Assembly: GCA_964437495.1 (NCBI GenBank)
Contig: CAYTGV010000004.1
Span: 40,413-104,412 of the forward strand
Reading direction: 5' to 3'
DNA from: an uncultured Planctomycetia bacterium
GTDB lineage: Bacteria > Omnitrophota > Gorgyraeia > B26-G9
DNA length: 64,000 nt
The translations under genes and the position numbers were made by a program. Below the pieces are notes generated by a model. That model saw nothing but the letters and a program-made list of their open reading frames with translations, was not told where the DNA came from and did not search any database. How positions within the stretch are numbered: the stretch's first letter is position 1; each line of letters opens with the position of its first letter. Of this stretch, positions 1-64,000 are shown in pieces.

Positions 1-408
1 TTAAATAAGTAATTTTGAGAGCTTAGTTCTTAATTTTTCCGCATTCTTAATTTCACATTCCCAAATAGTAATTGTTTTCCAGCCTAGTTTTCTTAAATCT
101 TTTTTGTGCATAACGTCCCTTTTTTTGTTGCGTTCAAGTTTGCGGCTCCAATATGATTGATTGCTTTTCGGGATATTTGCTCTTTTGCATCCTTTGTGCT
201 GATGCCAAAAACAGCCGTGAACAAAAACAACTGTTTTATATTTTTTTAAGACAATGTCTGGTTTGCCCGGCAAAGTTTTTTGATGTAGCCGGAAGCGGAA
301 GCCTAAAGAATGCAGAATTTGTCGAACTAATATTTCAGGCTTTGTATCGGATGAACGGATTAAGCTCATATTCCAGCTTCGTTTTTGAGGTGACAAATGA
401 TCAGCCAT
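1..408 (-). CDS. vsr: Very short patch repair endonuclease (Vsr, G/T mismatch endonuclease)
   Basis: 135-aa ORF with Vsr signature DTKPE...PGKPDIVL...VVFVHGCFWHQH; CAT start codon at 406-408 on the minus strand. No cognate C5-methyltransferase lies within the window on the upstream side. Confidence 0.8.
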   Translation of the reverse strand: MADHLSPQKRSWNMSLIRSSDTKPEILVRQILHSLGFRFRLHQKTLPGKPDIVLKKYKTVVFVHGCFWHQHKGCKRANIPKSNQSYWSRKLERNKKRDVMHKKDLRKLGWKTITIWECEIKNAEKLRTKLSKLLI

Positions 409-811
409 GAGTATATTATATAAAAAAAGAGAAGAATAAAAAGAATTTTATTATCAAATTGGGGAGTGGCGGTTAGCTTCTAGAAATACCAACTCTTTCA
501 ATAGTTAACTTATATATTGAAACAAAGAACAATGGGATTGAAGGTGCAATGAATTGCACTGGTGTCACGTTTGAGCCCAGATAATTAAGTATTGTGAATC
601 TCTCTCCATAAGATGGCTCTTCAGAAAAGGAATGCGAGCGTTGCTATTAGAGAACTAAAATTTAAGATGAAGGCTGCAACCTTAAAGCCTGCATCTACAA
701 ATCCTTCGCAAAATTCACATAACTCTATTGCGAAGAGGAATGGTCATTTAATGTTAAGCAGAAGGGATTAGTAAAAATATTGACTATAAACGAATAATAC
801 TACTATTATTC

Positions 812-839
812 TTGACAAAATTGCTTAATGTGATATAAT
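812..839 (+). promoter_or_regulatory. sigma70-type promoter (TTGACA-N16-TGaTATAAT) upstream of the RHH-gene operon
   Basis: TTGACA at 812-817 and extended -10 TGATATAAT ending at 839, about 50 nt upstream of the ATG at 890. Read directly from the sequence. Confidence 0.4.
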
Positions 840-889
840 ATATTATATAAGTGCAAAGATTAATACATTACAACTATGAGGAGAGAAAG

Positions 890-1936
890 ATGAGATACAT
901 TATTGATATTACACAAAATCAGTCTGATAACATTCAGAAACTTATTGCTGACGGCAGGTATAGAGATTTTAATCAATTTGTTTGCACTGCTATAGATAAT
1001 CAGCTGCACATTGAAACAGAAGAAATAGGCGGGCATAAGATAGAAAATTTAGGTAGCAAAATTAATGTTTACAAACCAGAAGAACTTTTTGAAATTGATA
1101 AAAGCATAAGCATAAAAACAATCAATATTGATGTGCAGGGGGTAGCGATGCCTGATTTTAAAAATTTATCAGGCTCAGCATATGAAATTGAGGAAAAAGA
1201 TTCTTGGTTGTGGGGCCAAGTTAATAAGATTTTCCCAGTGAAAATTGGTTTAAGGATTTTACTCGCTATGCAGGGAGCAGAAAAAAACATTACTTTGGAA
1301 GAATATAGTAAAAAAGCTACACATATTGCTGCATCTTATGGAACCGGGATTAGATTATATGAAGATAGAAAGAAAAGGCCTAGAGATTTAAGGATTTCAG
1401 CTGGATTACCTAGCGAAGATGCTTTTAAAAGCAAACTTAGATATAAAGGTCAATTTTTGGCATATGTGAGAAAAGACGGCTTAATGGAAGGGGCGATGTC
1501 TTTTTTGAAATTTATTAACTTGTATAAAGATGAAGAAAGCGGACAAATGTGTATTTACTTAACAGGCGCAGGAGTAAAGTTTGCACAAATCAGCAATCCC
1601 GTAATAGATAAGGGGGAGTTCGATAAAAGTTTAAGCAAAGAGGAAATAGCTTTTTATTTGGAGCATATTGCTGAGAATGTTATAGGTGAATATCAAGCAA
1701 TAAAATGGATGCTTGAAAAACTTGAAGAGGGGATATCAGATAGAACCTTGATAAATAGAGAAATGAAAAAAATCTTCAGCCAGCTATGGGGAGGCGCCTC
1801 AGATGCTGTTATTAATACACAGAGAGCAGGGCTGATGTCTAGAATGTATGAATTAAAATTGTATGACAAAGAAAAAGATGCGAATAAAGTTGCGTATTTA
1901 ATTAATGACGCTGGAAAAGAGCTTCTTCGGCAATAA
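890..1936 (+). CDS. Hypothetical protein with N-terminal ribbon-helix-helix (CopG/Arc-like) domain; first gene of a 3-gene operon
   Basis: Track ORF 851-1936 starts at GTG; the more likely start is ATG 890 with GAGGAGAG RBS 8 nt upstream. N-terminus MRYIIDITQNQSDNIQKLIADGRYRDFNQFVCTAIDNQL has an RHH beta-alpha-alpha pattern. The remaining ~300 aa have no family I recognise. Confidence 0.45.
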   Translation: MRYIIDITQNQSDNIQKLIADGRYRDFNQFVCTAIDNQLHIETEEIGGHKIENLGSKINVYKPEELFEIDKSISIKTINIDVQGVAMPDFKNLSGSAYEIEEKDSWLWGQVNKIFPVKIGLRILLAMQGAEKNITLEEYSKKATHIAASYGTGIRLYEDRKKRPRDLRISAGLPSEDAFKSKLRYKGQFLAYVRKDGLMEGAMSFLKFINLYKDEESGQMCIYLTGAGVKFAQISNPVIDKGEFDKSLSKEEIAFYLEHIAENVIGEYQAIKWMLEKLEEGISDRTLINREMKKIFSQLWGGASDAVINTQRAGLMSRMYELKLYDKEKDANKVAYLINDAGKELLRQ

Positions 1937-1953
1937 ATAAGAAGGGATGAAAC

Positions 1954-4347
1954 ATGAAATGTAAACATTGTGGGTATAATAACGCTGAAAGTAATTCTAT
2001 TTGTGATGAGTGTCGCCATTCATTGACTTCTTCAGGGACGCCACAAAACTGGAAAAGTGAAATAGAGCAAGTAGTGGCCACGTATGAGCAAGAACCAGCA
2101 AAAGGATTAGTCCACGGGTTACAAAAAGATGCTATTCAAAATGGTTGGGGGCATAGGGTTAACGATAAAGGTAGGGGGTGGAAATTTACTTTTACTCTGA
2201 AAAAATTCGAGGATGTTACATATTTGCTACTTACGGATGAAGGGACTACTGGATTAACAGGTCCAAATTTAACAACTGAAGAAATTCAACAGGCTGTGAC
2301 TCTCCCCGATGATCATAAGCTAGCTCGTTTTACAGGGATGAAGTGGTCTGGAGGTAGCCAGGGAGTGGGGTTGTATGGCAGAGGAAAGTTACTTTTTCCA
2401 GCTGTATCAAAAGATTGCAAGATATATTTTGATAGTCTTACGGAAAAGGATGGGTATAGATTGAATTACAAAATGCTCATAGGTTCAAGTTATGAAGGAT
2501 CTCCCAAAGCGCTGGAAGGAGAAGAAGCAAAAGATTTAATAAAAAAGCTCAAAATGGAACTACTTTCAAATATCGGCACACGAATAATCATAGTAAATCC
2601 AATACAAGAATTAGTTGAGGCAATAAAGAATGGAGAACTGATAAAAAACATCCAAGAAACATGGTGGCCTATAATAGCGCGGGGAGCAGAAATCTTTTTA
2701 GATATTAATGGGGTAAAACGGATTGTAGGCTTTCCTGAAGAATATTATGATTTACCCGAAAAGCCTGCAAATGGTTGGAAAGTGTGGTTTAGGAAGAATA
2801 TTAAGATTGGTGATGATTATACGATTAGACATATTCATTTGCTTATTGCTCCAAAAAAGATAGATGAAGATTTTAGAGGGATTCATTTGTATCGCCAGGG
2901 CATGAAAACGGGAGGTTTTAATTTTGAAATTCCTCCAAAAATTAAAGATCGGTATTTTGGATATATCGAGCTTGATAGGGGATCCGAACATATGGTAATC
3001 CCGCTTGAAGATATAACTCACTATGGATTCAAGAAGAAAAGAACTACGGAATTCCAGAAAATAAAGCGTTTTATCGAAAGTGACCATAAGGCTTTCATGG
3101 ATCGAGAAGGGCTATTAGTTAAAAAATATTCGAGCGAAGAAAAATTGAAAAAAACTTTTGAAAATAGTTCTAAAATTATCAATGAACTTATCTCTAGCTT
3201 TGGGATTGATAGCGTAGGTGAAGGAGGAATGACGGCTTCATTTATAGTAAGATGGATGGGGATTGATTTTCCAGACGAAGGGAATTCAAAAGTAGTAACA
3301 GGCGAGACTATAAGTAATATAAGATTTAAAATAATTAACAACCAGGGGAGCTGTGAGAGATTTAATTACCAGTTAAAAATTGTTCATAACGACAAAGATG
3401 TAGTTTTAATAGATGAACAATCGGTACCTGTAAATTCTTCTTCAGAAAAAATATTCGGGCCGTACAATGTTAATATTAATGAGCAAGCAATGCCTCGGTA
3501 TGAGAAGCTGTTCATACAGCTGGAGGTTAAAAAGGTAGGCCTTAAAAAACAAATCATAAAGAAAATACCTTTTTTCTATGATTGCGATCCTCAAGATAGG
3601 CCGGAGTTTGGATTCTCAGTCCAAATTGCGGAGGTAAAATTTCCAGGAGGGAATAGTCATAGAGTTAATACGGGCGAAAAAATTACAGGACTTAAATATT
3701 TGATAAAGAATAATACAGCACTGAGAGAAAAGATAGGGATATATATACGCACGCATAATATGACAGAAGGGGGAAACCCTGTAATAGAGGAGATACTACT
3801 CAATAGGGAGGGAATAACAATAGAGCCTTTTTCTGAAGAACTTGTTGAATGTAGGGATATTGATTTTTCAGAAGAGATTTATTTATCGCAAATTGCCAAA
3901 GGGTTGATAGAATTGCGGGCAAGTGTAAGTTCTATGGGTGAAGGAAAGTATGCGCATGCAGATTCAATTTGCAAGCCTTCTAAGATAAAAATATACTTTA
4001 ATGAAAATGAGCCGGGAGTAAGTGTTTTTAATGACTCAGAGTGGAAGAAAGATAAAGGTGGCCCTAGATCAGATTGCTCAGGACAAGGTAAAAACTGGAC
4101 ATTTATTATCAATATAGAACATTCTTGCTATATAAATGCTGAGGAAGAGGGCGAAGAAGCGCGGGACGAGTACTATGTTGACGAAATGCTGAAGCAGACA
4201 GTCAAGATATTATTATTGTCAAACAATTATAAGATTTTCACAAAGGATAAAAAATGGTTTGATAACGAAGAGGTGTCGCCGCCTGAAGTATTTGTAGTCA
4301 TGAATGAAGCATACGACAAATTGCTGGATAAAATACATAGGAGATAA
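1954..4347 (+). CDS. Zn-ribbon + GHKL (histidine-kinase/Hsp90/MORC-like) ATPase-fold protein, 797 aa
   Basis: N-terminal CxxC...CxxC ribbon (CKHCGYN...CDECRH). It is followed by GHKL-like boxes: N box LQKDAIQNGWGHR, G1 LTDEGTTGLTG, G2 SGGSQGVGLYGRGK. Only 18 nt separate it from the upstream gene, with an RBS. Confidence 0.45.
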   Translation: MKCKHCGYNNAESNSICDECRHSLTSSGTPQNWKSEIEQVVATYEQEPAKGLVHGLQKDAIQNGWGHRVNDKGRGWKFTFTLKKFEDVTYLLLTDEGTTGLTGPNLTTEEIQQAVTLPDDHKLARFTGMKWSGGSQGVGLYGRGKLLFPAVSKDCKIYFDSLTEKDGYRLNYKMLIGSSYEGSPKALEGEEAKDLIKKLKMELLSNIGTRIIIVNPIQELVEAIKNGELIKNIQETWWPIIARGAEIFLDINGVKRIVGFPEEYYDLPEKPANGWKVWFRKNIKIGDDYTIRHIHLLIAPKKIDEDFRGIHLYRQGMKTGGFNFEIPPKIKDRYFGYIELDRGSEHMVIPLEDITHYGFKKKRTTEFQKIKRFIESDHKAFMDREGLLVKKYSSEEKLKKTFENSSKIINELISSFGIDSVGEGGMTASFIVRWMGIDFPDEGNSKVVTGETISNIRFKIINNQGSCERFNYQLKIVHNDKDVVLIDEQSVPVNSSSEKIFGPYNVNINEQAMPRYEKLFIQLEVKKVGLKKQIIKKIPFFYDCDPQDRPEFGFSVQIAEVKFPGGNSHRVNTGEKITGLKYLIKNNTALREKIGIYIRTHNMTEGGNPVIEEILLNREGITIEPFSEELVECRDIDFSEEIYLSQIAKGLIELRASVSSMGEGKYAHADSICKPSKIKIYFNENEPGVSVFNDSEWKKDKGGPRSDCSGQGKNWTFIINIEHSCYINAEEEGEEARDEYYVDEMLKQTVKILLLSNNYKIFTKDKKWFDNEEVSPPEVFVVMNEAYDKLLDKIHRR

Positions 4348-5153
4348 TGATGGCAATATTATTCAAGAAAGAGAAAGGCAAGAATATATATAAAGGCATC
4401 GTCGGTAAAGAGCAGATACAGAAAGCCGATAAGCTGTATGAATATTTAGCTGCCAAAATCCCGAGACTAGAAACAGAGTTATCAGAGCAATATGAGAAAA
4501 TTAGCATACAATTTTGGTATTATTTTGGAAAAGGATTAAGAGAAATAGTAGAGAAATTTGATATAGATAACCAAGACAGACAATATCTTTGGGAGGCAAT
4601 TGCAAACTTAGCGGCGTCGGATGTAAGTGTGCGAAAAAATAGATCATCTAATAGAACAAATTATGAGTATTTTTATAGGCTTTCTGAAGTATCTTTAACG
4701 GATGTAGAAAAACTTAATTGGAGTGAGTGGTCTACATTTTTTGATTCGATTACTATAAGAAGAGAAGAAAGAAGTTTCGCATGGTTTATTACTAAGCTTT
4801 CGGATCGCAAGATGGATAGAAAGACAATGCGAACCTTAATGATTGCGATGAATAAAGCTCTAGAGGGTAAAGAAACGTGGATGTATTCCGATGAAGATCT
4901 ATGGAAGAGGTTTAATGCAGCGCTTATGGCGTCCTTGTTTTTAATCAGTAATGCACCCAAAGATAAGATGATACAAAAAAAAACAAATAAGCCCCTATCT
5001 GAGCGGCAGCAAATTGTAAATAAAAAAGCATTACAAAAAAAAACAAAGATCAGGCAAAAATTTTTCAAAGAATTTTTCATGCTAGTAGATTTAAAAGAGA
5101 AGTTAAGCATAGAAGCAATGTGCATAGAAGCTTTTAAAAAAGTTAAAGGATAG
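4347..5153 (+). CDS. Hypothetical protein (268 aa), translationally coupled to the GHKL-like gene
   Basis: The start ATG overlaps the upstream TAA (TAATG at 4345-4349). Lysine-rich C-terminus; no recognisable domain. Confidence 0.4.
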   Translation: MMAILFKKEKGKNIYKGIVGKEQIQKADKLYEYLAAKIPRLETELSEQYEKISIQFWYYFGKGLREIVEKFDIDNQDRQYLWEAIANLAASDVSVRKNRSSNRTNYEYFYRLSEVSLTDVEKLNWSEWSTFFDSITIRREERSFAWFITKLSDRKMDRKTMRTLMIAMNKALEGKETWMYSDEDLWKRFNAALMASLFLISNAPKDKMIQKKTNKPLSERQQIVNKKALQKKTKIRQKFFKEFFMLVDLKEKLSIEAMCIEAFKKVKG

Positions 5154-5299
5154 AGGAGTAGTGAAAATAAAAGAAGGGATATGTGAGGTATAAAGATTTT
5201 ATAGACAATTTGGAAATCCGCAGAACGTTAACGGATAAAGAAGAAACTAAAATGGGTAAAATTTGTTCTGTGACATCAAAAAACAGGAGGACATTAATT

Positions 5300-5500
5300 A
5301 TGAATAAGAATAAGTATTTCTCGGAAGGCACAATCGTTAAATTAAAAAATCCAGCTGACGATGTAGAGGGCAAGGCACTTTTCGAAGTAATTGAAAACAA
5401 AGGTGACAGAGTTGATATCAAGCTCTTAAACACAAAAATGTCTATTCCTCCTGTCGAGTGTGTAAGTATCAACGAAATCGTTATTGCAAATCCGAAATAA
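5300..5500 (+). CDS. Small hypothetical protein (~66 aa)
   Basis: The track ORF 5183-5500 contains an internal ATG at 5300 preceded by AGGAGG (5285-5290). The N-terminal part of the track ORF is therefore probably not translated. Confidence 0.3.
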   Translation: MNKNKYFSEGTIVKLKNPADDVEGKALFEVIENKGDRVDIKLLNTKMSIPPVECVSINEIVIANPK

Positions 5501-5765
5501 AAAAATTCTTTAAGCAAAATCTTCATTATTAACGAAGAGTGCTATTTTTCTTATGCGTTAAGTTTACAGCAAGCGGCTGAAATTAAAAGGCTAGCAAATA
5601 TAGAAAATATGGTGTTATCAGATGGTCGGATTTGCTGATATTATGGACTAAAGAAGACATATTTATAGATAAAAACATGCAAACAAGGGCCAACTTATAT
5701 ATAATTTAGTAAATTTACCGTAAAACAAGATGATCGTGTATTATATGTTAGTGAGAATAAATAAT

Positions 5766-6659
5766 ATGAAAAAAGATTTTGATTATGCTTATTATTTAGT
5801 TGCTTTCGTTGATGTCTTAGGACAAAAAGAAGCGTTTCAAGGCATTACTGATCTTCCTAAAAATGATGAGGCACAAAAAAAGCTAATAAAAGCGCATTCT
5901 AGCACTGTTTTATTTGTCGAAGAACTTAGAGAATGGTTTGACGACTTTTTTAGTAGTTATACTGAAATAAAAGACTCTGAGTTTAAAGTTCCGGAGGAAA
6001 AGAAAGAACAATTTGATGAAATGCGTAAAAGCATTTTAAACCATGCTCGTTTTTCAGATTGTCTCCAGTTTTCTGTTCCTTTAGTTAGCGATAAGAAATA
6101 TTATTCTCCTTGTGTGAATGGTATTTTTGGAATATTGGGTGCTTGTGGTGGAATGCTAATATTGTCTTTAGCCAAGAAAAAACCTTTCAGAGCTGGCATA
6201 GATGTGGGTATTGCCACAGAATTAAGTAGTGGTGAAGTGTATGGTCCAGGATTTTTTAATGCTTATACTTTGGAGAGTAAAATTGCTCAACATCCGAGAA
6301 TTGTAATCGGAGATACACTCATAAATTTTTTACTAAATTTGTCTCATAAAAATTCGCAGATACCAAATCAAACAAAAGAAGACGTAGAACTATGCAAAAT
6401 GTTAGCAGACAATTGCTTACAAATGATTATAAAAGATTTAGATGGACATTTCATTCTGGACTATCTTGGACAAAACTTTCGCGATAATTTCACTAAAAAT
6501 TTAGCTGCTGACGGACAAGAGGCAAATGAAAAAGCATTTAAGCTGGCTTTTGATTTTATTGAAAAAGAATACGAGAAGCTAAATAAAGATAGGAACGAGA
6601 AGCTTAGCTCAAGATATTTTATGTTATACAATTATTTTAAGTCTAGATTAAATCTCTAA
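5766..6659 (+). CDS. Nucleotidyl-cyclase-like protein (class III cyclase / GGDEF / mCpol-type palm domain) with unknown C-terminal domain
   Basis: Motifs YYLVAFVDVLGQKE (metal-binding FxDxxG) and RAGIDVGIATELSSGEVYGPGFFNAYTLESKIA resemble the RxGxhxG...G...VNxAxRxE palm-domain signature of adenylyl/guanylyl cyclases. Start chosen at ATG 5766; the track gives 5730. Confidence 0.4.
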   Translation: MKKDFDYAYYLVAFVDVLGQKEAFQGITDLPKNDEAQKKLIKAHSSTVLFVEELREWFDDFFSSYTEIKDSEFKVPEEKKEQFDEMRKSILNHARFSDCLQFSVPLVSDKKYYSPCVNGIFGILGACGGMLILSLAKKKPFRAGIDVGIATELSSGEVYGPGFFNAYTLESKIAQHPRIVIGDTLINFLLNLSHKNSQIPNQTKEDVELCKMLADNCLQMIIKDLDGHFILDYLGQNFRDNFTKNLAADGQEANEKAFKLAFDFIEKEYEKLNKDRNEKLSSRYFMLYNYFKSRLNL

Positions 6660-6750
6660 CAATTCGCTCCAGGGCAATCGGAACCTGCTCCGAAAAAGCA
6701 GGGTCGGCCTCCTCTGCCTGAGCTCAAATGTTTTATATGAGGAATAAAAA

Positions 6751-7800
6751 ATGAATGATGATAATATTATTACTACGAAAAGCATTGGTGCTGACATAGT
6801 TGATGTTAAAGAAGATTTTATCCTTGATCAAAAGCCAATGTCTCGTTTGGTTTTTCATGCCCAAATACATAGTGAGGGAATCAGAGGACGAATTATCAGA
6901 CAACGTAGAGAATCAACTGAGGATGTTTGGACTCCAGATAAAGTTATAAACATACGTGATTTAGGTAAAAACGAAGCAATAAATATTGAACTTAAAACAG
7001 TGGCAGTGAGAAAACTATATTCAGCGATATTAAAATTATTAAATATTTTGCAACAAAAAGGCATAGCATATGGAGAAAATAAATATGCAGTAGTGAATCC
7101 TGATTCTGTGGTCATTACAGATAAAAATAAGGCTGCTTACATTAAAAAGATTCTAGATGCTGGATATGATGAGGAAGTATGGAATACTCTTGTAGAATCA
7201 AACCCTTCTCTGGTTACGAAGTTATCCTACGCAAGAATACAAAGATCAAAACTAAAAGTAACCAAAGAATTAAAAAATAGATTACAAAAAGGCGGTTTCG
7301 ACGAAACGAAAGGTGATGATTGCTGGCAAAAATGGATATATAAAAACAATTGGTTGTTTGGGGTGAACTACAAAAAACCAATTGAGAAAACAAAAATTAA
7401 TATTGCAGGTGTAATGCCAGATTATCTCTTTCCAACTTTAGATGGATTTATTGACATCTTAGAGATTAAACTACCTGATAATGGAGTAATTGCTAAAGAT
7501 AGCAGTCATTGTGGTTCTTGGAAATTGACATCAGAAACAAATACTGCTATTGGGCAGGTTGTAAATTATTTAAATGAAATTGATAGACTGCGTCTTGAAA
7601 TTGAGAAAATTATAAGAACTCAATATGGTTGTGAAATTAGTTTATTAAAACCTCGTGCGTATATTTTGATTGGAAATAGTACTGGTTGGGATATTGAAAA
7701 AAGAGAAGGATTGCGAAAAATCAATAACGCTTTACATGGCATTGAAATATTAACATATGAAGATCTTCTAAGTAGAGGTTGCGAGGCAACAAAAGAATAG
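6751..7800 (+). CDS. Shedu-like (SduA / DUF4263) PD-(D/E)xK nuclease
   Basis: The C-terminal half has CWQKWIYKNNWLFGVNY ... PDYLFPTLDGFIDILEIKLP ... GQVVNYL, i.e. the D...(D/E)xK plus QxxxY restriction-endonuclease-like core, with the NPWLFG-type motif typical of DUF4263. Confidence 0.5.
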   Translation: MNDDNIITTKSIGADIVDVKEDFILDQKPMSRLVFHAQIHSEGIRGRIIRQRRESTEDVWTPDKVINIRDLGKNEAINIELKTVAVRKLYSAILKLLNILQQKGIAYGENKYAVVNPDSVVITDKNKAAYIKKILDAGYDEEVWNTLVESNPSLVTKLSYARIQRSKLKVTKELKNRLQKGGFDETKGDDCWQKWIYKNNWLFGVNYKKPIEKTKINIAGVMPDYLFPTLDGFIDILEIKLPDNGVIAKDSSHCGSWKLTSETNTAIGQVVNYLNEIDRLRLEIEKIIRTQYGCEISLLKPRAYILIGNSTGWDIEKREGLRKINNALHGIEILTYEDLLSRGCEATKE

Positions 7801-8001
7801 TTTTAGAGTATTGTTAAAAGTTAATAATGAATAATATAAACATATCAAATCTCTTCAGGCAGTCGCAACCCGCCGCCATGGAATTAAAGGGACACAATAC
7901 TTAATCATTGGGTGCGAGAAAAATGGTCAGGTCTTAAGACTTACAGAAGAGCAGGTTAAATTATTGACAAAACCCAATCTTTACACTAACCTATACTTAT
8001 C

Positions 8002-9033
8002 ATGGCAAATAAAAAATTAGCCTCTGAAAAAGTAACCTACGAAATAGATCCTTATAATAGACTTATCATTAACAAATCCGGCAAAAAAAGCCGACTCTCC
8101 AGATTTAGGCAGGTTCTTGACGGACGCTTCAAAATCGATAAAGACAATACAGTATCTTATTATATAAAAGCCCCGATGCCTAAAGGTGCGGAAATCCCGT
8201 ATCAGGTTAAACTCCAGGGGAAATGGTCTCTATCCGTTGATCATAACCTGTGCTTGACGCTTAATAAATGGGGCCGGGAAACTCTGGGAGATAAATTAAC
8301 TCTGCAGGCTGATGTAATAGATACATCTAAAAATTCTCTGGTTTTTGCCCTTACCACTACTACAAAAGAAAACACCCAATCAATTTATATCCTCAAACTC
8401 AAAGGAGCATGGCAGGCAGATAAGCACAACCGGCTTACGTTTAGGATTCAGAGAGAGCAGGGAAGCCACGATATCCTGACGTTTAGAGGCGCATGGGAGA
8501 TAAATAAACAGCATCAGATTATTTATCAGTATGAAAAAGCCCAGCTCATCCGCAAACGCAAAAAAATTCACACACTGATTTTTCAAGGCTATTGGGATAT
8601 AAAAGATAAAGGCCGAGTATCTTATATACTTGATCAGCAATCTAACTCTGTTTTTGCCTTCAAAACTAGCATAGGCATATTTAAAGACAAATATATAAAA
8701 TACGAAGTGGGTATAGGCGTTTCTCGTAAACCTAAACCAATAAAGCGTGTGCTTATTCTATTTGGTAAATGGAAAATTAAAAAAAGCGTAGGATTAATAT
8801 TTGAAGTGGAATACAAAAATAAAAAAATCCACGCCATGGTCTTTGGTGCAGAAGCGAAGCTGACTGCCAAAGATAGCATAAGTTTTAAGCTAAAGAATGA
8901 GAAAAATAAAGGCCTTAGCGCGCAGTTGAAACTTTCGCGCAAGATACTAAAAGGAGACGGCTTGTCATTCTTGCGATTTCTGAAATCAAAAGGGGAAAGT
9001 ACTGTTACTATAGGCGCGGGTTTTAGATGGTAG
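8002..9033 (+). CDS. Hypothetical beta-rich protein with internal sequence repeats
   Basis: 343 aa; recurring (F/L)xGxWxI(N/K)K...IxYxY segments. No signal peptide and no family I recognise. Confidence 0.4.
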   Translation: MANKKLASEKVTYEIDPYNRLIINKSGKKSRLSRFRQVLDGRFKIDKDNTVSYYIKAPMPKGAEIPYQVKLQGKWSLSVDHNLCLTLNKWGRETLGDKLTLQADVIDTSKNSLVFALTTTTKENTQSIYILKLKGAWQADKHNRLTFRIQREQGSHDILTFRGAWEINKQHQIIYQYEKAQLIRKRKKIHTLIFQGYWDIKDKGRVSYILDQQSNSVFAFKTSIGIFKDKYIKYEVGIGVSRKPKPIKRVLILFGKWKIKKSVGLIFEVEYKNKKIHAMVFGAEAKLTAKDSISFKLKNEKNKGLSAQLKLSRKILKGDGLSFLRFLKSKGESTVTIGAGFRW

Positions 9034-9198
9034 TAAAAGCAGCGAATAGCGGAGAGCGTTTAGCGATTAGTACAAAAGACAAAAAAAGCGGATAGAAAAA
9101 AAGGCCGCCAAGTGGGCACTTTTAAGTGGACAATGGCGAGCCTCGCCGCAGGAAACTTCAAAGAGGAAACTCGGCGGGAGGGGAAAAAATGGGAAAAT

Positions 9199-9971
9199 TG
9201 GGATGTGTTAAAGATACGTTCAGCGGTAAAGACTATTTAATGCGGGCGTATTTGCCGATCATGAAACTACCTACGAAAATTGATTATACGCCTAAGCTCT
9301 CACCAGTCCGAGATCAGGGGGATGAAGGCACCTGCGTAAGCTTTGCCTGTGCCAGCGGGATGAAGGAATACCAGGAAATACTTGATTATGGAAAATCAAT
9401 AAAGCTTTCCCCGCGGTTTATTTATAGCGAATGCAAAAAGATAGATGGTATGCCGGAATCGGAGGGAACAACTCTTCGTGCAGCAATGCAGGTGCTTAAT
9501 AAAAAGGGAGTTTGTCGGGAAAAATTCTGGCCGTATCAACCGTATCAAACAAACAAAGCGAAGAAAGGTTTTTCTACCAACGCCAAAAAATTTCGCATTA
9601 AGACCTACGCCCGCATTCTCAACTTAAATGAATTACGTTTAAGCCTGGCTAATAAGGGGCCATGTGTTATTGGTGTTCAGGTGTTTGAAGGGATGATGAG
9701 AACAAAGACAGGGCTTGTCCCAATGCCTAAGAAAAAAGAATATCCTTTAGGCGGGCATGCAATTTGTCCCGTAGGATATGATGATAACAAGAAACTGGTT
9801 AAATTTAAAAACTCTTGGTCTGATAAATGGGGGAAGAAAGGGTATGGATTTTTACCTTATGCTTATATTGAAAATCATATGATGGATGCCTGGAGCTCAG
9901 TTGATATTGAAGATCCTAATCCGCTTACGCTGGCAAGCGTGTTGAGTTATAGAGAGAGGGCTTTAGTTTAG
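9199..9971 (+). CDS. Papain-like cysteine peptidase (C1 family)
   Basis: Active-site Cys motif DQGDEGTCVSFA, GGHAICPVGYDD, and NSWSDKWGKKGYGF (the C1 Q...C...H...N-S-W pattern). The in-frame ATG at 9199 with GGGAGGGG RBS is preferred over the longer track ORF starting at 9126. Confidence 0.65.
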
Positions 9972-10054
9972 TCAAGGGACATACAGGGTTTAGAACAACA
10001 AATTTTATGGGAACAGGAACACATTCCAATTTAATTTAGAACAGGATAAAGACA

Positions 10055-10858
10055 ATGCCAAAATTCGATTTTAATTCGAAAACAAAAAGATATAATGCGA
10101 AAAATGCTTTGCTGTTAGCGGAAGCTTCACAACTAGCATATAAACCCATCCGAGAAGTGAAGGCGATAGTAAAGAGTAAATGGGGCTTCGAAGAATGCAT
10201 CTTTTTGGACAAGGAAGATACCCAAGCTTATATTATCGCTAACACTGAAGTGATTATATTAGCCTTTAGAGGGACTCAATGTATTCAGGATTGGTTGACA
10301 GATGCAGACGTGCGGCTAATTAAGGATGCCTGGGGGCAAGTGCATAAAGGATTTTCAACAGCGTTAGATTCTGTTTGGCGCGAGATTGAAAAAATTGTAT
10401 CTAAATATCAAAACAATGGCCAATCAATTTGGATTACAGGCCATAGCTTAGGGGCAGCACTGGCAGCGCTCGCGACTGCTAGGTTTTTGCAGAAAAACAG
10501 GGACATAAACGGACTGTATACTTTTGGCCAGCCTAGAGTAGGCAATGCTATATTTGCTAGAATCTTTAATTTAAGGTTTAAGCATCGAACCTTTCGTTTT
10601 GTTAATAATGAAGATATTGTAACCAGAGTTCCTCCTACCGCTTTGAAATATGCGCACATAGGCTCTGTGTATTATTTTAACAGTTTTGGAAAGCTGCACA
10701 GAGGAATTAAGTGGTGGAGAGTATTTATGGATAGTTCGATTAGTAAAATAGCGAGAACTATGGATCGCTATAATCTGTTAAGCGACCAATTTCCTAACGG
10801 GATTAAAGACCACGATATTGCAAGATATATAAAAAGAATTGAGAAAAATTTAACATGA
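10055..10858 (+). CDS. Lipase class 3 (alpha/beta-hydrolase, fungal-lipase-like)
   Basis: Nucleophile elbow ITGHSLGAALAALA with surrounding lipase_3 context; no signal peptide. The stop TGA overlaps the next ATG (ATGA). Confidence 0.7.
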   Translation: MPKFDFNSKTKRYNAKNALLLAEASQLAYKPIREVKAIVKSKWGFEECIFLDKEDTQAYIIANTEVIILAFRGTQCIQDWLTDADVRLIKDAWGQVHKGFSTALDSVWREIEKIVSKYQNNGQSIWITGHSLGAALAALATARFLQKNRDINGLYTFGQPRVGNAIFARIFNLRFKHRTFRFVNNEDIVTRVPPTALKYAHIGSVYYFNSFGKLHRGIKWWRVFMDSSISKIARTMDRYNLLSDQFPNGIKDHDIARYIKRIEKNLT

Positions 10859-12336
10859 AATATAATTTCGCGAGAATAGTTATTATAGTCTCTGCGTTGT
10901 TTTTAGTAACAGCAACAGCCTTCTGTTTTTCCGCGGATGTGCAGGATATAAGCGGCTCTAAATATTTCCCCGCCGTGCAAGAGGCTATTGCTAAATCCGA
11001 AAAATCAATAAACATGGCAATGTTTCTTATTGAACTTCCGCAGAGTGAAGCCAAGAATAAGACACAGCAATTAGTAAATGAACTGATCAAAGCGCATGAA
11101 AGAGGCGTGAAGGTCGAAGTTATTTTAGATCAGAATGTAGATTTTGTTAATCAAAGGCATGAAAGCGATTGGCTGGGAAAAGTAAGAAGTTTTCGCGCGT
11201 ACAAGCAGCTTAAAGAAGCTGGGGTAGAGGTGCAGTATGATGAAATATCTACATATACTCATGCCAAGGCAATAGTGATCGACGAGAAGATAGTTGTTTT
11301 AGGAAGCACTAACTGGACCCAAACATCATTACAACGAAGCATAGAGACTAACGTTCTAATAAATTCAGAAGAAGCGGCAAAAAGCTATTTAGAATATTTT
11401 AAGACAATTGAAATAGATGAAAGTATTGAAAAATACATTGAATTTTTAAAAAGCGGAATTGCAGTAAGTAATAAGTTTATGCAGTCAGCAAAGCTGGGTC
11501 CGGAAATGATGAAGCAACATGATGAGCGCAGTTTTGATATATATTTGTTTCTGCTAAAAGAAGCCAAAGCTAAAAACACAACAGAGCTGGTGCTAAATTA
11601 TGGGGCAATAGCGGAATATCTTGGTATCGACAAAAAGATGGATAAAATCGCCTATCGTAGGCAAATAACAAAGGTTTTGAGGAAGTTAGAAAAAAAGTAT
11701 AAATTGATTAAAGCTGATTTGCAGTACGCAAAAGACGCAAAGGTGAAACTACTTGATAGTAAAGTGGCTGCGAATAAGGTATTTCATCTACCAAAAGATT
11801 ATTTTAGTTTTGGATGGAACATGCAATTATCTATGCGGGCGAAGTTCTGTTATTTAATAAACTTTAGCGAAGCGAATATAAGCGATACCCAACCTTATTG
11901 GTCAAAGAGCGTGAGAGAAATCACCAAGACCTATGGCAATATAAGCAAGGATGTTATATCTAAAGGCATGGGTGAGTTGAGAAGAAGAAAGCTCATTGAG
12001 GTCATGTATGATGATTTAACGGATAAGGATTATAGAAAACGAAGCCCGAAGATGTATAAAGTTTTAAAAGTATATGATTCTGAAAAATTAGACCTTGATT
12101 TAGCGCGGGTAGCGGAACAATATGGAGACAAAGAATATCAAAAGGCACGGAAATACGCTGAAATAGTATTTGAAGAATACAATCCGCAGATAATAGAAGA
12201 TATAATTTTGAAAACAAAGCAATATGGGTCTAAGAAAGTCAAAGACGCGTTTGCAATTGTTGCGAAGAAGAACGTAGACAATCCGAAAAGAAAATATAGT
12301 TATGTTGTTGGGATATTGGAGAATTGGGGGGAGTGA
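10855..12336 (+). CDS. Phospholipase-D-family (single HKD motif, Nuc-like) protein with N-terminal signal peptide/TM and C-terminal wHTH-like domains
   Basis: HAKAIVIDEKIVVLGSTNWTQTS matches HxKx4Dx6GSxN. The hydrophobic N-terminus is IVIIVSALFLVTATAFCFSA. The C-terminal ~290 aa are rich in helix-turn-helix-like segments. Confidence 0.55.
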   Translation: MKYNFARIVIIVSALFLVTATAFCFSADVQDISGSKYFPAVQEAIAKSEKSINMAMFLIELPQSEAKNKTQQLVNELIKAHERGVKVEVILDQNVDFVNQRHESDWLGKVRSFRAYKQLKEAGVEVQYDEISTYTHAKAIVIDEKIVVLGSTNWTQTSLQRSIETNVLINSEEAAKSYLEYFKTIEIDESIEKYIEFLKSGIAVSNKFMQSAKLGPEMMKQHDERSFDIYLFLLKEAKAKNTTELVLNYGAIAEYLGIDKKMDKIAYRRQITKVLRKLEKKYKLIKADLQYAKDAKVKLLDSKVAANKVFHLPKDYFSFGWNMQLSMRAKFCYLINFSEANISDTQPYWSKSVREITKTYGNISKDVISKGMGELRRRKLIEVMYDDLTDKDYRKRSPKMYKVLKVYDSEKLDLDLARVAEQYGDKEYQKARKYAEIVFEEYNPQIIEDIILKTKQYGSKKVKDAFAIVAKKNVDNPKRKYSYVVGILENWGE

Positions 12337-12346
12337 ATAGATAAGT

Positions 12347-12979
12347 ATGACAATAATGATCGAAAATAAAAAATTTTTCGGTTTTGCAGATCACGACTAT
12401 AAGGAAATAGTAACGCTTTCTGTAGAAGGAAAAATTAAGTGGTTCGAGTATCGCTTTAATAAGATTATAATTCGGCCAATTGAAGATATTATGAAAATTG
12501 TAGCTAAAGAGCAAAAAAAACCTCAAGGAGCAAAACTTCTAGAAGATGAAGATGTTTCGATTTTTACAATTGTTGTTTTAGCTATTTGTGTGGGAATAGA
12601 TTTGCTTGGGGGATTTCTCGATGGGACCAAAGGGGATACTAATCGAAAAACCTTTAAGAATTTTGTGACTCAATTTTTAGATCCACAAAAAGAGTATTTA
12701 AAAACTCCCTATGAGGGGGCACACACATATGCAACATTTTTATATATGAAATTCCGTTGTGGCTTAGCCCATAATCTTACAATAAAAGAAGTAGGTTTTA
12801 CATATGGAGAAAAATATTTTGTCAAAGGCGATGGTTTTTATTATGTAAGTGTTGATAGATTGTTTAAAGATTTAAAGCGGGGGTTGGAGCAGTATTTATC
12901 TGAACTTTCCCGGAATAAATCTAATTTAAAAAGAAATTTTAATGATCGTTTTGAGCATATTTTTATCAGGAAGAAATAA
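12347..12979 (+). CDS. Hypothetical protein (210 aa)
   Basis: Lies 10 nt downstream of the PLD-like gene; no recognisable motif. Confidence 0.4.
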   Translation: MTIMIENKKFFGFADHDYKEIVTLSVEGKIKWFEYRFNKIIIRPIEDIMKIVAKEQKKPQGAKLLEDEDVSIFTIVVLAICVGIDLLGGFLDGTKGDTNRKTFKNFVTQFLDPQKEYLKTPYEGAHTYATFLYMKFRCGLAHNLTIKEVGFTYGEKYFVKGDGFYYVSVDRLFKDLKRGLEQYLSELSRNKSNLKRNFNDRFEHIFIRKK

Positions 12980-13035
12980 AAATAATTGTAACGGAAGGTT
13001 ATTATTCTAAAAAGTTGTGCAAATAAGGATAATAT

Positions 13036-14358
13036 ATGAATCACTTAAGAGAGCTTAAAAAATATTTCAAGGGGATTCTTCTTGTTAAGAAGAATAAGAC
13101 GCAGGAATTATCTCCACTTGCAGGGATTATGATAAGGGAAATTCCCCAAGAATTTCGCGATAAGGCAATAGAACATTACAAGGCTTCATTTTTAACTTTA
13201 GATGGAAAGGAATTAAACGGGTTCAAGTCAATATTGAAAAAACTGCGCAAGGATATAGCTACAGAATACCTAAAAGATAAAGAACTAGAAAAAAAAGTAT
13301 GGTTTTTGTTTTGTGATATATTTATTAACAAAGACAAGTATGATTGTAAGGAGGTTTTTGAAAAGAGACTAAAAGATTTTCTTACGGAGATATGTAAACC
13401 GTTAAAAAGCTATGAGATATCATTTTGTATAATTCATCTTCAGTTAAATTCCCCTATATCAATTTGGGGGACTGAAATAAAAAAATTATTAGAGGATGAT
13501 TTTAAAAACATAAAAATAAATCCAAAAGATCTCATGGGAGCCAAAGTTGTTAGCGAGTTTAAGGGAAAGGCAGTGATTCAAATACCAATGTCAGGTAATA
13601 ATGAGAATTTAGCAATTGAAAGGGCGAGAGAAAGAGCGGAATTAGTTTTAAAAGCAGTTCAGACTTATCTTAGTGATCATATGAGTATTCGTGACGAAAA
13701 TTTATTATTTAAAATTTCTGAATTTGCATTGATTAGAGATATTCAAACACAAAAATGGAGTTGGAATTGGAAAGCTAAGAGAAAGCCGTATGGGCTAAAA
13801 ATCGGCGGGACAGACAGAGATTTTATTGATAAAGCTGAAAGCCATTACAAGATAGCAAAGCAATGCGATAAAAAACTACTTTCCATATATGAAAGGGCTG
13901 TATATTGGACAGCTCGTTCAATAGAGGAAGAAGACTTGGATACTAAGATAATTTATTTATGTATAGCACTAGAAGCTTTACTGGCAAGTAAGGATGATAA
14001 GAGAAAAGGGGAAGTGATTGCTTATCGTATGGTTCTGATAAATCATTTAATTGATGGCAATTTTCCAGATCCTTTTAAAATAATGTGGTTTTATGAGATA
14101 AGATCTAAAGTGGTTCATGGGGCGACTTTGTTTGGGGCTACTAATTCAGACTGTTTAACTTTACAATATATGGTTAGAAAAACATTATTTAATTTCGTTG
14201 CTTTGACAGAAAAATACAAGGTGAAAATGTATAAGAAATTTATAAAAGCAGTAGAAACTCCTGAAAATTTAAATCTGATATGCAATCATTTTAAACTTTT
14301 TAAAGGGAAATGGCCTGACTCAATAATAGAAATATTAGAAGAGAAATTGAAAAAGTAG
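13036..14358 (+). CDS. HEPN-like (Rx4HG) domain protein, putative abortive-infection-type RNase
   Basis: The C-terminal helical domain contains EIRSKVVHGATL (R-x4-H-G) preceded by AVYWTARSIEE...IALEALLAS, a pattern typical of HEPN/Abi/Apea-like families. The N-terminal 280 aa are unknown. Confidence 0.35.
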   Translation: MNHLRELKKYFKGILLVKKNKTQELSPLAGIMIREIPQEFRDKAIEHYKASFLTLDGKELNGFKSILKKLRKDIATEYLKDKELEKKVWFLFCDIFINKDKYDCKEVFEKRLKDFLTEICKPLKSYEISFCIIHLQLNSPISIWGTEIKKLLEDDFKNIKINPKDLMGAKVVSEFKGKAVIQIPMSGNNENLAIERARERAELVLKAVQTYLSDHMSIRDENLLFKISEFALIRDIQTQKWSWNWKAKRKPYGLKIGGTDRDFIDKAESHYKIAKQCDKKLLSIYERAVYWTARSIEEEDLDTKIIYLCIALEALLASKDDKRKGEVIAYRMVLINHLIDGNFPDPFKIMWFYEIRSKVVHGATLFGATNSDCLTLQYMVRKTLFNFVALTEKYKVKMYKKFIKAVETPENLNLICNHFKLFKGKWPDSIIEILEEKLKK

Positions 14359-14389
14359 TTAAAAATAACTTAGTGCTGACAATGCTATT

Positions 14390-14990
14390 ATATTCGTCAA
14401 GCAACACGAATCCGTGAAAACGGACAAAAGTCTTTCGCCAAAGGCGAATGTCTTTTGGTGTTGCGGCTGTTCTGGCTTTCAGAAAGAAAGACAGAAGAGT
14501 GATGAATATATCCCAAGTGAAGCGGTGAGCAGTGCTGAAGGCGACTGATCTCGGGGAGACAGCTGCCAAAAGCGCGCGAGCCGCGTGTTGCAGTAAAGAT
14601 GAGGCTGAACCTTGGCGGTTCGGGAAGAGGGAACTTCTTTAGTGAGCCAAGGTGCGTACGAGTCCGAGCATAAAGACCAGGTAAACAAAAAAACTAAAAA
14701 AATGGCGGCGGCGTTTCAAAAAAAATGAAAAATTAAGGGCTGTTGCTCGGGCGAGGACGCGGGGACCCCTCTTCGGGGGACCACAGCCTCATCGTAGTAG
14801 CGAATTACTCCCAGGCGAGCGGCCAAGCGAGCTGTGCAGTGAGCCGAAGCCCAAGCTTAGGCGAACGGTCGAACTAATCACCCAAGCAGCCCCGTATCCG
14901 AGCGACAGCGAGTGGGGCGGTGCATTGATCAAAGATTCTTTTTCTTATTTCCGTGAATTGTATTAGGTAGAATAATTGAAATACAGTTTG
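14390..14990. other. GC-rich non-coding block (candidate structured RNA or foreign DNA remnant)
   Basis: ~600 nt with no long ORF, much more GC-rich than the flanks. It contains a UUCG-type hairpin CCCTCTTCGGGGG near 14768-14780 and ends with GGAGCCAAAAAT plus a terminator. Confidence 0.2.
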
Positions 14991-15000
14991 AGTTCAAGCT

Positions 15001-15060
15001 GGAAGCGGAGCCAAAAATTTTAACCCCTTGCAATTATTTAAGTTGCAAGGGGTTTTTATT
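15001..15060 (+). repeat. Intergenic repeat family copy 1 (motif B GGAGCCAAAAAT + TTGCAA-palindrome terminator)
   Basis: GGAAGCGGAGCCAAAAATTTTAACCCCTTGCAATTATTTAAGTTGCAAGGGGTTTTT. It is ~85% identical over ~60 nt to the copy at 17069-17138. Confidence 0.6.
15024..15058 (+). terminator. Rho-independent terminator (10-bp stem CCCCTTGCAA/TTGCAAGGGG + T-run)
   Basis: Perfect inverted repeat followed by TTTTT. Confidence 0.6.
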
Positions 15061-15101
15061 TAATATAGAATGAAAATGGTAAATAAAAAAAAGGAGGCAA
15101 T

Positions 15102-15932
15102 ATGAATATGGTTAGAAGAGCACAAATAAAGAAATGGAGCACTATTATTTTGTGCAGTTTACTGCTTATCATGATGATTTCTCTTGAAGCGTGTACTCAA
15201 GAAAAACCTCAGCCCTCTTCCCAAATTTTTTCTTCATCCGGCCCTCGCTTAATGTATCTCCACAGGAGTGCTAATTACAAAATTGCTGTTTTTAATGTTG
15301 AAAAAGAGTCCAAAAAAGCAGGAAAAGTGACTACTACAATAACTCAAGAATTTGAATTTATCAGCGCCGGTCTCAATGGAGTATTTACTCCTGCTGGAGA
15401 AAATACCTTAGCTTCCGTTGTTTGGCAACTTGGTGATGTTGCTCCTGGAGGTAAAGTTGAGATAGAGCTGAAACTAAGAGGCAAGGCAAGAGGGCGGGCA
15501 CGCATAGATTCTAAGCTTACTTTTTCCGAAGCAACACTGCGCACGGCCACTTTAGAAACCAAGATAATTGGAGTGCCTGCCATGCATATTTCATCATATG
15601 ATACGGAAGACCCGGTAGAAATAGGCAAGCAGACAATATATGTAATTGAAGCCCAGAACGAAGGAACTTCTCCATGCACCAATGTAACACTGGAAAGTAA
15701 AATTCCAAAGGAAATGGAATTTGTTTCAGCCGAAGGGCCTGAAGATTTTAAACATAATGCAGGTTTGATTCACTTTGAACCGTTTCCTATTCTCCACCCC
15801 GGGGAGAAACTAACTTATAAAGTGGTTTGCAAGGCTCTTAAGGCAGGTTCTGCTAAACACACAGCTACTCTTACTTTTGACCAGTTTGAACAGCCTCTCA
15901 TTGATGAGGAAGGGACAAGTTGTTATGAATAA
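15102..15932 (+). CDS. Secreted hypothetical protein (276 aa) with signal peptide
   Basis: N-terminal KKWSTIILCSLLLIMMISLEACTQE; beta-rich. Confidence 0.5.
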   Translation: MNMVRRAQIKKWSTIILCSLLLIMMISLEACTQEKPQPSSQIFSSSGPRLMYLHRSANYKIAVFNVEKESKKAGKVTTTITQEFEFISAGLNGVFTPAGENTLASVVWQLGDVAPGGKVEIELKLRGKARGRARIDSKLTFSEATLRTATLETKIIGVPAMHISSYDTEDPVEIGKQTIYVIEAQNEGTSPCTNVTLESKIPKEMEFVSAEGPEDFKHNAGLIHFEPFPILHPGEKLTYKVVCKALKAGSAKHTATLTFDQFEQPLIDEEGTSCYE

Positions 15933-15949
15933 TAATATAAGGAATAACC

Positions 15950-16633
15950 ATGCGGTGTTTTAGAAGACGAATAATGAAGCGTATTGGGTTGACAATTCTA
16001 CTCAGTTTTTCAACCGTTGCTTATTCTCCCATCCAACTTGCGGCACAAGAGGAGAAGCGAATTGAGGTGTTCCCCAAAAATGCAAAGATTAGGGTCGGAC
16101 AGACATCCATGTTCAGTGCTACAGGTTATGGCCGTGACAATCAACCCGTTCCCCTTTCGCCAGTATGGCACGTAACGGGAGGCGGGACAATCGACAAATC
16201 TGGAATGTTTCGAGCTACAAGTAAAGGCATCTGTACCATCACAGCTAAAGATCCCACTTCCAAACATTTCGGAATCGCCAAGGTGGTTATTGTCGAAGGG
16301 AGACAATCCTCTGGTCAGACCAAGGAAGACGTTGTTTTAACCGGGCCAGGACGCATCAATGTGACAAAATGGGATATTGGAAGAGGCAACATGTTTAAGC
16401 CAAAAGGCTCTTTCGTGGCTCAGGTTTTCGGGGAAAATGTGGCTGAAATCAAACTTTACGGTATTGAGGCCTCTGGCAAATTACAAGAAATACAAGCATT
16501 TTCTTGCAAAGATGAGTCGATGGTTACTTTTAATTTCAAATATGACCGTTTTGGCACCAAGTACTTTGAGCTTATATTGTATGATAATAGCGGAGAGGTA
16601 ATTGCAAGGGACAAAAGAGAAAACCTGGAATAG
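15950..16633 (+). CDS. Secreted protein with bacterial Ig-like (Big_2-like) domain
   Basis: Signal peptide MKRIGLTILLSFSTVAYS; segment VTGGGTIDKSGMFRATSKGICTITAKD is a typical Big_2 motif. Confidence 0.45.
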   Translation: MRCFRRRIMKRIGLTILLSFSTVAYSPIQLAAQEEKRIEVFPKNAKIRVGQTSMFSATGYGRDNQPVPLSPVWHVTGGGTIDKSGMFRATSKGICTITAKDPTSKHFGIAKVVIVEGRQSSGQTKEDVVLTGPGRINVTKWDIGRGNMFKPKGSFVAQVFGENVAEIKLYGIEASGKLQEIQAFSCKDESMVTFNFKYDRFGTKYFELILYDNSGEVIARDKRENLE

Positions 16634-16702
16634 GAGTAATTGTGTTCCCGTCACAAAAGAACATCCTCAAGGTGCAATAAAGGATTTCCTTGCCTTTTTA
16701 AA

Positions 16703-16744
16703 CTTAACCAGTTGCGAAACTCGTCTAATACGGGGAGCCAAAAT
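16703..16744 (+). repeat. Intergenic repeat family copy 2 (motif A+B)
   Basis: CTTAACCAGTTGCGAAACTCGTCTAATACGGGGAGCCAAAAT. Confidence 0.65.
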
Positions 16745-16750
16745 ATAAAA

Positions 16751-16785
16751 CCTTTCACAGAAATGTGAGGGGTTTTTTATTTTTG
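16751..16785 (+). terminator. Rho-independent terminator
   Basis: CCTTTCACA-GAAA-TGTGAGGGG followed by TTTTTTATTTTT. Confidence 0.5.
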
Positions 16786-16789
16786 TTTG

Positions 16790-17068
16790 GCCCAACGCGA
16801 GATAAAAGGGTTTTTAAGGGAAAGATTGTTTCCCTTATCGGCGTATTTGGACTTCATGCGGAAGGAAAGGGAACAGCGACCAGAGGGAGCGTTAGGGGGA
16901 AAACATAAGGGTTTTCCCCTAAAGCGGCTATCTGAGTACTGCCCTGTTCTCCCAGGGCAAACGGAAGATAGAGAGCGACCCTCGCGCGGGGAGCCATTCC
17001 TTTATGTAATGATTCCAACTAGTAAGCAATAAAGGTTAGCGGAAGGTGCGAACGACAGGTTCGGCAAA
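16790..17068. other. Second GC-rich non-coding block
   Basis: The track ORF 16787-17032 (81 aa) is low-complexity and probably spurious. The region ends in GCGAAAGTCCTCTCGGGGGAGCC, a motif-A/B-like sequence. Confidence 0.2.
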
Positions 17069-17138
17069 GCGAAAGTCCTCTCGGGGGAGCCAAATATTTC
17101 TAACCATTTGCAATTAAATAAGTTGCAAGGGTCTTTTT
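17069..17138 (+). repeat. Intergenic repeat family copy 3 (variant motif + TTGCAA-palindrome terminator)
   Basis: GCGAAAGTCCTCTCGGGGGAGCCAAATATTTCTAACCATTTGCAATTAAATAAGTTGCAAGGGTCTTTTT; homologous to copy 1. Confidence 0.55.
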
Positions 17139-17165
17139 GCAAAACAAGCTAGAATAGGGTATACT
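17137..17165 (+). promoter_or_regulatory. Promoter TTGCAA-N17-TATACT for the secreted-protein gene at 17212
   Basis: TTGCAA at 17137-17142 and TATACT at 17160-17165, with TATACTTTA context shared with the promoters at 33078 and 42015. Confidence 0.4.
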
Positions 17166-17211
17166 TTATAGTCATTTTAGATCCAAACACTTTTTATAAT
17201 GGTAGGAAACC

Positions 17212-18495
17212 GTGAAAAATTCAATTTTTATAAAAAAGCTGGTGTCGCAAATAGCAATATTGTGTGTTTTATTCGCATCGTTTCCAGTGGATACGTTGCT
17301 TTGCATAGAGACTAATAATCTTAAATATACGTTATTTGATACATTAGCTCCGCGGCTATCCATCAAAAAAGAAGGATTAACGAAGAGGGCAATTTGGGGC
17401 AAGAGCGGAGAGCTGATTTTTGATTATAAAGAGGGGGCTCCCTTCGCTTTAGAAAATAAAGGGCAGCAGATTAAAATTATTGACGATGGTGGCAGGTATA
17501 AATATTTCAACCCCGCACTGCTGCAGAATGGTATTTTACTTGCGCGGCGTATTTCTGTAGATTTTGATGCCAGCAAATCACATTCTTCAGATATTGTGAG
17601 GCTATACCCACAAGATAAAGAAGGATTGGAATTTAAAGCAGAAACAGATAAAGTGCTGGTTGCTAACGCAGAAGACCCCAGAATAATGTTTGTTGGCGGC
17701 AGATTGGCAATGACATTTGTAAGGCCAAGCATGGGAGGCACTGCTTGGAATAGTTTTTTTGTATTTATTGATGAATCTGGGAATTTAAAATCAGAACCAG
17801 TTAAGATAGGCAGGGCGGGTGTGAGCATTAAGAACACTTACCTTATTGAACTTAATGGCGATAGGATAGCATTAATTGACCGCGCTAATGTGCCGAATCA
17901 GCAACCTGCGATTCAAGCATATTTTTTTGATAATTTAGACGCTGCTTTGTCTGCTTCAGAAGGGTATTGGCAACAACACTCTATTGAGCATGCGACAATA
18001 TTAAAAGCCGCAAAAGGATGGGATCATGTGGGATTTAATACCATTGCCGCAAGAGTAAAAAGCAGGGGAAAGGATTGTCTGATGGCATTAGTGCATTATG
18101 CGAAGATTCAAGATAATGCAAACAAGATTTATCAAACCGCCGTGGTGCTGCTGGATGAAGATACATTACAGCCATTAGGCAAGCCGGAGAGTATTCATAG
18201 TATTGATCCCCAAGTATCTTTAGGAGATGTGAAAGGGGTGGTATATGAAATAGGCGCATTGGTCTATGGCGACAAGCTGGTTTCTTATGCAGGATTTAAT
18301 GATAGCCATATAATCCGTTATAAAGAATCAATAAAAAAACTTACTGCTTGGTTTTGGGAAGCGCAGGCTGCTTATGGCAGTGATAAGGAAGTAAAAGCAG
18401 GTTCTATCCCCGCGAATGAAGTGTTATTGCAAAGATTACAACAAATTTTAAATAACAAACAAGATGTTGATTCCTTCATTTTGTCATCTGTATGA
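17212..18495 (+). CDS. Secreted hypothetical protein (427 aa)
   Basis: Signal peptide KKLVSQIAILCVLFASFPVDT; no family I recognise. Confidence 0.5.
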   Translation: MKNSIFIKKLVSQIAILCVLFASFPVDTLLCIETNNLKYTLFDTLAPRLSIKKEGLTKRAIWGKSGELIFDYKEGAPFALENKGQQIKIIDDGGRYKYFNPALLQNGILLARRISVDFDASKSHSSDIVRLYPQDKEGLEFKAETDKVLVANAEDPRIMFVGGRLAMTFVRPSMGGTAWNSFFVFIDESGNLKSEPVKIGRAGVSIKNTYLIELNGDRIALIDRANVPNQQPAIQAYFFDNLDAALSASEGYWQQHSIEHATILKAAKGWDHVGFNTIAARVKSRGKDCLMALVHYAKIQDNANKIYQTAVVLLDEDTLQPLGKPESIHSIDPQVSLGDVKGVVYEIGALVYGDKLVSYAGFNDSHIIRYKESIKKLTAWFWEAQAAYGSDKEVKAGSIPANEVLLQRLQQILNNKQDVDSFILSSV

Positions 18496-18506
18496 CATCT
18501 TTTGTG

Positions 18507-18549
18507 CTTAACCAGTTGCGAAACTCGTCCAATACGGGGAGCCAATAAT
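18507..18549 (+). repeat. Intergenic repeat family copy 4 (motif A+B)
   Basis: CTTAACCAGTTGCGAAACTCGTCCAATACGGGGAGCCAATAAT; 39 of 40 nt identical to copy 2. Confidence 0.65.
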
Positions 18550-18589
18550 TTGTAACAACTTGCAAGTAAAGGAATTACAGCAACAAAGA

Positions 18590-18616
18590 CCCAGTTGACC
18601 TAGCTGGGTTTTTTTG
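18590..18616 (+). terminator. Rho-independent terminator
   Basis: CCCAG-TTGACCTAG-CTGGG followed by TTTTTTT. Confidence 0.45.
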
Positions 18617-19179
18617 TATCTATTAATGTTTAAAAGGGTTAGGCGATGACTGTTTTCATTTAGCATTCTAGGAGAAGTATCTCTGTTTTTGATATTTAAA
18701 GCAAGCTGTGAATTATGCTGATTAATTATGCTGATTAATGGGACAGTTTATCTCTAATATGCCTTTTAGCTAACACTTTCTAGTTAATTCATGATTTCGC
18801 GATTATTTCAAGAATAAGAAGAAAGTAATTTTTGAAATAAATACATTAACTGGAATTTTCAGCTTATATTATCTCTGTTTAACCTCACTTTATTCCTAAG
18901 ATTATTGACAAGTATCTGATACAAGAATAGAATGAAAATATAAAAATTGCCAACGTTATGTCGTTAACTTAAATAGAAAAGAAAAATAATCATGACCATG
19001 AAAACTTTTTTTGCTAAAATATAGCTGTTAATTCTTGGTTTATTAATAAAAAGAGAAAAAAATTATGATACTTGTATGTCCATTAATGAAGGAATACAAA
19101 CTTATAGAACGGATAATAAGAATAATGGAAGTAAATCTAGAGAATATTAGGAAAGACGCTAAGGTTGTAACATTCTAAC

Positions 19180-19662
19180 ATGAAAGTAGAAATCAGATTA
19201 AAACCCATAGGAATAATTCATACTCCTTATAAAGAGTCCAAAGGTATGTCGATTCAGGGCAAGTTTGAAAAAGGCGTTATTGGCCAAGCTGAGTTATTTC
19301 CAGAGTATCAAGATGGTCTTAAAGATATCAAAGGTTTTTCACATATTATCCTAATCTACTATTTTGATAGGTCTAAAGATGAAAAGCTTATAAGTAGGCC
19401 ATTTCTTGAAAATGAAACCCATGGGATTTTCGCGATAAGAAGCCCCCATAGACCGAATCACATCGGAATTTCTATTGTGAAGCTTGAGAGAGTTGAGAAT
19501 AATATTATTACTTTTTCAGAGGTGGACATTTTAAACGGAACACCGTTGTTAGATATTAAACCTTATGTTGCCCATTTTGATTCAAGAGAAAATGTGAAAA
19601 ATGGCTGGCTTGAAAACCATTTCAAAAACGGGAAAATACCAAAACGGACAAAATTGGAATAA
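19180..19662 (+). CDS. trmO: tRNA (adenine37-N6)-methyltransferase TrmO/TsaA (YaeB family)
   Basis: KPIGIIHTPY...GFSHIILIYYFD...GIFAIRSPHRPNHIGISIVKL...DILNGTPLLDIKPY matches TsaA/YaeB conserved blocks. Confidence 0.75.
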   Translation: MKVEIRLKPIGIIHTPYKESKGMSIQGKFEKGVIGQAELFPEYQDGLKDIKGFSHIILIYYFDRSKDEKLISRPFLENETHGIFAIRSPHRPNHIGISIVKLERVENNIITFSEVDILNGTPLLDIKPYVAHFDSRENVKNGWLENHFKNGKIPKRTKLE

Positions 19663-19911
19663 TCGAACGAGGAACAAGTAAAATTCACAAAAAAGTCATA
19701 TGACTGTAACAAAAAGTTCATTTATGTCTTATACACTTTAATAAAGAAAAAAAAATACCAGATGCTTTGCGGGTATATTTAGTTTAAGGAGAGATAAATT
19801 TGATGGGAGACGAAAATAGTAGTATCTATTTTTGAGGAAAATCTAAGGCCATATGTTTTTACTACACATAAACATAAAAGTAAGTATCTTCAGTTTATAA
19901 GAAATACTAAT

Positions 19912-20634
19912 TTGCTGAAAAACAATAATAAAATAGCGCCTAGAATATTCAAATCATACCCACAATATAATACTGTTGTTTGTGAGCATATAGGTGACTT
20001 TTTATCCGAATATATACTCCGTAACCCTGAAGAGTTGCCCCAAATTTTAAATGCAGCTTCTGAATATCCTACAGATATTAATTTAATGAGCCGAGAGTTT
20101 GCGGGATTTAATATTCCGTCTATTGTCAGGTCTTCTTTGCAAATATCCGATAGACTTAGAGGCGAGTTTAATCTTTTGCCGTATAGCCGGACATCTCTCT
20201 CGGCTTGAAAAAAAGGGATTAAATTTTCTTATGGGTATGGCATTGAAGCCCCGTATATTTAGAATTTTAGAATCAATAAAACCGCGGGAAAAATTCAGGC
20301 ATTTACTACAGACTTGGATTATTTTACGGAAACAGAAAACTATTTCTGGGAACTGGGGTATTTCTATTCGTCTTTTAGATGGTTTAAAAAGATTTCAGTT
20401 TCTCTTGCTTGTAAGGCAGAAATAATTTTGCTATTCTTTATTGAGGACAGTGCCTTAGAATCAGAATTTATGTTTTGGCTGGGGGCTCTATCTAGTTATT
20501 GTGGATATAGAGATAATATTGTAGAGTGTGTAATAAAAGGAAAAGACATTCGGCAAAAAAAAGCATATCAGACAATTCAGTTTTTAGATGAAAAGGTCTC
20601 TTTTTTGGCAGAAAAGTTATTGTTAAGGATTTGA
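19912..20634 (+). pseudogene. Possible frameshifted gene remnant (three consecutive overlapping ORFs in three frames)
   Basis: ORFs 19912-20208, 20099-20425 and 20314-20634 step through all three + frames in an AT-rich region. None has a recognisable domain. Confidence 0.2.
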
Positions 20635-20660
20635 CCATATTGGGTGTATAATATTAAATT

Positions 20661-21299
20661 ATGAAGAACGTTTCTGAAAAATTAAGCTGGGAAATATTCA
20701 AAAAGTCATTGCTCTCTCTATTGACAATGCTATTATTCTTTTTAAGCTATATCTTTTATGAATTTAAAATATCCCCAATCATCTCCGCTGATTTTCGACA
20801 AGGATTAAAGAAATATATAGGCACTGTTTTTATACTTTGCGTTATTTTTGTCGTGCAAAGAATTGTCGGAGCTATTGCTACTTGGTATGAGAAAAATATT
20901 GCAGTTCAAACGCGTACCCATCTGGATGACGAACTTATCCCGCTTATCCGCAGATCACTTAAAATTATTTTTTGGGTAATCGGGCTGCTTGTAATATTAC
21001 CGTTTTACGGCATAAATATAAGTGCCCTGGTAACTGTTTTAGGGGTAAGTTCTTTGGCGATTGCTTTGGCGGCACAAGATACGATAGCTAATATTATTGC
21101 GGGGTTTCTTCTAATGATCGATAGACCTTTTCGCCTGGATGATAAAATTAAGCTGCCAACAGGTGAGATTGTAAAAGTTTTGGATATAGGGGTAAGAAGG
21201 TCCAGGTTTTTGTCTGAGGATAAGGCAATTATAATTGTCCCCAATGTAGATTTAAGTAAAAGCAAGATTGTAAATTATACATATAAGGAAGACAGATGA
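20661..21299 (+). CDS. Small-conductance mechanosensitive channel (MscS family)
   Basis: TM helices followed by LGVSSLAIALAAQDTIANIIAGFLLMIDRPFRLDDKI...GEIVKVLDIGVRRSRFLSEDKAIIIVPNVDLSKSKIVNY, the MscS pore/beta-domain signature. Confidence 0.75.
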   Translation: MKNVSEKLSWEIFKKSLLSLLTMLLFFLSYIFYEFKISPIISADFRQGLKKYIGTVFILCVIFVVQRIVGAIATWYEKNIAVQTRTHLDDELIPLIRRSLKIIFWVIGLLVILPFYGINISALVTVLGVSSLAIALAAQDTIANIIAGFLLMIDRPFRLDDKIKLPTGEIVKVLDIGVRRSRFLSEDKAIIIVPNVDLSKSKIVNYTYKEDR

Positions 21300-23632
21300 T
21301 AGACAATAGCTATTATCAATATATAAAAGATGAATTGTGGCTTATAAAAGAAACAGAATGGGTTAGCAACTTGCAAAACATTCGGGAAGCGCAGTTTGCA
21401 TTAGGGAATGGATATCTGGGAACAAGAGGAGTTTTAGAGGAAATCCCGTCTGAGGCTAGGCCAGGAACATATATTGCCGGAATATATGATAAGCTTATGT
21501 CTCAGGTAACAGAATTGGTGAATTTCCCTAATCCGTTTAATTTTAAGCTTACAGTCAAGGGGGAAAAGCTTGATGTAAACGCAATGGATGTAGTTACTCA
21601 TACAAGAACCTTAAATCTAAAAAAAGCACTTCTTGTCCGGCGGACTGAGTATAAGAACAGTAAAGAAAATCGTTTTGATTATCAGTCTTTGCGGTTTTTT
21701 TCCATGGATGATAAAAATATCGGCGTTATGCAGATTGCCCTAACGCCGCTGGATAGCGAGTGTGTTTTAGATGTTAATACCGGGATAGATACTTCTGCTT
21801 GCAACACAGGCGCAGTTACAGAAGGCAGTAAAAGGCATTTTCGGGTACGTGAATTAGGGCAAGATAACAATGCGGGATATCTAGTTGCCGAGACGTTACA
21901 AAAAAAATACGGCCTTATATACTGGAGTGGTTTTTATTATCAAGCAGGTACTAAGAAAACATATGCAAAAGATAATATTTTCCAATTGAAAGTAAAAAAG
22001 GGGCAGACCGTTGTTTTTACTAAAGTTATCCATCTTAGCAGTTATCTGGTGAAAAAAAACAGTAATATTGCAAAGTTAAGGCAGTTTGCGTTTAAAAAGT
22101 TTAATCATTCGTTTCGAGCGCAGTTTAAGTCATTATTGAATAAGCATATAAAGGCCTGGGAAAAGTTATGGGAAATAGCTGATGTGCAGATAAAAGGAAC
22201 CATCAGTATTCAACAGAATTTACGATTTAATATTTATCATATGCTTATTTGCGGTCACGATGATAATGGGGTTTCCAGTGTTGGAGCGCGAACACTTTCC
22301 GGTGAAGGGTACAAAGGACATATTTTTTGGGATACAGAAGTTTTTATGTTCCCCTTTTATTTGTATACGCGTCCCCAGATAGCAAAAAACATGCTTCTTT
22401 ATCGATATAACCGATTGGATAAAGCGAGAGAGATAGCAGCTGCGCGGGGGTATAAAGGCGCGATGTTTTCTTGGGAGTCAGCAGATGATGGTACGGAACA
22501 GACCCCGACATGGTCAAAAGATATTAACGGGAAAATTGTCAAGATATTTACTCAAAAATTTGAACATCATATTACCGCAGATATTGTTTGCGCAATATAT
22601 TTATATTATCAGGCGACAGAAGATGCCCAGTTTATGGGGGAGTGCGGATATGAGATCATCTTTGAAGCAGCCCGTTTTTGGGCAAGCCGGGTTAAGTTGA
22701 ATAAAAAGCGCAATTGGTATGAAATAAACAATATTATCGGTCCCGATGAATTTCATGTTGATGTTAACAACAATGCCTTTACGAATATGATTGCAAAATG
22801 GAATCTTGTTGTGGCATCCAAAATGTTTCAAGACATGCAGAAAACTTTACCTCGAGAGTATGTGGCATTGAAGAGAAAAATTGGGTTAAAAAATAATGAA
22901 CCAAAGCAATGGAAAATGATCGCGGCACGGATTAAGCCAATCAACATGAATAAAGATGGTGTTATTGAACAATTTGACGGCTATTTTAAATTAAAGAATG
23001 TTACTATTAGGGAAACAGATGAAAACGGTATCCCCATTCTTCCCGTAAGGTCCGGAACAAAAGATATGAATATGACGCAGCTGGTGAAACAACCGGATGT
23101 TCTTATGCTTGTGTATTTACTTTCAGAAATGTTCAACGTTAAAATAAAAAAGGCGAACTATGATTACTATATGCCTAGGACTGTACATAAATCATCACTA
23201 AGCCCTTCTATATCTTCAATAGTGGCGTCGGAAGTCGGAGATATTTTTAGGGCATATCATTTGTTTAATGTAACCTTGAGAGCGGATATCAGCAACTTAT
23301 ATGGCAATACGCATGAAGGTATGCATGCTGCAAGTTTAGGGGGGACATGGCAGGCGGTTATTTACGGCTTTGCGGGACTGAGTATAAAAAAGGAAAGATT
23401 ACAAGTAAACCCCAGAATGCCAAAGACGTGGAACAGAATAATCTTTTCTTTTTGCTGGCAAGCATGTGTATTAAAATTTGAAGTTAGCAATAATATCATA
23501 CAAGTAAAAGTATTCTCCTCGAAGGAAAAGGAGATCAGTCTTGTGGTTTTTAAAAAAATGTACTTATTGAAAACAAATAAAACATATAGTTTTCAAAGAG
23601 AAGAAAAGCAGCGATTTGGATTCTATTATTAA
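21296..23632 (+). CDS. Glycoside hydrolase family 65 disaccharide phosphorylase (kojibiose/trehalose/maltose phosphorylase-like)
   Basis: 778 aa; block GHIFWDTEVFMFPFYLYTRPQIAKNMLLYRYNRLDKAREIAAARGYKGAMFSWESADDGTEQTP matches the GH65 catalytic-domain consensus. The start overlaps the mscS stop (ATGA). Confidence 0.7.
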   Translation: MIDNSYYQYIKDELWLIKETEWVSNLQNIREAQFALGNGYLGTRGVLEEIPSEARPGTYIAGIYDKLMSQVTELVNFPNPFNFKLTVKGEKLDVNAMDVVTHTRTLNLKKALLVRRTEYKNSKENRFDYQSLRFFSMDDKNIGVMQIALTPLDSECVLDVNTGIDTSACNTGAVTEGSKRHFRVRELGQDNNAGYLVAETLQKKYGLIYWSGFYYQAGTKKTYAKDNIFQLKVKKGQTVVFTKVIHLSSYLVKKNSNIAKLRQFAFKKFNHSFRAQFKSLLNKHIKAWEKLWEIADVQIKGTISIQQNLRFNIYHMLICGHDDNGVSSVGARTLSGEGYKGHIFWDTEVFMFPFYLYTRPQIAKNMLLYRYNRLDKAREIAAARGYKGAMFSWESADDGTEQTPTWSKDINGKIVKIFTQKFEHHITADIVCAIYLYYQATEDAQFMGECGYEIIFEAARFWASRVKLNKKRNWYEINNIIGPDEFHVDVNNNAFTNMIAKWNLVVASKMFQDMQKTLPREYVALKRKIGLKNNEPKQWKMIAARIKPINMNKDGVIEQFDGYFKLKNVTIRETDENGIPILPVRSGTKDMNMTQLVKQPDVLMLVYLLSEMFNVKIKKANYDYYMPRTVHKSSLSPSISSIVASEVGDIFRAYHLFNVTLRADISNLYGNTHEGMHAASLGGTWQAVIYGFAGLSIKKERLQVNPRMPKTWNRIIFSFCWQACVLKFEVSNNIIQVKVFSSKEKEISLVVFKKMYLLKTNKTYSFQREEKQRFGFYY

Positions 23633-23644
23633 GGGAGAATAGCT

Positions 23645-24814
23645 ATGAAAGAGAAATTACGGATTGCGCAGCTTCACTGGGGTTTTCCACCGCTTATCGG
23701 AGGCGTGGAAACGCATCTTACTATAATCATGCCTGAGATGGTGAAGTATGGACATGAGGTAAGCTTGCTAACCGGTTCTGCGGAAGGGGTTGAGGGGGAT
23801 TATAAATATGAGGGGGTTGATATATGCAGAACCCCGTTATTGGATTTAAATTGGTTGTATAAAAGAGGCTTAAAGGGTTTAGAAGCGGAAGTGCGAGAAC
23901 TGTATTGCGGTTTTTTTGAGCGGGTAAAACCAGATGTTATTCATGCGCATAATATGCATTATTTTAGTGAAGTCCATGCTCGCTTGCTTGAGGAAATGGC
24001 TTGCAAGCATAAAGCAAAACTTGTTTTGACCGCACATAATGTGTGGGATGATATTTTATATATGGATCTAACTCTTAAAATAAAATGGGATAAAATTATT
24101 GCAGTCAGCCATTTTATTAAACAAGAAATGCTTGGTATTGGGGTTGATGAGAAAAAAATAATAGTTATCCATCATGGGATCAAACAAGATATATTTTCTC
24201 CAAGAGACCCATTGCCTGCACTTTTTGAAAAGTATCCAAACCTCAAGAATCGGCCAATAGTATTTCATCCGGCACGCATGGGTCTTGCTAAAGGATGTGA
24301 TGTTAGCATAAAAGCAATTAATGTGGTTAAGAAAAAATATCCGGACGTGATGTTTGTATTTGCCGGGTCCAAGAATATTATTGATTGGGGGGATACCCAG
24401 CAGAAAGATATTGCGTACCTGGTAAGCCTGGTAAAGCATTTTAAATTAGAAGAGAATGTTTTAATGGACTGTTATTCAATAGAGCAGATGAGAGATATGT
24501 ATGCTGCTTGCGATGTGGTTATTTATCCCTCTACGGCCAATGAACCATTTGGGCTTGCTATGCTTGAGGCAATGGCGATGAAGAAGCCGATTATTGTAAC
24601 GGATATGGGGGGAATGCCTGAGATTGTTAAAGATAATATAAATGGGTTTGTTGTTCACCAACGGGATTTTGAGGCTTTGGGGCATAGAATAACCCGGCTG
24701 CTTGGGGATGATGCCTTACGTGACCGATTAGGTTCAACTGGCCGGCAGATGCTTGAATCGCAATATACGAAAGAGAAAGTGACTAACAATACGGTAGCGG
24801 TTTATTGTGAATAG
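23645..24814 (+). CDS. Glycosyltransferase family 4 (GT-B fold)
   Basis: C-terminal EPFGLAMLEAMAMKKPIIVTDMGGMPEIV (EX7E-type motif). Confidence 0.7.
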   Translation: MKEKLRIAQLHWGFPPLIGGVETHLTIIMPEMVKYGHEVSLLTGSAEGVEGDYKYEGVDICRTPLLDLNWLYKRGLKGLEAEVRELYCGFFERVKPDVIHAHNMHYFSEVHARLLEEMACKHKAKLVLTAHNVWDDILYMDLTLKIKWDKIIAVSHFIKQEMLGIGVDEKKIIVIHHGIKQDIFSPRDPLPALFEKYPNLKNRPIVFHPARMGLAKGCDVSIKAINVVKKKYPDVMFVFAGSKNIIDWGDTQQKDIAYLVSLVKHFKLEENVLMDCYSIEQMRDMYAACDVVIYPSTANEPFGLAMLEAMAMKKPIIVTDMGGMPEIVKDNINGFVVHQRDFEALGHRITRLLGDDALRDRLGSTGRQMLESQYTKEKVTNNTVAVYCE

Positions 24815-24906
24815 GAAGATGTATAGAAATTTTAATGGGAATTGATATTTAGAGATGCTTATAGGTTCGAATTTTCGCGTCTGTCCCGCTGTTTTTTAGG
24901 CGGGAG

Positions 24907-24920
24907 GGGAGCCAAAATTG
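24907..24920 (+). repeat. Intergenic repeat family copy 5 (motif B only)
   Basis: GGGGAGCCAAAATT embedded between the hairpin CCCGC..GCGGG and the hairpin ACGAACC..GGTTCGT. Confidence 0.4.
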
Positions 24921-24950
24921 CACTTACGAACCTTTGGTTCGTGAAAAAAA

Positions 24951-24983
24951 GGAGAAAATCCTAAACGGGTTTTCTCCTTTTTA
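24951..24983 (+). terminator. Rho-independent terminator downstream of the GT4 gene
   Basis: GGAGAAAA-TCCTAAACGGG-TTTTCTCC followed by TTTTT. Confidence 0.55.
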
Positions 24984-25137
24984 TTTGAATCCTTTTAAAG
25001 GGGGGGTAAAAAAGGAAAGTTGTTGCATATTTTTTTTACAGGGATACAATAAATTCGTTACTTATTAATAGAAGGTATTCCATGTTTTTTATTTTTAAAT
25101 AGGAAAAATTAGTGTTGAAAAACAATGGAGGAGTAAG

Positions 25138-25239
25138 ATGTCAGTAGAAAAAATCGGAGAGAATTATAAATGTAATATTTGTGGAAATGAAGTTGCTGTA
25201 ACCAAAGTAGGTGGGGGAGAACTTGTTTACTGCGATTAG
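25138..25239 (+). CDS. Desulforedoxin-like mini-ORF (33 aa), possibly degenerate
   Basis: MSVEKIGENYKCNICGNEVAVTKVGGGELVYCD* resembles the desulforedoxin / Dfx N-terminal domain (YKCxxCGNxV...GGGxLVCCG). The second Cys pair is reduced to YC and a stop replaces the G. RBS GGAGGAG is present. Confidence 0.25.
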   Translation: MSVEKIGENYKCNICGNEVAVTKVGGGELVYCD

Positions 25240-25296
25240 CCAATGGAGAGGGTTTAGGAGTTTCAAAACAGTTTTCTAGAAAGCAGGGAAAAATAA

Positions 25297-27491
<2,195 letters not shown>

Positions 27492-27599
27492 GCTTCAAAG
27501 CGTTGAATTAGTACTTTATGATTAATGCTAGGGAAGTAGTTGAAAAAGCTTAGCTCATTTATATGCTGGGTTTTTTTATTCCTGTCGCTTTATTAAAAA

Positions 27600-27634
27600 G
27601 TTGCGAAACTCGTCCAATGTGAGAGCCAGTTTTC
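27600..27634 (+). repeat. Intergenic repeat family copy 6 (motif A, variant B)
   Basis: GTTGCGAAACTCGTCCAATGTGAGAGCCAGTTTTC. Confidence 0.55.
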
Positions 27635-27638
27635 AAAA

Positions 27639-27667
27639 AGCCCAAGCAAACATTTTTGGGCTTTTTA
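27639..27667 (+). terminator. Rho-independent terminator after katG
   Basis: AGCCCAA-GCAAACATTT-TTGGGCT followed by TTTTT. Confidence 0.55.
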
Positions 27668-27820
27668 ATTTATGGGGTATAATATAGCAAGCAAATCATA
27701 GAACATCTTTACGCAAAAAGCATTACAAAAGAAACGAGCTAGATTTGCGCCATAGCTTGATCCGGGCGAGGGCCGTGCGCTTGCCTGCTCCCATATGGTT
27801 TTAAGAAAGGATGTATCATT

Positions 27821-29497
27821 ATGCATGGAAAAGATGCGTGCCCTAAAGATACTATTAGGAAAATTACGCAGATACTGAAACGAGCCGGCATGTCTATTGA
27901 AGAGGTGTCCTGGGAGCATCCTGTGCCTCACGTGTGGTCTGTGCATGTAAGAGAGAGCCAATGTCACGTATTGTGTGTGAATGGCAAAGGAACGACAAAA
28001 GCACTAGCCCTGGCGAGCGCAATGGGTGAGTTCATGGAGCGGTTAATAACAGGATATTCTTTTTCTGATTTCGCGTTAACAGGCATAAAGGCACAAAAAA
28101 AGTTTCTTTTTGCCCCGGATGAGAAATGGTTTACACTCCCAAGCACACGTTTGCCGAAAGGGCTCTTAACGACGAAATTGCGTGCGTTCTACAATCCAAC
28201 GGGTGAGCTGAAGGCACAAAACGTTGTGGATCGCATGTCGGTGGGATGCGGCAAAAACGCGATTTGCTCATTCCCTTTTCAGCGCACGGGTGATAAAGAA
28301 ACCGTTTATTTTCCCGTTAATATTTTGGATAATATCTATGCGAGTAATGGCATGTCTGCTGGAAACACAAAAGAAGAGGCGTGTGTGCAGGCACTTTCCG
28401 AGGTATTGGAGAGGTATGTTAAAACCGAGATCATCAGGAAAGGCATTGCATTGCCGGGTATCCCGAAAGACTTTTACGCCTCGCTTCATCATGTTGTTAA
28501 GGCGCTCGATGCTCTTGAGGGCGCGGGGTTTCGCGTACTTGTTAAAGATGCATCTCTTGGCGGGCGGTATCCGGTGGTCAATGTTACGATTATTGAGAAA
28601 AAGACGAAGAAATGTTTCCTTGCTTTTGGCGCTCACCCCTCATTTAAAATTGCGCTTTCGCGGACGGTAACTGAACTTTTGCAGGGTCAAAGGGTGGCGG
28701 CGTTTCGCGGGTTAAAAAAACCGAACAAGAGCAAAAAAGAAGTAAGCGATCAGTTTAATCTTGTTTCGCATTTCATCGATTCAAGCGGCGTAGTGTCGGA
28801 GGACTTTTTTAAAAAGAAGCCGGCGTACCGTTTTAAGCCCGTAGATTGCGTGGGAATGCGCAAGGAGGAAGAGCGATTTCTTCTTTCAATTTTTGCAAAA
28901 GCAAAAAAAGACGTATACATCAATGCTGTTTCAATTGATGGATTCTGCATTTGCCGCATCGTTGTTCCGGGGTGGTCTGAAGTGTATCATGTGGATGATC
29001 TGGTGTATGCGAATAATAACAGGGCGCGATGCTTAGTGAACTACGTGTTGAAGCTCTCATCGGGTGTACGGGCAGACTTAGAGAAAGCGCTGTCTTTCAT
29101 TGATGACGGTGCCCTTGGCGAGCAAGAGATAGTCGCGAGTGTTTTAGGTATAGCGCTTGATGAGTGTAGCCCGTGGAATCGGTTATGTTTCGGAGAGTTG
29201 AAGTTATTGATTCTCCTTGCTTTGGGAAAAAAGCGAGCAGCGCGTGTGCAGCTGGCATGGTGTTTTGATGTTGGGTGCGTGCGGGAAGAAATGAATGACG
29301 TGTATGAATGCCTGGCGTGTTTTTTAGATGAAAAAGATTCCGGTGGCTTCAAAGGAAGCGTTTTATCGCGAGCACACAAATTGTTTAGTAGTGTAGACGT
29401 GTTTCGTGATCTGTTTTCCCGCGGCGGCGTGATGCGTGGAACCCAGGTACACAAAAAAGTACTTAACGGTTTTTTAAGATCACGGACGATTATGTGA
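27821..29497 (+). CDS. ycaO: YcaO-domain protein, E. coli YcaO-type (non-TOMM) with helical/TPR-like C-terminus
   Basis: GKGTTKALALASAMGEFMERL (ATP-binding YcaO core); 558 aa, similar in length to E. coli YcaO. GC-rich coding, which is why many spurious antisense ORFs appear in the track. Confidence 0.6.
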   Translation: MHGKDACPKDTIRKITQILKRAGMSIEEVSWEHPVPHVWSVHVRESQCHVLCVNGKGTTKALALASAMGEFMERLITGYSFSDFALTGIKAQKKFLFAPDEKWFTLPSTRLPKGLLTTKLRAFYNPTGELKAQNVVDRMSVGCGKNAICSFPFQRTGDKETVYFPVNILDNIYASNGMSAGNTKEEACVQALSEVLERYVKTEIIRKGIALPGIPKDFYASLHHVVKALDALEGAGFRVLVKDASLGGRYPVVNVTIIEKKTKKCFLAFGAHPSFKIALSRTVTELLQGQRVAAFRGLKKPNKSKKEVSDQFNLVSHFIDSSGVVSEDFFKKKPAYRFKPVDCVGMRKEEERFLLSIFAKAKKDVYINAVSIDGFCICRIVVPGWSEVYHVDDLVYANNNRARCLVNYVLKLSSGVRADLEKALSFIDDGALGEQEIVASVLGIALDECSPWNRLCFGELKLLILLALGKKRAARVQLAWCFDVGCVREEMNDVYECLACFLDEKDSGGFKGSVLSRAHKLFSSVDVFRDLFSRGGVMRGTQVHKKVLNGFLRSRTIM

Positions 29498-29499
29498 GA

Positions 29500-29534
29500 C
29501 GCCGCTAATATGGGGAGCCAATAATTTGTAACCT
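29500..29534 (+). repeat. Intergenic repeat family copy 7 (motif B with truncated A)
   Basis: CGCCGCTAATATGGGGAGCCAATAATTTGTAACC; the B half matches copy 4 (GGGGAGCCAATAATTTGTAAC). Confidence 0.55.
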
Positions 29535-29590
29535 TTTGCGATATAATATGTTGCAGAGGGTTTTTGTTTGATATAGAATAATAGAAAAGG

Positions 29591-29662
29591 AGGAGTGGTT
29601 ATGGGAGATAAAGGACAGAAAGATAAAGATAAGGCAAGTAAACAGAAGAAAGCAAAACAGAA
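29591..29662 (+). CDS. Lysine-rich mini-protein (23 aa)
   Basis: MGDKGQKDKDKASKQKKAKQKKK* with strong RBS AAAAGGAGGAG 7-8 nt upstream. Not in the track because it is shorter than 60 aa. Confidence 0.3.
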
Positions 29663-29765
29663 AAAGAAGTAGCGGAGATCGTTCGGTCTATTGTAAAGAT
29701 TGCTTTTCAAAGCGTAAGGGTGAGGGGCGCTAAAATAAACAGCGTTTGTTGTGCGATATAGCCCA

Positions 29766-29799
29766 TTGCGAAACTCGCCCAATATAGGGACATAGAGGT
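29766..29799 (+). repeat. Intergenic repeat family copy 8 (motif A, divergent B)
   Basis: ATTGCGAAACTCGCCCAATATAGGGACATAGAGG, immediately upstream of the ORF start at 29804. Confidence 0.5.
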
Positions 29800-29803
29800 T
29801 ATA

Positions 29804-30496
29804 TTGATTCCTTGGATTTTATTAGATAAAGTCATAGCCCCCGGAGACGGTAAAGAACTGAGGTTGTTCCAGCGGGATTCGGAGTTTTCAATTAAAGTAA
29901 GCGTTTATGAGCTTATGAACAGCCATGTTCATAACTCGGAAGATGCTTTAGCTAAACTCGCCTGTCTGAAGATAGGAAATCAGCCCAAGCCGCAAATTCT
30001 TATTGGTGGCCTGGGTATGGGATTTACTCTCAGAGCGGCATTGAATAACCTTAGTGTTGGGGCCCATGTTACTGTTGCTGAATTAATACCTGCTGTAGTT
30101 AAATGGAACCGTAGCTTCCTTGCTCATTTGGCGGGGAGCCCTCTTAATGACAAGCGGGTGACAGTTTATGAAGGTGACGTGGCCGATAAAATAAACACTG
30201 CTCACAATTTATACCATGCCATTCTTTTGGATGTAGATAACGGCGCGAATGGTTTGACGCAGAAAGAAAATGACAGTCTTTATACTCTTAAGGGACTCAA
30301 TGCCGCGTATGCTGCGCTACACACAGAAGGTGTTTTGGCAATATGGTCAGCTGGTCCGGATGAAATGTTTGTGAAACTTTTCCAAAAGGCCAAATTCAAG
30401 GCCAAAGAAACGTATGTGTCTAAACGTAGTGGACGTAAACGTGGCGGGCAAGCGGTAGTGTGGATTGCCATGAAACATGAAGATGCGACAATTTAG
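29804..30496 (+). CDS. Class I SAM-dependent methyltransferase / spermidine-synthase-like protein
   Basis: ILIGGLGMGFTLRAAL (GxGxG SAM motif) and VLAIWSAGPD. Resembles the polyamine aminopropyltransferase fold. Confidence 0.5.
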   Translation: MIPWILLDKVIAPGDGKELRLFQRDSEFSIKVSVYELMNSHVHNSEDALAKLACLKIGNQPKPQILIGGLGMGFTLRAALNNLSVGAHVTVAELIPAVVKWNRSFLAHLAGSPLNDKRVTVYEGDVADKINTAHNLYHAILLDVDNGANGLTQKENDSLYTLKGLNAAYAALHTEGVLAIWSAGPDEMFVKLFQKAKFKAKETYVSKRSGRKRGGQAVVWIAMKHEDATI

Positions 30497-30625
30497 ATAA
30501 TAAGTGCTAAGTTTCATATGAGTGTCGACCCCCTTTGTTTCATTAGATCATCAAAATCTATCCAAGATAATTTTTAAGGCCTATATTGATATAGGTGTAA
30601 ATATATTTGATTTGCAAACCAAAAA

Positions 30626-30660
30626 GTTGCGAAATTCGTCCAATACGGGGAGCCAAAATT
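30626..30660 (+). repeat. Intergenic repeat family copy 9 (motif A+B)
   Basis: GTTGCGAAATTCGTCCAATACGGGGAGCCAAAATT. Confidence 0.65.
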
Positions 30661-30664
30661 AAAA

Positions 30665-30693
30665 ACCTCACATTTTAATGTGTGAGGTTTTTA
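30665..30693 (+). terminator. Rho-independent terminator (could act bidirectionally; convergent genes)
   Basis: CCTCACA-TTTTAATGTG-TGAGG followed by TTTTT. Confidence 0.5.
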
Positions 30694-30712
30694 ATTTCAT
30701 ATTCATATTTTT

Positions 30713-31096
30713 TTATTTTACCAAGCTGTTGTTATTTTCTCGGTTTAATTCCAGTGTTAACCCTTGAATCTTTTCTTCTAAAAATAGTTGTTTTTTTTCC
30801 AGCGTATCAACGCGCTCGGTAAGCGCATCAATGATGACTTGTGTATCCCGGTCAAGTGTCTTTACGATATAAAACTTGCCTACTTTTTTAACACGGCTTC
30901 CTTTAGGCATAAGGATCTTTGTTTTTCCCACTTCTTTTAATTCCATGCCCTCAGGAATTTCTTCGTCCTGCGACATTTGCGCAAAAATTTCCATAGAAAA
31001 ACAAACAAATAAAAATATCATTAGAAGCACTGAATAAATAAGCAGCCTTTTATTTTTCATAACTAATAGTATAACAATCTCAAACGATATAAACAA
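30713..31096 (-). CDS. Small secreted hypothetical protein (127 aa)
   Basis: Signal peptide/TM KNKRLLIYSVLLMIFLFVCFSMEIFA. Confidence 0.45.
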   Translation of the reverse strand: MFISFEIVILLVMKNKRLLIYSVLLMIFLFVCFSMEIFAQMSQDEEIPEGMELKEVGKTKILMPKGSRVKKVGKFYIVKTLDRDTQVIIDALTERVDTLEKKQLFLEEKIQGLTLELNRENNNSLVK

Positions 31097-31112
31097 ACAA
31101 TAAAAGAGGGGA

Positions 31113-31360
31113 GGGGGGGGGTCAAGTCTCGACCTGACTACATGCCTATTGTTTGATATAATCCATGCAAGGTAAGGTTAATTTTTTTAATAATAAAACA
31201 AATTAAAATACCAATGGCTAGACCGTTACGAATATTGTTTGAAGGCGCATATTACCATGTTTTAAATTGCGGACAGAAAATAGCTAAAGACAAGAAATTA
31301 AAGGATAAGATTTCTAGATTAGCTAAGGCAATTTGTCAATAGTTCAGACCTGACCCCACC
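31113..31360 (+). mobile_element. Degenerate IS-like remnant with inverted ends GGGGGTCAAGTC ... GACCTGACCCC and a truncated Y1-transposase fragment
   Basis: Internal ORF 31211-31339 MARPLRILFEGAYYHVLNCGQ...* matches the N-terminus of COG1943 / IS200-like transposases (PRxPRIxFxGAxYHV) and is then terminated. The right end ATTAGCTAAGGCAATTTGTCAATAGTTCAGACCTGACCCC recurs at 40015-40060. Confidence 0.4.
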
Positions 31361-31376
31361 AACTGACAAACTTTTT

Positions 31377-32681
31377 TTATTCAAGCTCTAACTCCCATTT
31401 AATAATCTCATCCTTTGCCGCACGCGTATTCGGCGCCTCAGGAACCGCCTGAACATATATATTCATATAGTTAATCGCCTGCTGGTAATCTTCTATCTTC
31501 GCGTAAACAAGCGCAATATTAAAATAAAACCTGGCAATGAACGGATCGCTGCTGATTGCTTTTTTAAATTCCACAAGCGCGGGTTTAAACTCACCTTTTT
31601 TAACAAGGGTTTCCGCTCTTATGGAATACTTGTGCGCAATTTCGGATATATTCGCAGGCTCAGACATGCGCTGGATAATCTCAAACAGTTTATCCCTTAT
31701 TTGCCCTTTACGCTCTTTACTTAAAAATATCATTGCCTTTGAATATTCATTAAGCGCTTCTTGAAATCCGCCTTTATCTTCAAACTGTCTTGCTTTACTT
31801 AAAATACTCTCTGTCTCAGGAGCAAGGGCATCAAATAATTCCTGCTCTTCGCTTATGTAAGGAATTTTTTTTAGAAATGACTCATCCCCAACAATTTTCT
31901 CCTCATACAACTTTATTGCTTTTTTAAAATCTCCTTGTCTAGCGTAGGCCTCAGCCATCAGCAACAATACAAAAACATCTTCCTGGTCTGCTCTGGATAA
32001 GATTTCTATTGCTTGCTCATAATCGCCGGTATCAAGAGTTGCCGCGCCAAACGCTTTTTTGGCTTTTGAAAAATCAGGCGCCATCCTAATCGCTTGCTCG
32101 GCATCCTGCATAGCATTATCATGTTCTCCCATTTTACGAGATATCAGGCATCTATCACTAAGCATCTTTGCGCTCTTTTCCGATTCAGGCAAGTCAATAA
32201 CATCTCTGACCATCACAAGATTAGATTTCCTTTTATCCCTTCTTACTAAAACCTTAACCTTTGCGCCTTTTTTCCCTAGTAAATTTTCCACAACCTGGCT
32301 ACCATTCTTATTTTTCATAGAAATACCGTTAATCTTGATTATTTCATCATTGACCATGGCTCCTGCTTTTTCAGCCGGTTTATCTTTAAAAATCTCGATA
32401 ATTTTCGGAAACGGCGTGCCGGGGCCAATTCGCATACCTACACCAATATATTTATTTTGTTCAATAATCTTGTCAATTTCCACAAGAGCGCTTTCATATT
32501 GCCCCATGTAATAATATGTCCCTGTATCATTGGAAGCCTTTTGTTTGCGAAAGCGCCGACTCATTCTGGCTTTGATTTTGGTCTTATCTCTAGCGTTTGA
32601 ATCACCCGCGAATATTACAGGAACAAAAACCATTTGCGCGAATAATTCTAAACATATCAAACAAACTATTACACTTCTCAT
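31377..32681 (-). CDS. TPR-repeat + PDZ-domain protein, N-terminal signal/TM
   Basis: PDZ-like block GVGMRIGPGTPFPKIIEIFKDKPAEKAGAMVNDEIIKINGISM, with multiple TPR-like helical repeats in the C-terminal half. The start is set at the Met before the hydrophobic segment (MRSVIVCLICLELFA), with a GGAGGG RBS on the minus strand. The track ORF extends to 32759. Confidence 0.55.
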   Translation of the reverse strand: MRSVIVCLICLELFAQMVFVPVIFAGDSNARDKTKIKARMSRRFRKQKASNDTGTYYYMGQYESALVEIDKIIEQNKYIGVGMRIGPGTPFPKIIEIFKDKPAEKAGAMVNDEIIKINGISMKNKNGSQVVENLLGKKGAKVKVLVRRDKRKSNLVMVRDVIDLPESEKSAKMLSDRCLISRKMGEHDNAMQDAEQAIRMAPDFSKAKKAFGAATLDTGDYEQAIEILSRADQEDVFVLLLMAEAYARQGDFKKAIKLYEEKIVGDESFLKKIPYISEEQELFDALAPETESILSKARQFEDKGGFQEALNEYSKAMIFLSKERKGQIRDKLFEIIQRMSEPANISEIAHKYSIRAETLVKKGEFKPALVEFKKAISSDPFIARFYFNIALVYAKIEDYQQAINYMNIYVQAVPEAPNTRAAKDEIIKWELELE

Positions 32682-33077
32682 AAACCCTCCCCTTAAAACA
32701 TATTTTATATAAACCGCGACCATAATATCCTTAAACATATTATACCATTTACAACTCACAAATTCTTATTTTTTTAATGACACAATTTTTATTAAAATTC
32801 ATGAGGAGATATTTTTAGCATTTACTATCTTTTTTTAACAATCTGTTTATGCTTGTCTCGTGTGTTCTAACTAGTTTCTATTAGGAAATAACCTATTAAA
32901 AACGAGTCTCAATCTGCCCCAAAATTATTTTTGATCAAACCAATAAGTAATAAAACCTACCTAATTTAAAATTTAAATAATCTGTACTAATATTCCCGAT
33001 AAAAACTTTTTATGCCTTGTTTAGAAAGTCTAGTCTGTTTATTTTGTAACTTGTTGCTATAATTATAGTTATGTCAT

Positions 33078-33106
33078 GCAATTATATTTGCAAAATCTCC
33101 GAATGC
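33078..33106 (+). promoter_or_regulatory. Promoter TTGCAA-N17-TGGTATACT for the giant repeat-protein gene
   Basis: TTTGCAAAATCTCCGAATGCATGGTATACTTTATAACC; nearly identical in architecture to the promoter at 42015-42043. Confidence 0.45.
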
Positions 33107-33182
33107 ATGGTATACTTTATAACCTTTTACAATGAATAGGTACTTATTATTTATAAAGTAGAGTTTTAACTTTAAATTAATT

Positions 33183-36100
33183 ATGAAAAGACAAAATAAA
33201 AAACCTCAAAAAATAATCGCGATTATACTAGTGCAATCATTCTTAATCAGTAATCTTGCCTGGGCCGGGACAAGTTCTGTTTTTTTAGCTAAAAATAAGA
33301 ATATAGCTACTCTTTCGCCGCAAACGATTATTAGCACAACTGCTTTTCAACAAGCTTGTGCCACTTATGCTTTTTGGAGTAAGCGTGTTCCAGGAATAGA
33401 TGCTTTGTCGCAAAAATACACAAATGCCAAAATGACTCAAGAGGCCTTAAATGCTATTCCTAAACAATACTGCACTGATTTTTATTTAAATCGAAGTTTT
33501 GTTAAAGGTGGTAATCCGATACTATATGAGGCGTGTAACCGTTTTAGCATAAAAGTTCCTAAATTAAAATATACTGATGTGCATGTAGTTTATACAAAAT
33601 TAAAAACCATACTAGAAAAAGATAGAACTGCTAAGGCCCTTAAAAGAAAAGTTAAAGATGGCGGGGATTCGAATTTATTAAAATATATTTATAAATACAA
33701 AAAAGAGTTAAAGGATATTTATGGGTTTGAATTACAAACTGATATTCAGCATGCAAAATATGATACGCCGAAAGCAGTATTTGATGCATTAATGGAAGTT
33801 CCAGAAAAAAAGCGTACTCGGAAACTGCTTGGTCGCAGCAAAGAAGATAAGGGTAATGTCACACTTTTAAGATGGTATGTAAAATTTGAAGCAGAAATTC
33901 TTAAAAAATATGATTATTATATACCCAAAGAACACACTAGCCGTCCGGCAGTAGAATATAATTCTGCTAAGGATGTTTATGATGCGTTAATGGCTTTAAA
34001 GCCAAAACAAAGAACTATGGATTATCTGGATCGCTCAGTGAAAGAAGGGGGTGACCGGAGATTATTAACGGCATATCGTAAATATAAAAAGGAAATTAAG
34101 CAAAAATATAAAATAGAAATAAAACGCCGGGAAATTGATAAGCTTTACGGAACATGGCAAGCAACATATCAAGCATTAATGCAGATCCCGGAACAACGGC
34201 GGACTACCTGGCATCTTAACCAGCCGAAATTGGAAAAGGGAAACAGGACCCTGTTAAAAGCAGCACGTGCTTTTAAAAAGCAATTAAAAGAGAAAAAAGG
34301 TTTTGAGCTGCCAGTACAGGAAAATCCGCTGCTTAATCAGTCCTTAAAATATCCTGATCCAAAATCTGTATATGAGGCTATAATTGCCCGAGATGAATCA
34401 GATCAAACTGTAAAAAGCTTAGATCGCATAATAGACGAGGATGGAGACAGAAAATTACTGGAACGTTATTATGTTTTTGAAGAGCAGATAAAAGAACTTT
34501 TTAATTATGAGCTAAAGCGGGATAAGGGTAAGTACGCAGAGACAAAAGATATTTATAATGCGATTATGGCGCGCCAACCAGAACAAAGGACTAGGCAGGC
34601 TTTAGATAAAGATAAAAAATACTTTGGAGACAGGTGTCTGCTTAAACGCATATTAGCTAAAGAAAAAGAATTACTTGAAGAATTTGGATTTGTCCTGGAA
34701 AAAGAAAAATATCAAAGGCCTTTAAAATATCCAACTCCTGAATCAGTTTATCAGGCGTTAATGGCGCGTGATTCGCAACTGCGTACAGTTGTGGCTTTAA
34801 AAACAAGCAAAGCGAATAAAGGCAATCGCGTGCTGCTTAAAGCCTATTATGAACATAAATTTGAAATCGCCAGAAAATTTCATTTTACTTTACCCAAAGC
34901 TAATGCGGCAAGTTATCCTGATTTTAAAATTACCTATAAAGCGCTGATGGAACTATCTCCGGAACTGCTTACCGCAAAAAGCCTGGATCGACCGGATCAG
35001 GAATACGGTAATAGAAGTTTGCTTAAAGCTTATCGTAAATTTAAAAAAGAATTACGTGAAACTTATGGATTTGTAATGCCCAAAGCGCAGCGTAAAAGAA
35101 TTGCAAAATATCAAACGCCGGAGGATGTCTATCAAGCAATAATGGCGCGGCCTGAAAATGAGCGGACCCAGACTAGCTTAAGGCGTAAAAAAGATGATGA
35201 TGGCGACCCGGCATTATTAAAAGAATATTATAGACATAAACAAGAGATATTTGAAAAATATGGTTTTAATTTAACGCAAGAAACAGAACCCATGTATCCG
35301 GATGGAAAAAGCACAAAAAAAGCATTAATGGAATTACCCGAAAAAGATCGCACTACCAAGCGCCTGGATGAATTAGGTTTATACTCATTACGCAAAGCTT
35401 GTAATAATTTTGAAATCCCTTTGCCAAAAGAAGAAAAGGCCTTAGATTATCCGGATCGGGAATCAGCGATTGCGGTTCTGAAAGAGATTCCCCTAAGAGA
35501 TCGTACTGCAGCGCGTTTACGCAGAAAAACAGAAGACGGGGGTAATCCTACATTATTGAATAACTGTTATAAATATGCGATTCGCTTACCTAAAGAAGAG
35601 GTAATGCAAGCCTATCCGAAAAAACAAAAAGTATTAGATGACTTAGCCAAATTATCAGAGCAAGATAAGTTGCCGAGCCGTCTTAGCCGTCAGCCATCAA
35701 AAGGAGGAAACCCTTTATTGTTTTTAGCCATCCTTGAGCATGAAATAGAGTTACCGAAAGATCAAAGAAAATATCCGAATAAGCGGCTGGCAGAAATGAT
35801 GTTAAGCCGGCTGCCGAAAAGAATGCGTACTGCTAGAATGCTCCACCCAACAAGAAATCCCTACGGAGAAGGTGATTATACGCTGTATATGCGGTGTTTA
35901 GAATTTAAAATACCTTTGGAAAGAGAACCGTCTGAATTTATTTATCCTACAGTTGAAGCAACATACAAAGCTTTAAAAGCAATACCTAAAGAAAAACGAA
36001 CCCGTACGCATTTGATGCTGCCTAAAGATACAGGAGGAGATCCAACGCTTTATAATGCATTTAAAAGATTTAGAAAAGAATTAAAACAAAAATATAATTT

Positions 36101-39059
36101 TAAGATTGAACGGGAACATGCGTGGAAATATAAAACTAAAGAACAAGCTTTAGCCGCCTTTAATGCTTTGGCGTCTGAGGATAGAACGGCGGGTAAATTA
36201 TTACGTACTAAAAAAAATAAAGGTAATTTTGCACTCTATTATGCTTGTATCAGGTTTGAAATATCCTTTGCAGAACCGGTTTCAGTAAAAAAGTATCCGG
36301 ATACTGAATCGGCCAGAGAAGGATTAATGGCACGGCCTTTGGAAAAACGTTATGCTTCGGAGCTGACAAAATTAAAAGGAGAAGGCGGTGACCCTTCTTT
36401 GTATGATGCTTGTTTAGAATTTAAGATCCCTTTACCGATAAAAGAAAAACAGGAACTAATATACAGTGATGAAAAGATTACTTTTGTGGCATTGATGGAA
36501 ATTCCGGAAGAAGAAAGATTTGTTTCTAAATTAAGCCGGCCTAAACCGAAAGGTAATCCGACTTTATTAGCAGCTTATTATAAATTCAGATCAATACTAA
36601 AAGCAGTTTACGGATTTGCAATGAAGGCGATAATTAGATCTCCGTATCCGACGCTAGAAGCAGCGCAGGCAGCTTTAGAAAAACGTCCGGAATCTGAACG
36701 TACAGTAACAGCATTGGATCAAGCTTATCCTAAAGGTAACAGAGCATTGCTCAGAGCCGCAAGAAAATTTAAAATTGAATTACCTAAAGGAAATGCTAAA
36801 CAATATCCAGATGCAGAATCGGTATATACAGCTTTAAAAAATAGAAAAGAAAAGCTTAATACATCAAAAATGCTTAACCGCCCTAGAGGTCAGGGAGGCA
36901 ATCGCACATTATTATTGGATTATTATGAACATCGCGATCAAATAAAAGAAGAGTTTAATTATGTTCTGCCGCAGGAAGAAAGAAAAGGTATGAATGCAAA
37001 ATACAAGACTCCGGAAGAGGCTCAAGCAGTATTGAATGAACGTTCTGAAGGGGAGCGTACTGCGAAAAGTTTAAGACAAAAGAAAGATGAAGGCGGAGAT
37101 TGGGCATTGTATGCTGCGTGTAAACGCTTTGGTATTAAATTAGATGATCCAAAGCCCATGCAGGCAGGTTACGATCGCTACAAAGAAGAAGTCCTTAAAT
37201 CCATGGACAGTGTGAATATAGATGTTTTTGATTATTGGCAGAGAATGCAGGAAGTAAACGCTAAAGAAAGAGATTCAAGGCGTAGCGTATTAATAGAATA
37301 TTTTATGCCGATGATTTTTAATAAAGCAGAAAACGGAAAAAAAGCAAAAGAGATTAATTTTTATAGAAATATATCTTATAACCAAGCCTATCATTATGAT
37401 GATCTGATCAATAGCGCAGTGATTGCGGTAATGGAAGCCATAGAATTTTGGCATCCGGATTTAAGTTTAGAAGAAGATAATACTGTTGAAGCGCAAGCCA
37501 GAGCGGATATTAATGAATATATAGAGGCTAAGATAAATCAAGCCATGGGCCTTGAGAAAAAAGTAATCTATCAGAATAAATGGACACATAGCTCAATTGA
37601 GACACCTTCTGGGAATAAAGGGGGGAATAATGTAAATAGTAAACCGGGTAAATTTGGCGGAAGTAATCATAAGACTTTGGGTGATACCCTCAAGAGTGAA
37701 GCGGAGTCTGTTGATAATACTATATCGCGTTTTGAGAAAATGCAGGAAGTTTTAGAGAATTTCAAAAAAGCAGATTACAGTTTTATTCAGAGTGCGATTA
37801 ATACACTTGATTCTGAGACAGCAGCAAATTTTGATTTAGATGAAAGTCTGCTTTTAAGTAAAGCAGAAAAGCTTAATTTTCAAAAAGATTTATTAGCATA
37901 TTGTAATAAAAAAGATATTTTAAAACATATCCCTGGAAAGTTTTCGATTTGGCTGATGGGCAGCTTGGGGAATATTGGCCTTGCGCGAAAGGGATTAAGT
38001 GATGTGAATATATTGATTGTAACTGATGCTCCAGAAAATAGTTTAAGGCAAACGATCGTGGATATCAGAACCGCAATTGGTAGCGGGTTAATAAAAGTCG
38101 GTAAAGATGGTAATGTTACTTTAGAAATAGGCAGAGATGATGATTATCGGGATATGGTGTTTAATGCGCAGGATTTCTTAACGCTTACGGAAAGATATGA
38201 TCTGGGAAATCAAGAAAAAGGGATTGCTTCGATTGAGATTGTATCTGTAAACACAGCTGATGCGGGTAGTAACCGTGCAATCCATAGAGCGCAGTTTCAT
38301 TTAACTGAAGATTTATATCAAATGGGTGAAAACGCGGCGTTGATCGCAGAATCACAACCCGGCGTTGCCCAGCAGACAAAAGATGAATTTAAACAAAACA
38401 TTGCTATGGGCAATCATGATTATTTATTCTTTATGAATGATTATTTAATGGGCTTTTTTATGAAACAAGTACGTAAAGTAATTGCCGCGCATAAATTTGC
38501 GCACCCGGGAAAAGGGAAAACAAAAACAGTTAAGCCTGAAGCAGTAATTAAAATTGAACCCGGTTCAATAATTAAATTTCCTAAACCTAAAATATCCTGG
38601 ATATCTCCCAATCAAGTTAAATTGGGAGAAACAATTGTTAATGTGATCAGAAACAATGGTTCGCTGTCCATTCAATTAACTGGAGTTTTAACTGAAGGGG
38701 TTGATTCTTACCAGGAATTTTGGCAGCAGGTCGCAAAAGATTTTGATGGTAAAGAAATTTTTGTTGATGATCCGGAAGTTGACACAAATAATATTAACCC
38801 GGCAATGCTTGTGGCTATAGAAGAGCAGACTGATCAGATCTGTGATATTTTAGCGAATCAGGCAGAGGCTTTATATGCAGGAGAAGCTGTCTTGCGGCGT
38901 ATTGATCATGATCCTGATTTCTCGGATATTAAAGTGTTAGAATTTCAGGAAAATGATAAAATGATGGCAATGTTAGCTTCGACTCTAAAAGATAAATCCT
39001 TAAAGAAAAATAATTTTAATTTGCAGGCAGAACCAAAATTAATCGAGCAGGCCATTTAA
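33183..39059 (+). CDS. Giant (1958 aa) signal-peptide protein: ~19 tandem ~65-aa repeats, sigma70-region-2-like segment and C-terminal nucleotidyltransferase-like domain
   Basis: Signal peptide IIAIILVQSFLISNLAWAG. Repeat unit YP(D/T)xESVYxALMxxPExxRTxxxLxRxxxxGGNxxLLxAYxKFKxELxxKYGFxLP. The segment RNISYNQAYHYDDLINSAVIAVMEAIEFWHPD resembles sigma70 region 2 (DLIQEGNIGLMKAVEKFDP). GSLGNIGLARKGLSDVNILIVTD fits the minimal nucleotidyltransferase motif hG[GS]x9-13Dh[DE]h. Confidence 0.6.
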   Translation: MKRQNKKPQKIIAIILVQSFLISNLAWAGTSSVFLAKNKNIATLSPQTIISTTAFQQACATYAFWSKRVPGIDALSQKYTNAKMTQEALNAIPKQYCTDFYLNRSFVKGGNPILYEACNRFSIKVPKLKYTDVHVVYTKLKTILEKDRTAKALKRKVKDGGDSNLLKYIYKYKKELKDIYGFELQTDIQHAKYDTPKAVFDALMEVPEKKRTRKLLGRSKEDKGNVTLLRWYVKFEAEILKKYDYYIPKEHTSRPAVEYNSAKDVYDALMALKPKQRTMDYLDRSVKEGGDRRLLTAYRKYKKEIKQKYKIEIKRREIDKLYGTWQATYQALMQIPEQRRTTWHLNQPKLEKGNRTLLKAARAFKKQLKEKKGFELPVQENPLLNQSLKYPDPKSVYEAIIARDESDQTVKSLDRIIDEDGDRKLLERYYVFEEQIKELFNYELKRDKGKYAETKDIYNAIMARQPEQRTRQALDKDKKYFGDRCLLKRILAKEKELLEEFGFVLEKEKYQRPLKYPTPESVYQALMARDSQLRTVVALKTSKANKGNRVLLKAYYEHKFEIARKFHFTLPKANAASYPDFKITYKALMELSPELLTAKSLDRPDQEYGNRSLLKAYRKFKKELRETYGFVMPKAQRKRIAKYQTPEDVYQAIMARPENERTQTSLRRKKDDDGDPALLKEYYRHKQEIFEKYGFNLTQETEPMYPDGKSTKKALMELPEKDRTTKRLDELGLYSLRKACNNFEIPLPKEEKALDYPDRESAIAVLKEIPLRDRTAARLRRKTEDGGNPTLLNNCYKYAIRLPKEEVMQAYPKKQKVLDDLAKLSEQDKLPSRLSRQPSKGGNPLLFLAILEHEIELPKDQRKYPNKRLAEMMLSRLPKRMRTARMLHPTRNPYGEGDYTLYMRCLEFKIPLEREPSEFIYPTVEATYKALKAIPKEKRTRTHLMLPKDTGGDPTLYNAFKRFRKELKQKYNFKIEREHAWKYKTKEQALAAFNALASEDRTAGKLLRTKKNKGNFALYYACIRFEISFAEPVSVKKYPDTESAREGLMARPLEKRYASELTKLKGEGGDPSLYDACLEFKIPLPIKEKQELIYSDEKITFVALMEIPEEERFVSKLSRPKPKGNPTLLAAYYKFRSILKAVYGFAMKAIIRSPYPTLEAAQAALEKRPESERTVTALDQAYPKGNRALLRAARKFKIELPKGNAKQYPDAESVYTALKNRKEKLNTSKMLNRPRGQGGNRTLLLDYYEHRDQIKEEFNYVLPQEERKGMNAKYKTPEEAQAVLNERSEGERTAKSLRQKKDEGGDWALYAACKRFGIKLDDPKPMQAGYDRYKEEVLKSMDSVNIDVFDYWQRMQEVNAKERDSRRSVLIEYFMPMIFNKAENGKKAKEINFYRNISYNQAYHYDDLINSAVIAVMEAIEFWHPDLSLEEDNTVEAQARADINEYIEAKINQAMGLEKKVIYQNKWTHSSIETPSGNKGGNNVNSKPGKFGGSNHKTLGDTLKSEAESVDNTISRFEKMQEVLENFKKADYSFIQSAINTLDSETAANFDLDESLLLSKAEKLNFQKDLLAYCNKKDILKHIPGKFSIWLMGSLGNIGLARKGLSDVNILIVTDAPENSLRQTIVDIRTAIGSGLIKVGKDGNVTLEIGRDDDYRDMVFNAQDFLTLTERYDLGNQEKGIASIEIVSVNTADAGSNRAIHRAQFHLTEDLYQMGENAALIAESQPGVAQQTKDEFKQNIAMGNHDYLFFMNDYLMGFFMKQVRKVIAAHKFAHPGKGKTKTVKPEAVIKIEPGSIIKFPKPKISWISPNQVKLGETIVNVIRNNGSLSIQLTGVLTEGVDSYQEFWQQVAKDFDGKEIFVDDPEVDTNNINPAMLVAIEEQTDQICDILANQAEALYAGEAVLRRIDHDPDFSDIKVLEFQENDKMMAMLASTLKDKSLKKNNFNLQAEPKLIEQAI

Positions 39060-39159
39060 ATAAAATTTACTAATCTTAACCCATCAATAATAAGCAAAGC
39101 CTCTCTTTTTTTACCCTCAAAGTGGTTTCAGTCGTACAAATAACTAAAAGTAGGTAATG

Positions 39160-39233
39160 GGGGCAGGTCTGGCCATAGACAAATCTTATTAGTTTATGAA
39201 TATTTCGTTAATAGTTCTGACCTGACCCCATAA
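39160..39233 (+). mobile_element. MITE-like mini-element with the same inverted ends as 31113-31360
   Basis: GGGGGCAGGTCTGGCC ... TAATAGTTCTGACCTGACCCCA. Confidence 0.3.
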
Positions 39234-39518
39234 CTTACTACTGTGGAAAGCTCATTTTATCGTTAAATCTCGTAGTACCTGATGAAAATCCTGTTCTAGA
39301 ACCGGCAACAATGTTATTATTGGGCAGCGGCTTGGCTGGATTAATTGCGATAAAAAGGAAAAAAATATAATAGCGTAAAATTTGATATTTTTAAAGGGCG
39401 CTTCAGGGCTTCAGGGTTGAGGAGCTCTTTTTATTTTTTTATGTATTTCAATCAAGTGTTTTGTAAATTTTTAATGTGTGTTATAATATATTTATTATAA
39501 GGAAAGGAAGAAGCAGAA

Positions 39519-39974
39519 TTGATAATACCCCAAAGGTTAAAAGAATTATTAGAAAAGGCAGATTGGATATGTCTTGCAACTCGCAATCAAAGTGGACACC
39601 CAAATGCTGCGAATAAATTTTTACTTCAATGCGAAGATGAGCATGTGTTAATTGTTGATTTTGTGCATGGAAGCACTCTTGATAATATTCTACATTATCC
39701 CAAAGCATCATTTGCAGTAATTGATTTAGAGAACTTGATTGATTATCAATTTTTTGGTGAGGTTGAAATTATTAAGGAAGGTCAGCTTCATGAGAAATTA
39801 ATAAACTTTTTAGAGGAAAAACATGCGCGATTTTCAACAAATAGGATAATTGAGGGAATTAGAAGGTCGAGAAAATTTAATAATAATGTATTGCCAGATA
39901 CTGATGGTGCAGTTATATTGAAAATAAATATAATGGATATTGTAGTTCGTGGGCCTAGAATAGAGATTAAATAA
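39519..39974 (+). CDS. Pyridoxamine-5'-phosphate-oxidase-like (FMN-binding split barrel) family protein
   Basis: 151 aa with TTG start and GGAAAGGAAG RBS. WICLATRNQSGHPNAANKFLLQCEDEHVLIVDF resembles the PNPOx-like fold. Assignment is weak. Confidence 0.3.
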   Translation: MIIPQRLKELLEKADWICLATRNQSGHPNAANKFLLQCEDEHVLIVDFVHGSTLDNILHYPKASFAVIDLENLIDYQFFGEVEIIKEGQLHEKLINFLEEKHARFSTNRIIEGIRRSRKFNNNVLPDTDGAVILKINIMDIVVRGPRIEIK

Positions 39975-40014
39975 TAAAATTGATAAAGACAAACAGCCCA
40001 AGGAGATAATTTTA

Positions 40015-40060
40015 TTATTAGCTAAGGCAATTTGTCAATAGTAGAGACCTGACCCCCCGC
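40015..40060 (+). repeat. Third copy of the IS-remnant right end
   Basis: ATTAGCTAAGGCAATTTGTCAATAGTAGAGACCTGACCCC; 38 of 40 nt identical to 31318-31357. Confidence 0.45.
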
Positions 40061-40099
40061 CCCACTCAACACCTAGTTGCAATAATATAAAGGCATCAG

Positions 40100-40336
40100 A
40101 TGAGCAATAATACAAATAAGGACCCGCTTCACGGCATTACTCTTAAGGCGATTCTTGCCTATCTGGTTGAAAAGCTAGGATGGGAAGATATGTCTGGCAA
40201 AATAAGGATAAACTGCTTTGCTAAAGACCCGAGCATTAAGTCCAGCCTGTCTTTTTTAAGGAAAACACCCTGGGCGAGAAAAAAAGTGGAACGCCTGTAT
40301 TTAACTGAAATCAGCAAGGCGTCGAAAAGAGGCTAA
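40100..40336 (+). CDS. DUF2132 (VF530-like) small conserved protein
   Basis: [55 protein letters not shown] matches the conserved DUF2132 core. Confidence 0.55.
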
Positions 40337-40366
40337 GAGGCCTGATGTTCTAGAAAGGGGTTATTA

Positions 40367-40714
40367 ATGGATAGAATAAATGACATCACAGGAAAAATTA
40401 AGCATTTTCGGGATGAGCGCGATTGGCTTCAGTTTCATGATCCAAAAAACATGGCGGTCTCCATTATGCTTGAGGCCGCGGAATTGCTTGAGCATTTTCA
40501 ATGGAAAACAAAAGCAGAAGTAGAGGATTATATTAAGATCAACCGTGAGTCAGTACAGGAGGAGATCGCTGATATTTCCATGTATTTGTTTGAATTAGCG
40601 GATAATCTGGGCATTGACCTTCTCTTAGTTATGGAGAAAAAGCTTAAAAAAAATGCAGACAAATATCCTGTGGCCAAGGCCAAAGGAAGCCATAAGAAAT
40701 ATGACCAGTTGTAG
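40367..40714 (+). CDS. MazG-like nucleotide pyrophosphohydrolase domain protein
   Basis: FRDERDWLQFHDPKNMAVSIMLEAAELLEHFQWK is the MazG/YpjD-type EEXXE helix. Confidence 0.55.
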   Translation: MDRINDITGKIKHFRDERDWLQFHDPKNMAVSIMLEAAELLEHFQWKTKAEVEDYIKINRESVQEEIADISMYLFELADNLGIDLLLVMEKKLKKNADKYPVAKAKGSHKKYDQL

Positions 40715-40753
40715 AATAGCGCAAAGCTATTTAACTACATTATTAAAGAGATA

Positions 40754-41809
40754 TTGATGAATGATTTAAACAGCGATCCGATTAAGCCCAAGCGTCGTGT
40801 CCGGTATAAGGGTGCGCATCCTCGTAATTTTTCTGAAAAATATAAAGAACTTAATTTTGAGAAATATCCTGAGGATGTTGATAAAATTATTCTATCAGGC
40901 AAAACTCTGGCAGGCACACACCGGCCGATCTGTGTAGATGAAGTAATAGATGTTTTGAAGCCCATGCCAGAGCAGATTGGATTAGATGTGACATTAGGCT
41001 TTGGCGGGCATTCCCTTGAGCTGCTGAAAAGGATTATGCCTGATGGCAGATTGTTTGCTTTAGACATTGATCACTTAGAGCTTGCGCGTACACAGAAGCG
41101 CCTGCGTGCAATGGGATTTAGCGAAAGGGAATTAATCATTAAACATAGTAATTTTGCCGGAATGTATAAATTATTAGGTGAAGTTGGGGGAGGTTTTGAT
41201 TTTATTTTCGCTGACCTGGGAGTATCATCAATGCAGTTAGATAATCCTGCGAGGGGGTTTACATTTAAGAGAGAAGGGCCGTTAGACCTGCGGTTTAATC
41301 CTGAGCGTGGCCGACCGGCAACAGCATTGATCAGAGATTTAGATGAAAGGCAGCTGGAGGCATTGTTCATGGGGAATTCTGATGAGCCTTGCGCTCGGGT
41401 GATTGCCAAAGCGGTTTTTAAAAATAGCAATAAGATTCACAAAACAACGGATTTGGCTAATGTTATTGCCTGTGCTTTGGGCGCAAAATCGTGGCGTGAA
41501 TGCGGGATAAAAAGGAAAAATTCTATTCGTCGTGTTTTTCAGGCATTGCGTATTGAGGTCAATGATGAGTTTTCTGTGCTTGAGCAATTTTTAAGAAATC
41601 TGCCTTTTTGCCTGAAGCCTCAGGGACGTGTTGCGGTATTGAGCTTTCATCCCGGTGAGGATAATCGTATTATTGATTTTTTTGAACAAGGCCGGATTGC
41701 GGGCTTATATTCAGATATCAGCAGTAAGCCTGTTCGTCCAAGCGCAAAGGAACAATCTGCTAATCCGCGTTCTCAAAGTGCCAGGTTGCGCTGGGCAGTA
41801 AAGAAATAG
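40754..41809 (+). CDS. rsmH: 16S rRNA (cytosine1402-N4)-methyltransferase RsmH (MraW)
   Basis: HRPICVDEVIDVL, GLDVTLGFGGHS, ADLGVSSMQLDNPARGFTFKREGPLDLRF, FQALRIEVNDEF and VAVLSFHPGEDNRI match the RsmH blocks. It has a ~50-aa N-terminal extension. Confidence 0.8.
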   Translation: MMNDLNSDPIKPKRRVRYKGAHPRNFSEKYKELNFEKYPEDVDKIILSGKTLAGTHRPICVDEVIDVLKPMPEQIGLDVTLGFGGHSLELLKRIMPDGRLFALDIDHLELARTQKRLRAMGFSERELIIKHSNFAGMYKLLGEVGGGFDFIFADLGVSSMQLDNPARGFTFKREGPLDLRFNPERGRPATALIRDLDERQLEALFMGNSDEPCARVIAKAVFKNSNKIHKTTDLANVIACALGAKSWRECGIKRKNSIRRVFQALRIEVNDEFSVLEQFLRNLPFCLKPQGRVAVLSFHPGEDNRIIDFFEQGRIAGLYSDISSKPVRPSAKEQSANPRSQSARLRWAVKK

Positions 41810-42014
41810 CGAGTGCAAAACTCGTGGGTTAGCTATTCTCGCCATTGTAATGACCTTCTCAAAGCAAGTCGTAATAACTTTCATATGTTTCTGTCCTATC
41901 TTTGAAGCTGCCTGAAATTGGCAAAAAAAAGCGTGGATTGTAGATATTCAGCTGTTTTCTTAGATTGTTAATCGTAACTAATTGCAATTAAACGGGTTGC
42001 ATTTGGCAAATTTT

Positions 42015-42043
42015 TTGCAAATACTGTTTGGTTGTGGTATACT
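42015..42043 (+). promoter_or_regulatory. Promoter TTGCAA-N17-TGGTATACT for the 1674-aa secreted protein gene
   Basis: TTTGCAAATACTGTTTGGTTGTGGTATACTTTAATATC. Confidence 0.45.
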
Positions 42044-42097
42044 TTAATATCTTTTTAGCTTAGTATTTTTAACCGTAAAATTCAAAGGAGCTTTGGA

Positions 42098-45000
42098 ATG
42101 TTTAAATTAGTTCGAAAATCGACACAAATGAAAATCATCAGTTTTTCCCTTGTTCTGCTTTTTATGTTTAGTCCATGCTCTGTGGTAAGTGGCAGTGAAG
42201 TAAATGCCTTGCCCCAGGAACCTCAAAGAGTCAATTTAGCCCCTGCACTTGAACTGTATAATAATACGCTTGCAGATATGTTTATGCTGCATGAAGGCAT
42301 GAAGAGAGCTTCAGGAAAAGTCGCAAAACAAATAAGCCTGGATGATAAGAAGAAGATCGAAGCTTGGATTAAACAAGGAATTTTTAAAATATTACCCGCA
42401 GGAGAAACGATCGAAGGGCAGGACGAAAATGTTATAGGTTATTCTGAGGGTTTATTGTTTAGCGATGAAGAGAAAGGCTTAATTAATAAGAAGGGTATTT
42501 TTATCTATGATGTCGACAAGACATTAGCTAAGCGTGACAGAGCCTTGCTTGAGCAAACAATACAAACCATTGAACGCTTGATGAGAAACGGTCATATGGT
42601 AGTGATCATTACCGGTCAACCTATAGACATACAGCGTGAACGTATAGTTACTCCGATAGATGCTGGATTGCGTCGCAATTTAGTTGTAATTACTAATGAA
42701 GGAACTGTTGCTCACCATTTTCTGCCAGGAGGAGAAGAGTATCTGGTAATGAACGATTTCACAAATCAATTTACTTTTACTGCTCAGCAGGCGCAGGTTA
42801 TGGAAAATATGTTTGATGGGTTTATGGATGAAAATGGATTTGAATATGCAGACGGAGGAGAATTTGACCCACGAGAAATGGCTCAAGCGGCCATTAAGCT
42901 TGAAGCCACTCTTGAGACCAGAGAAAGATATGCAAGGGAGCTGGAAGATAAGCTTAAAGCAAATGGAGTGGAAGGATTTAGAGGCTGGGCAAGCGGTTCG
43001 ACAACAATATCATTCTTGCATAAAAAAGCAAATAAACGGGATGCAGGATTAGGGTTTTTGAAAAACGAAGGGTTTTTCATGGATAAAGCGGTTTATCACG
43101 GAGATGAATTTTTCTATAATGGTAATGACGCTTTTATATTAGGAGATTCGGATATTTATGTTGCAGTAGTGGGACGATTAGAATCTAAGCCATTTACAAT
43201 CATGATAGATGGGAAGCCTCAGGAAATTTCATTGCAAGACAGGGGCAGAACTTTATACCTTGGCGGAGGCCCTTATGCGACAACACACTTTGCTGATGAT
43301 TTTTTAAATGAAAAAAGAAAACAAAGAGGCAAAGGAAACTTTCACGCGATAATCGCAGAGGTAGCGACAAAAAATACAAACATAGAAGCAATTGTTGCGC
43401 AGATTGAAAAAGAGTATAAAAATCCACATGATATGCTGAGCGCTTTGCTTGAGAGCTGGATTATTGAGAATACATGGCTGCATGAAACTCTGCAAGAGAT
43501 ATTAGCTGAAACCCAACCACAACAAGCAATGCCGGCATTAGATCGCCTGGACATTGAAAAACTTCGTGATTTGAAAATTATCTGTGAAGAGTATCGGGTG
43601 GGTCCCAAGACTATCTCTTTGCTGTATGCGCAAATGTTTGGTGCGAACATACAAGCTGATTACAAAGAGCTTGTCGAAATAATGAATTCTGAACTACAGG
43701 GTGAAACTCCTGTGAAATATGACGTGGGCTTGAATGCGTATAAATTAAGAAATGCACTAGTTGAATTTTCAGATTTAATTGCTGTTTTGGTAGGAGAAGA
43801 TATCGGCGGTGGCGTAAAGGACTCAGTTGAAAAACTTACAGGTCAAGATCAGGTGTTTAGGTATTCAGAAGAAAGACGGGAGTATGCACTTAGCGCTGTA
43901 AAGGGAAAAATCAATGACTCAGTTAAAGCTTTAAATATGTTTTTTGATGATCAGGGTTTGTTTAGCTGGCTGCTTGCAGCTTTTGGAAATAAGCTTAGTG
44001 TGTTTCATCAAAATTATGAGTTTGAACAATTATATGCTCCGGTAGAAGATGTGTTAAACGAAATTGCATCAGATACTGCGGAAGAAATTTCTCAGGGGCT
44101 TGTGGGATTAAGCGGCGGTGGCGGGGCTCAGATAATGTCTGAGATTATGCTCAAAGCTGAAGTACACAGATTATTGCTGCCGATTGCCAAAACCATGCCT
44201 TTTATCATGATTGTTCCCTCAGAAGATGACGGAGGAAGCACGGCGATAATTCTTTATGACGGCAAAAAAGAACATCGGTTTATTTTTCCGGCCATGGGTG
44301 ACTCAATGAATGCTTATGCAGGATTAAGCCGGGGAGAGCTAAATAGTTTTGGAGATCCTAAGTTTCCTTATTTTTATGATGTGACCCGCACAAGATTTTC
44401 CTTAGAAGGAAATGACTCTCTTATGCTTGAATTTGGCCAGCTTGCTTTTGAGCAAATGCAGGGTCTTATGTATAAACGTGCGCCGATGGAACAAAGAAAA
44501 AAGGTCATAGAATTTTTTAAAAGCCTTCACGTGGTTTTAAAGGAGTTTGACCTGATGCCGATAGAAGGTCAAAGCATGGGTAATATGATGTGGCTTGCAA
44601 CTGCAGATCGAAAGGCACAAATAAAAAGCAAGCACAAGCCAAGGGAGATGAGAAAACTTGGAGATGATCAGTTGGTAGAGGTGCAAAAATATCTGGCAAA
44701 AATATATGGATTGGGAAATATGATGGTTTTGCCTTCTAATCTTTCTCCGGGTACATTGTACGCGACTTTGGATAAGATTGTGGTTCAAGAGGGTAAACAC
44801 AGTCCTGAATTGCTTGAGAACAAAGGGCGTTTTAGAAATAAAAAAATTGCTGCGGCCGGAAAAACCTTTCAAATTTCGGAATCACCCGCACAAATAATAG
44901 ATAAGGATCAAGGACATACTTTTGTGGATTATGATATCGAAGAAGGCGCAGAGCTTATCATTTCGCATCAAAATAAAGAGATCCCTCTTGGCGGCAAGAT

Positions 45001-47122
45001 GATGTTTCGTGTCAGGATATTAAAGGAAAATGGAGATATTAAAGCGCAGTTTAATATCGGTTCGGAGGCCTGGGGCGAGGTGCATGATTTGCAGGCTGAG
45101 CCTGAAATTATCGGAATCCCAAATGACACTATTCGCAGCAAGACTCCAAATCAGCAAAAATGGGGCGCGCGCGTGAGCACAATCAATAACGGTAGGACAC
45201 TGCGGGTTTATTTGGATAGAGTAGGCGCTGGTACGACATTCCGTTTTAATGATGATAAAGATAATCCAATAATGTTTAAGGGGCGCATTGTTGTTAAACA
45301 GACCAATATTACGGAGTCATACCACTTGTCTAAAATCGTTAAAGTTGGGTTTGTGGGAGAGAAAAAACCAGTGGCAGTAGAATATATTTTAAAGGTATTA
45401 CGAAATTCACAGGTTGGGTGTGTTATAGGCCCCGGCAGCGTAGTTACAAGTTTGCTGCCGATACTTTTAATTGATGAGATTAGGGAAGAACTTCGTGCAA
45501 TGGCAGAAAGAGGCTTGCCTGTAACCTTTATGATGAACCCTGTAAAGGATAACGAAACAGCGTATGAAACAATTACTTCTTTGATGCAAATGATGGAAGA
45601 TAGTTGCGGCGAACCTATCTTCGGCATAGACAGGGGTGGTTTTGTAACCGATATGTTTGTTAATGATTCTCGGAACTTGCCTGAATATGTTAGAAACTTA
45701 ACAGATCTGACAGATTCGCAGACGACCAGGCTAAGAGAAGCAGAGCGTCCGCGAGGGATATTATATTTTCAGGAAAAGGAAAAAGAACAGATACAGAAGA
45801 AGATGGGAGATAATTTTGGTATTCATGTTGCAGACGTACTTACTGTTATTAATAAAGAAGTAAGAGGTGGCGCGCCGGAGAAAGGTACTGGCTATGAACC
45901 GGCATTAGTCGGCCAGGTCTTAGAGCGGATAATTTTAGCACGTATGCGTGAATCAGTTGAGGATATGGATTTATACAAAGATGCGCTTAAAATATTTGAT
46001 AATCAGAAAGACAAGCTTGATGCAGCAATGACGTATTTAAGAAGAGAAGAAAAGATCTGGAGTGAAGTAAATGCTTTGCAGAGAATAATAAGTGCTTATC
46101 GTAGTAAAGGGCAATTTACTAAAGAGTATATCAAACAGATAACGCCGAAAGTTATAGTCTTAAACTTATCACATAATATACTTGAGCCTGAATATTTAAG
46201 AAACCCTGCAAAAGGAGATCCGTTTTCGATAGATATGCGGGATGCGATGATCAGATATCTGGAAGCCGGAGGGAAGATAATAATTAGCACTGGATTGCCG
46301 TTTGAAGTAGTAAGGGCGCATCTTTTAGGTGGTAAAAGCAGGATTCCTGAGGCATTAATAGATAATATTTACACAGTAACTCTTTCCGGATCGCAGACAC
46401 ACAAAGGAAACAAGCTTATAGAGGAAGAAGGAACTTTAATTAGCCTTGAGGCGCTGGGGATTATTCAAAGAGTTGCAGATATCTACGGATTGCCAGAGCA
46501 TAAAGTTTTAATGAACTTCGGATCATTTGTCAGTTTACGTTTGTATGATTACAGTGGTTTAACTGTAGAGGAAGTAGAAAAAATAAACGAAAGAGTTAAT
46601 AAGTTGGAAGCTGAAGACCGTAACTTTTTTAAAATACAATGGATGGCCGGAGCATTTGCCGATAAGTATGACTTGAGAGACATTGTAAGCAGAAACTTGC
46701 AGAGATTATTTGAGGAAGCTGGCATTGATTGGAAGGTGGAATCTCAAGGTGTTTCATCTATTGATATATCACATGTATCTGAAGTAGAGACAATAGAAAA
46801 GCTACTTAATACAGAGTTGAAAGACATTGATCATGGGCATACCTTGTTTGCTTATGCAGGAAAAGGGTTGAGTGAGATTGCCAAGAGAATACCGAGTGCT
46901 TCGTATCTGGCAATACCGGTAAGAGATGCACGTTCTCTTTTTATGCAGGATGCGATGATCGTTGCTTTAAATGGAGCAACTGCAACATGGGATCGTGATA
47001 TGTGTCTTAAGCTTTTTATTGAAGCGTCAAAGGCTTTAGCTGATGAACAGGGAGTCAGCGCAGGTTTATATGACGCACAGCCGCAAAAAACCACATCAGA
47101 TTTTCTGGAAAGTGCGATTTAA
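42098..47122 (+). CDS. Giant (1674 aa) secreted protein with N-terminal HAD-superfamily (Cof/sucrose-phosphatase-like) domain
   Basis: Signal peptide MKIISFSLVLLFMFSPCSVVSG. HAD motif I FIYDVDKTLAKRD and motif IV GDEFFYNGNDAFILGDSDIY. A possible second degenerate HAD-like region lies near GGKIIISTGLPFEVV. The remainder is unknown. Confidence 0.5.
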   Translation: MFKLVRKSTQMKIISFSLVLLFMFSPCSVVSGSEVNALPQEPQRVNLAPALELYNNTLADMFMLHEGMKRASGKVAKQISLDDKKKIEAWIKQGIFKILPAGETIEGQDENVIGYSEGLLFSDEEKGLINKKGIFIYDVDKTLAKRDRALLEQTIQTIERLMRNGHMVVIITGQPIDIQRERIVTPIDAGLRRNLVVITNEGTVAHHFLPGGEEYLVMNDFTNQFTFTAQQAQVMENMFDGFMDENGFEYADGGEFDPREMAQAAIKLEATLETRERYARELEDKLKANGVEGFRGWASGSTTISFLHKKANKRDAGLGFLKNEGFFMDKAVYHGDEFFYNGNDAFILGDSDIYVAVVGRLESKPFTIMIDGKPQEISLQDRGRTLYLGGGPYATTHFADDFLNEKRKQRGKGNFHAIIAEVATKNTNIEAIVAQIEKEYKNPHDMLSALLESWIIENTWLHETLQEILAETQPQQAMPALDRLDIEKLRDLKIICEEYRVGPKTISLLYAQMFGANIQADYKELVEIMNSELQGETPVKYDVGLNAYKLRNALVEFSDLIAVLVGEDIGGGVKDSVEKLTGQDQVFRYSEERREYALSAVKGKINDSVKALNMFFDDQGLFSWLLAAFGNKLSVFHQNYEFEQLYAPVEDVLNEIASDTAEEISQGLVGLSGGGGAQIMSEIMLKAEVHRLLLPIAKTMPFIMIVPSEDDGGSTAIILYDGKKEHRFIFPAMGDSMNAYAGLSRGELNSFGDPKFPYFYDVTRTRFSLEGNDSLMLEFGQLAFEQMQGLMYKRAPMEQRKKVIEFFKSLHVVLKEFDLMPIEGQSMGNMMWLATADRKAQIKSKHKPREMRKLGDDQLVEVQKYLAKIYGLGNMMVLPSNLSPGTLYATLDKIVVQEGKHSPELLENKGRFRNKKIAAAGKTFQISESPAQIIDKDQGHTFVDYDIEEGAELIISHQNKEIPLGGKMMFRVRILKENGDIKAQFNIGSEAWGEVHDLQAEPEIIGIPNDTIRSKTPNQQKWGARVSTINNGRTLRVYLDRVGAGTTFRFNDDKDNPIMFKGRIVVKQTNITESYHLSKIVKVGFVGEKKPVAVEYILKVLRNSQVGCVIGPGSVVTSLLPILLIDEIREELRAMAERGLPVTFMMNPVKDNETAYETITSLMQMMEDSCGEPIFGIDRGGFVTDMFVNDSRNLPEYVRNLTDLTDSQTTRLREAERPRGILYFQEKEKEQIQKKMGDNFGIHVADVLTVINKEVRGGAPEKGTGYEPALVGQVLERIILARMRESVEDMDLYKDALKIFDNQKDKLDAAMTYLRREEKIWSEVNALQRIISAYRSKGQFTKEYIKQITPKVIVLNLSHNILEPEYLRNPAKGDPFSIDMRDAMIRYLEAGGKIIISTGLPFEVVRAHLLGGKSRIPEALIDNIYTVTLSGSQTHKGNKLIEEEGTLISLEALGIIQRVADIYGLPEHKVLMNFGSFVSLRLYDYSGLTVEEVEKINERVNKLEAEDRNFFKIQWMAGAFADKYDLRDIVSRNLQRLFEEAGIDWKVESQGVSSIDISHVSEVETIEKLLNTELKDIDHGHTLFAYAGKGLSEIAKRIPSASYLAIPVRDARSLFMQDAMIVALNGATATWDRDMCLKLFIEASKALADEQGVSAGLYDAQPQKTTSDFLESAI

Positions 47123-47157
47123 AAGAAGAGTAAAAGTTACCGATATTGTTAATTTTA

Positions 47158-47196
47158 GTCCCTAGTAACTAATATAGCTGCTAGGGACTTTTTTTA
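47158..47196 (+). terminator. Rho-independent terminator after the giant HAD-protein gene
   Basis: GTCCCTAG-15 nt loop-CTAGGGAC followed by TTTTTTT. Confidence 0.65.
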
Positions 47197-47287
47197 TTGC
47201 TGTGTCAATATTTGGGATATAGTATATTTTTTTCTTTTCTGGTACAATACAATAGTTAATATATTAAATAAAGGAGGGGAAGGGATC

Positions 47288-47617
47288 ATGGAGGAAAGAA
47301 GATTTTCGCGCAGATATCCGGTATTGTTAAAGGCGCGGGTTATCATTGCAGGAACACAGCAGTCATATGAGGGAAAAGTTACTGATATTAGTTTTTCTGG
47401 GGTTCGATTTCTTTGCAATGAAACAATAGACAAGGATCAGCAATTAGAACTGACAATATCCATAGAGGAACAGGAGATCACGCTAAAAACAGTTGTTGTA
47501 TGGGCCGCGAAGCTGGATGGGCTGGAAGGAATGCAGCATGGGATGCAGGTTGTTGGCGTAGCTTTTGTCGGGGATTGCAAAAAACTGGAAGCATTTTTTA
47601 AAAAAATCCAGGGCTAA
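47288..47617 (+). CDS. PilZ-domain protein (c-di-GMP-binding)
   Basis: RRFSRRYPV (RxxxR) ... VTDISFSGVRF (DxSxxG). Confidence 0.65.
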   Translation: MEERRFSRRYPVLLKARVIIAGTQQSYEGKVTDISFSGVRFLCNETIDKDQQLELTISIEEQEITLKTVVVWAAKLDGLEGMQHGMQVVGVAFVGDCKKLEAFFKKIQG

Positions 47618-47792
47618 AACATGCTTTTTGTCTTATTAAAACACCTGAATAGTTGAAAAAGATAAAACAAAAGCCATACAAAGTCATCCTGTTTGAGGTA
47701 ATGCTGATTATTCTATCAAAGATACTGGGTAAGGTGTATTCCAGATTAAGCTGATCTGGGGGCATTAAACAATAATTACTAGGAGCGCCAAA

Positions 47793-48248
47793 ATGGGAAC
47801 AGACAGCGAGTATTTAAAAGAGACGGTTGAGCCGGGTGTTTTTGCAAAATGGCAGGAAGTAGATGCCGTGGTTTATGCCTTTACGGATATGGGGATGAAG
47901 GTGGCGATCAATGATGAGTATACAGGACTGGTTTATAAGAATGAGGTATATGCAGAATATAAATTAGGCCAGGCACTCAAAGTGTTTATAAAATTAGTGA
48001 GAGATGATGGCAGAATAGATGTTTCCCTGCAGTCGTATCAAGGCAGGCATGTTTTTTCAACTACTGATAAAATATTCGAACAACTTCAGGCAGCGGGAGG
48101 GAAATTAGATTTTAATGACAGCAGCTCTCCGGATGAGATAAAAAACAAATTTAATGTAAGTAAAAGAGTGTTCAAACAGGCGATTGGCAAATTATATAAA
48201 CAGCGTAAAATTAATATTACAGAGCAAGGCATAGAAATTGTTAAGTAA
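47793..48248 (+). CDS. Hypothetical protein, S1-like barrel + C-terminal wHTH (CvfB/YitL-like, short)
   Basis: GQALKVFIKLVRDDGRIDVSLQ and a C-terminal VSKRVFKQAIGKLYKQRKI. Weak resemblance only. Confidence 0.25.
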   Translation: MGTDSEYLKETVEPGVFAKWQEVDAVVYAFTDMGMKVAINDEYTGLVYKNEVYAEYKLGQALKVFIKLVRDDGRIDVSLQSYQGRHVFSTTDKIFEQLQAAGGKLDFNDSSSPDEIKNKFNVSKRVFKQAIGKLYKQRKINITEQGIEIVK

Positions 48249-48483
48249 AGATAATAAAATAGAGCGGGATTTAGGAGAGCAGCCAATCAAGCAGATCATG
48301 ATAGAGCATGATTTAAAGCCGCATGATCTTGTTGAGGTATCTCAAGAGCAGATCACGCACCGCATGATTACACGTGCCGCTAAGGGCAGAAGGCTGACTA
48401 AGAATATTCAAATCAAAGTGCTTAATGCTCTCAACAAAGTAGTTAAAAAAGCGTATATATTAAAGGATTTGTTTAACTACTAG
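48238..48483 (+). CDS. Small hypothetical protein (81 aa)
   Basis: ORF overlapping the upstream stop; no motif. Confidence 0.25.
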   Translation: MLSKDNKIERDLGEQPIKQIMIEHDLKPHDLVEVSQEQITHRMITRAAKGRRLTKNIQIKVLNALNKVVKKAYILKDLFNY

Positions 48484-48614
48484 GCCTTGTCATGGGAATA
48501 AGATCAGCAAATTAATGCTTCTCTTGACAAGGGAGTTATTAATTGATAAAAAGTATTTGTGGCGCAAGTAAGTTCAACAAAAAGTATTGTAAAAAAGACA
48601 ACGAAGTTCTTTAA

Positions 48615-49079
48615 GTGCAGACTAATCTTACCCAGGGTGAGTCGGAAAAATTGCCGGTATTAATCCATATAGTCAATGATACAGAGAGAATCGGGGATCA
48701 CTCGGAAAATATCATAGAGCTTGTGGAGCGCAAAATAGAAAACAAGCTGAATCTTTCGATCGAGGAAATAAAGCAGCTGCATTTAATGTGGAATGAGCTG
48801 CATAGTATGATGGTAGAAACGGAAAAAGCCTTGAAGCAAAAAGATATTGCCATTGCTGCGAAAGCAATAGCAAGAGAGGATCGGATCAATGCCCTGCAGG
48901 TCGAGCTCAAGCAAACACATGTTAATCGTTTGAGCGAAAAAACCTGCACGCTTAAATCAGGAGTTGTTTTTCTAGATTTTGTGGACAATCTCGAGAAAAT
49001 AGGGGATCATTTGTGCAATATTGTGCAAGGAGTTTTAGGCGGTATGTGCTGGAAAACTACTGATAAATTAAAGAAATAA
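48615..49079 (+). CDS. PhoU-like domain protein (possible C-terminal fragment of a Na/Pi-cotransporter-type gene)
   Basis: Two RIGDHSENI / KIGDHLCNI PhoU repeats. The track ORF has no convincing start Met context and there is no membrane domain upstream. Confidence 0.35.
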   Translation: MQTNLTQGESEKLPVLIHIVNDTERIGDHSENIIELVERKIENKLNLSIEEIKQLHLMWNELHSMMVETEKALKQKDIAIAAKAIAREDRINALQVELKQTHVNRLSEKTCTLKSGVVFLDFVDNLEKIGDHLCNIVQGVLGGMCWKTTDKLKK

Positions 49080-49186
49080 TTCTTTGGGGTCTTGGGAAGT
49101 TAATAAATATTTAGATATCTTTCATCCAAACTTTACTCATATAAGCAATTGCGTAAAGTTTCCTCCAGTTGTATAATACTCAGATT

Positions 49187-51061
49187 ATGATTGAATTACG
49201 CGATATATCAAAATCTTTCGGCGGCCAGGAGCTTTTTCATCAAGGCTCTTTTGCTGTTGGGGCAAATGAAAAGATCGGCCTTGTCGGGCGCAATGGCCAT
49301 GGCAAGACAACCTTGTTCGGCCTGATCAATAAAACTATGGAGTCGGATTCAGGCACAATAGTAATTCCGAAAAATTACCGGATTGGATGCCTGCAGCAAA
49401 ACATTGTTTTTTCCAAAGATACAGTGCTTGCTGAGGTTTGCATTGAGATGCCTGAGAGCGAGAGCGATGATTCATGGAAAGCGGAAAAAGTTTTGCATGG
49501 GCTTGGTTTCTCTGTGGCTGATATGCAGAGATCTCCGCTTGAATTTTCCGGAGGTTTTCAAATCCGGATTAATCTGGCAAAGATCCTTGTTTCACAGGCA
49601 AATATGTTATTGCTTGATGAGCCGAACAATTATTTGGATGTTGTGGCTATCCGCTGGCTGATCAGGTTTCTGCGCCAGTGGAAAGGGGAGTTGATACTGA
49701 TTACGCATGATCGATGTTTCATGGATGCTGTGGTTACTCATATCGTGGGCATTCACCGCAAGCAGATGCGAAAGATGTCCGGAACTACTCAAAGGTTTTA
49801 TGAGCAGATATCCCAAGAAGAGAATATATATGAAAAGACCCGTAAGCGCGATGAACGCAAGCGTAAACAGACCGAAGTTTTTGTAAATAAATTCCGGGCT
49901 AAGGCCCGTCAGGCAGGGCTGGCGCAATCAAGGTTAAAAAGCCTTGCTAAGCTGGAGCAAAAAAGCAAATTAGATGAAATAAAAACATTTGATGTTGCAT
50001 TTAATTCAGCTTCGTTTAACGCAGCAACAATGATGAATGTCAATAATATCAGCTTTGCTTATGATAAAAATCATCCGATGTTATTTGATCAGACCTCTTT
50101 TCGGATAGGCCGTCGGGAACGCTTGTGCGTGATTGGAAAAAACGGCAAAGGAAAATCAACACTGCTGCGTGTGCTTGCCGGTGAGTTGAATTCATTAAGC
50201 GGCACGATTAAATCACATCCACGCCTGTCGGTTGGTTATTACGCGCAAAGTAATACAGCGCAATTAAGCGCAGAACGTTCTGTTCTTGCGGAAGTTCTCA
50301 GCGCTGACCCTACTGGTTTGCCGCAGCGCGCACGCACTATTTGCGGATCACTATTATTTAGCCAGGATCTGGCCCTAAAACCAGTTTCTGTTTTATCAGG
50401 GGGAGAAAAAAGTCGGGTAATGCTTGGGAAAATTTTGATGCAGCCATGTCATTTGTTGCTTCTTGATGAGCCGACAAATCATCTGGATATGGAATCTAGC
50501 GAGGCATTATGTAATGCTATTGAGGAATTTGACGGGTCGGTGATTATGGTCACGCATAATGAATTGTTTTTAGAGCGAATTGCCCAAAAACTGCTTGTAT
50601 TTGAGTCAGAGGGAGTGCGGTATTTCGACGGTAATTATTCTGATTTTTTAAATAAGGTCGGCTGGCAGGATGAAGCAGGGGATTTAAAAGCAGAATCAAA
50701 GAGTAAAACCAGCATTGATCCTAAAATGGATAGGCGTACACATCGACGCATAGTTGCCCAATTGCGCCATGAGCAGGCAAAAGTACTTAAACCTCTAGAG
50801 GTAAATATAGATAAACTGGAGGGAACAATTAGCGGCCTGGAAACAGAGCTGCAAAAAATAAATGAAGAGCTTATCAGGGCATCTTATGAATCTGATAAAA
50901 ATGTGATTGCCAAGCTATCGCGGAAGATCAAAGAGCTGCCGCAGCAAATCGATGAGCATTATGTACAGCTTGATAAGGTTTTTCAGGAATATGAGTCACA
51001 GCGGGAGGAGTTTATTCGCAGGCTGAGCGAGCTTACTGGTCAAGGGAGTGAAGAGGCGTAG
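49187..51061 (+). CDS. ABC-F family ATPase (tandem ABC domains + C-terminal coiled coil; Uup/EttA-like)
   Basis: Two Walker A motifs (GRNGHGKTT, GKNGKGKST), two signature motifs (FSGGFQIR, LSGGEKSR), and Walker B LLLDEP twice. No TM domain. Start taken at ATG 49187; the track start at 49169 is a TTG. Confidence 0.75.
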   Translation: MIELRDISKSFGGQELFHQGSFAVGANEKIGLVGRNGHGKTTLFGLINKTMESDSGTIVIPKNYRIGCLQQNIVFSKDTVLAEVCIEMPESESDDSWKAEKVLHGLGFSVADMQRSPLEFSGGFQIRINLAKILVSQANMLLLDEPNNYLDVVAIRWLIRFLRQWKGELILITHDRCFMDAVVTHIVGIHRKQMRKMSGTTQRFYEQISQEENIYEKTRKRDERKRKQTEVFVNKFRAKARQAGLAQSRLKSLAKLEQKSKLDEIKTFDVAFNSASFNAATMMNVNNISFAYDKNHPMLFDQTSFRIGRRERLCVIGKNGKGKSTLLRVLAGELNSLSGTIKSHPRLSVGYYAQSNTAQLSAERSVLAEVLSADPTGLPQRARTICGSLLFSQDLALKPVSVLSGGEKSRVMLGKILMQPCHLLLLDEPTNHLDMESSEALCNAIEEFDGSVIMVTHNELFLERIAQKLLVFESEGVRYFDGNYSDFLNKVGWQDEAGDLKAESKSKTSIDPKMDRRTHRRIVAQLRHEQAKVLKPLEVNIDKLEGTISGLETELQKINEELIRASYESDKNVIAKLSRKIKELPQQIDEHYVQLDKVFQEYESQREEFIRRLSELTGQGSEEA

Positions 51062-51259
51062 CAGGGTATTAAGTGTTACGTGTAAAATCGAAGGACGAGG
51101 GACTAAGGACGAAAAAAAAAGGGAATGATAAATTAGGGCCATAGGACAAAGGTGGGTTGAAAGCTTAAGTAAAAAGCGAAAAATTGGTTATTGTTTTTTT
51201 TCAACTCTTAATATCTGTAACTATGACTTAGGGCTGTTTTTTAGAGGAGCGACTATATT

Positions 51260-51598
51260 ATGGAAACAGAAGAAAAACAATTGATTAAACTGGAAATAGA
51301 AGCGCGTATCGCGCAGACAAAGAAAAATATTGCAAGCCTGCGCGAGAAGATCAAGCCGATCCCGTTAGATGGTACTATAGGCAGAGTGACCAGGATGGAT
51401 GCGATTGGGCATAGAAGTATTGCGGAAGCAAGTCTAAGAGATGCTGAAGCGTCCTTATCTCTGCTTGAGCATGCGCTAAAAAATTTGGATGAAGAAAGTT
51501 TTGGAGTATGCACTAAGAATAAAGTAAAAATTCCACTTGAGCGGATATTGGCAATACCTGAAGTGCGGCTTTGTGTTAACTGCGCATCTTTGCGTTAA
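51260..51598 (+). CDS. DksA/TraR-family C4 zinc-finger protein
   Basis: C-terminal CTKNKVKIPLERILAIPEVRLCVNC (CxxC-N17-CxxC) after a coiled-coil region. Confidence 0.55.
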   Translation: METEEKQLIKLEIEARIAQTKKNIASLREKIKPIPLDGTIGRVTRMDAIGHRSIAEASLRDAEASLSLLEHALKNLDEESFGVCTKNKVKIPLERILAIPEVRLCVNCASLR

Positions 51599-51612
51599 AG
51601 AGGAAATATATT

Positions 51613-51870
51613 ATGGCAAAACTTAAACTTGATCTGCATGATATATTTAATAAAGGCAAGTCTATTGATGCAGAGCTTAATCGTGTGATCAGTGAGGCCC
51701 TTGACAAGGGGATAAGGCTTATTGAGATCATCTCGGGCAAAGGAAGTGGTCAGCTTAAGAAAAAAGTACTGCGATTCCTGGAACAGAAACACATTAAAGA
51801 GCTCTATCATCGTATTGAAAAAGACAGTAAAAATTGGGGCAGGCTTTTTGTCCATTTTAAAAAAAAGTAA
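51613..51870 (+). CDS. Smr-domain protein
   Basis: LDLHDI...EALDKGIRLIEIISGKGSGQLKKKVLRFLE matches the Smr LDLHG...IIHGKG core. Confidence 0.55.
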   Translation: MAKLKLDLHDIFNKGKSIDAELNRVISEALDKGIRLIEIISGKGSGQLKKKVLRFLEQKHIKELYHRIEKDSKNWGRLFVHFKKK

Positions 51871-51938
51871 GACAGGCTTTGAGCGCAGAAAAGGAAGCTC
51901 TTTTTTGTTAGCCTTTTAAATGAAACAAAGAGAAAGGA

Positions 51939-52250
51939 ATGATTAAAATGGCAGGATTTGATTATAAGCAGAAAAAAAACAGGGAGCATAAATCTTTTAG
52001 ATATGAGGATTCTCCGGAAGGCCCTCAGGGAAAGCCTGATCTGGCTTCTATGGTCAGGAAAATACAGCAGCAATTGGTTTTTCTAGAGAGAAAGATAGAT
52101 ATGCTTCTTGGGCAGTCTTCTTCAAGCTCTTTTAGACAAGATGGGAAATTTGCCCGTGCGGAGGGCAAAGCTCACAAGCATGGCTTTGCAGATAAAGGTT
52201 CTTATAAGGGGAAAAAGCCGTTTTTACCTAAAAGAAAACCGCGCATATAA
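51939..52250 (+). CDS. Basic hypothetical protein (103 aa)
   Basis: K/R-rich; no motif. Confidence 0.3.
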   Translation: MIKMAGFDYKQKKNREHKSFRYEDSPEGPQGKPDLASMVRKIQQQLVFLERKIDMLLGQSSSSSFRQDGKFARAEGKAHKHGFADKGSYKGKKPFLPKRKPRI

Positions 52251-52273
52251 TATAAGTATAAGATCATTGAAAT

Positions 52274-54433
52274 ATGGGAGGCAATCGGTTGGATAAGACA
52301 TCCATTATCAGGCATATTACTAAAGAATTAAATCAGAAGATTCTCTCTGTTCATAACACGATCGAATTATTAGAAGAAGGTTCGACAATCCCGTTTATCG
52401 CTCGCTATCGTAAAGAGAAGACCGGGGGGATCAATGAGATCGTGATCCGCTCTGTTGCGGAAAGATGGGATTATTATCGGGAACTGGAAAAAAGGAAAGA
52501 AACAATTTTAAAGACAATTACCCAGCAGGATAAATTAACACCACAATTGCAAAAGCAGATACTGGAATGTCTTGATAAGAATAAGCTGGAAGATATTTAT
52601 CTTCCCTTTAAGCCTAAAAAAAGAACCCGGGCTTTGATCGCAAAAGAAAAAGGATTGGCCCCTTTAGCCCAGATCATGCTCAAGCAGCTTGTACATACTC
52701 AGATCAAGGAGCAGATAGTTGCCCCTTATATAAATCCCGACAAACAAGTTCTCTCTTACGAAGATGCGGTAAAAGGCGCACAAGACATTATTGCTGAAAC
52801 AATAGCGGATGATGTGTTTATCCGCGGATGGGTAAGAGATCGGGTCTGGGAAAAAGGTTTTCTGCAAAGTAATGCAAAAAAACAATGGGTGGAAAAGGAA
52901 ACAAAATTTAAAAATTATTATGAGTTTTCTGAAGCCTTAAAAAAGGCTCCATCGCATCGGGTTTTGGCCATTCGACGTGGCGCACAAGAAGGTGTATTGA
53001 ATTGGAAGATTGTCATAGAAGAGGAAATATTTATTGATTTCATCAAAGGGCATGTGATTAAAAATCCAAAATGCCTGTTTGCGGATGAATTAGCCGGGGC
53101 GGCGGTCGATAGTTTTCAGCGGCTTATTTTTGCTCAAGTGGAAAGAGAAGTGATTGTTTTGAAACTTGAAGAATCAGAAAAAGAGGCGATAAAGGTATTT
53201 TCCGATAATCTTCATAAGCTTCTTTTATCAGCTCCGGCAGGCAGTAAAGTGATCATGGGTGTTGATCCTGGATTTAGAACCGGGTGTAAAGTAGTTGTGA
53301 TTGACGCAAAAGGAGATTTTAAAGAGTTTAAGGTTATCTATCCGCATGAAAAAAACAGAAAAGCCCAGGCAAAAGAAATAGTAAGCGGCTTTATAAAAAA
53401 ATATAATGTGGAGCTTATTGCTATCGGTAATGGCACGGCTTCAAAAGAAAGCGATATTTTTATCAGGCGATTGATAAAAGAGAATAATTTAAAATTAAAT
53501 TCCGTTGTAGTCAGCGAGGTCGGGGCATCAGTATATTCAGCATCAGAGGTGGCGGCCAAGGAATTTCCGGATGAGGATGTTACAGTGCGTGGGGCAATAA
53601 GTATTGCCCGCAGGCTACAGGACCCTTTGGCTGAATTAGTGAAGATAGATCCTAAAGCAATCGGAGTGGGGCAGTATCAGCACGATGTGAATCAGGTTGC
53701 CTTAAAAAAAGCATTAGACCAGATCGTAGAATCATGCGTTAATTATGTTGGAGTTGAATTGAACAGGGCTTCATGTGAACTGCTTGCTTTTGTATCCGGG
53801 ATCGGGCCGACAGTAGCAAATAATATTGTTAAATTCCGTCGTGAAAAAGGGCCGTTTCAAAGCCGCAGAGAATTATTAAAAGTAGCTAAGCTGGGACCCA
53901 AGGTCTTTGAGCAAAGTGCGGGGTTTTTAAGAATAGGGAGCAGTGTGCATCCATTAGATAATTCGGCAATTCATCCAGAGGCTTATTTGGTTGTAGAGAA
54001 TATGGCCCAGGATTATGGTATGAAACTAGAAAAAATTATTGGTAATGAAAACCTGATCGACAGCATAGAAATTGAGAAATATATCAGTGATGATTTTGGC
54101 ATGCCAACACTTAAGGATATTCTCGCGGAATTAAAAAAACCGGGAAGAGATCCAAGAAAGGAATTTAAAAGTATTATATTCTCGGATTCTGTAAATACTA
54201 TGGATGATCTATTTGTTGGTATGACATTAGAGGGGATAGTGACCAATGTGACTAATTTCGGGGCCTTTGTTGATATTGGAGTGCATCAGGATGGGTTGAT
54301 ACATATTTCCCAATTAAGTGATAGCTTTGTTCGCAATCCCCAGGAAATAGTGTCGGTTGGTGATGAGGTTAAAGTGGAAGTGTTAAAAATAGAAATTTCG
54401 CTAAAAAGAATAGCATTAAAGAGAATTAAGTAA
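52274..54433 (+). CDS. tex: Transcription accessory protein Tex (YqgF/RuvC-like + HhH + S1 domains)
   Basis: N-terminal IPFIARYRKEKTGG; the C-terminal S1 domain is GMTLEGIVTNVTNFGAFVDIGVHQDGLIHISQLSD; 719 aa. Confidence 0.8.
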   Translation: MGGNRLDKTSIIRHITKELNQKILSVHNTIELLEEGSTIPFIARYRKEKTGGINEIVIRSVAERWDYYRELEKRKETILKTITQQDKLTPQLQKQILECLDKNKLEDIYLPFKPKKRTRALIAKEKGLAPLAQIMLKQLVHTQIKEQIVAPYINPDKQVLSYEDAVKGAQDIIAETIADDVFIRGWVRDRVWEKGFLQSNAKKQWVEKETKFKNYYEFSEALKKAPSHRVLAIRRGAQEGVLNWKIVIEEEIFIDFIKGHVIKNPKCLFADELAGAAVDSFQRLIFAQVEREVIVLKLEESEKEAIKVFSDNLHKLLLSAPAGSKVIMGVDPGFRTGCKVVVIDAKGDFKEFKVIYPHEKNRKAQAKEIVSGFIKKYNVELIAIGNGTASKESDIFIRRLIKENNLKLNSVVVSEVGASVYSASEVAAKEFPDEDVTVRGAISIARRLQDPLAELVKIDPKAIGVGQYQHDVNQVALKKALDQIVESCVNYVGVELNRASCELLAFVSGIGPTVANNIVKFRREKGPFQSRRELLKVAKLGPKVFEQSAGFLRIGSSVHPLDNSAIHPEAYLVVENMAQDYGMKLEKIIGNENLIDSIEIEKYISDDFGMPTLKDILAELKKPGRDPRKEFKSIIFSDSVNTMDDLFVGMTLEGIVTNVTNFGAFVDIGVHQDGLIHISQLSDSFVRNPQEIVSVGDEVKVEVLKIEISLKRIALKRIK

Positions 54434-54483
54434 TATGATACTTATCATAAGGATATAATTGTTAAAAACAAAGGAGGAGAGAG

Positions 54484-54579
54484 ATGGGTAAAAGTCATGA
54501 TGCTAAAAAACAAGTAAAAAAGCCGGCGGCAAAAACACTGAAAGAGAAAAGGCTTGAGAAAAAAACAAAAAAGAAATAA
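54484..54579 (+). CDS. Lysine-rich mini-protein (31 aa)
   Basis: MGKSHDAKKQVKKPAAKTLKEKRLEKKTKKK* with RBS AAAGGAGGAGAGAG; below the track threshold. Confidence 0.3.
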   Translation: MGKSHDAKKQVKKPAAKTLKEKRLEKKTKKK

Positions 54580-54593
54580 AGAAAAGCAAGAAG

Positions 54594-54800
54594 GTGTTTG
54601 TAATGGAAGAGCGAATAATTGAGCTAGAAAAAAGAGTGGCGTTTCAGGATGCGGAAATTAAGGACTTGAGCAGTGCTCTTTTGAGTCAACATAAAGAGAT
54701 AGAGGCTTTGACCAAAAGCATAGCCTTGCTTAAGGATAAGGTAGGAAGCGGATCTTTGGTCAAAGATGCCCAGGATGAAGAATCGCCGCCGCATTACTAA
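54594..54800 (+). CDS. slyX: SlyX-family protein
   Basis: MEERIIELEKRVAFQDAEIKDLSSALLSQHKEIEALTKSIALLKDKV, close to SlyX MEQRIEELEMKLAFQE... Confidence 0.65.
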   Translation: MFVMEERIIELEKRVAFQDAEIKDLSSALLSQHKEIEALTKSIALLKDKVGSGSLVKDAQDEESPPHY

Positions 54801-54871
54801 TCGTCATTCTTAAGCTTGTTGCCTTGTGAATTGTTAGGCTGAGTATAGGAATAACCATTGATCAGGTTCTT

Positions 54872-55132
54872 GTGTTTTTAAATAAAGGAATAAAGAATCT
54901 TATTAATATGATGACCCCGGATAAAGAGTATTTTATCAAGCTTTTGCGTACACGTATGCCTTTCGGCAAATACAAGGGCAGGCTCCTAGTCGACCTGCCT
55001 GAGCCGTATGTTGTCTGGATGGCAGGCAAGGGATTTAAGAACGATTCTCTAGGGAAAATGCTTCAGACTGTCTACGAGATAAAGTTAAACGGGTTGGAGT
55101 ATTTGCTTGAACCGATCCGAAAAGCCCTCTAG
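54872..55132 (+). CDS. DUF3820-family protein
   Basis: MPFGKYKGRLLVDLPEPYVVWMAGKGFKNDSLGKMLQTVYEIKLNGLEYLL. Confidence 0.5.
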   Translation: MFLNKGIKNLINMMTPDKEYFIKLLRTRMPFGKYKGRLLVDLPEPYVVWMAGKGFKNDSLGKMLQTVYEIKLNGLEYLLEPIRKAL

Positions 55133-55138
55133 TACTTA

Positions 55139-55173
55139 GACCCTCATTCCACCTACGCGGTGGAATGAGGGTC
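55139..55173. repeat. REP-like perfect palindrome (15-bp stem, 5-nt loop) upstream of the HUH transposase
   Basis: GACCCTCATTCCACC-TACGC-GGTGGAATGAGGGTC. Confidence 0.7.
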
Positions 55174-55202
55174 TGTAGCGATATAGAGTAGGGGAAGATA
55201 GA

Positions 55203-55892
55203 ATGAATACAACTGATAAACATAATCCAGTAACTGGTGAGATTTATCATGTGTTTACAAAAAGCATTGCCGGATTTAGGATATTTGATGATGATGATGA
55301 GTTTTTTAGAATAAAAGAAATCAGCCGTTATTATCAGCAAAAAGATCTCGCCCTAAAATTTTCTCGCTTCAAAGAGCTTCAAGAAAGATTAGAAATTAAA
55401 CCTAAACCCATAACTCTCGATGAACGCATTGTCGATATTATTGTGTATTGTTTTATGCCTACTCACATTCATTTAATTTTAAAGCAATTGGAGGATCGTG
55501 CGATATCTGTATATATGAATAATATTTTAAACAGCTATACCAGATATTTCAATATTAGACATAAGCGCAAGGGGCCATTGTGGGAAGGGCGGTTCAAGAA
55601 AGTATTAATGGTAACTGATGAACAATTATTACATTTAACCCGTTACATTCACTTGAATCCAGTTACTGCACATATAATAGAAAAACCAGAACAATGGGGC
55701 GCCTCATCTTATAATGAATATCTTAATAAGGGCCATTTTGAATATAGGATTACATTTTTTGAAAATGTGCTGGATATTATTACCTCAGATTATAAGGAAT
55801 TTGTTGAAGATAGGAAAGATTACCAAAGAGAGTTAAAAGAAATCGAATATATGCTTCTTGAAAACCCTCATTCCACCTACGCGGTGGAATGA
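55203..55892 (+). CDS. HUH-Y1 transposase of the IS200/IS605 superfamily, probably a REP-associated tyrosine transposase (RAYT)
   Basis: HUH motif PTHIHLIL and catalytic Tyr region SYTRYFNIRHKRKGPLWEGRFK. It is flanked by identical REP palindromes, and its last codons run into the downstream palindrome. Confidence 0.6.
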   Translation: MNTTDKHNPVTGEIYHVFTKSIAGFRIFDDDDEFFRIKEISRYYQQKDLALKFSRFKELQERLEIKPKPITLDERIVDIIVYCFMPTHIHLILKQLEDRAISVYMNNILNSYTRYFNIRHKRKGPLWEGRFKKVLMVTDEQLLHLTRYIHLNPVTAHIIEKPEQWGASSYNEYLNKGHFEYRITFFENVLDIITSDYKEFVEDRKDYQRELKEIEYMLLENPHSTYAVE

Positions 55893-55896
55893 GGGT
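55864..55896. repeat. Second REP-like palindrome (14-bp stem) at the 3' end of the transposase gene
   Basis: ACCCTCATTCCACC-TACGC-GGTGGAATGAGGGT. Confidence 0.7.
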
Positions 55897-55906
55897 GAAA
55901 GGATAG

Positions 55907-56245
55907 ATGATGGAACAAAAGGTTGGGAATTTATTTGAGGGGGTTGCTGGTCAACGGACAGAAGAAATTTTTGATACATTGCTGGAAACAGAAAATTTTC
56001 GAATTGAGCGCATCGTTTCTCAAGGTCAAAACACACCCAAGGGTGAATGGCTTGAGCAAAAACAGGCAGAGTGGGTTGTTTTGCTCAAGGGTGCGACAAG
56101 GCTGTCCTGGGCTCAAAAGCCAGAGATAATGGAGCTGAAGCCAGGAGATTATGTGCATATCCCGGCAAATTGCAAGCATCGTGTAGAATGGACAGACCCT
56201 AAAATAAAAACTGTCTGGCTTGCTCTACATTATAACAATAAGTAA
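55907..56245 (+). CDS. Cupin-domain protein
   Basis: GDYVHIPANCKHRVEW is a cupin motif-2-like sequence; 112 aa. Confidence 0.45.
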   Translation: MMEQKVGNLFEGVAGQRTEEIFDTLLETENFRIERIVSQGQNTPKGEWLEQKQAEWVVLLKGATRLSWAQKPEIMELKPGDYVHIPANCKHRVEWTDPKIKTVWLALHYNNK

Positions 56246-56316
56246 AAATAAGCACTCTTTTAGACGTCCTAATGGTATAATAAGCCTAGAAGGTAAAATG
56301 AAAAAAGGAGGCGGTT

Positions 56317-56889
56317 ATGAAGTATTTGATTGTTTATGCTCATCCCAATCCGAAGAGTTTTAATAATGCGATAAGAGGGCATGTTGAGGCGGCATTAAAA
56401 AAGCAGGGCAAGCAGTATAGCGTGCGCGATTTATACCTATTAAAATGGAATCCAGTATTAGGCGGAGAGGATTTAAATTTTTCTAAAAAAGGAAAAACTC
56501 CCGCAGATATTAAAACAGAACAGCAATATATAAAAGAAGCGGATGTGATCATTGTTATTCATCCGATTTGGTGGTTCGGCATGCCGGCTGTTCTCAAGGG
56601 CTATATTGACCGGGTTTTTTCTGCTGGGTTTGCCTATGAATATGCGGCTGATGGCATTAAGGGGCTTTTAGCAGACAAGAAAGTGATGATTATTAATACT
56701 ACCGGCGGCCCTCAGGAGAGTTATTCCAAGGGCGGATTTAAAGACGCGTTGGGTAAGATATTTAAAGACGGCACCTATGGATTTTGCGCAATGGAAGTTA
56801 TAAAGCATTTATTTTTCTTTGCTGTTTCTACTGTTACAAAAGAAGCCAGAGAAGAGATGCTTGTTGAAATAGATAATTTGGAATTTTAA
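56317..56889 (+). CDS. Flavodoxin-like NAD(P)H dehydrogenase (quinone) family protein
   Basis: MKYLIVYAHPNPKSFNNAI ... ADVIIVIHPIWWFGMPAVLKGYIDRV is typical of the Flavodoxin_2 / MdaB / KefF family. Confidence 0.6.
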   Translation: MKYLIVYAHPNPKSFNNAIRGHVEAALKKQGKQYSVRDLYLLKWNPVLGGEDLNFSKKGKTPADIKTEQQYIKEADVIIVIHPIWWFGMPAVLKGYIDRVFSAGFAYEYAADGIKGLLADKKVMIINTTGGPQESYSKGGFKDALGKIFKDGTYGFCAMEVIKHLFFFAVSTVTKEAREEMLVEIDNLEF

Positions 56890-57076
56890 GTGAGCTTTAG
56901 GAAAGAATATTTTCTGTTTCCCAAAAAAAGCGATCAAGTAGAAAGGAAAGGATGCTAGGGCGGGCATTCTTTATCTAGGGGGTATGCGGGAGCAGGGATT
57001 GTGTTTTATTGAAAAGCGGGCAATGATAGATGTCATGCCCGCTTTTTTTATCTATAATTTTTCTGTTAAAACACAG

Positions 57077-58456
57077 CTACTTATTATCAGATACCTTTAA
57101 TTTGTTCAAGATCTCTTCTGCTGCTTTAACCATAGGGTTGTGCGCAGGATAGAAGGATTGATACGGCTGCGAGGCATAGGAAAAGCTTGTTAACTGTTCA
57201 AGGGTTATGCCGTATTGAATGGCCATTGTAATCTTATCTATCTTGTCTGCTACCGGCCTGCCGCTTACGACCTGGCCTCCGATTATTTTGTGTGTTTGCT
57301 TGTCAGCGATCAGCTTTAACCTTATCTTTTTAGCGCTGGGCATTACCGGAAAGGCTGTGGTAAATTCAGCGTATCCGATTTCGATATCAAAAAGGTCTTG
57401 GGCTGCCTTTTCAGAAAAACCAGTGCCTCCGATATAATATTCATTGATTTTAGTTGCCGCTCCGTTATAAAATCCCGGATAAGTGCGGTTTTCGCCAAGC
57501 AGATTGTTTGCTAAAAGCCGTGCCATAGGCACAGCGTTTGTTGCTAGTTTGCCGGAAAGAACCTGGCCTGTTAGCGCGCTTGTAAATTGGCAGCAGTCTC
57601 CGACGGCGTAAACATCTTTTATATTGGTTTGCATTTTATTGTTGATTATTATACCGTCTCTTTCGATTTTAAGTTCTGTATCTTTGAATAATTCTATGCT
57701 TGGGCGCATGCCTACGGCGAAAACAACCAGGCCGGGAATCGTGTCCTTGTCAGCCTCAGAGCAGTTGTCTAGGTGATTGAAATGAATTATCTGCATGTTT
57801 CCAAGTATTACCTCTTTGACATGGCCGTTACCTCTTAATTCGGTTACTTTGCTTTTCAGGTGCAGGTTTATGCCGGATTTTATCAGTGATTCCTGCGCTT
57901 CTTCAACCATTCCGTAATCAGCCATATTTGGCAGTATGTAATCAGCTATGTCTGCAAGATGGGTTTCTACTTTTCTTTCGTTTAATGCCTGCGCAAGTTC
58001 AACGCCGATAGCTCCTGCTCCGACAACTACTGCTTTTTTCAAGCCGTTATCAACCAGATTGATGATTTTTTTAAGGTCATCTTCTGTCTTAAAGGTTGTG
58101 ATTCCTTCTAGGTCATGGCCGGGGATAGGCGGGAAAACAGGAGAAGCTCCGGTCGCGATGATCAATTTCTCGTAGGCTATTACACCGTTTTTTTCGGTTT
58201 TAACGGTCTTGGCGCTGAAATCTACCTCTATAGCCTTATCGCGGATAAGCTCGGCTTGAGCGCCTGTAATAAGCGCGTCTTTTTTTAGCGTCTTTTCAAT
58301 AGGCAGCAGCTTTTCTATGGCATAGGGCATGGCGCAGTAGATCATTGAATGATCTTCCGGGCGGATAATGCCGACTTTTTTTCTGTCTTGAATGATTTTG
58401 GCAATTGTAATTGCCGCCGGGCCGCCGCCGATAACCAGAATATCAAATTTTTTCAT
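57077..58456 (-). CDS. FAD-dependent pyridine-nucleotide-disulfide oxidoreductase (NADH oxidase / CoA-disulfide reductase family)
   Basis: N-terminal FDILVIGGGPAAITIA; redox-active Cys in SMIYCAMPY (SxxxCxLPY); a second dinucleotide motif AVVVGAGAIGVELA; 459 aa. Confidence 0.65.
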   Translation of the reverse strand: MKKFDILVIGGGPAAITIAKIIQDRKKVGIIRPEDHSMIYCAMPYAIEKLLPIEKTLKKDALITGAQAELIRDKAIEVDFSAKTVKTEKNGVIAYEKLIIATGASPVFPPIPGHDLEGITTFKTEDDLKKIINLVDNGLKKAVVVGAGAIGVELAQALNERKVETHLADIADYILPNMADYGMVEEAQESLIKSGINLHLKSKVTELRGNGHVKEVILGNMQIIHFNHLDNCSEADKDTIPGLVVFAVGMRPSIELFKDTELKIERDGIIINNKMQTNIKDVYAVGDCCQFTSALTGQVLSGKLATNAVPMARLLANNLLGENRTYPGFYNGAATKINEYYIGGTGFSEKAAQDLFDIEIGYAEFTTAFPVMPSAKKIRLKLIADKQTHKIIGGQVVSGRPVADKIDKITMAIQYGITLEQLTSFSYASQPYQSFYPAHNPMVKAAEEILNKLKVSDNK

Positions 58457-58760
58457 TTTTCTCCTTTTTCTTTTACGGTAATGGTTGAATGTTTTTGGGA
58501 TACAGCTTTATTTGCGCTTTTATAAACTGAATTAATCGTTTAAAGTGTTTTTATTCTTGTACCATAATTGGCAACAGTGTGTCAATAAAACAATTTGAAA
58601 ATCGGGGTCTTGTACGGGGAAATTCTCAGATACAGGTAATTTTTGTTTACCATATATTTAATAATATTTATTAATATATCCAGGTTCTTCAAACTTTTCT
58701 GAAAAAAGAGGATTATATTAATTATAGCTAAATCCCTTCCTTAATAATATAATAAACCCC

Positions 58761-59915
58761 ATGGATTTTAATAAACCAGATATAGTTTTAATTACCTGTG
58801 CCCGCGGTCTTGTGCCTTTTTTGATCAAGGAGGTAGAGGCACTTGGTTATGTGATTGAGTCAACTCATGATACCGGGCTTGAGATACGGGCATCTTTAAA
58901 TGATACTCAAAAGCTCAATCTTTATCTGCGCACAGCTTTTAATGTGCTTTATTTATTAAAGAAATTCACCTGTATCAGCCCTGATGAGCTTTATCAGGAA
59001 GTGAGTTCTATCGCATGGGAAGATATTATTGAGGCAAAAGAATATTTAAGTATAACGGCGGTTACTAGCTCAGAGCATATTAAAAATTCTATATTTGCTA
59101 GCCAAAAAACCAAAGACGCCATTGTCGATTGCATTACTAAAAAATACGGCAGCCGCCCTAATTCCGGAGCAGAGCGTGATAATGTGGTTTTAAATCTTTA
59201 TTGGAAAGACGATACCTGCTGGCTGTACTTAAATACATCAGGGAAAAAATTATCTGATCGAACATATAGAAAAATCCCTTTTAAGGCACCATTGCAGGAG
59301 ACCCTGGCCGCAGCGATAATTCAGGCCACGGGCTATGACGGTTCTATGCCTTTGGTAAATCCAATGTGCGGAAGCGGAACACTTGCTATAGAAGCCGCGC
59401 TTGTTGCCTTAAAAAGATATCCTGGACTTTTGAGAAATAATTTTGGGTTTATGCATATTAAAGGTTTTGACAAAGATATTTGGGCAAAGGTACGTAAGGC
59501 TGCGCATGCAGGCGTGCTGAAAAAAAATGCTGGGTGTATAATTGCTACTGATATTGACCCAAAGGCCATTGAGGCGGCGAAGAAAAATGCGCAGACAGCA
59601 GGCGTTGATTCGATTATAGAATTCAAGGTATGTGATTATAGTAAAACTGCAGTGCCGGCGGAACCGGGCATTATTGTGCTTAATCCGGAATACGGGTTTC
59701 GCATGGGGGATGAGAAAAAACTGGAGGCAACATATAAAGAGATCGGGGATTTTTTTAAACAAGCTTGCCCCGGATATAAAGGATATATATTTACCGGCAA
59801 TCTTGGCCTTGGAAAAAAAGTTGGCCTGCGCACCAGCCGCAAGCTGATATTCTATAATGCCCGTATTGAATGCCGCCTGCTTGAATATATAATGTATGTG
59901 GGAACGGGAAATTAG
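58761..59915 (+). CDS. rlmL: THUMP-domain class I SAM-dependent RNA methyltransferase (RlmL / 23S rRNA m2G2445-like)
   Basis: N-terminal THUMP-like region, then DPMCGSGTLAIEAAL (SAM motif I) and VLNPEYG (NPPY-type motif IV). Confidence 0.55.
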   Translation: MDFNKPDIVLITCARGLVPFLIKEVEALGYVIESTHDTGLEIRASLNDTQKLNLYLRTAFNVLYLLKKFTCISPDELYQEVSSIAWEDIIEAKEYLSITAVTSSEHIKNSIFASQKTKDAIVDCITKKYGSRPNSGAERDNVVLNLYWKDDTCWLYLNTSGKKLSDRTYRKIPFKAPLQETLAAAIIQATGYDGSMPLVNPMCGSGTLAIEAALVALKRYPGLLRNNFGFMHIKGFDKDIWAKVRKAAHAGVLKKNAGCIIATDIDPKAIEAAKKNAQTAGVDSIIEFKVCDYSKTAVPAEPGIIVLNPEYGFRMGDEKKLEATYKEIGDFFKQACPGYKGYIFTGNLGLGKKVGLRTSRKLIFYNARIECRLLEYIMYVGTGN

Positions 59916-60416
59916 TTATAAGTGATGAGTTTTGAGTGAAATGTATTATGCTAACTTGGTATTGACAGAGTAAAATGTGGCTTTGTTCGGAAATGAAAAC
60001 TATTTTCATTCATTCTCGCTTTTCATCCTTGAAAAACTTCGAGGGAAACATTGGTTTTTAGCCATCCGTGTCAAAACCAATGTTTAAATCCTTAAAAACA
60101 GTTATTCATATCATCAAAGTGTGAATATTACTCGGCAATAGTACAAGTGAAAAAGAGTATCAGCTTTCTCCCAAACGCATGGCGGACAGGCATGGCTGAT
60201 AGCTATTGGTGTTGTTCCACCGCGTAGGTTAAAAGGATTGTTGCTCAAATCCATTAATTCAGGTATAATATATCAGGATAAGGGGCTCTTCTTAAATTCT
60301 TCTCAGGAGCAGGTTGACCAGCCAGGATGATTTTACTTCTTAAATATAAAAACTCACCCTTGTTATATTGATAACTTTTTCCGGTTTTATTAAGGAAAAT
60401 AAAAAAGAAAGAAAAA

Positions 60417-61643
60417 ATGACTAATTCAGTACAGAAAAATAATGAAAATATTCCCAATTTTTACGGCATGGGCATTGCTCCGAGTATTTTGGACATTCTC
60501 GTTAGACTTAAATTCACAATACCTACGCCAATTCAAGTCCAGACTATTCCCATGGCTATTGAGGGAAAGGATGTGGTGGGCATTGCTCAGACCGGAACAG
60601 GCAAGACGCTTTCGTTTGCTATCCCGATGATCCAGAGCCTGGCTGCAAAAAAGGGCACAGGCCTGGTGCTGGCTCCGACAAGAGAATTGGCTTTGCAAAT
60701 TGAAGAGGCGTTTAAGCCGATTTTAGCTGCCTTTAAACTAGAGGCTGTATGTCTTATAGGCGGCGCGCCTATGGAGCCGCAGTTAAAGGCGCTTAGGCGT
60801 AATCCCCGGATAATTATTGCAACACCAGGCAGACTGATTGATCATATGAGCAATTGGCATGTTCTGCCCCAGGAAGTTGAGATGCTTGTGCTTGATGAAG
60901 CAGACCGCATGCTGGATATGGGATTTTTGCCTCAGATAGAGATGATCTTAGGGCATCTGCCTAAAGAAAGACAGACTATGCTGTTTTCAGCAACTATGCC
61001 CAAAGAAATTGTGGGCATTGCGGCAAAGTATATGCAGCTGCCGGTTTCTGTTGAGATCGCGCCATCTGGGACAACAGCTGATAATGTTACACAGGAATTA
61101 TATATTGTTAAAAAAAGCGCTAAAACACAGCTCTTGCGTCAGGTGCTTAGCCAGTACCATGGCCCGGTGCTTTTATTTTCCCGCACAAAACATAATGCAA
61201 CACGCCTGGCAAGGGATATAAGAAAAATGGGGCACCGCGCCTCGGAGATACATTCTAACCGCACGCTTGATCAGCGCCGGGCGGCCTTGGAAGGATTTAA
61301 ATCCGGAAGATATAAAGTGCTGGTGGCTACTGATATTGCCTCTAGAGGCATTGATGTTACTGGTATTGAGCTGGTAATTAATTATGATATTCCTGATGAT
61401 GCCAGCAATTATGTGCACCGTATTGGCCGTACAGCCCGCGCTGGGCATAAAGGCCATGCCATATCTTTTGCCATGCCGGATCAAAAGCGCGATGTAGAAG
61501 ATATTGAAAAACTGATCAAGGCTACTTTGCCGGTTTCCAGGCATCCCAATGTCCAGGCAGAGGAATTTATGACAGAAACTCAGTTAAATAAGTTTAAAGT
61601 AAGAAAAAAGACAAAACGTCCTTTTCAGCCTCGCCGTAGATAA
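60417..61643 (+). CDS. DEAD-box ATP-dependent RNA helicase
   Basis: Q-motif, AQTGTGKT, PTRELA, DEAD, SAT, HRIGRTARAG; a long 5' UTR precedes it. Confidence 0.85.
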   Translation: MTNSVQKNNENIPNFYGMGIAPSILDILVRLKFTIPTPIQVQTIPMAIEGKDVVGIAQTGTGKTLSFAIPMIQSLAAKKGTGLVLAPTRELALQIEEAFKPILAAFKLEAVCLIGGAPMEPQLKALRRNPRIIIATPGRLIDHMSNWHVLPQEVEMLVLDEADRMLDMGFLPQIEMILGHLPKERQTMLFSATMPKEIVGIAAKYMQLPVSVEIAPSGTTADNVTQELYIVKKSAKTQLLRQVLSQYHGPVLLFSRTKHNATRLARDIRKMGHRASEIHSNRTLDQRRAALEGFKSGRYKVLVATDIASRGIDVTGIELVINYDIPDDASNYVHRIGRTARAGHKGHAISFAMPDQKRDVEDIEKLIKATLPVSRHPNVQAEEFMTETQLNKFKVRKKTKRPFQPRRR

Positions 61644-61823
61644 TTCTAAGCAAAATACAGGTAAATATTGCTGTAATGTCCTGCTGTGGACAGAGTTGTT
61701 CGCATTGGTACATGTATGTCCGGTAGACTTTCAAAAAGCTTATGGTATGCTTTTTCATATTGTTCAAATTTGTTTTTTATTTTTACTTAGTGTATAATGA
61801 AAATTCAATAATGAAGGGTCTTA

Positions 61824-62261
61824 ATGGAGGAGTTAAATATGGAAAAATCTGTAATGTACACACCTAGATTGCCTGATGCAAAGGCTGCTTTTTCTCGCGG
61901 CATGAAAGTTGACATTGGAAATGTTACCCAGCTATTTATTTCAGGCACAGCAAGTGTTGATGAAAATGCTAAGACTGCACATATAGGAGATTTTGTTGAG
62001 CAGGTGCGCTGGACCTATGCGAATATCGAATCATTGCTGGAACAGGCAGGCTCAGCAGTAAGTGATATTGTTAAGTTTACAATCTATTTGAAAAATATGG
62101 AAGAGTATGAACGATTTGATGAATTACGTGTTGAGTTTTTTAATCGACATGGAATAACTAGAACACATTATCCTGCAAGTACTTGTGTGGAGGCCCGTTT
62201 GTGCCGTGATGACTTGCTGGTTGAAATCGATGCAATCGCGTTAATTCCTACTAAAAAATAA
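61824..62261 (+). CDS. RidA / YjgF / L-PSP family protein
   Basis: 145 aa; LFISGTASVD and a C-terminal ...ARLCRDDLLVEIDAIAL pattern typical of RidA. The start may be the second Met, at 61839. Confidence 0.5.
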   Translation: MEELNMEKSVMYTPRLPDAKAAFSRGMKVDIGNVTQLFISGTASVDENAKTAHIGDFVEQVRWTYANIESLLEQAGSAVSDIVKFTIYLKNMEEYERFDELRVEFFNRHGITRTHYPASTCVEARLCRDDLLVEIDAIALIPTKK

Positions 62262-62674
62262 TACTATATGTTAATGAATCACGGTTTCAAATTAGTTTAA
62301 GTATACGAATTATTTTTTTTGAAGCTCATCACACATAAGTGGTTATTTACTGGATTGTTTTTCATAAGATAGTCTTTTCTTGACAAATTCTGCTTTTTTG
62401 TTAAAATAATTCAACCTTATAGAAAAAGCGCAAAACGATATATATAGAGAACACCGCAAAGGCGTAGGCAATTTAACGCCTTTTTTTATTTTAAGACGCT
62501 ATTGCAAAGCGCTCAACTGCGGCGTTATTCGCTCACTTATTTGTGCGGCGTACAGTAAGTACGTCTGTGCATTCATTCGCGAATGCCTTGGATTTGCACA
62601 TTTTCTTGAGAAAGTTTAGAAGACATGGTTTAAATAATAAAGAAGTTGTTTTATAAAAAGAAAGTTAGAATAAT

Positions 62675-64000
62675 ATGCCGACACAAAAAAGAAGAAAAGA
62701 TGTAAGAAATGTCGCGATCATAGCGCATGTTGATCATGGAAAAACTACGCTTGTCGATGCGCTGCTTAAATACACAGGCGCCTATAATTTTAAGGCAGGA
62801 GAGGTTGCTATAATGGACTCAAACCCGCTTGAAAAAGAAAGAGGTATTACGATCTTGTCTAAAAATGCCTCTTTGCAATATAAGGGAGTGCAGTTCAATC
62901 TTGTTGATACTCCGGGCCATGCTGATTTCGGCAGTGAAGTCGAACGCATCTTGAAAATGGTTGACGGAGTACTGCTTCTTGTTGACGCATTTGAGGGGCC
63001 GATGCCGCAGACTAAATTTGTTTTAAAGAAATCTCTAGAGCTGCATTTAAAGCCGATTCTTGTTATCAACAAACTTGACCGGCCTAATTGCCGTCCGGAT
63101 GAAGTGGCAGATATGACCTTTGATCTTTTTTGCGATCTGAACGCGACTGATGAGCAGCTGGATTTTCCGATTGTTTATGCCTCTGGAAAAGACGGCTACG
63201 CTATAATTGATCTTGAAGATGAGCGGGAATCAGTGAAGCCTCTTTTAGAGACTATACTTCATAGGGTATTGCCGCCTATTGCTAATCCTGAGCTGCCTTT
63301 TCAGATGCTGGTTACAATGCTTGATTATGATTCTTATGTAGGACGCATTGCTATTGGCCGAATCTTTCATGGGACTGTGAAGGTAGGAGATCCTGTGGCG
63401 CTTGTCAAGCGTGACGGAACTATTGCCAAAGGCAAGGCAACTAAGATCATGAAATATCGCGGACTGATCCGGGTTGAGGTCAACGAGGCTATAGCAGGAG
63501 ACATTATATCCATAGCCGGGATAGAGGATGTAGAGGTGGGAGAAACACTTGCAAGTATTAATGACCCAAAAGGATTGCCGGCAATTAAAATAGATGAGCC
63601 GACAATATCAATGAATTTTTCCCATAATACCAGCCCGCTTTCAGGTAAAGACGGAGGAAGATTTTTAACCTCTCGCCATATCAGAGAGCGTCTTGAACAT
63701 GAGGCGATGATAAATGTTGGTATAAAAGTTGAAGAGGTCGTGGGCACGGAGCGTTTAAAGGTTTCAGGCCGAGGGGAATTGCATCTGGCTATTCTTATTG
63801 AAACAATGCGTCGTGAGGGTTATGAACTGGAGGTTTCCAAGCCCCAGGTTATTTTAAAGAAAATGGGAGGCAAAACATTTGAGCCTGTTGAAGAGGTGGT
63901 CATAGAAGTGGAAGAGGAATATCAGGGTGCTGTTATGCAGGCGCTTGGAGTGCGTAAGGCTCAAATGCGGGAACTTAAGACAACCTCTACCGGTGCAAGC
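62675..64000 (+). CDS. typA: Translational GTPase TypA/BipA (partial; runs off the window end)
   Basis: MPTQKRRKDVRNVAIIAHVDHGKTTLVDALL (G1), DTPGHADF (G3), NKLD (G4). Not in the track because it has no stop within the window. The minus-strand track ORFs 62782-63072 and 63367-63747 are antisense artefacts. Confidence 0.85.
   Translation, partial: MPTQKRRKDVRNVAIIAHVDHGKTTLVDALLKYTGAYNFKAGEVAIMDSNPLEKERGITILSKNASLQYKGVQFNLVDTPGHADFGSEVERILKMVDGVLLLVDAFEGPMPQTKFVLKKSLELHLKPILVINKLDRPNCRPDEVADMTFDLFCDLNATDEQLDFPIVYASGKDGYAIIDLEDERESVKPLLETILHRVLPPIANPELPFQMLVTMLDYDSYVGRIAIGRIFHGTVKVGDPVALVKRDGTIAKGKATKIMKYRGLIRVEVNEAIAGDIISIAGIEDVEVGETLASINDPKGLPAIKIDEPTISMNFSHNTSPLSGKDGGRFLTSRHIRERLEHEAMINVGIKVEEVVGTERLKVSGRGELHLAILIETMRREGYELEVSKPQVILKKMGGKTFEPVEEVVIEVEEEYQGAVMQALGVRKAQMRELKTTSTGAS

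Follow-up and report, generated by a model that had tools for sequence, protein, structure and literature searches.

The conserved unit at this locus is protein B together with its partner protein C and a C5 DNA methylase, and not the trio A-B-C. The original prediction had treated the trio as the unit. As a trio it does recur, in 12 of 80 GTDB loci and in about 17 metagenome loci, but its first member can be swapped for others. The methylase was missed in that prediction because it is encoded 1.1–2.2 kb to the left of the window, that is, of the 64,000 nucleotides of an uncultured Planctomycetia bacterium that were analysed. We read A-B-C as a methylation-linked, MORC-like ATPase defence module of the restriction-modification type. 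We hold this reading with about even confidence, and its defence role is taken from context.

All three genes are found on the plus strand. Gene A spans 890–1936 and encodes 348 aa from its ATG, with an alternative GTG at 851 that would give 361 aa. It is followed by gene B (1954–4347, 797 aa) and by gene C, which has two alternative ATGs and spans 4350–5153 (267 aa, the form P0216) or 4347–5153 (268 aa). The tight linkage described earlier holds for the packing of the genes. The gap between A and B is 17 nt and not 18, and the TAATG overlap of B and C is real, but the ATG at 4350 is the better fit to the GGAG at 4340–4343. The start of C is therefore either 1 nt inside or 2 nt past the B stop, with the latter favoured. 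The single strong promoter that had been proposed is borne out by a promoter-like site, TTGACA-16-TATAAT with an extended -10 TG upstream (812–839, plus strand), the sole 12/12 match to the sigma-70 consensus within 300–6800. Promoter-like sites overall show no excess, with 25 observed and 25.1 expected from shuffled sequence. No terminator-like site was found between A, B and C, and the sequence indicates that all three are transcribed together, as a compact unit, from a consensus promoter.

Directly upstream, a perfect inverted repeat GAATAATA-4-TATTATTC (792–811, plus strand) abuts the -35 hexamer and is, from its pattern and position, a candidate operator for A. The leader contains the motif GATTAATACATT (858–869, plus strand), one copy, with two mismatches, of a repeat (G/A)ATGAAAACATT that recurs around -47 and -27 ahead of A genes in other loci. 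Among 78 distinct upstream regions of A genes, about 19 carry this repeat with up to two mismatches between -50 and -25, irrespective of the ATPase encoded downstream. CTTGACA(TTTT)-type -35 boxes likewise recur upstream of A genes at many other loci. That promoter and leader repeat are kept whichever ATPase comes next counts for A as a regulator.

Protein A is a predicted DNA-binding regulator or adaptor. Its RHH-like N-terminus (aa 1–46, nt 890–1027, plus strand), predicted to bind DNA, is connected by a disordered linker (aa 46–61) to an array of winged helices (aa ~90–348, nt 1157–1933). In the AlphaFold (AF2) model, an extended N-terminus is followed by helices 9–20 and 27–46 at pLDDT 89–96. 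Pfam RHH_8 matches 7 of 50 relatives weakly (best E 0.008, under the curated cut-off), and several homologues are named Arc/MetJ-type RHH regulators by JGI. These observations lend support to an RHH-like N-terminus, as in the original prediction. The leader position can be taken by any of three interchangeable modules. A fills it in 12 of the 80 loci, and the other fillers are a 78-aa protein or a gene pair resembling AbrB and PIN. Homologues of A also precede at least four other families of GHKL-type ATPases.

Protein B is, judged from its structure model, a predicted GHKL+S5 ATPase that belongs structurally with MORC, SMCHD1 and MutL and continues into Ig-like domains. The GHKL ATP-binding domain (aa ~33–245) and the S5-fold transducer (aa ~246–360) occupy nt 2050–3033 on the plus strand. 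The model has a pLDDT of 90.1 and places the expected Bergerat fold in three dimensions, and 289–318 residues align onto the GHKL+S5 modules of MORC3, MORC2 and SMCHD1. The N, G1 and G2 boxes named earlier are all in place. Thirteen residues are invariant in the 56 family members: K58, D59, Q62, N63, D95, G100, G103, G139, G142, G144, K145, G208 and R210. Motif I reads D59-A-I-Q-N63, with D59-x3-N63 in 56/56 members. Its trailing Asp (position 66) is kept by 18 of 56 members, and 37 have Gly there. Motif II (D95-x-G97-x2-G100) has D95 and G100 in all 56 and G97 in 51. In motif III (G139-x2-G142-x-G144-K145) the three glycines are each kept in 56/56, and in motif IV G208 is found in 56/56 and T209 in 49/56. 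The S5 domain carries R314 and E352-x3-H356, with E352 in 55 and H356 in 56 members. Against our reading counts that the acid of motif I, the presumed catalytic base, is Asp and not the usual Glu. ATPase activity is an assumption. HATPase_c, HATPase_c_3 or any other GHKL Pfam model matches none of the 56 members even at E 10, and a search of the PDB with the B family profile gave no GHKL chain.

The remaining parts of B are more particular. The N-terminal CxxC...CxxC zinc ribbon (aa 1–25, nt 1954–2028, plus strand; Pfam DZR E 0.052) is present as originally described. It is found in just 7–10 of 56 members and is lineage-specific, so it is not a feature of the family. The C-terminal half (nt 3046–4341, plus strand) is composed of long helices (aa 365–415), beta domains and a helical tail (aa 724–796). 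Two of the beta domains are repeated Ig-like beta-sandwiches (aa ~430–545 and ~554–632), each beginning with FP-x5-6-(R/K)V-x2-G(E)-x-I, and a third beta domain covers aa ~650–720.

Protein C is a near-universal partner of B. In 76 of 80 loci the two are neighbours in the same orientation, with C starting within about 13 nt of the end of B or overlapping it. G61 and W128 are invariant (alignment A2), and W82, W125, D133, R142, W146 and R162 are conserved at 90% or more. C belongs to no recognisable family, with no matches in Pfam, PADLOC, NCBIfam, PHROG or the PDB. Trp, Arg and Asp are prominent among the conserved residues, and no nuclease motif was found in C.

A C5 methylase cluster is present at 68 of the 80 loci. 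In the well-flanked set (loci dereplicated at 80% identity with at least 4 kb on both sides, n=29), it lies within 1.5 kb in 24 loci, within 4 kb in four and is absent from one. Gene orders and orientations vary, and the methylase frequently shares an operon with B-C or converges on the C stop. B-C therefore has the linked DNA methyltransferase expected of a restriction-modification system. The module was found in 118 of 185,579 GTDB species, with hosts among Bacillota, Chloroflexota, Bacteroidota, Omnitrophota, CPR-type candidate phyla (Shapirobacteria, WWE3) and Asgard and DPANN archaea. Neighbours across these loci include Shedu, TIR, Fic, a ThsA macro domain, GmrSD, AIPR and integrases. 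The plasmid and phage records searched gave no match to the module, and 2.9 million viral contigs gave one. We infer that it spreads horizontally in chromosomal islands of bacteria and archaea.

In this contig the defence-island setting is supported by the neighbouring genes. The flanks named before are both real: vsr, a T/G mismatch endonuclease gene, at 1–408 on the minus strand (Pfam Vsr E 4e-33; PADLOC Vsr E 1.3e-28), and Shedu SduA at 6751–7800 (PADLOC E 1.6e-89), with two further ORFs between C and Shedu (5183–5500 and 5730–6659). Shedu is not co-conserved with B-C, as SduA is absent from the other 80 B-C loci. On the longer contig (L082), a DNA_methylase gene (E 1.6e-80) and a restriction-enzyme-like gene with a B3-type DNA-binding domain precede Vsr and A-B-C. 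The last 12 nt of the restriction-enzyme-like gene are positions 1–12 of the window. Since these two genes lie just left of the window, vsr belongs to this methylase and restriction-enzyme-like unit.

Searches of A, the 78-aa leader, B and C for families and motifs revealed no nuclease or other effector. Pfam-recognisable restriction nucleases are nearby, as separate genes, in about 13–15 of 57 dereplicated loci, which leaves the damaging step at most loci without an account. B-C might instead lack independent activity and serve such neighbours (B3-domain, PLD, FokI-type, AlwI and EcoRII enzymes) as a partner that uses ATP to loop or clamp DNA. These enzymes would need two sites or a partner ATPase. 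Where none is recognisable, the nuclease would be an unrecognised one or encoded elsewhere. The same looping role was proposed for paraMORCs by Iyer et al. (PMC2292703). It would fit the restriction-enzyme-like gene of this contig, which is 40% identical to one beside B-C in two other loci (L021/L052) and has relatives with the same B3-like domain in L009 and L024. We nevertheless consider this unlikely. The majority of B-C loci are compact operons of HTH_17, methylase, 78-aa leader, B and C with no space for a nuclease, and the accompanying nuclease families are mutually unrelated, which argues against a specific protein–protein partnership.

Vsr is encoded in 20 loci and a Mig-type T/G glycosylase (PDB 1kea, E 6e-48) in 15, beside B-C or beside the methylase, so that 35 of 80 have either. 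Together with the nuclease-free core and the functional interaction of E. coli MutL with Vsr, as cited in PMC2292703, this could suggest a role for B-C in very-short-patch repair, as a MutL-like helper acting with A or the 78-aa leader. Where 5-methylcytosines made by the linked methylase have deaminated to T:G mismatches, the ATPase would load Vsr or Mig or stimulate their action, and the cassette would be a methylase with its own repair kit and not an immune effector. We regard this as quite improbable. Neither Vsr nor Mig is encoded within about 7 kb in 45 of 80 loci, among them most operons of the compact type (methylase, 78-aa leader, B and C), and the structure of B is nearer to MORC and SMCHD1 than to MutL. 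A three-protein machine of about 1,400 aa with a strongly regulated promoter and a place in defence islands is costly for patch repair. In addition, homologues of A head cassettes beside N4/N6 methylases, where T:G repair is irrelevant.

A-B-C could also be a self-contained abortive-infection or toxin-antitoxin-like module travelling with restriction-modification genes, with A or an RHH/AbrB-type leader as antitoxin and repressor, B-C as toxic ATPase and methylase proximity due to shared integration hotspots. This would suit the leader fillers typical of toxin-antitoxin systems (an RHH protein, or the AbrB and PIN-like pair), the strong promoter and the location in a defence island. We find it very doubtful. 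The linkage is much closer than residence in a common island would give, with a C5 methylase no more than 4 kb away in 28 of the 29 well-flanked loci, which come from very different phyla. No other defence gene recurs beside B-C, Shedu occurring in this contig only.

Several known systems resemble the module in part. VcSduA, the type I-D Shedu (paraMORC3), is a GHKL-DUF4263 fusion whose ATPase is needed for phage defence, as the E27A mutation abolishes defence (PMC12137116). It shares with B an island-borne GHKL ATPase, but it unites ATPase and PD-(D/E)xK nuclease in one polypeptide and involves no methylase, whereas B has no DUF4263 (SduA_C) match and the SduA of this contig is a separate gene. 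BREX is similar in methylation-based discrimination of self and foreign DNA without an obvious nuclease. It differs in that homologues of PglZ, BrxC, BrxL and PglX are missing here and the methylase is C5, not N6. The likeness to BrxA is at the generic winged-helix level, and Foldseek gave nothing significant. A sister cassette (L086) contains an A homologue, a 649-aa GHKL protein and two more genes, followed by a C5 methylase and Vsr. Its ATPase matches PDC-M33A of the PADLOC candidate PDC-M33 (E 1e-23), so among the systems that an A homologue leads, at least one is already flagged as a defence candidate, PDC entries being candidates and not validated systems. The B and C profiles gave no matches in the three sister loci L085–L087. 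A, B and C themselves match no PADLOC model (0 families at E ≤ 0.1). This agrees with the earlier statement that no named system applies, and it counts against our reading.

Eukaryotic MORC2, MORC3 and SMCHD1 are ATP-driven dimerising DNA clamps or compactors with a role in methylation-linked silencing, and their clamp action suggests a mode of action that requires no nuclease. In contrast to them, B has Asp for Glu in motif I, lacks their CW, coiled-coil or hinge domains and carries Ig-like beta-sandwiches and a separate partner protein instead, and sequence identity is only 11–15%. Following the methylation-linked, MORC-like defence reading, the methylase would mark host DNA as self, and Vsr or Mig would repair the T:G mismatches from 5-methylcytosine deamination. 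A would dimerise via its RHH and repress its own promoter by binding either the leader repeat or the inverted repeat next to the -35 box, similar to C-proteins and antitoxin-type regulators, and may also tether the ATPase to DNA. B, with C bound, would dimerise upon ATP binding and close as a clamp around DNA.

The module had been called uncharacterised. This holds in that no named system matches, but its kind was predicted before. In Iyer et al. 2008 (PMC2292703), MORC/paraMORC GHKL ATPases were predicted in restriction-modification operons with Dcm and Vsr. Like B, these have their GHKL domain in the N-terminal part, ahead of an S5-fold domain, the arrangement by which MORCs are defined there, and a sporadic horizontal spread in bacteria and archaea. 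Like B-C, they are found in operons with cytosine methylases and Vsr. E352-x3-H356 at the end of the S5 region of B matches a feature described for paraMORC2, the closest of these to B, and many B hosts are Bacillota, a further likeness to paraMORC2. The differences are that the MORC S5 motif GhXhhpXXRhl is not kept in B, where the strand reads R-G-I-H-L-Y-R314-Q-G-M317-K (alignment A1), with the invariant Arg shifted by three positions and Met at the Arg position of the motif. The 2008 operons centre on SFII helicases and nucleases, both absent from the B-C core, and the passages of that paper considered here do not contain the partners C, the 78-aa protein or A. On our best reading the kind of module is thus not unknown, since GHKL ATPases in methylase- and Vsr-linked operons were predicted in 2008, and A-B-C would fit among these restriction-modification-linked MORC/paraMORC ATPases.

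The three genes lie on the forward strand, A at 890–1936 (348 aa from ATG, or 361 aa if the GTG at 851 is used), B at 1954–4347 (797 aa) and C at 4347–5153 (268 aa). The tight linkage of three ORFs described in the original prediction holds, with its spacing amended. The gap between A and B is 17 nt rather than 18. The TAATG overlap is present, with the TAA of B overlapping ATG 4347, and C possibly starts at ATG 4350, for which GGAG at 4340–4343 is better spaced and which yields the 267-aa form recorded in the protein database. No terminator-like site was found between A, B and C. A promoter-like site at 812–839, TTGACA-16-TATAAT with the TG of an extended −10, is the sole 12/12 match within 300–6800.

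B adopts the fold of a MORC-like GHKL ATPase. Its single sequence gives a weak zinc-ribbon match in Pfam and nothing in NCBIfam, PHROGs or PADLOC. PDB sequences were matched neither by the single protein nor by a 56-member profile, and none of the 56 family members matches the HATPase models, even at E 10. We base the GHKL assignment on structure and motifs. In structural comparison B scores 23.6 against the SMCHD1 ATPase module (318 residues aligned), 22.8 against MORC3, 21.5 against MORC2, 18.9 against TRAP1, 17.7 against MutL and about 15–16 against the topoisomerase II/VI ATPases. The residues first read as ATPase boxes are indeed the GHKL motifs and are invariant: D59-x3-N63, D95-x-G97-x2-G100, G139-x2-G142-x-G144-K145 and G208-T209. 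The catalytic acid of motif I is Asp, where Glu is usual. The S5 transducer spans approximately residues 246–360 and carries an invariant R314 and E352-x3-H356. Beyond it come long helices, a pair of Ig-like sandwich repeats, a further (third) beta domain and a helical tail. The N-terminal CxxC...CxxC ribbon is present in only 7–10 of the 56 members. B is predicted to be an active ATPase and to form a complex with C.

A word-indexed search with B returned 76 clusters, which carry no Pfam domain and no informative name, being called hypothetical or uncharacterized at best. An exhaustive profile search found 336 representatives at E ≤1e-30 among 1.84 billion. B is encoded in 118 of 185,579 GTDB species representatives, and its hosts include gut Bacillota, Chloroflexota, Bacteroidota, Omnitrophota and candidate phyla as well as Asgard, Bathyarchaeia and DPANN archaea. 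Carriage on plasmids or phages was rejected, since tblastn found nothing among 72,556 plasmids and 50,697 phage records, and a single one of 2.9 million viral contigs gave a match.

For the neighbourhood survey, ORFs were called in 80 loci with B homologues and then clustered. In 76 of these loci C comes directly after B in the same orientation, overlapping it or separated by at most about 13 nt. Among the neighbouring genes the strongest signal comes from a C5 cytosine methyltransferase (PF00145), which 68 of the 80 loci encode. Once the loci were dereplicated at 80% identity, 29 had 4 kb or more of sequence on either side; the methylase lies within 1.5 kb in 24 of them, within 4 kb in a further 4, and is absent in 1. 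It is found upstream or downstream of B-C and on either strand, and all four combinations occur. In gut Bacillota the commonest gene string comprises five genes, in which a small excisionase-like HTH_17 gene, a C5 methylase of about 530 aa containing a long insertion and a conserved helical protein of 78 aa precede B and C. Genes for phage-type integrases lie close to a few loci of this type, and there are hints that the gut Bacillota loci are carried on integrative elements.

Vsr is found with the B-C module in 20 of the 80 loci and an HhH glycosylase in 15. Among PDB entries the glycosylase is closest to 1kea, a Mig-type enzyme that repairs G-T mismatches (E 6e-48). In a rival reading, B-C is a MutL-like helper for Vsr or Mig repair. 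This would explain part of the data, and we rate it below a module of restriction-modification type.

A longer version of its contig (L082, positions 1–8059 reaching leftward, with 8048 corresponding to window base 1) encodes, in order, a large serine recombinase, an HTH protein, a TIR_2 protein (338 aa) and its partner of 811 aa, then a C5 methylase (E 1.6e-80) and the product of a restriction-enzyme-like gene of 381 aa, whose last 12 nt are window positions 1–12. The product of this last gene has an NgoFVII-type B3-like DNA-binding domain (E 3.4e-10) and is 40% identical to its counterpart beside B-C in two other loci (L021/L052). Convergent on this gene is vsr (1–408, reverse strand, Pfam E 4e-33), after which A-B-C begins. 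The original prediction listed vsr as a neighbour of the trio. It is present, and from its place to the right of the methylase and the restriction-enzyme-like gene, as seen in the leftward contig sequence, we conclude that it belongs to the methylase unit by which B-C is accompanied elsewhere and is not a mere neighbour.

The trio sits in a defence island. On its other side lies a full-length Shedu SduA gene at 6751–7800 (PADLOC PDLC00390, E 1.6e-89; Pfam SduA_C, E 1.8e-21). It was rejected as a part of the module, as the other 80 loci all lack SduA, and is an independent defence gene. Two ORFs separate C from SduA. An ORF at 5183–5500 (105 aa, or 66 aa from ATG 5301 with a good GGAGG) starts 30 nt past C with no terminator between; a second at 5730–6659 (309 aa) has phrog_23933 as its sole match (E 2e-7, unknown function). 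Neither ORF is conserved outside the near-identical contigs L082–L084. Downstream of Shedu, an ORF of 343 aa at 8002–9033 has no family match, and two very large ORFs of 1958 and 1674 aa occupy 33183–39059 and 42098–47122. No tRNA gene or Rfam family was found in the whole 64-kb window.

Nuclease content was assessed across 57 dereplicated loci by scanning 106 genes that flank the methylase/B-C blocks or lie inside them. Recognisable restriction nucleases are encoded in only a minority of them: NgoFVII-type and FokI cleavage domain proteins by 4 genes each, HNH and AlwI by 2 each and EcoRII-C by 1. Most loci leave no space for a nuclease, as in the frequently seen Firmicute operon of HTH_17, methylase (about 536 aa), 78-aa leader, B and C. 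C is the orphan partner of B, with four homologues in a protein database search. Its conserved residues are G61, W82, W125, W128, D133, R142, W146 and R162, and no known nuclease motif was recognised among them. Neither A nor C could be assigned to a family in Pfam, NCBIfam, PHROGs, PADLOC or PDB with single sequences and profiles. Kinship of C with A or with the small second genes of other A-led cassettes (c1/c66) was rejected at probabilities of 0.5–0.8%.

ATPases of this kind are already known. Iyer, Abhiman and Aravind (2008, PMC2292703) described prokaryotic MORC and paraMORC1–5 GHKL+S5 ATPases in restriction-modification operons with cytosine methylases and Vsr, and proposed a DNA-looping role for them. 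B-C as a looping motor for two-site nucleases explains part of the data and is likewise rated lower than the module proposed here. In their description the S5 domain of paraMORC2 ends with an ExxxH motif, and this class is frequent in Gram-positive bacteria. B resembles the description of paraMORC2 in both traits and may belong to it. The MORC-specific S5 motif is not kept in B. Among the GHKL/MORC-like ATPases for which a part in restriction-modification systems was predicted in 2008, the sole experimentally supported case in the literature searched is the nuclease-fused Shedu form VcSduA, also named paraMORC3 (PMC12137116). In contrast to VcSduA, B has no nuclease domain. That literature held no account of the B-C family, of the absence of helicase and nuclease from it, or of an A leader common to several ATPase families.

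The gene in front of B is variable. It is an A homologue in 12 of the 80 loci, the 78-aa helical protein in 43 and, judged by eye only, an AbrB-like and PIN-like pair in 6. Homology of the 78-aa leader to A, or its origin as a fragment of A, was rejected (hhalign probability 0.3%). The pair consists of a 76-aa AbrB/SpoVT-like and a 132-aa PIN-like protein of VapBC type, again by eye, and occurs in differing phyla (L010, L049, L070, L074, L075 and L078); no PDB sequence match was found for it, and in L010 the PIN-like gene overlaps the start of B. An independent Abi or toxin-antitoxin-like module hitch-hiking with restriction-modification genes would explain part of the data, and this too is rated lower.

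A forms a larger family than B, with 159 clusters. Its model (pLDDT 91, pTM 0.80) has an N-terminal strand-helix-helix (helices 9–20 and 27–46), a disordered linker and a body of several winged helices. In a set of 80 metagenome loci, at least five different cassettes begin with A. It precedes B-C in 17 loci (GHKL by structure and motifs; C5 methylase with Vsr or Mig), a 209-aa protein and an ATPase of about 735 aa (c2) in 24 (HATPase_c_3 at E 3e-5 and GHKL motifs; N4/N6-type methylase in some loci), an ATPase of about 796 aa with clear GHKL motifs (c5) in 14 (N4/N6 type), an ATPase of 649–673 aa (c17) matching the PADLOC candidate PDC-M33A at E 1e-23 in 3 (C5 and Vsr), and a Big_2 Ig-domain protein of about 745 aa (c20), GHKL-like by eye only and with no HATPase match, in 3 (N4/N6 type). 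Four of the five large proteins, all except c20, thus show GHKL motifs or profile matches, and the cassettes mostly adjoin C5 or N4/N6 DNA methylases. Kinship of B with the sister ATPases was set aside as well: B aligns colinearly but only weakly with the c2 family (E 0.0017, probability 15%) and does not match c5. A against c1 gave a probability of 2.5%.

Within 130 nt upstream of the A genes of these metagenome loci (L085–L167), a CTTGACATTTT-type −35 box is followed by a −10 box, and a leader repeat (G/A)ATGAAAACATT stands at about −47 and −27 from the A start codon, regardless of the ATPase downstream. This noncoding architecture is conserved in about 19 of 78 distinct upstream regions. 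The window has a single diverged copy of the repeat at 858–869 and an 8-bp perfect inverted repeat at 792–811 adjoining the −35 hexamer, and these elements within 780–889 are a possible operator for A. The conserved promoter and leader repeat, together with the toxin-antitoxin-like alternatives in the leader position, favour A as a putative autoregulator. It may in addition link the ATPase to DNA as an adaptor.

A methylation-keyed, MORC-like ATPase module of restriction-modification type is the best-supported reading of A-B-C. The C5 methylase would mark self DNA, Vsr or Mig would curb the mutagenic cost of this mark, and A or the alternative leaders would govern expression. The B-C clamp would act on unmethylated DNA, either with co-encoded nucleases or by nuclease-free blocking. 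Sensitivity to methylation and a defence phenotype are expected of such a module. A more far-reaching proposal, which we consider improbable as a whole, is that the minimal set of C5 methylase, small leader, B and C forms a nuclease-free immune or silencing system, in which an ATP-driven, MORC/SMCHD1-like clamp loads on unmethylated DNA and blocks replication or expression. Such a system would correspond in prokaryotes to the methylation-linked MORC silencing of eukaryotes and might be related to its ancestor, with A-type RHH/winged-helix proteins as the common control module of at least five GHKL-type ATPase families.

A could serve as a practical marker that helps to find further GHKL-type cassettes. 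The B family is invisible to profile annotation, having no Pfam, NCBIfam or PADLOC model. It spans bacteria and archaea, is nearly always tied to a cytosine methylase and itself has no recognisable nuclease. These traits make it a clean test case for the action of a MORC-type clamp on an epigenetic mark, a question that bears on the origin of eukaryotic MORC and SMCHD1 silencing.

Follow-up and report, generated by a model that had tools for sequence, protein, structure and literature searches.

The window, that is, the whole stretch of 64,000 nucleotides of DNA analysed here, contains two neighbouring genes on the (+) strand, namely a cyclase-like gene (5766..6659) and sduA (6751..7800), which encodes a single-gene Shedu nuclease of 349 aa. 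An earlier sequence-only reading had assigned 298 aa to the product of the first gene; the open reading frame stands, and in the ORF listing it amounts to 297 aa plus the stop codon, the alignment of homologues favouring the ATG at 5766 rather than those further upstream, at 5730 and 5745. Upstream of the gene lies a spacer of 265 nt (5501..5765, + strand) with one promoter-like site (5615-5644, TTATCA-18-TATTAT, TG-extended); conservation of this spacer was sought in the homologous loci and found in none, and no conserved flanking DNA of the kind known for retron- and DRT-type palm enzymes was observed beside the cyclase-like gene. Neither Rfam families nor tRNAs were found within the window.

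The two genes are separated by an intergenic spacer (6660..6750, + strand) that carries a GAGGA ribosome-binding site for sduA. This spacer had been described as a gap of 90 nt with a weak hairpin; the close spacing holds, at 91 nt, whereas the hairpin is insignificant (fold z = -0.94 versus shuffles) and was discarded as a terminator or regulator, as shuffled sequence folds equally well. Since, furthermore, no terminator-like site was called between the two genes, their co-transcription is possible but uninformative.

The order of the genes in the island is Dcm methylase/NgoFVII-like restriction endonuclease/Vsr, four unknown genes, the cyclase-like gene, Shedu, an unknown gene, C1 peptidase, lipase and PLD. 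In our reading, to which we assign a probability of about 0.7, the cyclase-like gene and sduA are two unrelated and independent genes lying side by side in one defence island, the former a solo member of its family and the latter an ordinary Shedu.

The identification of the sduA product as a DUF4263 Shedu homologue, already made from the letters of the sequence, is confirmed. In fact, it matches the PADLOC model PDLC00390 at 1.6e-89 over residues 5-343 and, in Pfam, SduA_C (PF14082) at 1.8e-21 and SduA_N at 3e-3; the motifs NNWLFG, DILEIK and Q..Y are all present, DILEIK being the D...E-x-K nuclease string of the PD-(D/E)xK core. Homologues number 558 at E<=1e-20, and the best 120 of these are 322-380 aa long and show PF14082 alone, except for one that also has PF21407 (SduA_N). 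The gene agrees with known Shedu (SduA, DUF4263) in the full-length model match, in DILEIK and in its single-gene size, with no notable difference, and is a canonical full-length stand-alone Shedu nuclease, typical of a widespread 349-aa subfamily.

Family, fold and presumed active site of the cyclase-like protein

The cyclase-like protein is a member of a large, phylogenetically scattered, undescribed and unannotated family. A word-indexed search returned 194 homologues, every one annotated as 'hypothetical', and the family counts 5180, 1752 and 970 representatives of 50%-identity clusters at E<=1e-3, 1e-10 and 1e-30, respectively, distributed patchily over more than 10 phyla and with synteny absent. 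The closest homologues (74%, 74% and 61% identity at L005, L006 and L007) have different neighbours, and cultured carriers of the family include Pseudomonas sp. RIT-PI-r and Amphritea opalescens ANRC-JH13. The protein has no match in Pfam (E<=0.1), NCBIfam, PADLOC (E<=0.1) or the PDB sequences, and 16 further members of the family gave no cyclase-family match in Pfam at E<=0.01. Similarly, the family profile recovered no cyclase from the PDB sequences, phmmer and profile searches of PDB for a sequence-level family assignment returned nothing, and hhalign of the family against a PF00211 consensus gave no signal; in PHROGs the sole match of the family is phrog_23933, of 'unknown function'. Among the profiles that had been put forward for the two genes, PF14082 is thus matched by the sduA product, while PF00211 and mCpol are not matched by the cyclase-like protein.

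The AF2 model of the protein (pLDDT 92.5, pTM 0.90) was compared with known structures. The best 50 Foldseek matches in PDB are all class III adenylyl/guanylyl cyclase catalytic domains, with probability 1.0, the best E being 2.6e-4 and the TM on target 0.5-0.64; class III CHD structures (PF00211; CyaC 1wc0, CyaB 3r5g, Rv1900c 1ybt, Rv1625c 7yz9) share the same fold and are the only significant structural matches. In BFVD the best matches are cyclase-domain proteins, with GGDEF ranking lower. As modelled, the protein has the beta-alpha-beta-beta-alpha-beta palm CHD fold of class III cyclases, decorated with a long helix (residues 34-66), an inserted helix (204-219) and a C-terminal helical hairpin (248-292), and the whole polypeptide is likely, on this prediction, to be a divergent catalytic domain of the class III nucleotidyl-cyclase type to which these three helical elements have been added. 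The claim of a nucleotidyl-cyclase-type protein therefore survives as regards the class III palm fold and the Asp pair (D16 and D98), both of which are present in the predicted structure, and is lost as regards its identity with mCpol, GGDEF or the Pfam Guanylate_cyc profile. An uncharacterised C-terminal domain of ~110 aa had also been proposed, of which probably only a part is extra. From secondary structure and motif order, residues ~179-235 look like the end of the cyclase domain, from beta6 to beta7/beta8, with an inserted helix, and only the last ~50 aa, made of the two long helices at 248-292, resemble an add-on.

The strings AFVDVLGQKE and RAGIDVGIATELSSGEVYGPGFFNAYTLES, on which the cyclase-type assignment had been based, are both found in the protein and, on the evidence of the alignment, are not chance motifs, because D16, D98, R142, G160, E170, P177 and R178 show no or almost no variation among the 256 family members aligned. 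D16 (codon 5811..5813, + strand), the Asp of the motif F-[IV]-D-V-L-G-Q where strand beta1 ends, is D in 255 of the 256 aligned sequences, the remaining row being a gap; D98 (codon 6057..6059, + strand) lies in the motif F-S-D, which across the family reads F-S-D-[CS], at the turn of the beta2-beta3 hairpin, and is likewise D in 255/256. They are the presumed first and second metal-binding Asp, respectively, at the secondary-structure positions expected for such a pair. Further downstream, the block from R142 to R178 (6189..6296, + strand) reads R142-x-G-x3-G ... Y159-G-P-x3-x-A-Y-x-L-E170-S ... P177-R178, and its spacing equals that of the class III motif, R-x-G-x3-G ... W-G-x3-N-x-A-x-R-x-E-S (consensus of Pfam PF00211 and Rv1625c); R142, G160, E170, P177 and R178 do not vary in any of the 256 sequences. 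These equivalences to class III cyclases are drawn by motif spacing and secondary-structure order rather than by superposition. The motifs that agree with class III CHDs in order and spacing are thus the Asp closing beta1, the Asp in the beta2-beta3 turn, R-x-G-x3-G and [WY]-G-x5-A-x3-E-S.

Several features, however, set the family apart from class III CHDs. The family has no profile-level similarity to them, and the transition-state Asn/Arg pair of helix alpha4 (V-N-x-A-x-R-x-E) is not conserved among the 256 members: with G160, A166 and E170 in register, the Asn-equivalent position 164 is occupied by F/Y/A/S/E/N and the Arg-equivalent position 168 by E/K/H/D/T/A. Moreover, besides its helical additions, the cyclase-like protein has a shorter dimerisation arm, lacks a regulatory domain and carries D-x-D-G where class III CHDs have the beta7-beta8 hairpin with its Lys. 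Further invariant residues specific to the family are Q20, R178, D224, D226, Y284 and Y290.

The family also includes three rare tandem fusions (P0139, P0152 and P0147) in which the first copy is degenerate, showing an asymmetry of the C1/C2 type known from class III CHDs. All three have G or N instead of D98 in the N-terminal copy, and two have Glu instead of D16 there; in P0139 and P0152, the two fusions whose second copy was inspected, the N-terminal copy has also lost E170 and the C-terminal copy retains both D98 and E170. The best structural matches of the P0139 tandem model (pTM 0.84) are single-chain two-domain cyclases, namely 6yii, which ranks at the top, the soluble domain of AC9 and human sAC, with 555-587 aligned columns and a TM on target of 0.43-0.49. 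That the first copy is the degenerate one, a pattern also seen in mammalian cyclases, favours a head-to-tail dimer, which the single-copy cyclase-like protein would form as well.

With the Asn/Arg pair missing, the protein could be inactive or merely nucleotide-binding. In fact, a catalytically dead pseudo-cyclase would keep only the fold and serve as a sensor or scaffold that binds nucleotides, comparable to 6yii, an ATP-binding protein of the class III AC-like type. It would account for the variable Asn and Arg positions on helix alpha4, for the first rank of 6yii among the structural matches of the tandem protein and for the absence of profile similarity to active cyclases. We nevertheless regard it as unlikely, as both Asp residues and R142 are strictly invariant in 256 diverged sequences and are lost selectively in one tandem copy, which is the signature of a catalytic centre in use; furthermore, neither GGDEF nor Cas10 palm enzymes need the Asn/Arg pair for their activity.

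Genomic neighbourhoods and the relation to Shedu

The position of the cyclase-like gene directly upstream of sduA had suggested a regulated Shedu variant, that is, a two-gene system in which SduA would be switched on or off by a nucleotide that its neighbour, the cyclase-like protein, produces or uses up. The common orientation, the 91-nt gap and the lack of a terminator are compatible with it, and a precedent for a DUF4263 nuclease working with an upstream partner gene exists in the two-component KELShedu (KELA and KELB), whose nuclease is inhibited by physiological NTP levels, so that an NTP-consuming neighbour is conceivable. The KELShedu partner, however, is a 12.6-kDa dsDNA-binding protein complexed with the nuclease and is unrelated to the 297-aa cyclase-fold protein encoded here, which is unlinked to Shedu in the loci examined. 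In particular, a search with a profile built on this Shedu subfamily alone, which a very divergent DUF4263 could escape, detected SduA in none of 98 loci of the cyclase family (78 with at least 1.1 kb downstream). Reciprocally, not one of the 80 loci that carry SduA relatives of 45-74% identity (56 with at least 1 kb upstream) contains the cyclase family. Both counts speak against any conserved co-localisation of cyclase homologues and DUF4263 genes, and the latter, in agreement with the literature, bears out the earlier statement that Shedu is a stand-alone single gene. Moreover, the SduA of the window fits the stand-alone PADLOC Shedu model end to end, with no extra sensor domain, and among the 5,499 Shedu neighbourhoods surveyed in the literature RM, BREX, transposons and prophages are reported, and no cyclase partner. 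A two-gene Shedu is accordingly very improbable, and the pairing is a neighbourhood coincidence only. Had it been real, it would have meant a nucleotide-regulated Shedu, and its rejection avoids a wrong annotation.

The independence of the two genes raises the question of what accompanies the family elsewhere. No neighbour cluster is common in a blastp clustering of the four genes on either side in 85 loci (1e-4), a Pfam analysis of same-strand neighbours (37 upstream, 33 downstream) showed no conserved partner, and no family occurs in more than 3 of 148 adjacent genes analysed with PADLOC and Pfam. When all the island genes of the window were compared by phmmer with the family loci, only PLD (2 loci) and Vsr (1) recurred, the PLD homologue directly adjoining the family gene in L178 (E 8e-169) and L010 (4e-28). 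At several loci, e.g., L056, L070 and L085, the family gene is flanked on both sides by genes of the opposite strand. One sub-clade encodes, 4 nt downstream of the family gene (L180, L181), a protein of 212 aa with the motif LRDxEIH; in P0049, P0093 and P0387 the same protein is fused to the family protein. The extension of P0049 and P0093 has no Pfam match and its family has about six members only, and it was therefore rejected as a clue to function. An Rx4H motif in this extension appears HEPN-like by eye only.

These associations might be read as those of a signal generator with swappable adjacent effectors, similar to CBASS or Pycsar, served by Shedu here, by PLD in L178 and L010 and by the 212-aa protein in L180; Mrr, PIN and HEPN_LA2681 are found among the other neighbours. 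We consider this improbable. Most loci have no plausible effector next to the gene, many neighbours being housekeeping or on the opposite strand, no conserved effector or receptor gene was found beside the family in the loci examined, and no nucleotide-sensor domain (cNMP-binding, SAVED, CARF) is present among the top neighbour families listed. In addition, the adjacent defence genes are complete known systems themselves, and the 212-aa partner belongs to a family of about six members only. The other proposal of the earlier reading, a separate cyclic-nucleotide system with its effector at a distance, is conceivable, although the protein lacks the Asn/Arg pair of true cNMP cyclases.

The family gene thus occurs, without a conserved neighbour, in defence islands, integrative elements and plasmids and sometimes in housekeeping surroundings. 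Examples are an integrase/HTH_17/AAA_25/small-terminase element (L085), a locus with type I RM, D5 primase and a recombinase (L177) and a Dcm/MORC-like/HNH/Vsr/PLD ... AbiE island (L178); other copies sit among MutS, RNR and tRNA synthetase genes. Plasmid databases hold only 4 copies, distant and solo, two IMG/VR contigs carry the family, and phage genomes contain no copy, with no match in INPHARED. These contexts suggest a mobile accessory, possibly anti-phage, role for the cyclase-like gene, although the loci amid housekeeping genes speak against a firm assignment to defence. The housekeeping flanks, together with the near-absence from phage collections, would also fit a common regulatory cyclase that serves cellular signalling rather than conflict and whose place in the island is accidental. 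This appears rather unlikely for a protein that lacks the sensor or regulatory domains which bacterial class III cyclases usually have, that is scattered over so many phyla without synteny and that is repeatedly carried as cargo by integrative elements, plasmids and defence islands.

Likeness to other palm-domain systems and proposed mechanism

Two anti-phage systems resemble the cyclase-like gene in part. Pycsar PycC is a class III-type pyrimidine cyclase, and the likeness lies in a cyclase-fold enzyme found in defence islands; nevertheless, the cyclase-like protein matches no PADLOC model, PycC included, and its family has no conserved neighbour, whereas PycC, to our knowledge, always occurs with an adjacent cNMP-binding effector. 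The minimal Cas10-type mCpol/Panoptes OptS resembles it as a small nucleotide cyclase that consists of a stand-alone palm domain and is found in defence islands, and the D-x-x-G-Q after beta1 recalls the Cas10 motif D-x-S-G-I-Q. However, the cyclase-like protein has F-S-D instead of G-G-D-D, no Pfam mCpol match at E<=0.1, and structural matches to class III cyclases, not Cas10. Panoptes is defined by an adjacent 2TM or CARF-TM effector (PMC12657218, PMC13577387); among the 98 loci of the cyclase-like family no membrane effector (2TM-beta or CARF-TM) was found as a conserved neighbour.

The cyclase-like protein is probably a stand-alone NTP-using enzyme, and the gene is a candidate for a single-gene defence or accessory function. 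As regards dimerisation, catalysis, substrate and biological role, we infer the following course. The protein would dimerise head-to-tail, as all class III cyclases do, and would bind an NTP with two metal ions on D16 and D98, R142 contacting the phosphates, for a reaction of nucleotidyl transfer or cyclisation. Its product or chemistry probably differs from plain 3',5'-cNMP synthesis, because the Asn-Arg pair for the ribose and the transition state is replaced; Q20, R178, D224, D226, Y284 and Y290 may stand in for it. The protein would act without a dedicated neighbouring partner.

Tentatively, this enzyme may serve in immunity or in competition between mobile genetic elements as a self-contained single-gene system, in which a class III-fold dimer with a rebuilt site (the Asp pair, R142, R178, D224 and D226, and no Asn/Arg) would respond to infection with an unusual nucleotide product or a drain on an NTP pool, without a dedicated effector, and would be coupled in a few lineages to the 212-aa LRDxEIH protein or to a degenerate copy of itself. 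In any case, the ~1,000 clusters at 50% identity (E<=1e-30) represent a class III cyclase fold, with an altered catalytic centre, that is invisible to Pfam, NCBIfam and PADLOC. The cultured Pseudomonas and Amphritea carriers make the family experimentally accessible and, if active, it would be a new branch, possibly with new chemistry, in the cyclase superfamily and a possible addition to the single-gene defence enzymes, whose number is growing.

Fold and conserved residues of the cyclase-like protein

The cyclase-like gene (5766-6659, + strand) encodes a protein of 297 aa. Its homologues begin MKKDF.Y, in agreement with a start at 5766, and the ATGs further upstream, at 5730 and 5745, have no homologue support. 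The sequence-only reading had recognized in this protein a nucleotidyl cyclase of the GGDEF, adenylyl cyclase or mCpol type. Profile searches did not recover this assignment: at E≤0.1 Pfam returned no cyclase, GGDEF, mCpol or other relevant family, and no match was found in NCBIfam, PADLOC or the PDB sequences, for the latter even with the family profile. The cyclase fold itself had been called correctly, as indicated by a confident AlphaFold2 model obtained from 34 homologues (pLDDT 92.5, pTM 0.90) and by its structure matches. In fact, the best 50 matches in the PDB are all class III adenylyl/guanylyl cyclase catalytic domains, including CyaC, CyaB, Rv1900c, Rv1625c, sGC and mammalian AC (best E 2.6e-4, probability 1.0, TM on target 0.5-0.64), and in a viral structure library cyclase-domain proteins are again at the top, with a GGDEF protein ranking lower. 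As for the branch, these matches point to class III rather than to Cas10/mCpol or GGDEF. Helix α4 is followed by P-R-I-V-I-G and by a β-hairpin with D224-x-D226-G; judging from secondary structure and motif order, this region looks like the β6 to β7/β8 end of a cyclase domain, and the add-on would consist only of the final two long helices.

When 1.84 billion cluster representatives were searched by profile, 5180, 1752 and 970 family members were retrieved at E≤1e-3, 1e-10 and 1e-30, respectively, and, since nearly all are 285-310 aa long, the domain is the entire protein. The alignment of 256 members shows no variation at R142, G160, E170, P177 and R178, whereas D16 and D98 are each D in 255, and Q20, S97, Y159, A174, D224, D226, Y284 and Y290 are conserved in more than 95%. 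In the model, D16 lies at the end of strand β1 and D98 at the β2-β3 turn, which we take to correspond to the positions of the metal-binding Asp pair of class III cyclases. The likeness extends to the spacing of R142-x-G-x3-G and of Y159-G-x5-A166-x3-E170-S, presumably equivalent to the class III strings R-x-G-x3-G and W-G-x3-N-x-A-x-R-x-E-S (consensus per PF00211 and Rv1625c), with [WY]-G...A...E-S in common. In this register, however, position 164 (F/Y/A/S/E/N) would correspond to the transition-state Asn and position 168 (E/K/H/D/T/A) to the Arg, and because both are variable the Asn/Arg pair of competent cNMP cyclases is not conserved; this and the missing profile match are differences from the class III cyclases otherwise resembled. 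The place of the adenine-specifying Asp is taken by an acidic residue, E157 (96% E/D).

Tandem copies and a putative dimer

Three family representatives (P0139, P0147 and P0152) are tandem duplications of ~600-640 aa, in which the N-terminal copy has lost D98 (replaced by G or N) in all three cases, has E at D16 in two of the three, and A at E170 in P0139 and P0152. The C-terminal copies compared, those of P0139 and P0152, retain D16, D98 and E170, and R142 and Y-G-P are kept by both copies of these two proteins. In mammalian adenylyl cyclase C1/C2 and in soluble guanylyl cyclase, one of the two symmetric sites of the head-to-tail dimer has decayed, an asymmetry paralleled by the degenerate N-terminal copy of the fusions. 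The best structure matches of the P0139 model (pLDDT 81.8, pTM 0.84) are single chains with two cyclase domains, namely 6yii (a class III AC-like ATP-binding protein of P. aeruginosa), the AC9 soluble domain and human soluble AC; the alignments span 555-587 columns with TM on target of 0.43-0.49 and the overall rmsd is large, therefore the geometry of P0139 is only roughly that of two-domain cyclases. Furthermore, one genome carries two adjacent paralogues (locus L062, 4734-6534), both with the Asp pair. Taken together, the tandem asymmetry, the P0139 matches and these paralogues argue that the Asp pair may form a functional catalytic site, and for a protein that probably works as a dimer. The variable positions 164 and 168 would also suit a dead pseudo-cyclase retaining nucleotide binding, a reading we regard as doubtful beside the selectively preserved Asp pair. 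The cyclase-like protein would most likely be a dimeric, two-metal, NTP-using enzyme whose chemistry is unlike classical cNMP synthesis.

Linkage to Shedu and other neighbours

The downstream gene, sduA (6751-7800, + strand, 349 aa), is separated from the cyclase-like gene by 91 nt, in which the hairpin is no more stable than in shuffled sequence (z -0.94) and no terminator-like site was called. Its product matches the PADLOC SduA model PDLC00390 (E 1.6e-89, residues 5-343) and Pfam SduA_C (1.8e-21), with a weak match to SduA_N; these profiles confirm the DUF4263 assignment and identify a textbook Shedu nuclease, of a very uniform (~349 aa) and widespread subfamily (558 homologues at E≤1e-20).

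The proposal that the two genes form one system, or a regulated Shedu, was not supported by the criterion that the sequence-only reading had itself set, as no linkage was seen in either direction. SduA was found in 0/98 cyclase-side loci (94 distinct ORFs; drawn from many phyla, both genomic and metagenomic, and including at least 1.1 kb of downstream sequence in 78 and of upstream sequence in 74) by phmmer and a profile of the window's SduA subfamily, which a very divergent DUF4263 protein could escape; the nearest relatives (74%, 74% and 61% identity) are likewise without detectable SduA. Conversely, no member of the cyclase-like family was detected, even at E≤10, in 80 metagenome loci, 434 kb in total, whose SduA is 45-74% identical to that of the window (56 of them include 1 kb or more of upstream sequence). 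In a published analysis of what surrounds 5,499 Shedu genes, RM, BREX, transposons and prophages were reported, but cyclases were not. We regard regulation of Shedu by the cyclase-like protein as very improbable, and the pairing does not appear to be a real system.

No other constant partner emerged. Clustering by blastp of the genes within ±4 positions gave no shared neighbour cluster; among the Pfam families listed for same-strand neighbours (63 for 37 upstream genes, 55 for 33 downstream) each was seen once, and among the matches listed for the 148 genes within ±2 positions at 74 loci, three was the largest number of neighbours sharing any Pfam or PADLOC family. Conserved flanking non-coding DNA or RNA families were not found at the family loci, and at several loci both flanking genes are on the opposite strand. 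Two weak recurrences were observed. A homologue of the window PLD adjoins the family gene directly upstream in L178 (E 8e-169) and, with a weaker match, downstream in L010; this recurrence, counted at 3/98 loci, is probably due to island co-travel. A small sub-clade has a 212-aa protein, marked by the conserved motif F-K-G-L-R-D-x-E-I-H, whose gene either lies 4 nt past the cyclase-like gene or is fused with it (L180, 438-1991; L181, 1-1239; L089, 899-2425; L182, 588-2114); the cyclase part is split in L182 and L183, apparently by frameshift, and this partner family, which Pfam does not recognize, has only ~6 members. Such partners could be accounted for by a signal generator whose neighbours are interchangeable, a reading that is improbable given that they are so few.

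The neighbours are of two types: defence or mobile-element genes (type I and IV RM, MADS, several PADLOC candidate systems, IetA, PD-T4-6, Mrr, PIN, HEPN_LA2681) and housekeeping genes (MutS, ribonucleotide reductase, tRNA synthetases). In L085 (1-12894; also L086-L088) the family gene occupies a terminal cargo position in an integrative element whose other genes encode an integrase, an excisionase-like HTH_17 protein, a replication protein of the AAA_25 family and a small-terminase-like protein, a layout reminiscent of phage satellites; insertions of IS21 and IS3 lie next to it. Elsewhere it accompanies type I RM, a D5 primase and a serine recombinase (L177), lies in an island with Dcm, a MORC-like ATPase, HNH, Vsr, PLD, Fic and AbiE (L178), or is carried by large plasmids. 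Given such surroundings, the family would plausibly have an accessory or anti-phage function; a cellular cyclase outside conflict, which the housekeeping neighbours would suit, is unlikely.

The window island and the place of the family

The cyclase-like gene lies in a defence island, and in such islands unrelated systems routinely stand side by side. Longer public contigs give the order C5 methylase, NgoFVII-like endonuclease, Vsr, four genes without family match, cyclase-like gene, SduA, a 343-aa protein, Peptidase_C1, Lipase_3, PLDc_2 and two more unannotated genes. The Vsr very-short-patch-repair endonuclease (1-408, - strand) is at the window edge; with the C5 DNA methylase and NgoFVII-like restriction endonuclease upstream of it on contigs L172-L174, it constitutes a type II RM module at the start of the island. 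Between this module and the cyclase-like gene, a tightly packed cluster (851-5500, + strand) encodes proteins of 361 aa (851-1936), 797 aa (1954-4347, with a CxxC...CxxC zinc-ribbon-like N-terminus), 268 aa (4347-5153, its start overlapping the preceding stop) and 105 aa (5183-5500). None has a significant match in Pfam, NCBIfam, PADLOC or PHROGs (nor, for the 797-aa protein, in PDB sequences), and none recurs beside the cyclase-like family elsewhere; they could represent an undescribed multi-gene defence system.

Directly after sduA, also on the + strand, are the 343-aa protein (8002-9033), repetitive and β-rich with recurring 'LTF.G.W.I.K' type segments and no family match, and a run of Peptidase_C1 (9126-9971), Lipase_3 (10055-10858) and PLDc_2 (10855-12336, 493 aa), the last overlapping Lipase_3 by 4 nt, with an N-terminus resembling a signal peptide and a long extension at the C-terminus. 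Proteins of 210 and 440 aa (12347-12979 and 13036-14358, + strand), with no Pfam match and with HEPN-like R-x(3-4)-H strings (FRCGLAHNL and IRSKVVHGA), may be further defence genes. Across the 64-kb window long ORFs are almost all on the + strand, two being very large (33183-39059, 1958 aa; 42098-47122, 1674 aa), GC skew is positive except at ~31-33 kb and ~57-58.5 kb, the sites of two long minus-strand ORFs, and no tRNA or Rfam RNA was found.

The best-supported reading is that the cyclase-like gene and sduA are two independent genes, the former standing alone, moving horizontally and belonging to a branch of the class III cyclase superfamily that has not been described. Shedu was already known; what is new is a cyclase-fold family within a known superfamily, distinguished, as far as its sequences indicate, by no annotation in the libraries searched, a seemingly altered active site and no partner. 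Though far from the 'regulated Shedu' that prompted interest, this family merits biochemical attention.

Follow-up and report, generated by a model that had tools for sequence, protein, structure and literature searches.

The giant surface proteins of Gram-positive bacteria carry stalks of helical-bundle repeats, such as the FIVAR/GA modules of Ebh and DUF1542. Among the very long proteins of Omnitrophota, most combine a signal peptide and/or transmembrane (TM) helices with enzyme domains of the cytoplasmic type, and the classes "tandem-repeat scaffold" and "multi-enzyme" have been distinguished (10.1101/2023.11.21.568195; 10.64898/2026.06.07.730766). These two papers contain no mention (0) of sigma or nucleotidyltransferase (NTase) domains, nor of the repeat and the leader described below. 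Literature searches on combinations of sigma domains, nucleotidyltransferases, and giant proteins, and on a leader motif of this kind, returned nothing relevant. In general, most of the long and giant proteins encoded by uncultured bacteria are still "dark matter" to annotation.

Here, we describe the domain anatomy, homologies, conservation, and family distribution of one such protein, encoded in a 64,000-nt stretch of DNA (the window, by which we mean the whole stretch that was analyzed), and the leader that it shares with other large proteins. It is a real protein that consists of an export leader, with export itself being predicted from the sequence, 21 repeats, and a tail with sigma-derived and atypical NTase-like domains (Table 1).

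Table 1. Features of the gene and its surroundings (window coordinates)
Feature	Residues (aa)	Position	Strand	Basis or remark
Promoter-like site TTGCAA-17-TATACT, TG-extended -10		33088..33116	+	67 nt 5' of the ATG
CDS, 1,958-aa protein	1-1958	33183..39059	+	ATG start; ORF list and translation
Predicted signal peptide, MKRQNKKPQK-IIAIILVQSFLISNLAWA/G	1-28	33183..33266	+	Sequence features
TLSP box, within leader (~aa 1-60)	43-46	33309..33320	+	Leader alignment
Array of 21 divergent repeats, unit 51-68 aa	78-1323	33414..37151	+	Iterative HMM
Sigma70 region 1.2-2.3-like domain	~1345-1460	37215..37562	+	Profile versus PDB, Pfam, Foldseek
Gly/Asn-rich linker, S[IL]xxPxGNKGGNN...TL[GE]D	1471-1503	37593..37691	+	Conserved in alignment
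NTase-like core	1536-1765	37788..38477	+	Conservation in 35 copies, AF2, Pfam, Foldseek
Alpha/beta domain	~1800-1900	38580..38882	+	Conserved NNGSxS, FW, IxxDDP, QTD
Extreme C-terminal tail, LIEQAI-COOH		39039..39056	+	Conserved in relatives
Short repeated intergenic element ending GACCTGACCCC		39204..39230	+	Further copies at 31277-31357 and 39976-40056
Terminator-like hairpin, then T-run		39405..39428	+	First such site 3' of the gene

Gene, leader, and repeat array

The open reading frame and start codon given in an earlier note on this DNA were borne out exactly, and the product is 100% identical to the database protein P0001. The same note had assigned to this gene a promoter of the type found at a second giant gene nearby; the promoter-like element indeed recurs in identical form (TTGCAA-17-TGGTATACT, 42015-42043) in front of that gene, which encodes a signal peptide-bearing protein with HAD and CofD-like domains, and the upstream similarity of the two giants spans ~90 nt. 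Given that a copy with one mismatch (17137-17165) precedes an ordinary GH130-like gene, the element is not specific to giant genes. The three matches compare with 0.05 expected by chance. The flanking repeats, previously read as IS remnants, are present as three copies of an intergenic element (27-81 nt long; 3 matches versus 0.02 expected); they are putative IS remnants at most, no sign of a transposase having been seen. About 50 nt 5' of the element lies GGGGCAGGTC, which by eye forms an imperfect inverted repeat with it. In Pfam and NCBIfam scans, the genes next to this one included neither components of a secretion system nor an immunity gene, and they showed no toxin domain.

The protein starts with the features of a Sec-type signal peptide, as had been proposed (signal peptide or signal anchor): a positive n-region (five K/R within the first 10 residues), a hydrophobic h-region (18-residue core IIAIILVQSFLISNL, Kyte-Doolittle 1.92), and a small-x-small c-region (A-W-A/G). 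The core includes a Gln residue and forms the single N-terminal hydrophobic segment, with no other TM-like segment in the protein. The N-termini of relatives were counted as complete if an in-frame upstream stop was present. The predicted signal peptide is conserved in relatives with verified N-termini, being kept in P0003, P0005, P0018, and, after start correction, P0002. Four relatives that lack it (P0008, P0010, P0021, and P0026) could be taken as a sign of a cytoplasmic module; we rejected this reading because all four ORFs are open in frame to the contig edge and are thus truncated. P0009 and P0036 also begin close to a contig edge (within 56-70 nt). P0015, a point against export, appears to start internally and to lack a signal peptide. 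Kyte-Doolittle TM counts, considered for placing the module inside or outside in multi-TM relatives, gave contradictory topologies and were not used.

The signal peptide is followed, ~15 residues beyond the A-x-A site, by a short box, [TN]L[AS]P. The box occupies aa 43-46 in this protein, the second giant, and the GH130-like protein; in P0003, P0005, and P0031, whose N-termini are complete, and in large signal-peptide proteins on the contigs of relatives, it falls within aa 37-47. Its L and P are invariant in an alignment of 13 leaders (this protein and 12 others), and a TL[SA]P-type box was found in none of the 43 ORFs without an N-terminal hydrophobic segment. The leader is common to unrelated large proteins, including the GH130-like enzyme and a Trypsin_2-like protein. 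With its h-region Gln and TL[SA]P box, it appears, from these alignments, to be lineage specific and shared with the second giant and many large neighbors. The shared leader suggests that these large proteins undergo a sorting or processing step of their own, and it could help to predict which proteins these organisms export.

The repeat array reported in the earlier note is present, with 21 copies recovered by iterative HMM search rather than ~19 (per-copy E 1e-16 to 1e-28; start-to-start period 51-68 aa). The consensus, xY[PS][TD]xExxYxALMxxPExxRTxxxLxRxxxxGG[ND]xxL[LY]xA[YC]xxFxxxL, covers units that fall into a long class, with the ending "...ELKxKYGFxLP," and a short class, with the ending "FxIxLP." When the HMM was derived from the orthologue P0003 alone, it still recovered all 21 repeats, and 200 composition-preserving shuffles produced no repeat-HMM match (0). 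Paralogous units average 31% identity, whereas orthologous units are 40-69% identical and collinear across P0001, P0002, and P0003; that is, unit order is conserved between orthologues, and orthologous identity exceeds paralogous identity. Tandem Repeats Finder detected no array at the DNA level, and a DNA repeat search of this region yielded just 33-nt matches with 67-82% identity. Thus, in agreement with the initial description, the array is old, considering the low paralogous identity, the collinear orthologous units, and the lack of a remaining DNA-level repeat.

AF2 modeling of four repeats (mean pLDDT 87.7, pTM 0.36) confidently gave each unit a four-helix mini-domain of its own, with flexible linkers in between. 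With a net charge of +82 and a pI of 9.6, the array is strongly basic, and the three C-terminal parts of the protein have a pI of ~5. No Pfam or NCBIfam family matched the whole protein at E≤0.01, 59 units scanned singly in Pfam at E≤10 gave scattered one-off matches and no family, and the repeat profile retrieved designed helical repeats alone from PDB sequences, at E≥0.01. No significant fold match was found for the repeat unit or the array. The repeat, which had not been recognized as any known family, indeed matched no Pfam, NCBIfam, or PDB family and appears to represent a previously undescribed small basic helical domain. Its derivation from the sigma-like region was considered and rejected (hhalign probability 0.2%).

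The C-terminal cassette and its relatives

C-terminal to the array lies a non-repeat tail of 635 aa, which starts with a domain resembling sigma70 regions 1.2-2.3. Its characteristic segments are RRSVLIEYFMPMIFNKAEN (aa 1366-1384), YDDLINSAVIAVMEAIEFWHPD (aa 1405-1426), which is the sigma-like motif quoted previously, and INEYIEAKINQAM (aa 1443-1455). A profile made from 12 sequences matched 72 PDB sequences, of which the best 60 were all sigma factors (best E = 5.2e-5), so the resemblance noticed earlier is not spurious. The match covers positions 22-122 of the profile, which runs ~100 residues past it, and sigma2 alone aligns. Two of the 12 members individually reached Pfam Sigma70_r2 (E 0.005), and this protein alone falls below Sigma70_r2 detection in a single-sequence Pfam scan. 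Sigma chains were also among the top Foldseek matches of the tail model, non-significantly. No match to Sigma70_r4 or r4_2 was obtained for this protein or its close relatives at E≤10 in Pfam; the protein thus appears to be sigma-derived without being a sigma factor. The region 2.3 aromatics of primary sigma factors are, by eye, not conserved in the family consensus; several alternative sigma factors likewise lack them. A similarity of the sigma-like segment to HATPase/DesK (E 0.04) was superseded by the consistent sigma matches of the deeper profile. The Gly/Asn-rich linker that follows is conserved at columns S147, P151, K155, and D177 of the 12-sequence alignment and is disordered in the AF2 model. 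On visual inspection, it is similar to the linker of sigma region 3.2, the alignment being collinear and not significant (-0.3 bits).

The NTase-like core is the part of the module that is conserved in all 36 family clusters. It comprises a helix (alpha1, aa 1559-1580) and a beta1-GS-loop-beta2 segment (FSIWLMGSLGNIGLARKGLSDVNILIVTD, aa 1587-1615) with LMGS at aa 1591-1594 and the key residues G1593, S1594, D1607, and N1609, along with the motifs IGRxxxY (aa 1647-1658), GIASIE (including E1685), and RAQFH. The minimal NTase motif originally quoted, GSLGNIGLARKGLSDVN, is located within aa 1587-1615, but does not have the canonical form, its second acid being an invariant Asn. The second-carboxylate position is N in 35/35 copies and the first is D in 29/35 and N in 6/35; a complete [DE]h[DE] carboxylate pair occurs in none of the 35, and the motif reads D-h-N. 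The hG[GS] motif is matched (G in 32/35, S in 33/35), G44 of the GSxG loop is present in all 35 copies, and the GS-to-D spacing of 12 residues is within the 9-13 expected for the Pol-beta superfamily. The Glu residue E1685 ("A[TS]IE"), a candidate for the third carboxylate of this superfamily, is kept in 33/35 copies, on a predicted strand of a model with a mean pLDDT of 51, the value for the whole C-terminal AF2 model. Within this model, the core adopts an alpha-beta-loop-beta-alpha-beta-beta topology, with a pLDDT of ~80 for module residues 240-330. NTases head the Foldseek list for the tail (best E 0.05, non-significant), and Pfam DUF294 and NTP_transf_2 were detected in four (best 4.9e-4) and two (best 0.013) of the 35 members, respectively. 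An hhalign comparison with KNTase fell in the canonical register (P = 0.005, probability 7%), and the NTase-like profile had no matches (0) among PDB sequences. The NTase resemblance is backed by several weak lines that agree (Pfam, Foldseek, topology, and KNTase register) and is weaker than the sigma resemblance.

The alpha/beta domain contains I, D, P, Q, and D residues that are invariant in the alignment and was modeled by AF2 as four strands, a helix, a strand, and a helix (pLDDT ~70). With this model, Foldseek retrieved RsbV and RsfB, STAS-type anti-sigma antagonists, as weak and non-significant matches (probability 0.84-0.97, E 0.09-0.44). The domain profile had no match among PDB sequences, which give no support to a STAS identity. 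In the seven relatives that have a true C-terminus, the chain closes with LI(E/A/G)x(A/S)(I/L), a tail that is missing after the internal module copy of P0005.

Exhaustive search identified the cassette in 36 clusters of metagenome proteins, mostly 1.3-7 kaa long. The repeats are usually directly N-terminal to the module, which in many relatives is internal rather than C-terminal. P0005 contains the whole unit of array and module twice, and P0018 carries canonical Sigma70_r2, Sigma70_r4, and Polbeta NTase domains in addition to one copy of the module. HAD, methyltransferase, FBPase, YcaO, PPDK_N, and PTA_PTB domains are also found in these mosaics. A scan of the contigs of 185,579 species representatives with the C-terminal profile, and profile scans of viral and JGI metagenome contigs, detected no relative. 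The family could be a rare, undescribed one of uncultured diderm bacteria. Placement through Tex retrieved MAGs labelled Gastranaerophilales, Endomicrobiales, and Omnitrophota at 56-60% identity, a spread of the best matches over several phyla, and we claim no phylum for the source.

Interpretation and alternatives

The most likely explanation, which we put forward tentatively, is that the protein is exported and acts as a modular scaffold or effector, its head being of a binding type and derived from sigma and NTase domains. The lineage-specific leader would carry it across the inner membrane. Strung together, the 21 independently folded, strongly basic mini-domains would be long and flexible, plausibly extending over tens of nanometres, and could serve as a tether or spacer with a probable affinity for polyanions, whether polymers of the envelope or nucleic acid. 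The functional head would be the acidic cassette at the C-terminus (sigma2-derived domain, Gly/Asn-rich linker, NTase-like domain, and alpha/beta domain); it probably descends from canonical sigma70 and NTase pairs, still visible in P0018. Considering that the second metal-binding carboxylate is always Asn and that no sigma4 domain was found, the head would bind a partner (a nucleotide, a nucleic acid, or a protein) instead of recognizing promoters or carrying out classical two-metal nucleotidyl transfer. Several points weigh against export. The usual site of action of sigma- and NTase-type domains is the cytoplasm, NTPs are absent outside it, and a net charge of +82 is less typical of an exported protein than of one that binds nucleic acid. 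The signal peptide, for its part, is judged from sequence features alone.

We consider it unlikely that the protein is instead cytoplasmic, associated with nucleic acid or RNA polymerase (RNAP), and held at the membrane by an uncleaved anchor, such that it tethers or sequesters the transcription machinery or nucleoid there, with the polybasic mini-domains binding DNA or RNA and the sigma2-like domain docking on the RNAP beta-prime clamp helices. With five K/R before the hydrophobic core versus two in the next 15 residues, the positive-inside rule places the bulk of the protein outside; furthermore, A-x-A-type sites are conserved (AWA/G, SMA/G, and AWA/A), the leader is common to typical exported cargo (GH130-like and Trypsin_2-like proteins), and neither sigma4 nor a significant DNA-binding fold was detected. 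Slightly less probable is an active enzyme with a variant D1607/N1609/E1685 center that acts on a protein or polymer, by nucleotidylylation or another modification, its substrate selected by the sigma2-like and alpha/beta domains and its position set by the array. N1609, G44, E1685, and GS are conserved with the strictness of an active site across copies that are ~25-30% identical, the weak Pfam matches are to NTase families, and in mosaic giants the cassette occurs alongside many enzyme domains; however, [DE]h[DE] is never complete and even its first Asp is Asn in 6/35 copies, the profile has no match among PDB sequences, an exported protein would have no NTP supply, and P0018 keeps a separate canonical Polbeta NTase, suggesting that the two are not redundant. 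The invariant Asn together with the Glu could equally mark an unusual but active site.

We regard as quite improbable the idea of an effector of an episymbiotic or predatory bacterium that enters the host or prey, where the sigma2-like domain would compete with host sigma factors for the RNAP core and the NTase-like domain would bind or modify a target. An export leader combined with cytoplasmic-type domains, a polymorphic-toxin-like layout (leader, long repeat stalk, and C-terminal head), and the conserved extreme C-terminal tail fit such a role, and signal peptide-bearing giants of Omnitrophota have been interpreted as extracellular and prey-directed (10.1101/2023.11.21.568195). Nevertheless, no secretion-system gene, immunity gene, or toxin domain adjoins the gene, and the module is internal in many relatives. 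We give equally little credence to a broader proposal, in which the family would constitute a novel class of secreted "sigma-mimic" effectors. These would leave the cell by a dedicated leader-dependent route (Gln-containing signal peptide plus TL[SA]P box), and the polybasic string of beads would bring the head up to or inside a target cell, whose RNAP core or nucleotide signaling the head would then engage. Independently of any sigma-mimic role, the shared leader would, on this reading, be an unrecognized N-terminal sorting signal in an uncultured lineage.

Comparison with known systems

This analysis yields three searchable building blocks, namely, the ~60-aa repeat domain, the cassette of sigma2-like, D-h-N NTase-like, and alpha/beta domains, and the leader. 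It is unusual to find a sigma-factor domain in a protein that appears to be exported, and the cassette points to an evolutionary link to canonical sigma70 and Pol-beta NTase pairs in the same kind of protein. The extracellular status of the giants, already doubted in the literature, becomes testable through one leader and one domain.

With the sigma2 domain of sigma-70 factors (Pfam Sigma70_r2, PF04542), the domain described here can be aligned in register over regions 1.2-2.3 (SigK, RpoS, SigF, FliA, RpoD, and SigA), and its pattern "(GD)xxARxxLIEYFxPxV...DDLxxxAxLAxxEAIDxWxP...LxxYxxxKIxxA" mirrors regions 2.1-2.3. It differs in being part of a 1,958-aa signal peptide-bearing protein without sigma4 (-35 recognition), in having 20-30 additional residues inserted after the 2.1-like helix and before the 2.2-like one, and in being followed by an NTase-like domain instead of regions 3 and 4. 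With the minimal NTases of the Pol-beta superfamily (MNT/KNTase; NTP_transf_2 PF01909, DUF294 PF03445, and Polbeta PF18765), the core shares the helix-beta1-G-S-loop-S-D-h-x-beta2 spacing, but it is distinguished by the invariant Asn in place of the second catalytic carboxylate, by the extra motifs IGKxGxY, GxA[TS]IExVS, and RxxFH, and by a family-specific helical extension (YLFFMNDYL...).

The very long mosaics of Omnitrophota (10.1101/2023.11.21.568195; 10.64898/2026.06.07.730766) likewise pair cytoplasmic-type domains with a signal peptide and predicted export, and with a long internal array of repeats that is old as judged from its nucleotide sequence, although, at 1,958 aa, the present protein is far below the ≥10-30 kaa on which those two papers focus. 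The stalks built of FIVAR, GA, and DUF1542 modules resemble the array in that many small all-helical domains are arranged in tandem as an elongated string in a signal-peptide protein. In contrast to these stalks, with which the 59 units showed no sequence similarity in Pfam scans, the units here are strongly basic and joined by extended linkers, with the model indicating something other than a rigid rod (pTM 0.36), and the chain ends in an intracellular-type cassette instead of a wall anchor.

The repeat array of giant 1

The open reading frame given for giant 1 in the earlier note proved exact in coordinates and length, and its product is 100% identical to a protein in a public collection that bears neither a name nor a Pfam annotation. 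An iterative HMM search seeded with one repeat settled at 21 copies (aa 78-1320; E-values from 1e-16 to 1e-28 per copy; start-to-start period, 51-68 aa), which corrects the previous count of about 19 and leaves the rest of that observation standing. All 21 copies were also recovered with an HMM built from the repeats of the orthologue P0003 alone, which produced 0 matches in 200 shuffles of giant 1. The units fall into two length classes, with the ending “...ELKxKYGFxLP” in the long class and “FxIxLP” in the short. The consensus drawn from 59 units of three proteins, xY[PS][TD]xExxYxALMxxPExxRTxxxLxRxxxxGG[ND]xxL[LY]xA[YC]xxFxxxL, includes one invariant Leu and one invariant Gly, with a Tyr and a second Leu each present in 98% of the units. 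Most of the conserved residues belong to the hydrophobic core, are glycines with a structural role, or form an R-T helix cap; the surface positions are variable and rich in Lys and Arg. The array carries a net charge of +82 (pI 9.6), and the three C-terminal parts of the protein each have a pI of ~5.

No tandem repeat was detected in the giant 1 gene at the DNA level: Tandem Repeats Finder reported three trivial 8-11-nt rows, and a DNA repeat search reported only 33-nt matches of 67-82% identity. The order of the repeats is collinear across orthologues (unit i of giant 1 corresponds to unit i+1 of P0003 and unit i-5 of P0002), and orthologous units share 40-69% identity, paralogous units 31% on average. 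This collinearity and the higher identity of orthologous units indicate that the array is older than the divergence of these organisms and that its units have been maintained one by one, in agreement with the earlier view of an old rather than a recent array. The claim that the repeat belongs to no known family was likewise borne out: giant 1 as a whole had no match in Pfam or NCBIfam at E<=0.01, the 59 single units yielded only scattered one-off matches in Pfam at E<=10, and the repeat profile matched only designed helical repeats among PDB sequences, at chance level. Neither the repeat nor the C-terminal module was found elsewhere in the window.

The C-terminal module

The C-terminal 635 residues, searched singly or as a three-sequence profile, had no significant match in Pfam or PDB, and a word-index search retrieved only three close relatives. 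When 1.84 billion cluster representatives were searched exhaustively with HMMER, the module was detected in 36 proteins (29 at E<=1e-10), most of them 1.3-7 kaa in length; a pattern scan of species-representative genomes, viral contigs, and the JGI contig set found no module relatives. HMM mapping showed that the universally conserved part corresponds to profile positions ~215-425, that is, the nucleotidyltransferase (NTase)-like core, with the helical region ahead of it present in about a dozen members and the alpha/beta domain after it in about ten. In most cases the module directly follows copies of the 60-aa repeat, and P0005 (3,538 aa) contains the complete unit of array and module twice.

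The first domain (~aa 1345-1460) includes the segment in which a resemblance to sigma70 region 2 had been noticed, and profile analysis upheld this resemblance. A profile of 12 sequences covering the first ~215 residues of the module produced 72 matches to PDB sequences, the best 60 of which are all sigma factors, headed by a 278-aa sigma (E=5.2e-5) and followed by SigK, RpoS, SigF, RpoD, FliA, and SigA; sigma regions 1.2-2.3 align to profile positions 22-122. Two of the 12 members reached Pfam Sigma70_r2 on their own, and sigma chains were among the top Foldseek matches of an otherwise poor C-terminal model. A sigma4 domain was not detected in giant 1: the domain is sigma derived, but the whole protein is probably not a sigma factor.

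The alignment of 35 copies of the NTase-like core contains the motif hhhGS[LM]GxhGxAxKGxS[DN]hNhhhh[TS]D, followed by IGKxGxY, GxA[TS]IExVS, and RxxFH (G in 32/35 copies, S in 33/35, Asp at the first acidic position in 29/35 with Asn in the other 6/35, and Glu in 33/35). The spacing is that of minimal Pol-beta-type NTases, as is the predicted topology, alpha-beta-loop-beta-alpha-beta-beta (pLDDT ~80 over module residues 240-330). Four members matched Pfam DUF294 (best E-value, 4.9e-4) and two matched NTP_transf_2; the Foldseek list was headed mainly by NTases (CCA-adding enzymes, Cid1, CutA, Tam41, 3c18, AAD(9), and MntA; best E-value, 0.05); and hhalign placed alpha1, GS, and SD-x-E in register with an approximate sequence of kanamycin nucleotidyltransferase (P=0.005). 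The profile of the core matched no PDB sequence. NTase ancestry of the core is thus likely. Of the minimal NTase motif claimed earlier, the spacing is present but the defining [DE]h[DE] pair is not, its second position being Asn in 35/35 copies. The invariance of this Asn speaks for a site that is conserved yet not of the classical kind.

For the alpha/beta domain (~aa 1800-1900), which had no sequence match in PDB, similarity to STAS anti-sigma antagonists was seen only in non-significant Foldseek matches. The C-terminal tail of giant 1 is kept in seven relatives, including the C-termini of P0002-P0006 and P0016, and is missing behind the internal copy of the module in P0005. It may be a recognition signal; the divergently transcribed neighbor encodes a PDZ+TPR protein, and PDZ domains are known to bind the C-terminal tails of proteins.

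Other module-bearing proteins combine diverse domains: methyltransferase and DUF4147 (P0007), FBPase and Metallophos (P0009), CheR, Sigma70_r2, PPDK_N, and HTH (P0026), YcaO (P0036), PTA_PTB (P0021), and HEAT repeats (P0015). P0018 (3,947 aa), with a complete N-terminus, a signal peptide, and one module copy, additionally contains, above gathering thresholds, canonical Pfam Sigma70_r2 and Polbeta/NTP_transf_2/MTPAP-like NTase domains, along with Sigma70_r4 and r4_2 matches (whole-protein scores above threshold) and a HAD hydrolase domain. A canonical pairing of sigma and NTase domains hence exists in a protein of this type, and the cassette of giant 1 is best read as a putative diverged descendant of such a pair. 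P0018 is encoded in an ordinary diderm chromosome (RuvABC, EF-G, LptFG, KdsA/B). A stand-alone ECF-type sigma gene (Sigma70_r4_2/r4) adjoins the genes for the distant family members P0018 (L086, 20011-20619) and P0015 (L091, 205-849); none adjoins giant 1 in the window.

Leader, promoter-like element, and genomic surroundings

The N-terminus of giant 1 (five K/R, an 18-residue hydrophobic core that is the sole such segment of the protein, and A-W-A|G) has the features of the signal peptide previously proposed. Signal peptides are present in P0003, P0005, and P0018, for all of which an in-frame upstream stop was verified, and in P0002 once its start is corrected (LKLKRSYKKAYKLISIVLLQA-MLVSQLAWAG); P0015 alone among the relatives starts internally and lacks a signal peptide. 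The want of a signal peptide in several other relatives was dropped as a sign of a cytoplasmic module: P0008, P0010, P0021, and P0026 are open in frame to a contig edge and hence truncated. P0009 and P0036 also begin within 56-70 nt of a contig edge.

Only three proteins of the window have the motif [TN]L[AS]P at aa 43-46: giant 1, the second giant protein (giant 2), and a GH130-like protein (17212-18495). In total, it appears just five times among the 20,341 residues of all 72 window ORFs. On the contigs of the relatives, the motif lies at aa 37-45 in 7/16 large ORFs whose N-terminus bears a hydrophobic segment, with CLAP or SLSP variants in two more, and in 0/43 large ORFs lacking such a segment. 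The 13-sequence consensus is KIIxxxLxQxFL...A...TLSPxxxxxxxxFQ with invariant L and P; the h-region contains a conserved Gln (LLQAML, IIQAFL, or ILVQSFL) and precedes [TSC]L[SA]P at aa 37-47, often with ...FQ. NCBIfam does not recognize this region. Judging from sequence, the leader, which occurs in large proteins not related in other respects, looks like a lineage-specific, and may be a new, signal for sorting or processing. The three window genes for proteins with the TL[AS]P leader, and no others, have a promoter-like element upstream (3 matches versus 0.05 expected by chance), and the upstream regions of giant 1 and giant 2 are similar for ~90 nt, consistent with the shared promoter type noted before.

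Features of the giant 1 region and related loci (window coordinates unless a locus is given)
Feature	Coordinates	Strand	Remarks
Giant 1 CDS	33183-39059	+	ATG start; 1,958 aa
C-terminal tail	39039-39056	+	...[DN]LIEQ[AS]I-COOH; LIEQAI in giant 1
PDZ+TPR protein	31377-32759	-	Neighbor of giant 1, divergent
PNPOx-like protein	39519-39974		Neighbor of giant 1
RsmH	40754-41809		Neighbor of giant 1
Giant 2	42098-47122	+	1,674 aa; signal peptide and leader
Leader-coding regions	33183-33362, 42098-42280, 17212-17390		Also loci L001, L003, L084
Promoter-like element	33088-33116, 42015-42043, 17137-17165		TTGCAA-17-TG(G)TATACT; GH130-like copy with one mismatch
Short intergenic repeat	31277-31357, 39204-39230, 39976-40056		27-81 nt; end GACCTGACCCC, also given as TAGTTCNGACCTGACCCC
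Orphan PEP-CTERM sorting tail	39275-39370	+	VPDENPVLEPATMLLLGSGLAGLIAIKRKKI*; TIGR02595, 25.1 bits (cutoff 16)
P0002 upstream extension	L003, 4788-4850		Annotated start too far downstream; non-ATG start, first residue Leu

In giant 2, aa 135-353 form a HAD-IIB hydrolase domain and aa 1061-1200 a CofD/YvcK-like one; most of the sequence is unannotated. YcaO and a heme peroxidase are encoded upstream of giant 1. The genes adjoining giant 1 include no secretion-system, immunity, or transposase genes. The short intergenic repeat flanks the giant 1 and PNPOx-like genes and, at 39160-39230, follows an imperfect inverted copy of itself (GGGGCAGGTC). It is REP/MITE-like, without evidence of a transposase, and nothing ties it to an IS, contrary to the IS remnants claimed earlier. 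Just after one repeat copy lies the PEP-CTERM tail, which has no gene body and, given the stop codon directly upstream, is a gene remnant.

Elsewhere in the window, a cluster (6751-12336, +) that looks like a defense or effector island starts with a Shedu SduA_C-domain protein (6751-7800) and includes a papain-like C1 peptidase (9126-9971), a class-3 lipase (10055-10858), and a PLD-like protein (10855-12336). The window comes from an uncultured bacterium, whose Tex protein shows <=60% identity to any species representative, its top matches being scattered over MAGs labeled Gastranaerophilales, Endomicrobiales, and Omnitrophota.

Interpretation and comparison with known proteins

Giant 1 is a conserved protein that consists of a leader, 21 basic mini-domains, sigma2-derived, D-h-N NTase-like, and alpha/beta domains, and a conserved tail. 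Its family is rare and made up of long mosaic proteins. Tentatively, and with somewhat less than even confidence in the scheme as a whole, we propose that giant 1 would be exported, with the array acting as a long flexible tether that binds polyanions and the acidic head working through binding, in neither transcription initiation nor two-metal nucleotidyl transfer. The shared leader strengthens the case for entry into an export pathway. The alternative of a membrane-anchored cytoplasmic protein associated with DNA or RNAP appears rather unlikely. That giant 1 is an active enzyme with a variant site is unlikely. We consider very improbable a sigma-mimic effector delivered into another cell.

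Long or giant proteins with signal peptides or TM segments, old internal repeats, and cytoplasmic-type domains have already been described in Omnitrophota (10.1101/2023.11.21.568195; 10.64898/2026.06.07.730766). Sigma domains, NTase domains, the present repeat, and the present leader are mentioned in neither paper. Three components of giant 1 are thus undescribed: its repeat domain, its sigma2/D-h-N cassette, and its leader. Giant 1 shares with the published proteins the signal peptide, the old repeats, and the domains of cytoplasmic type.
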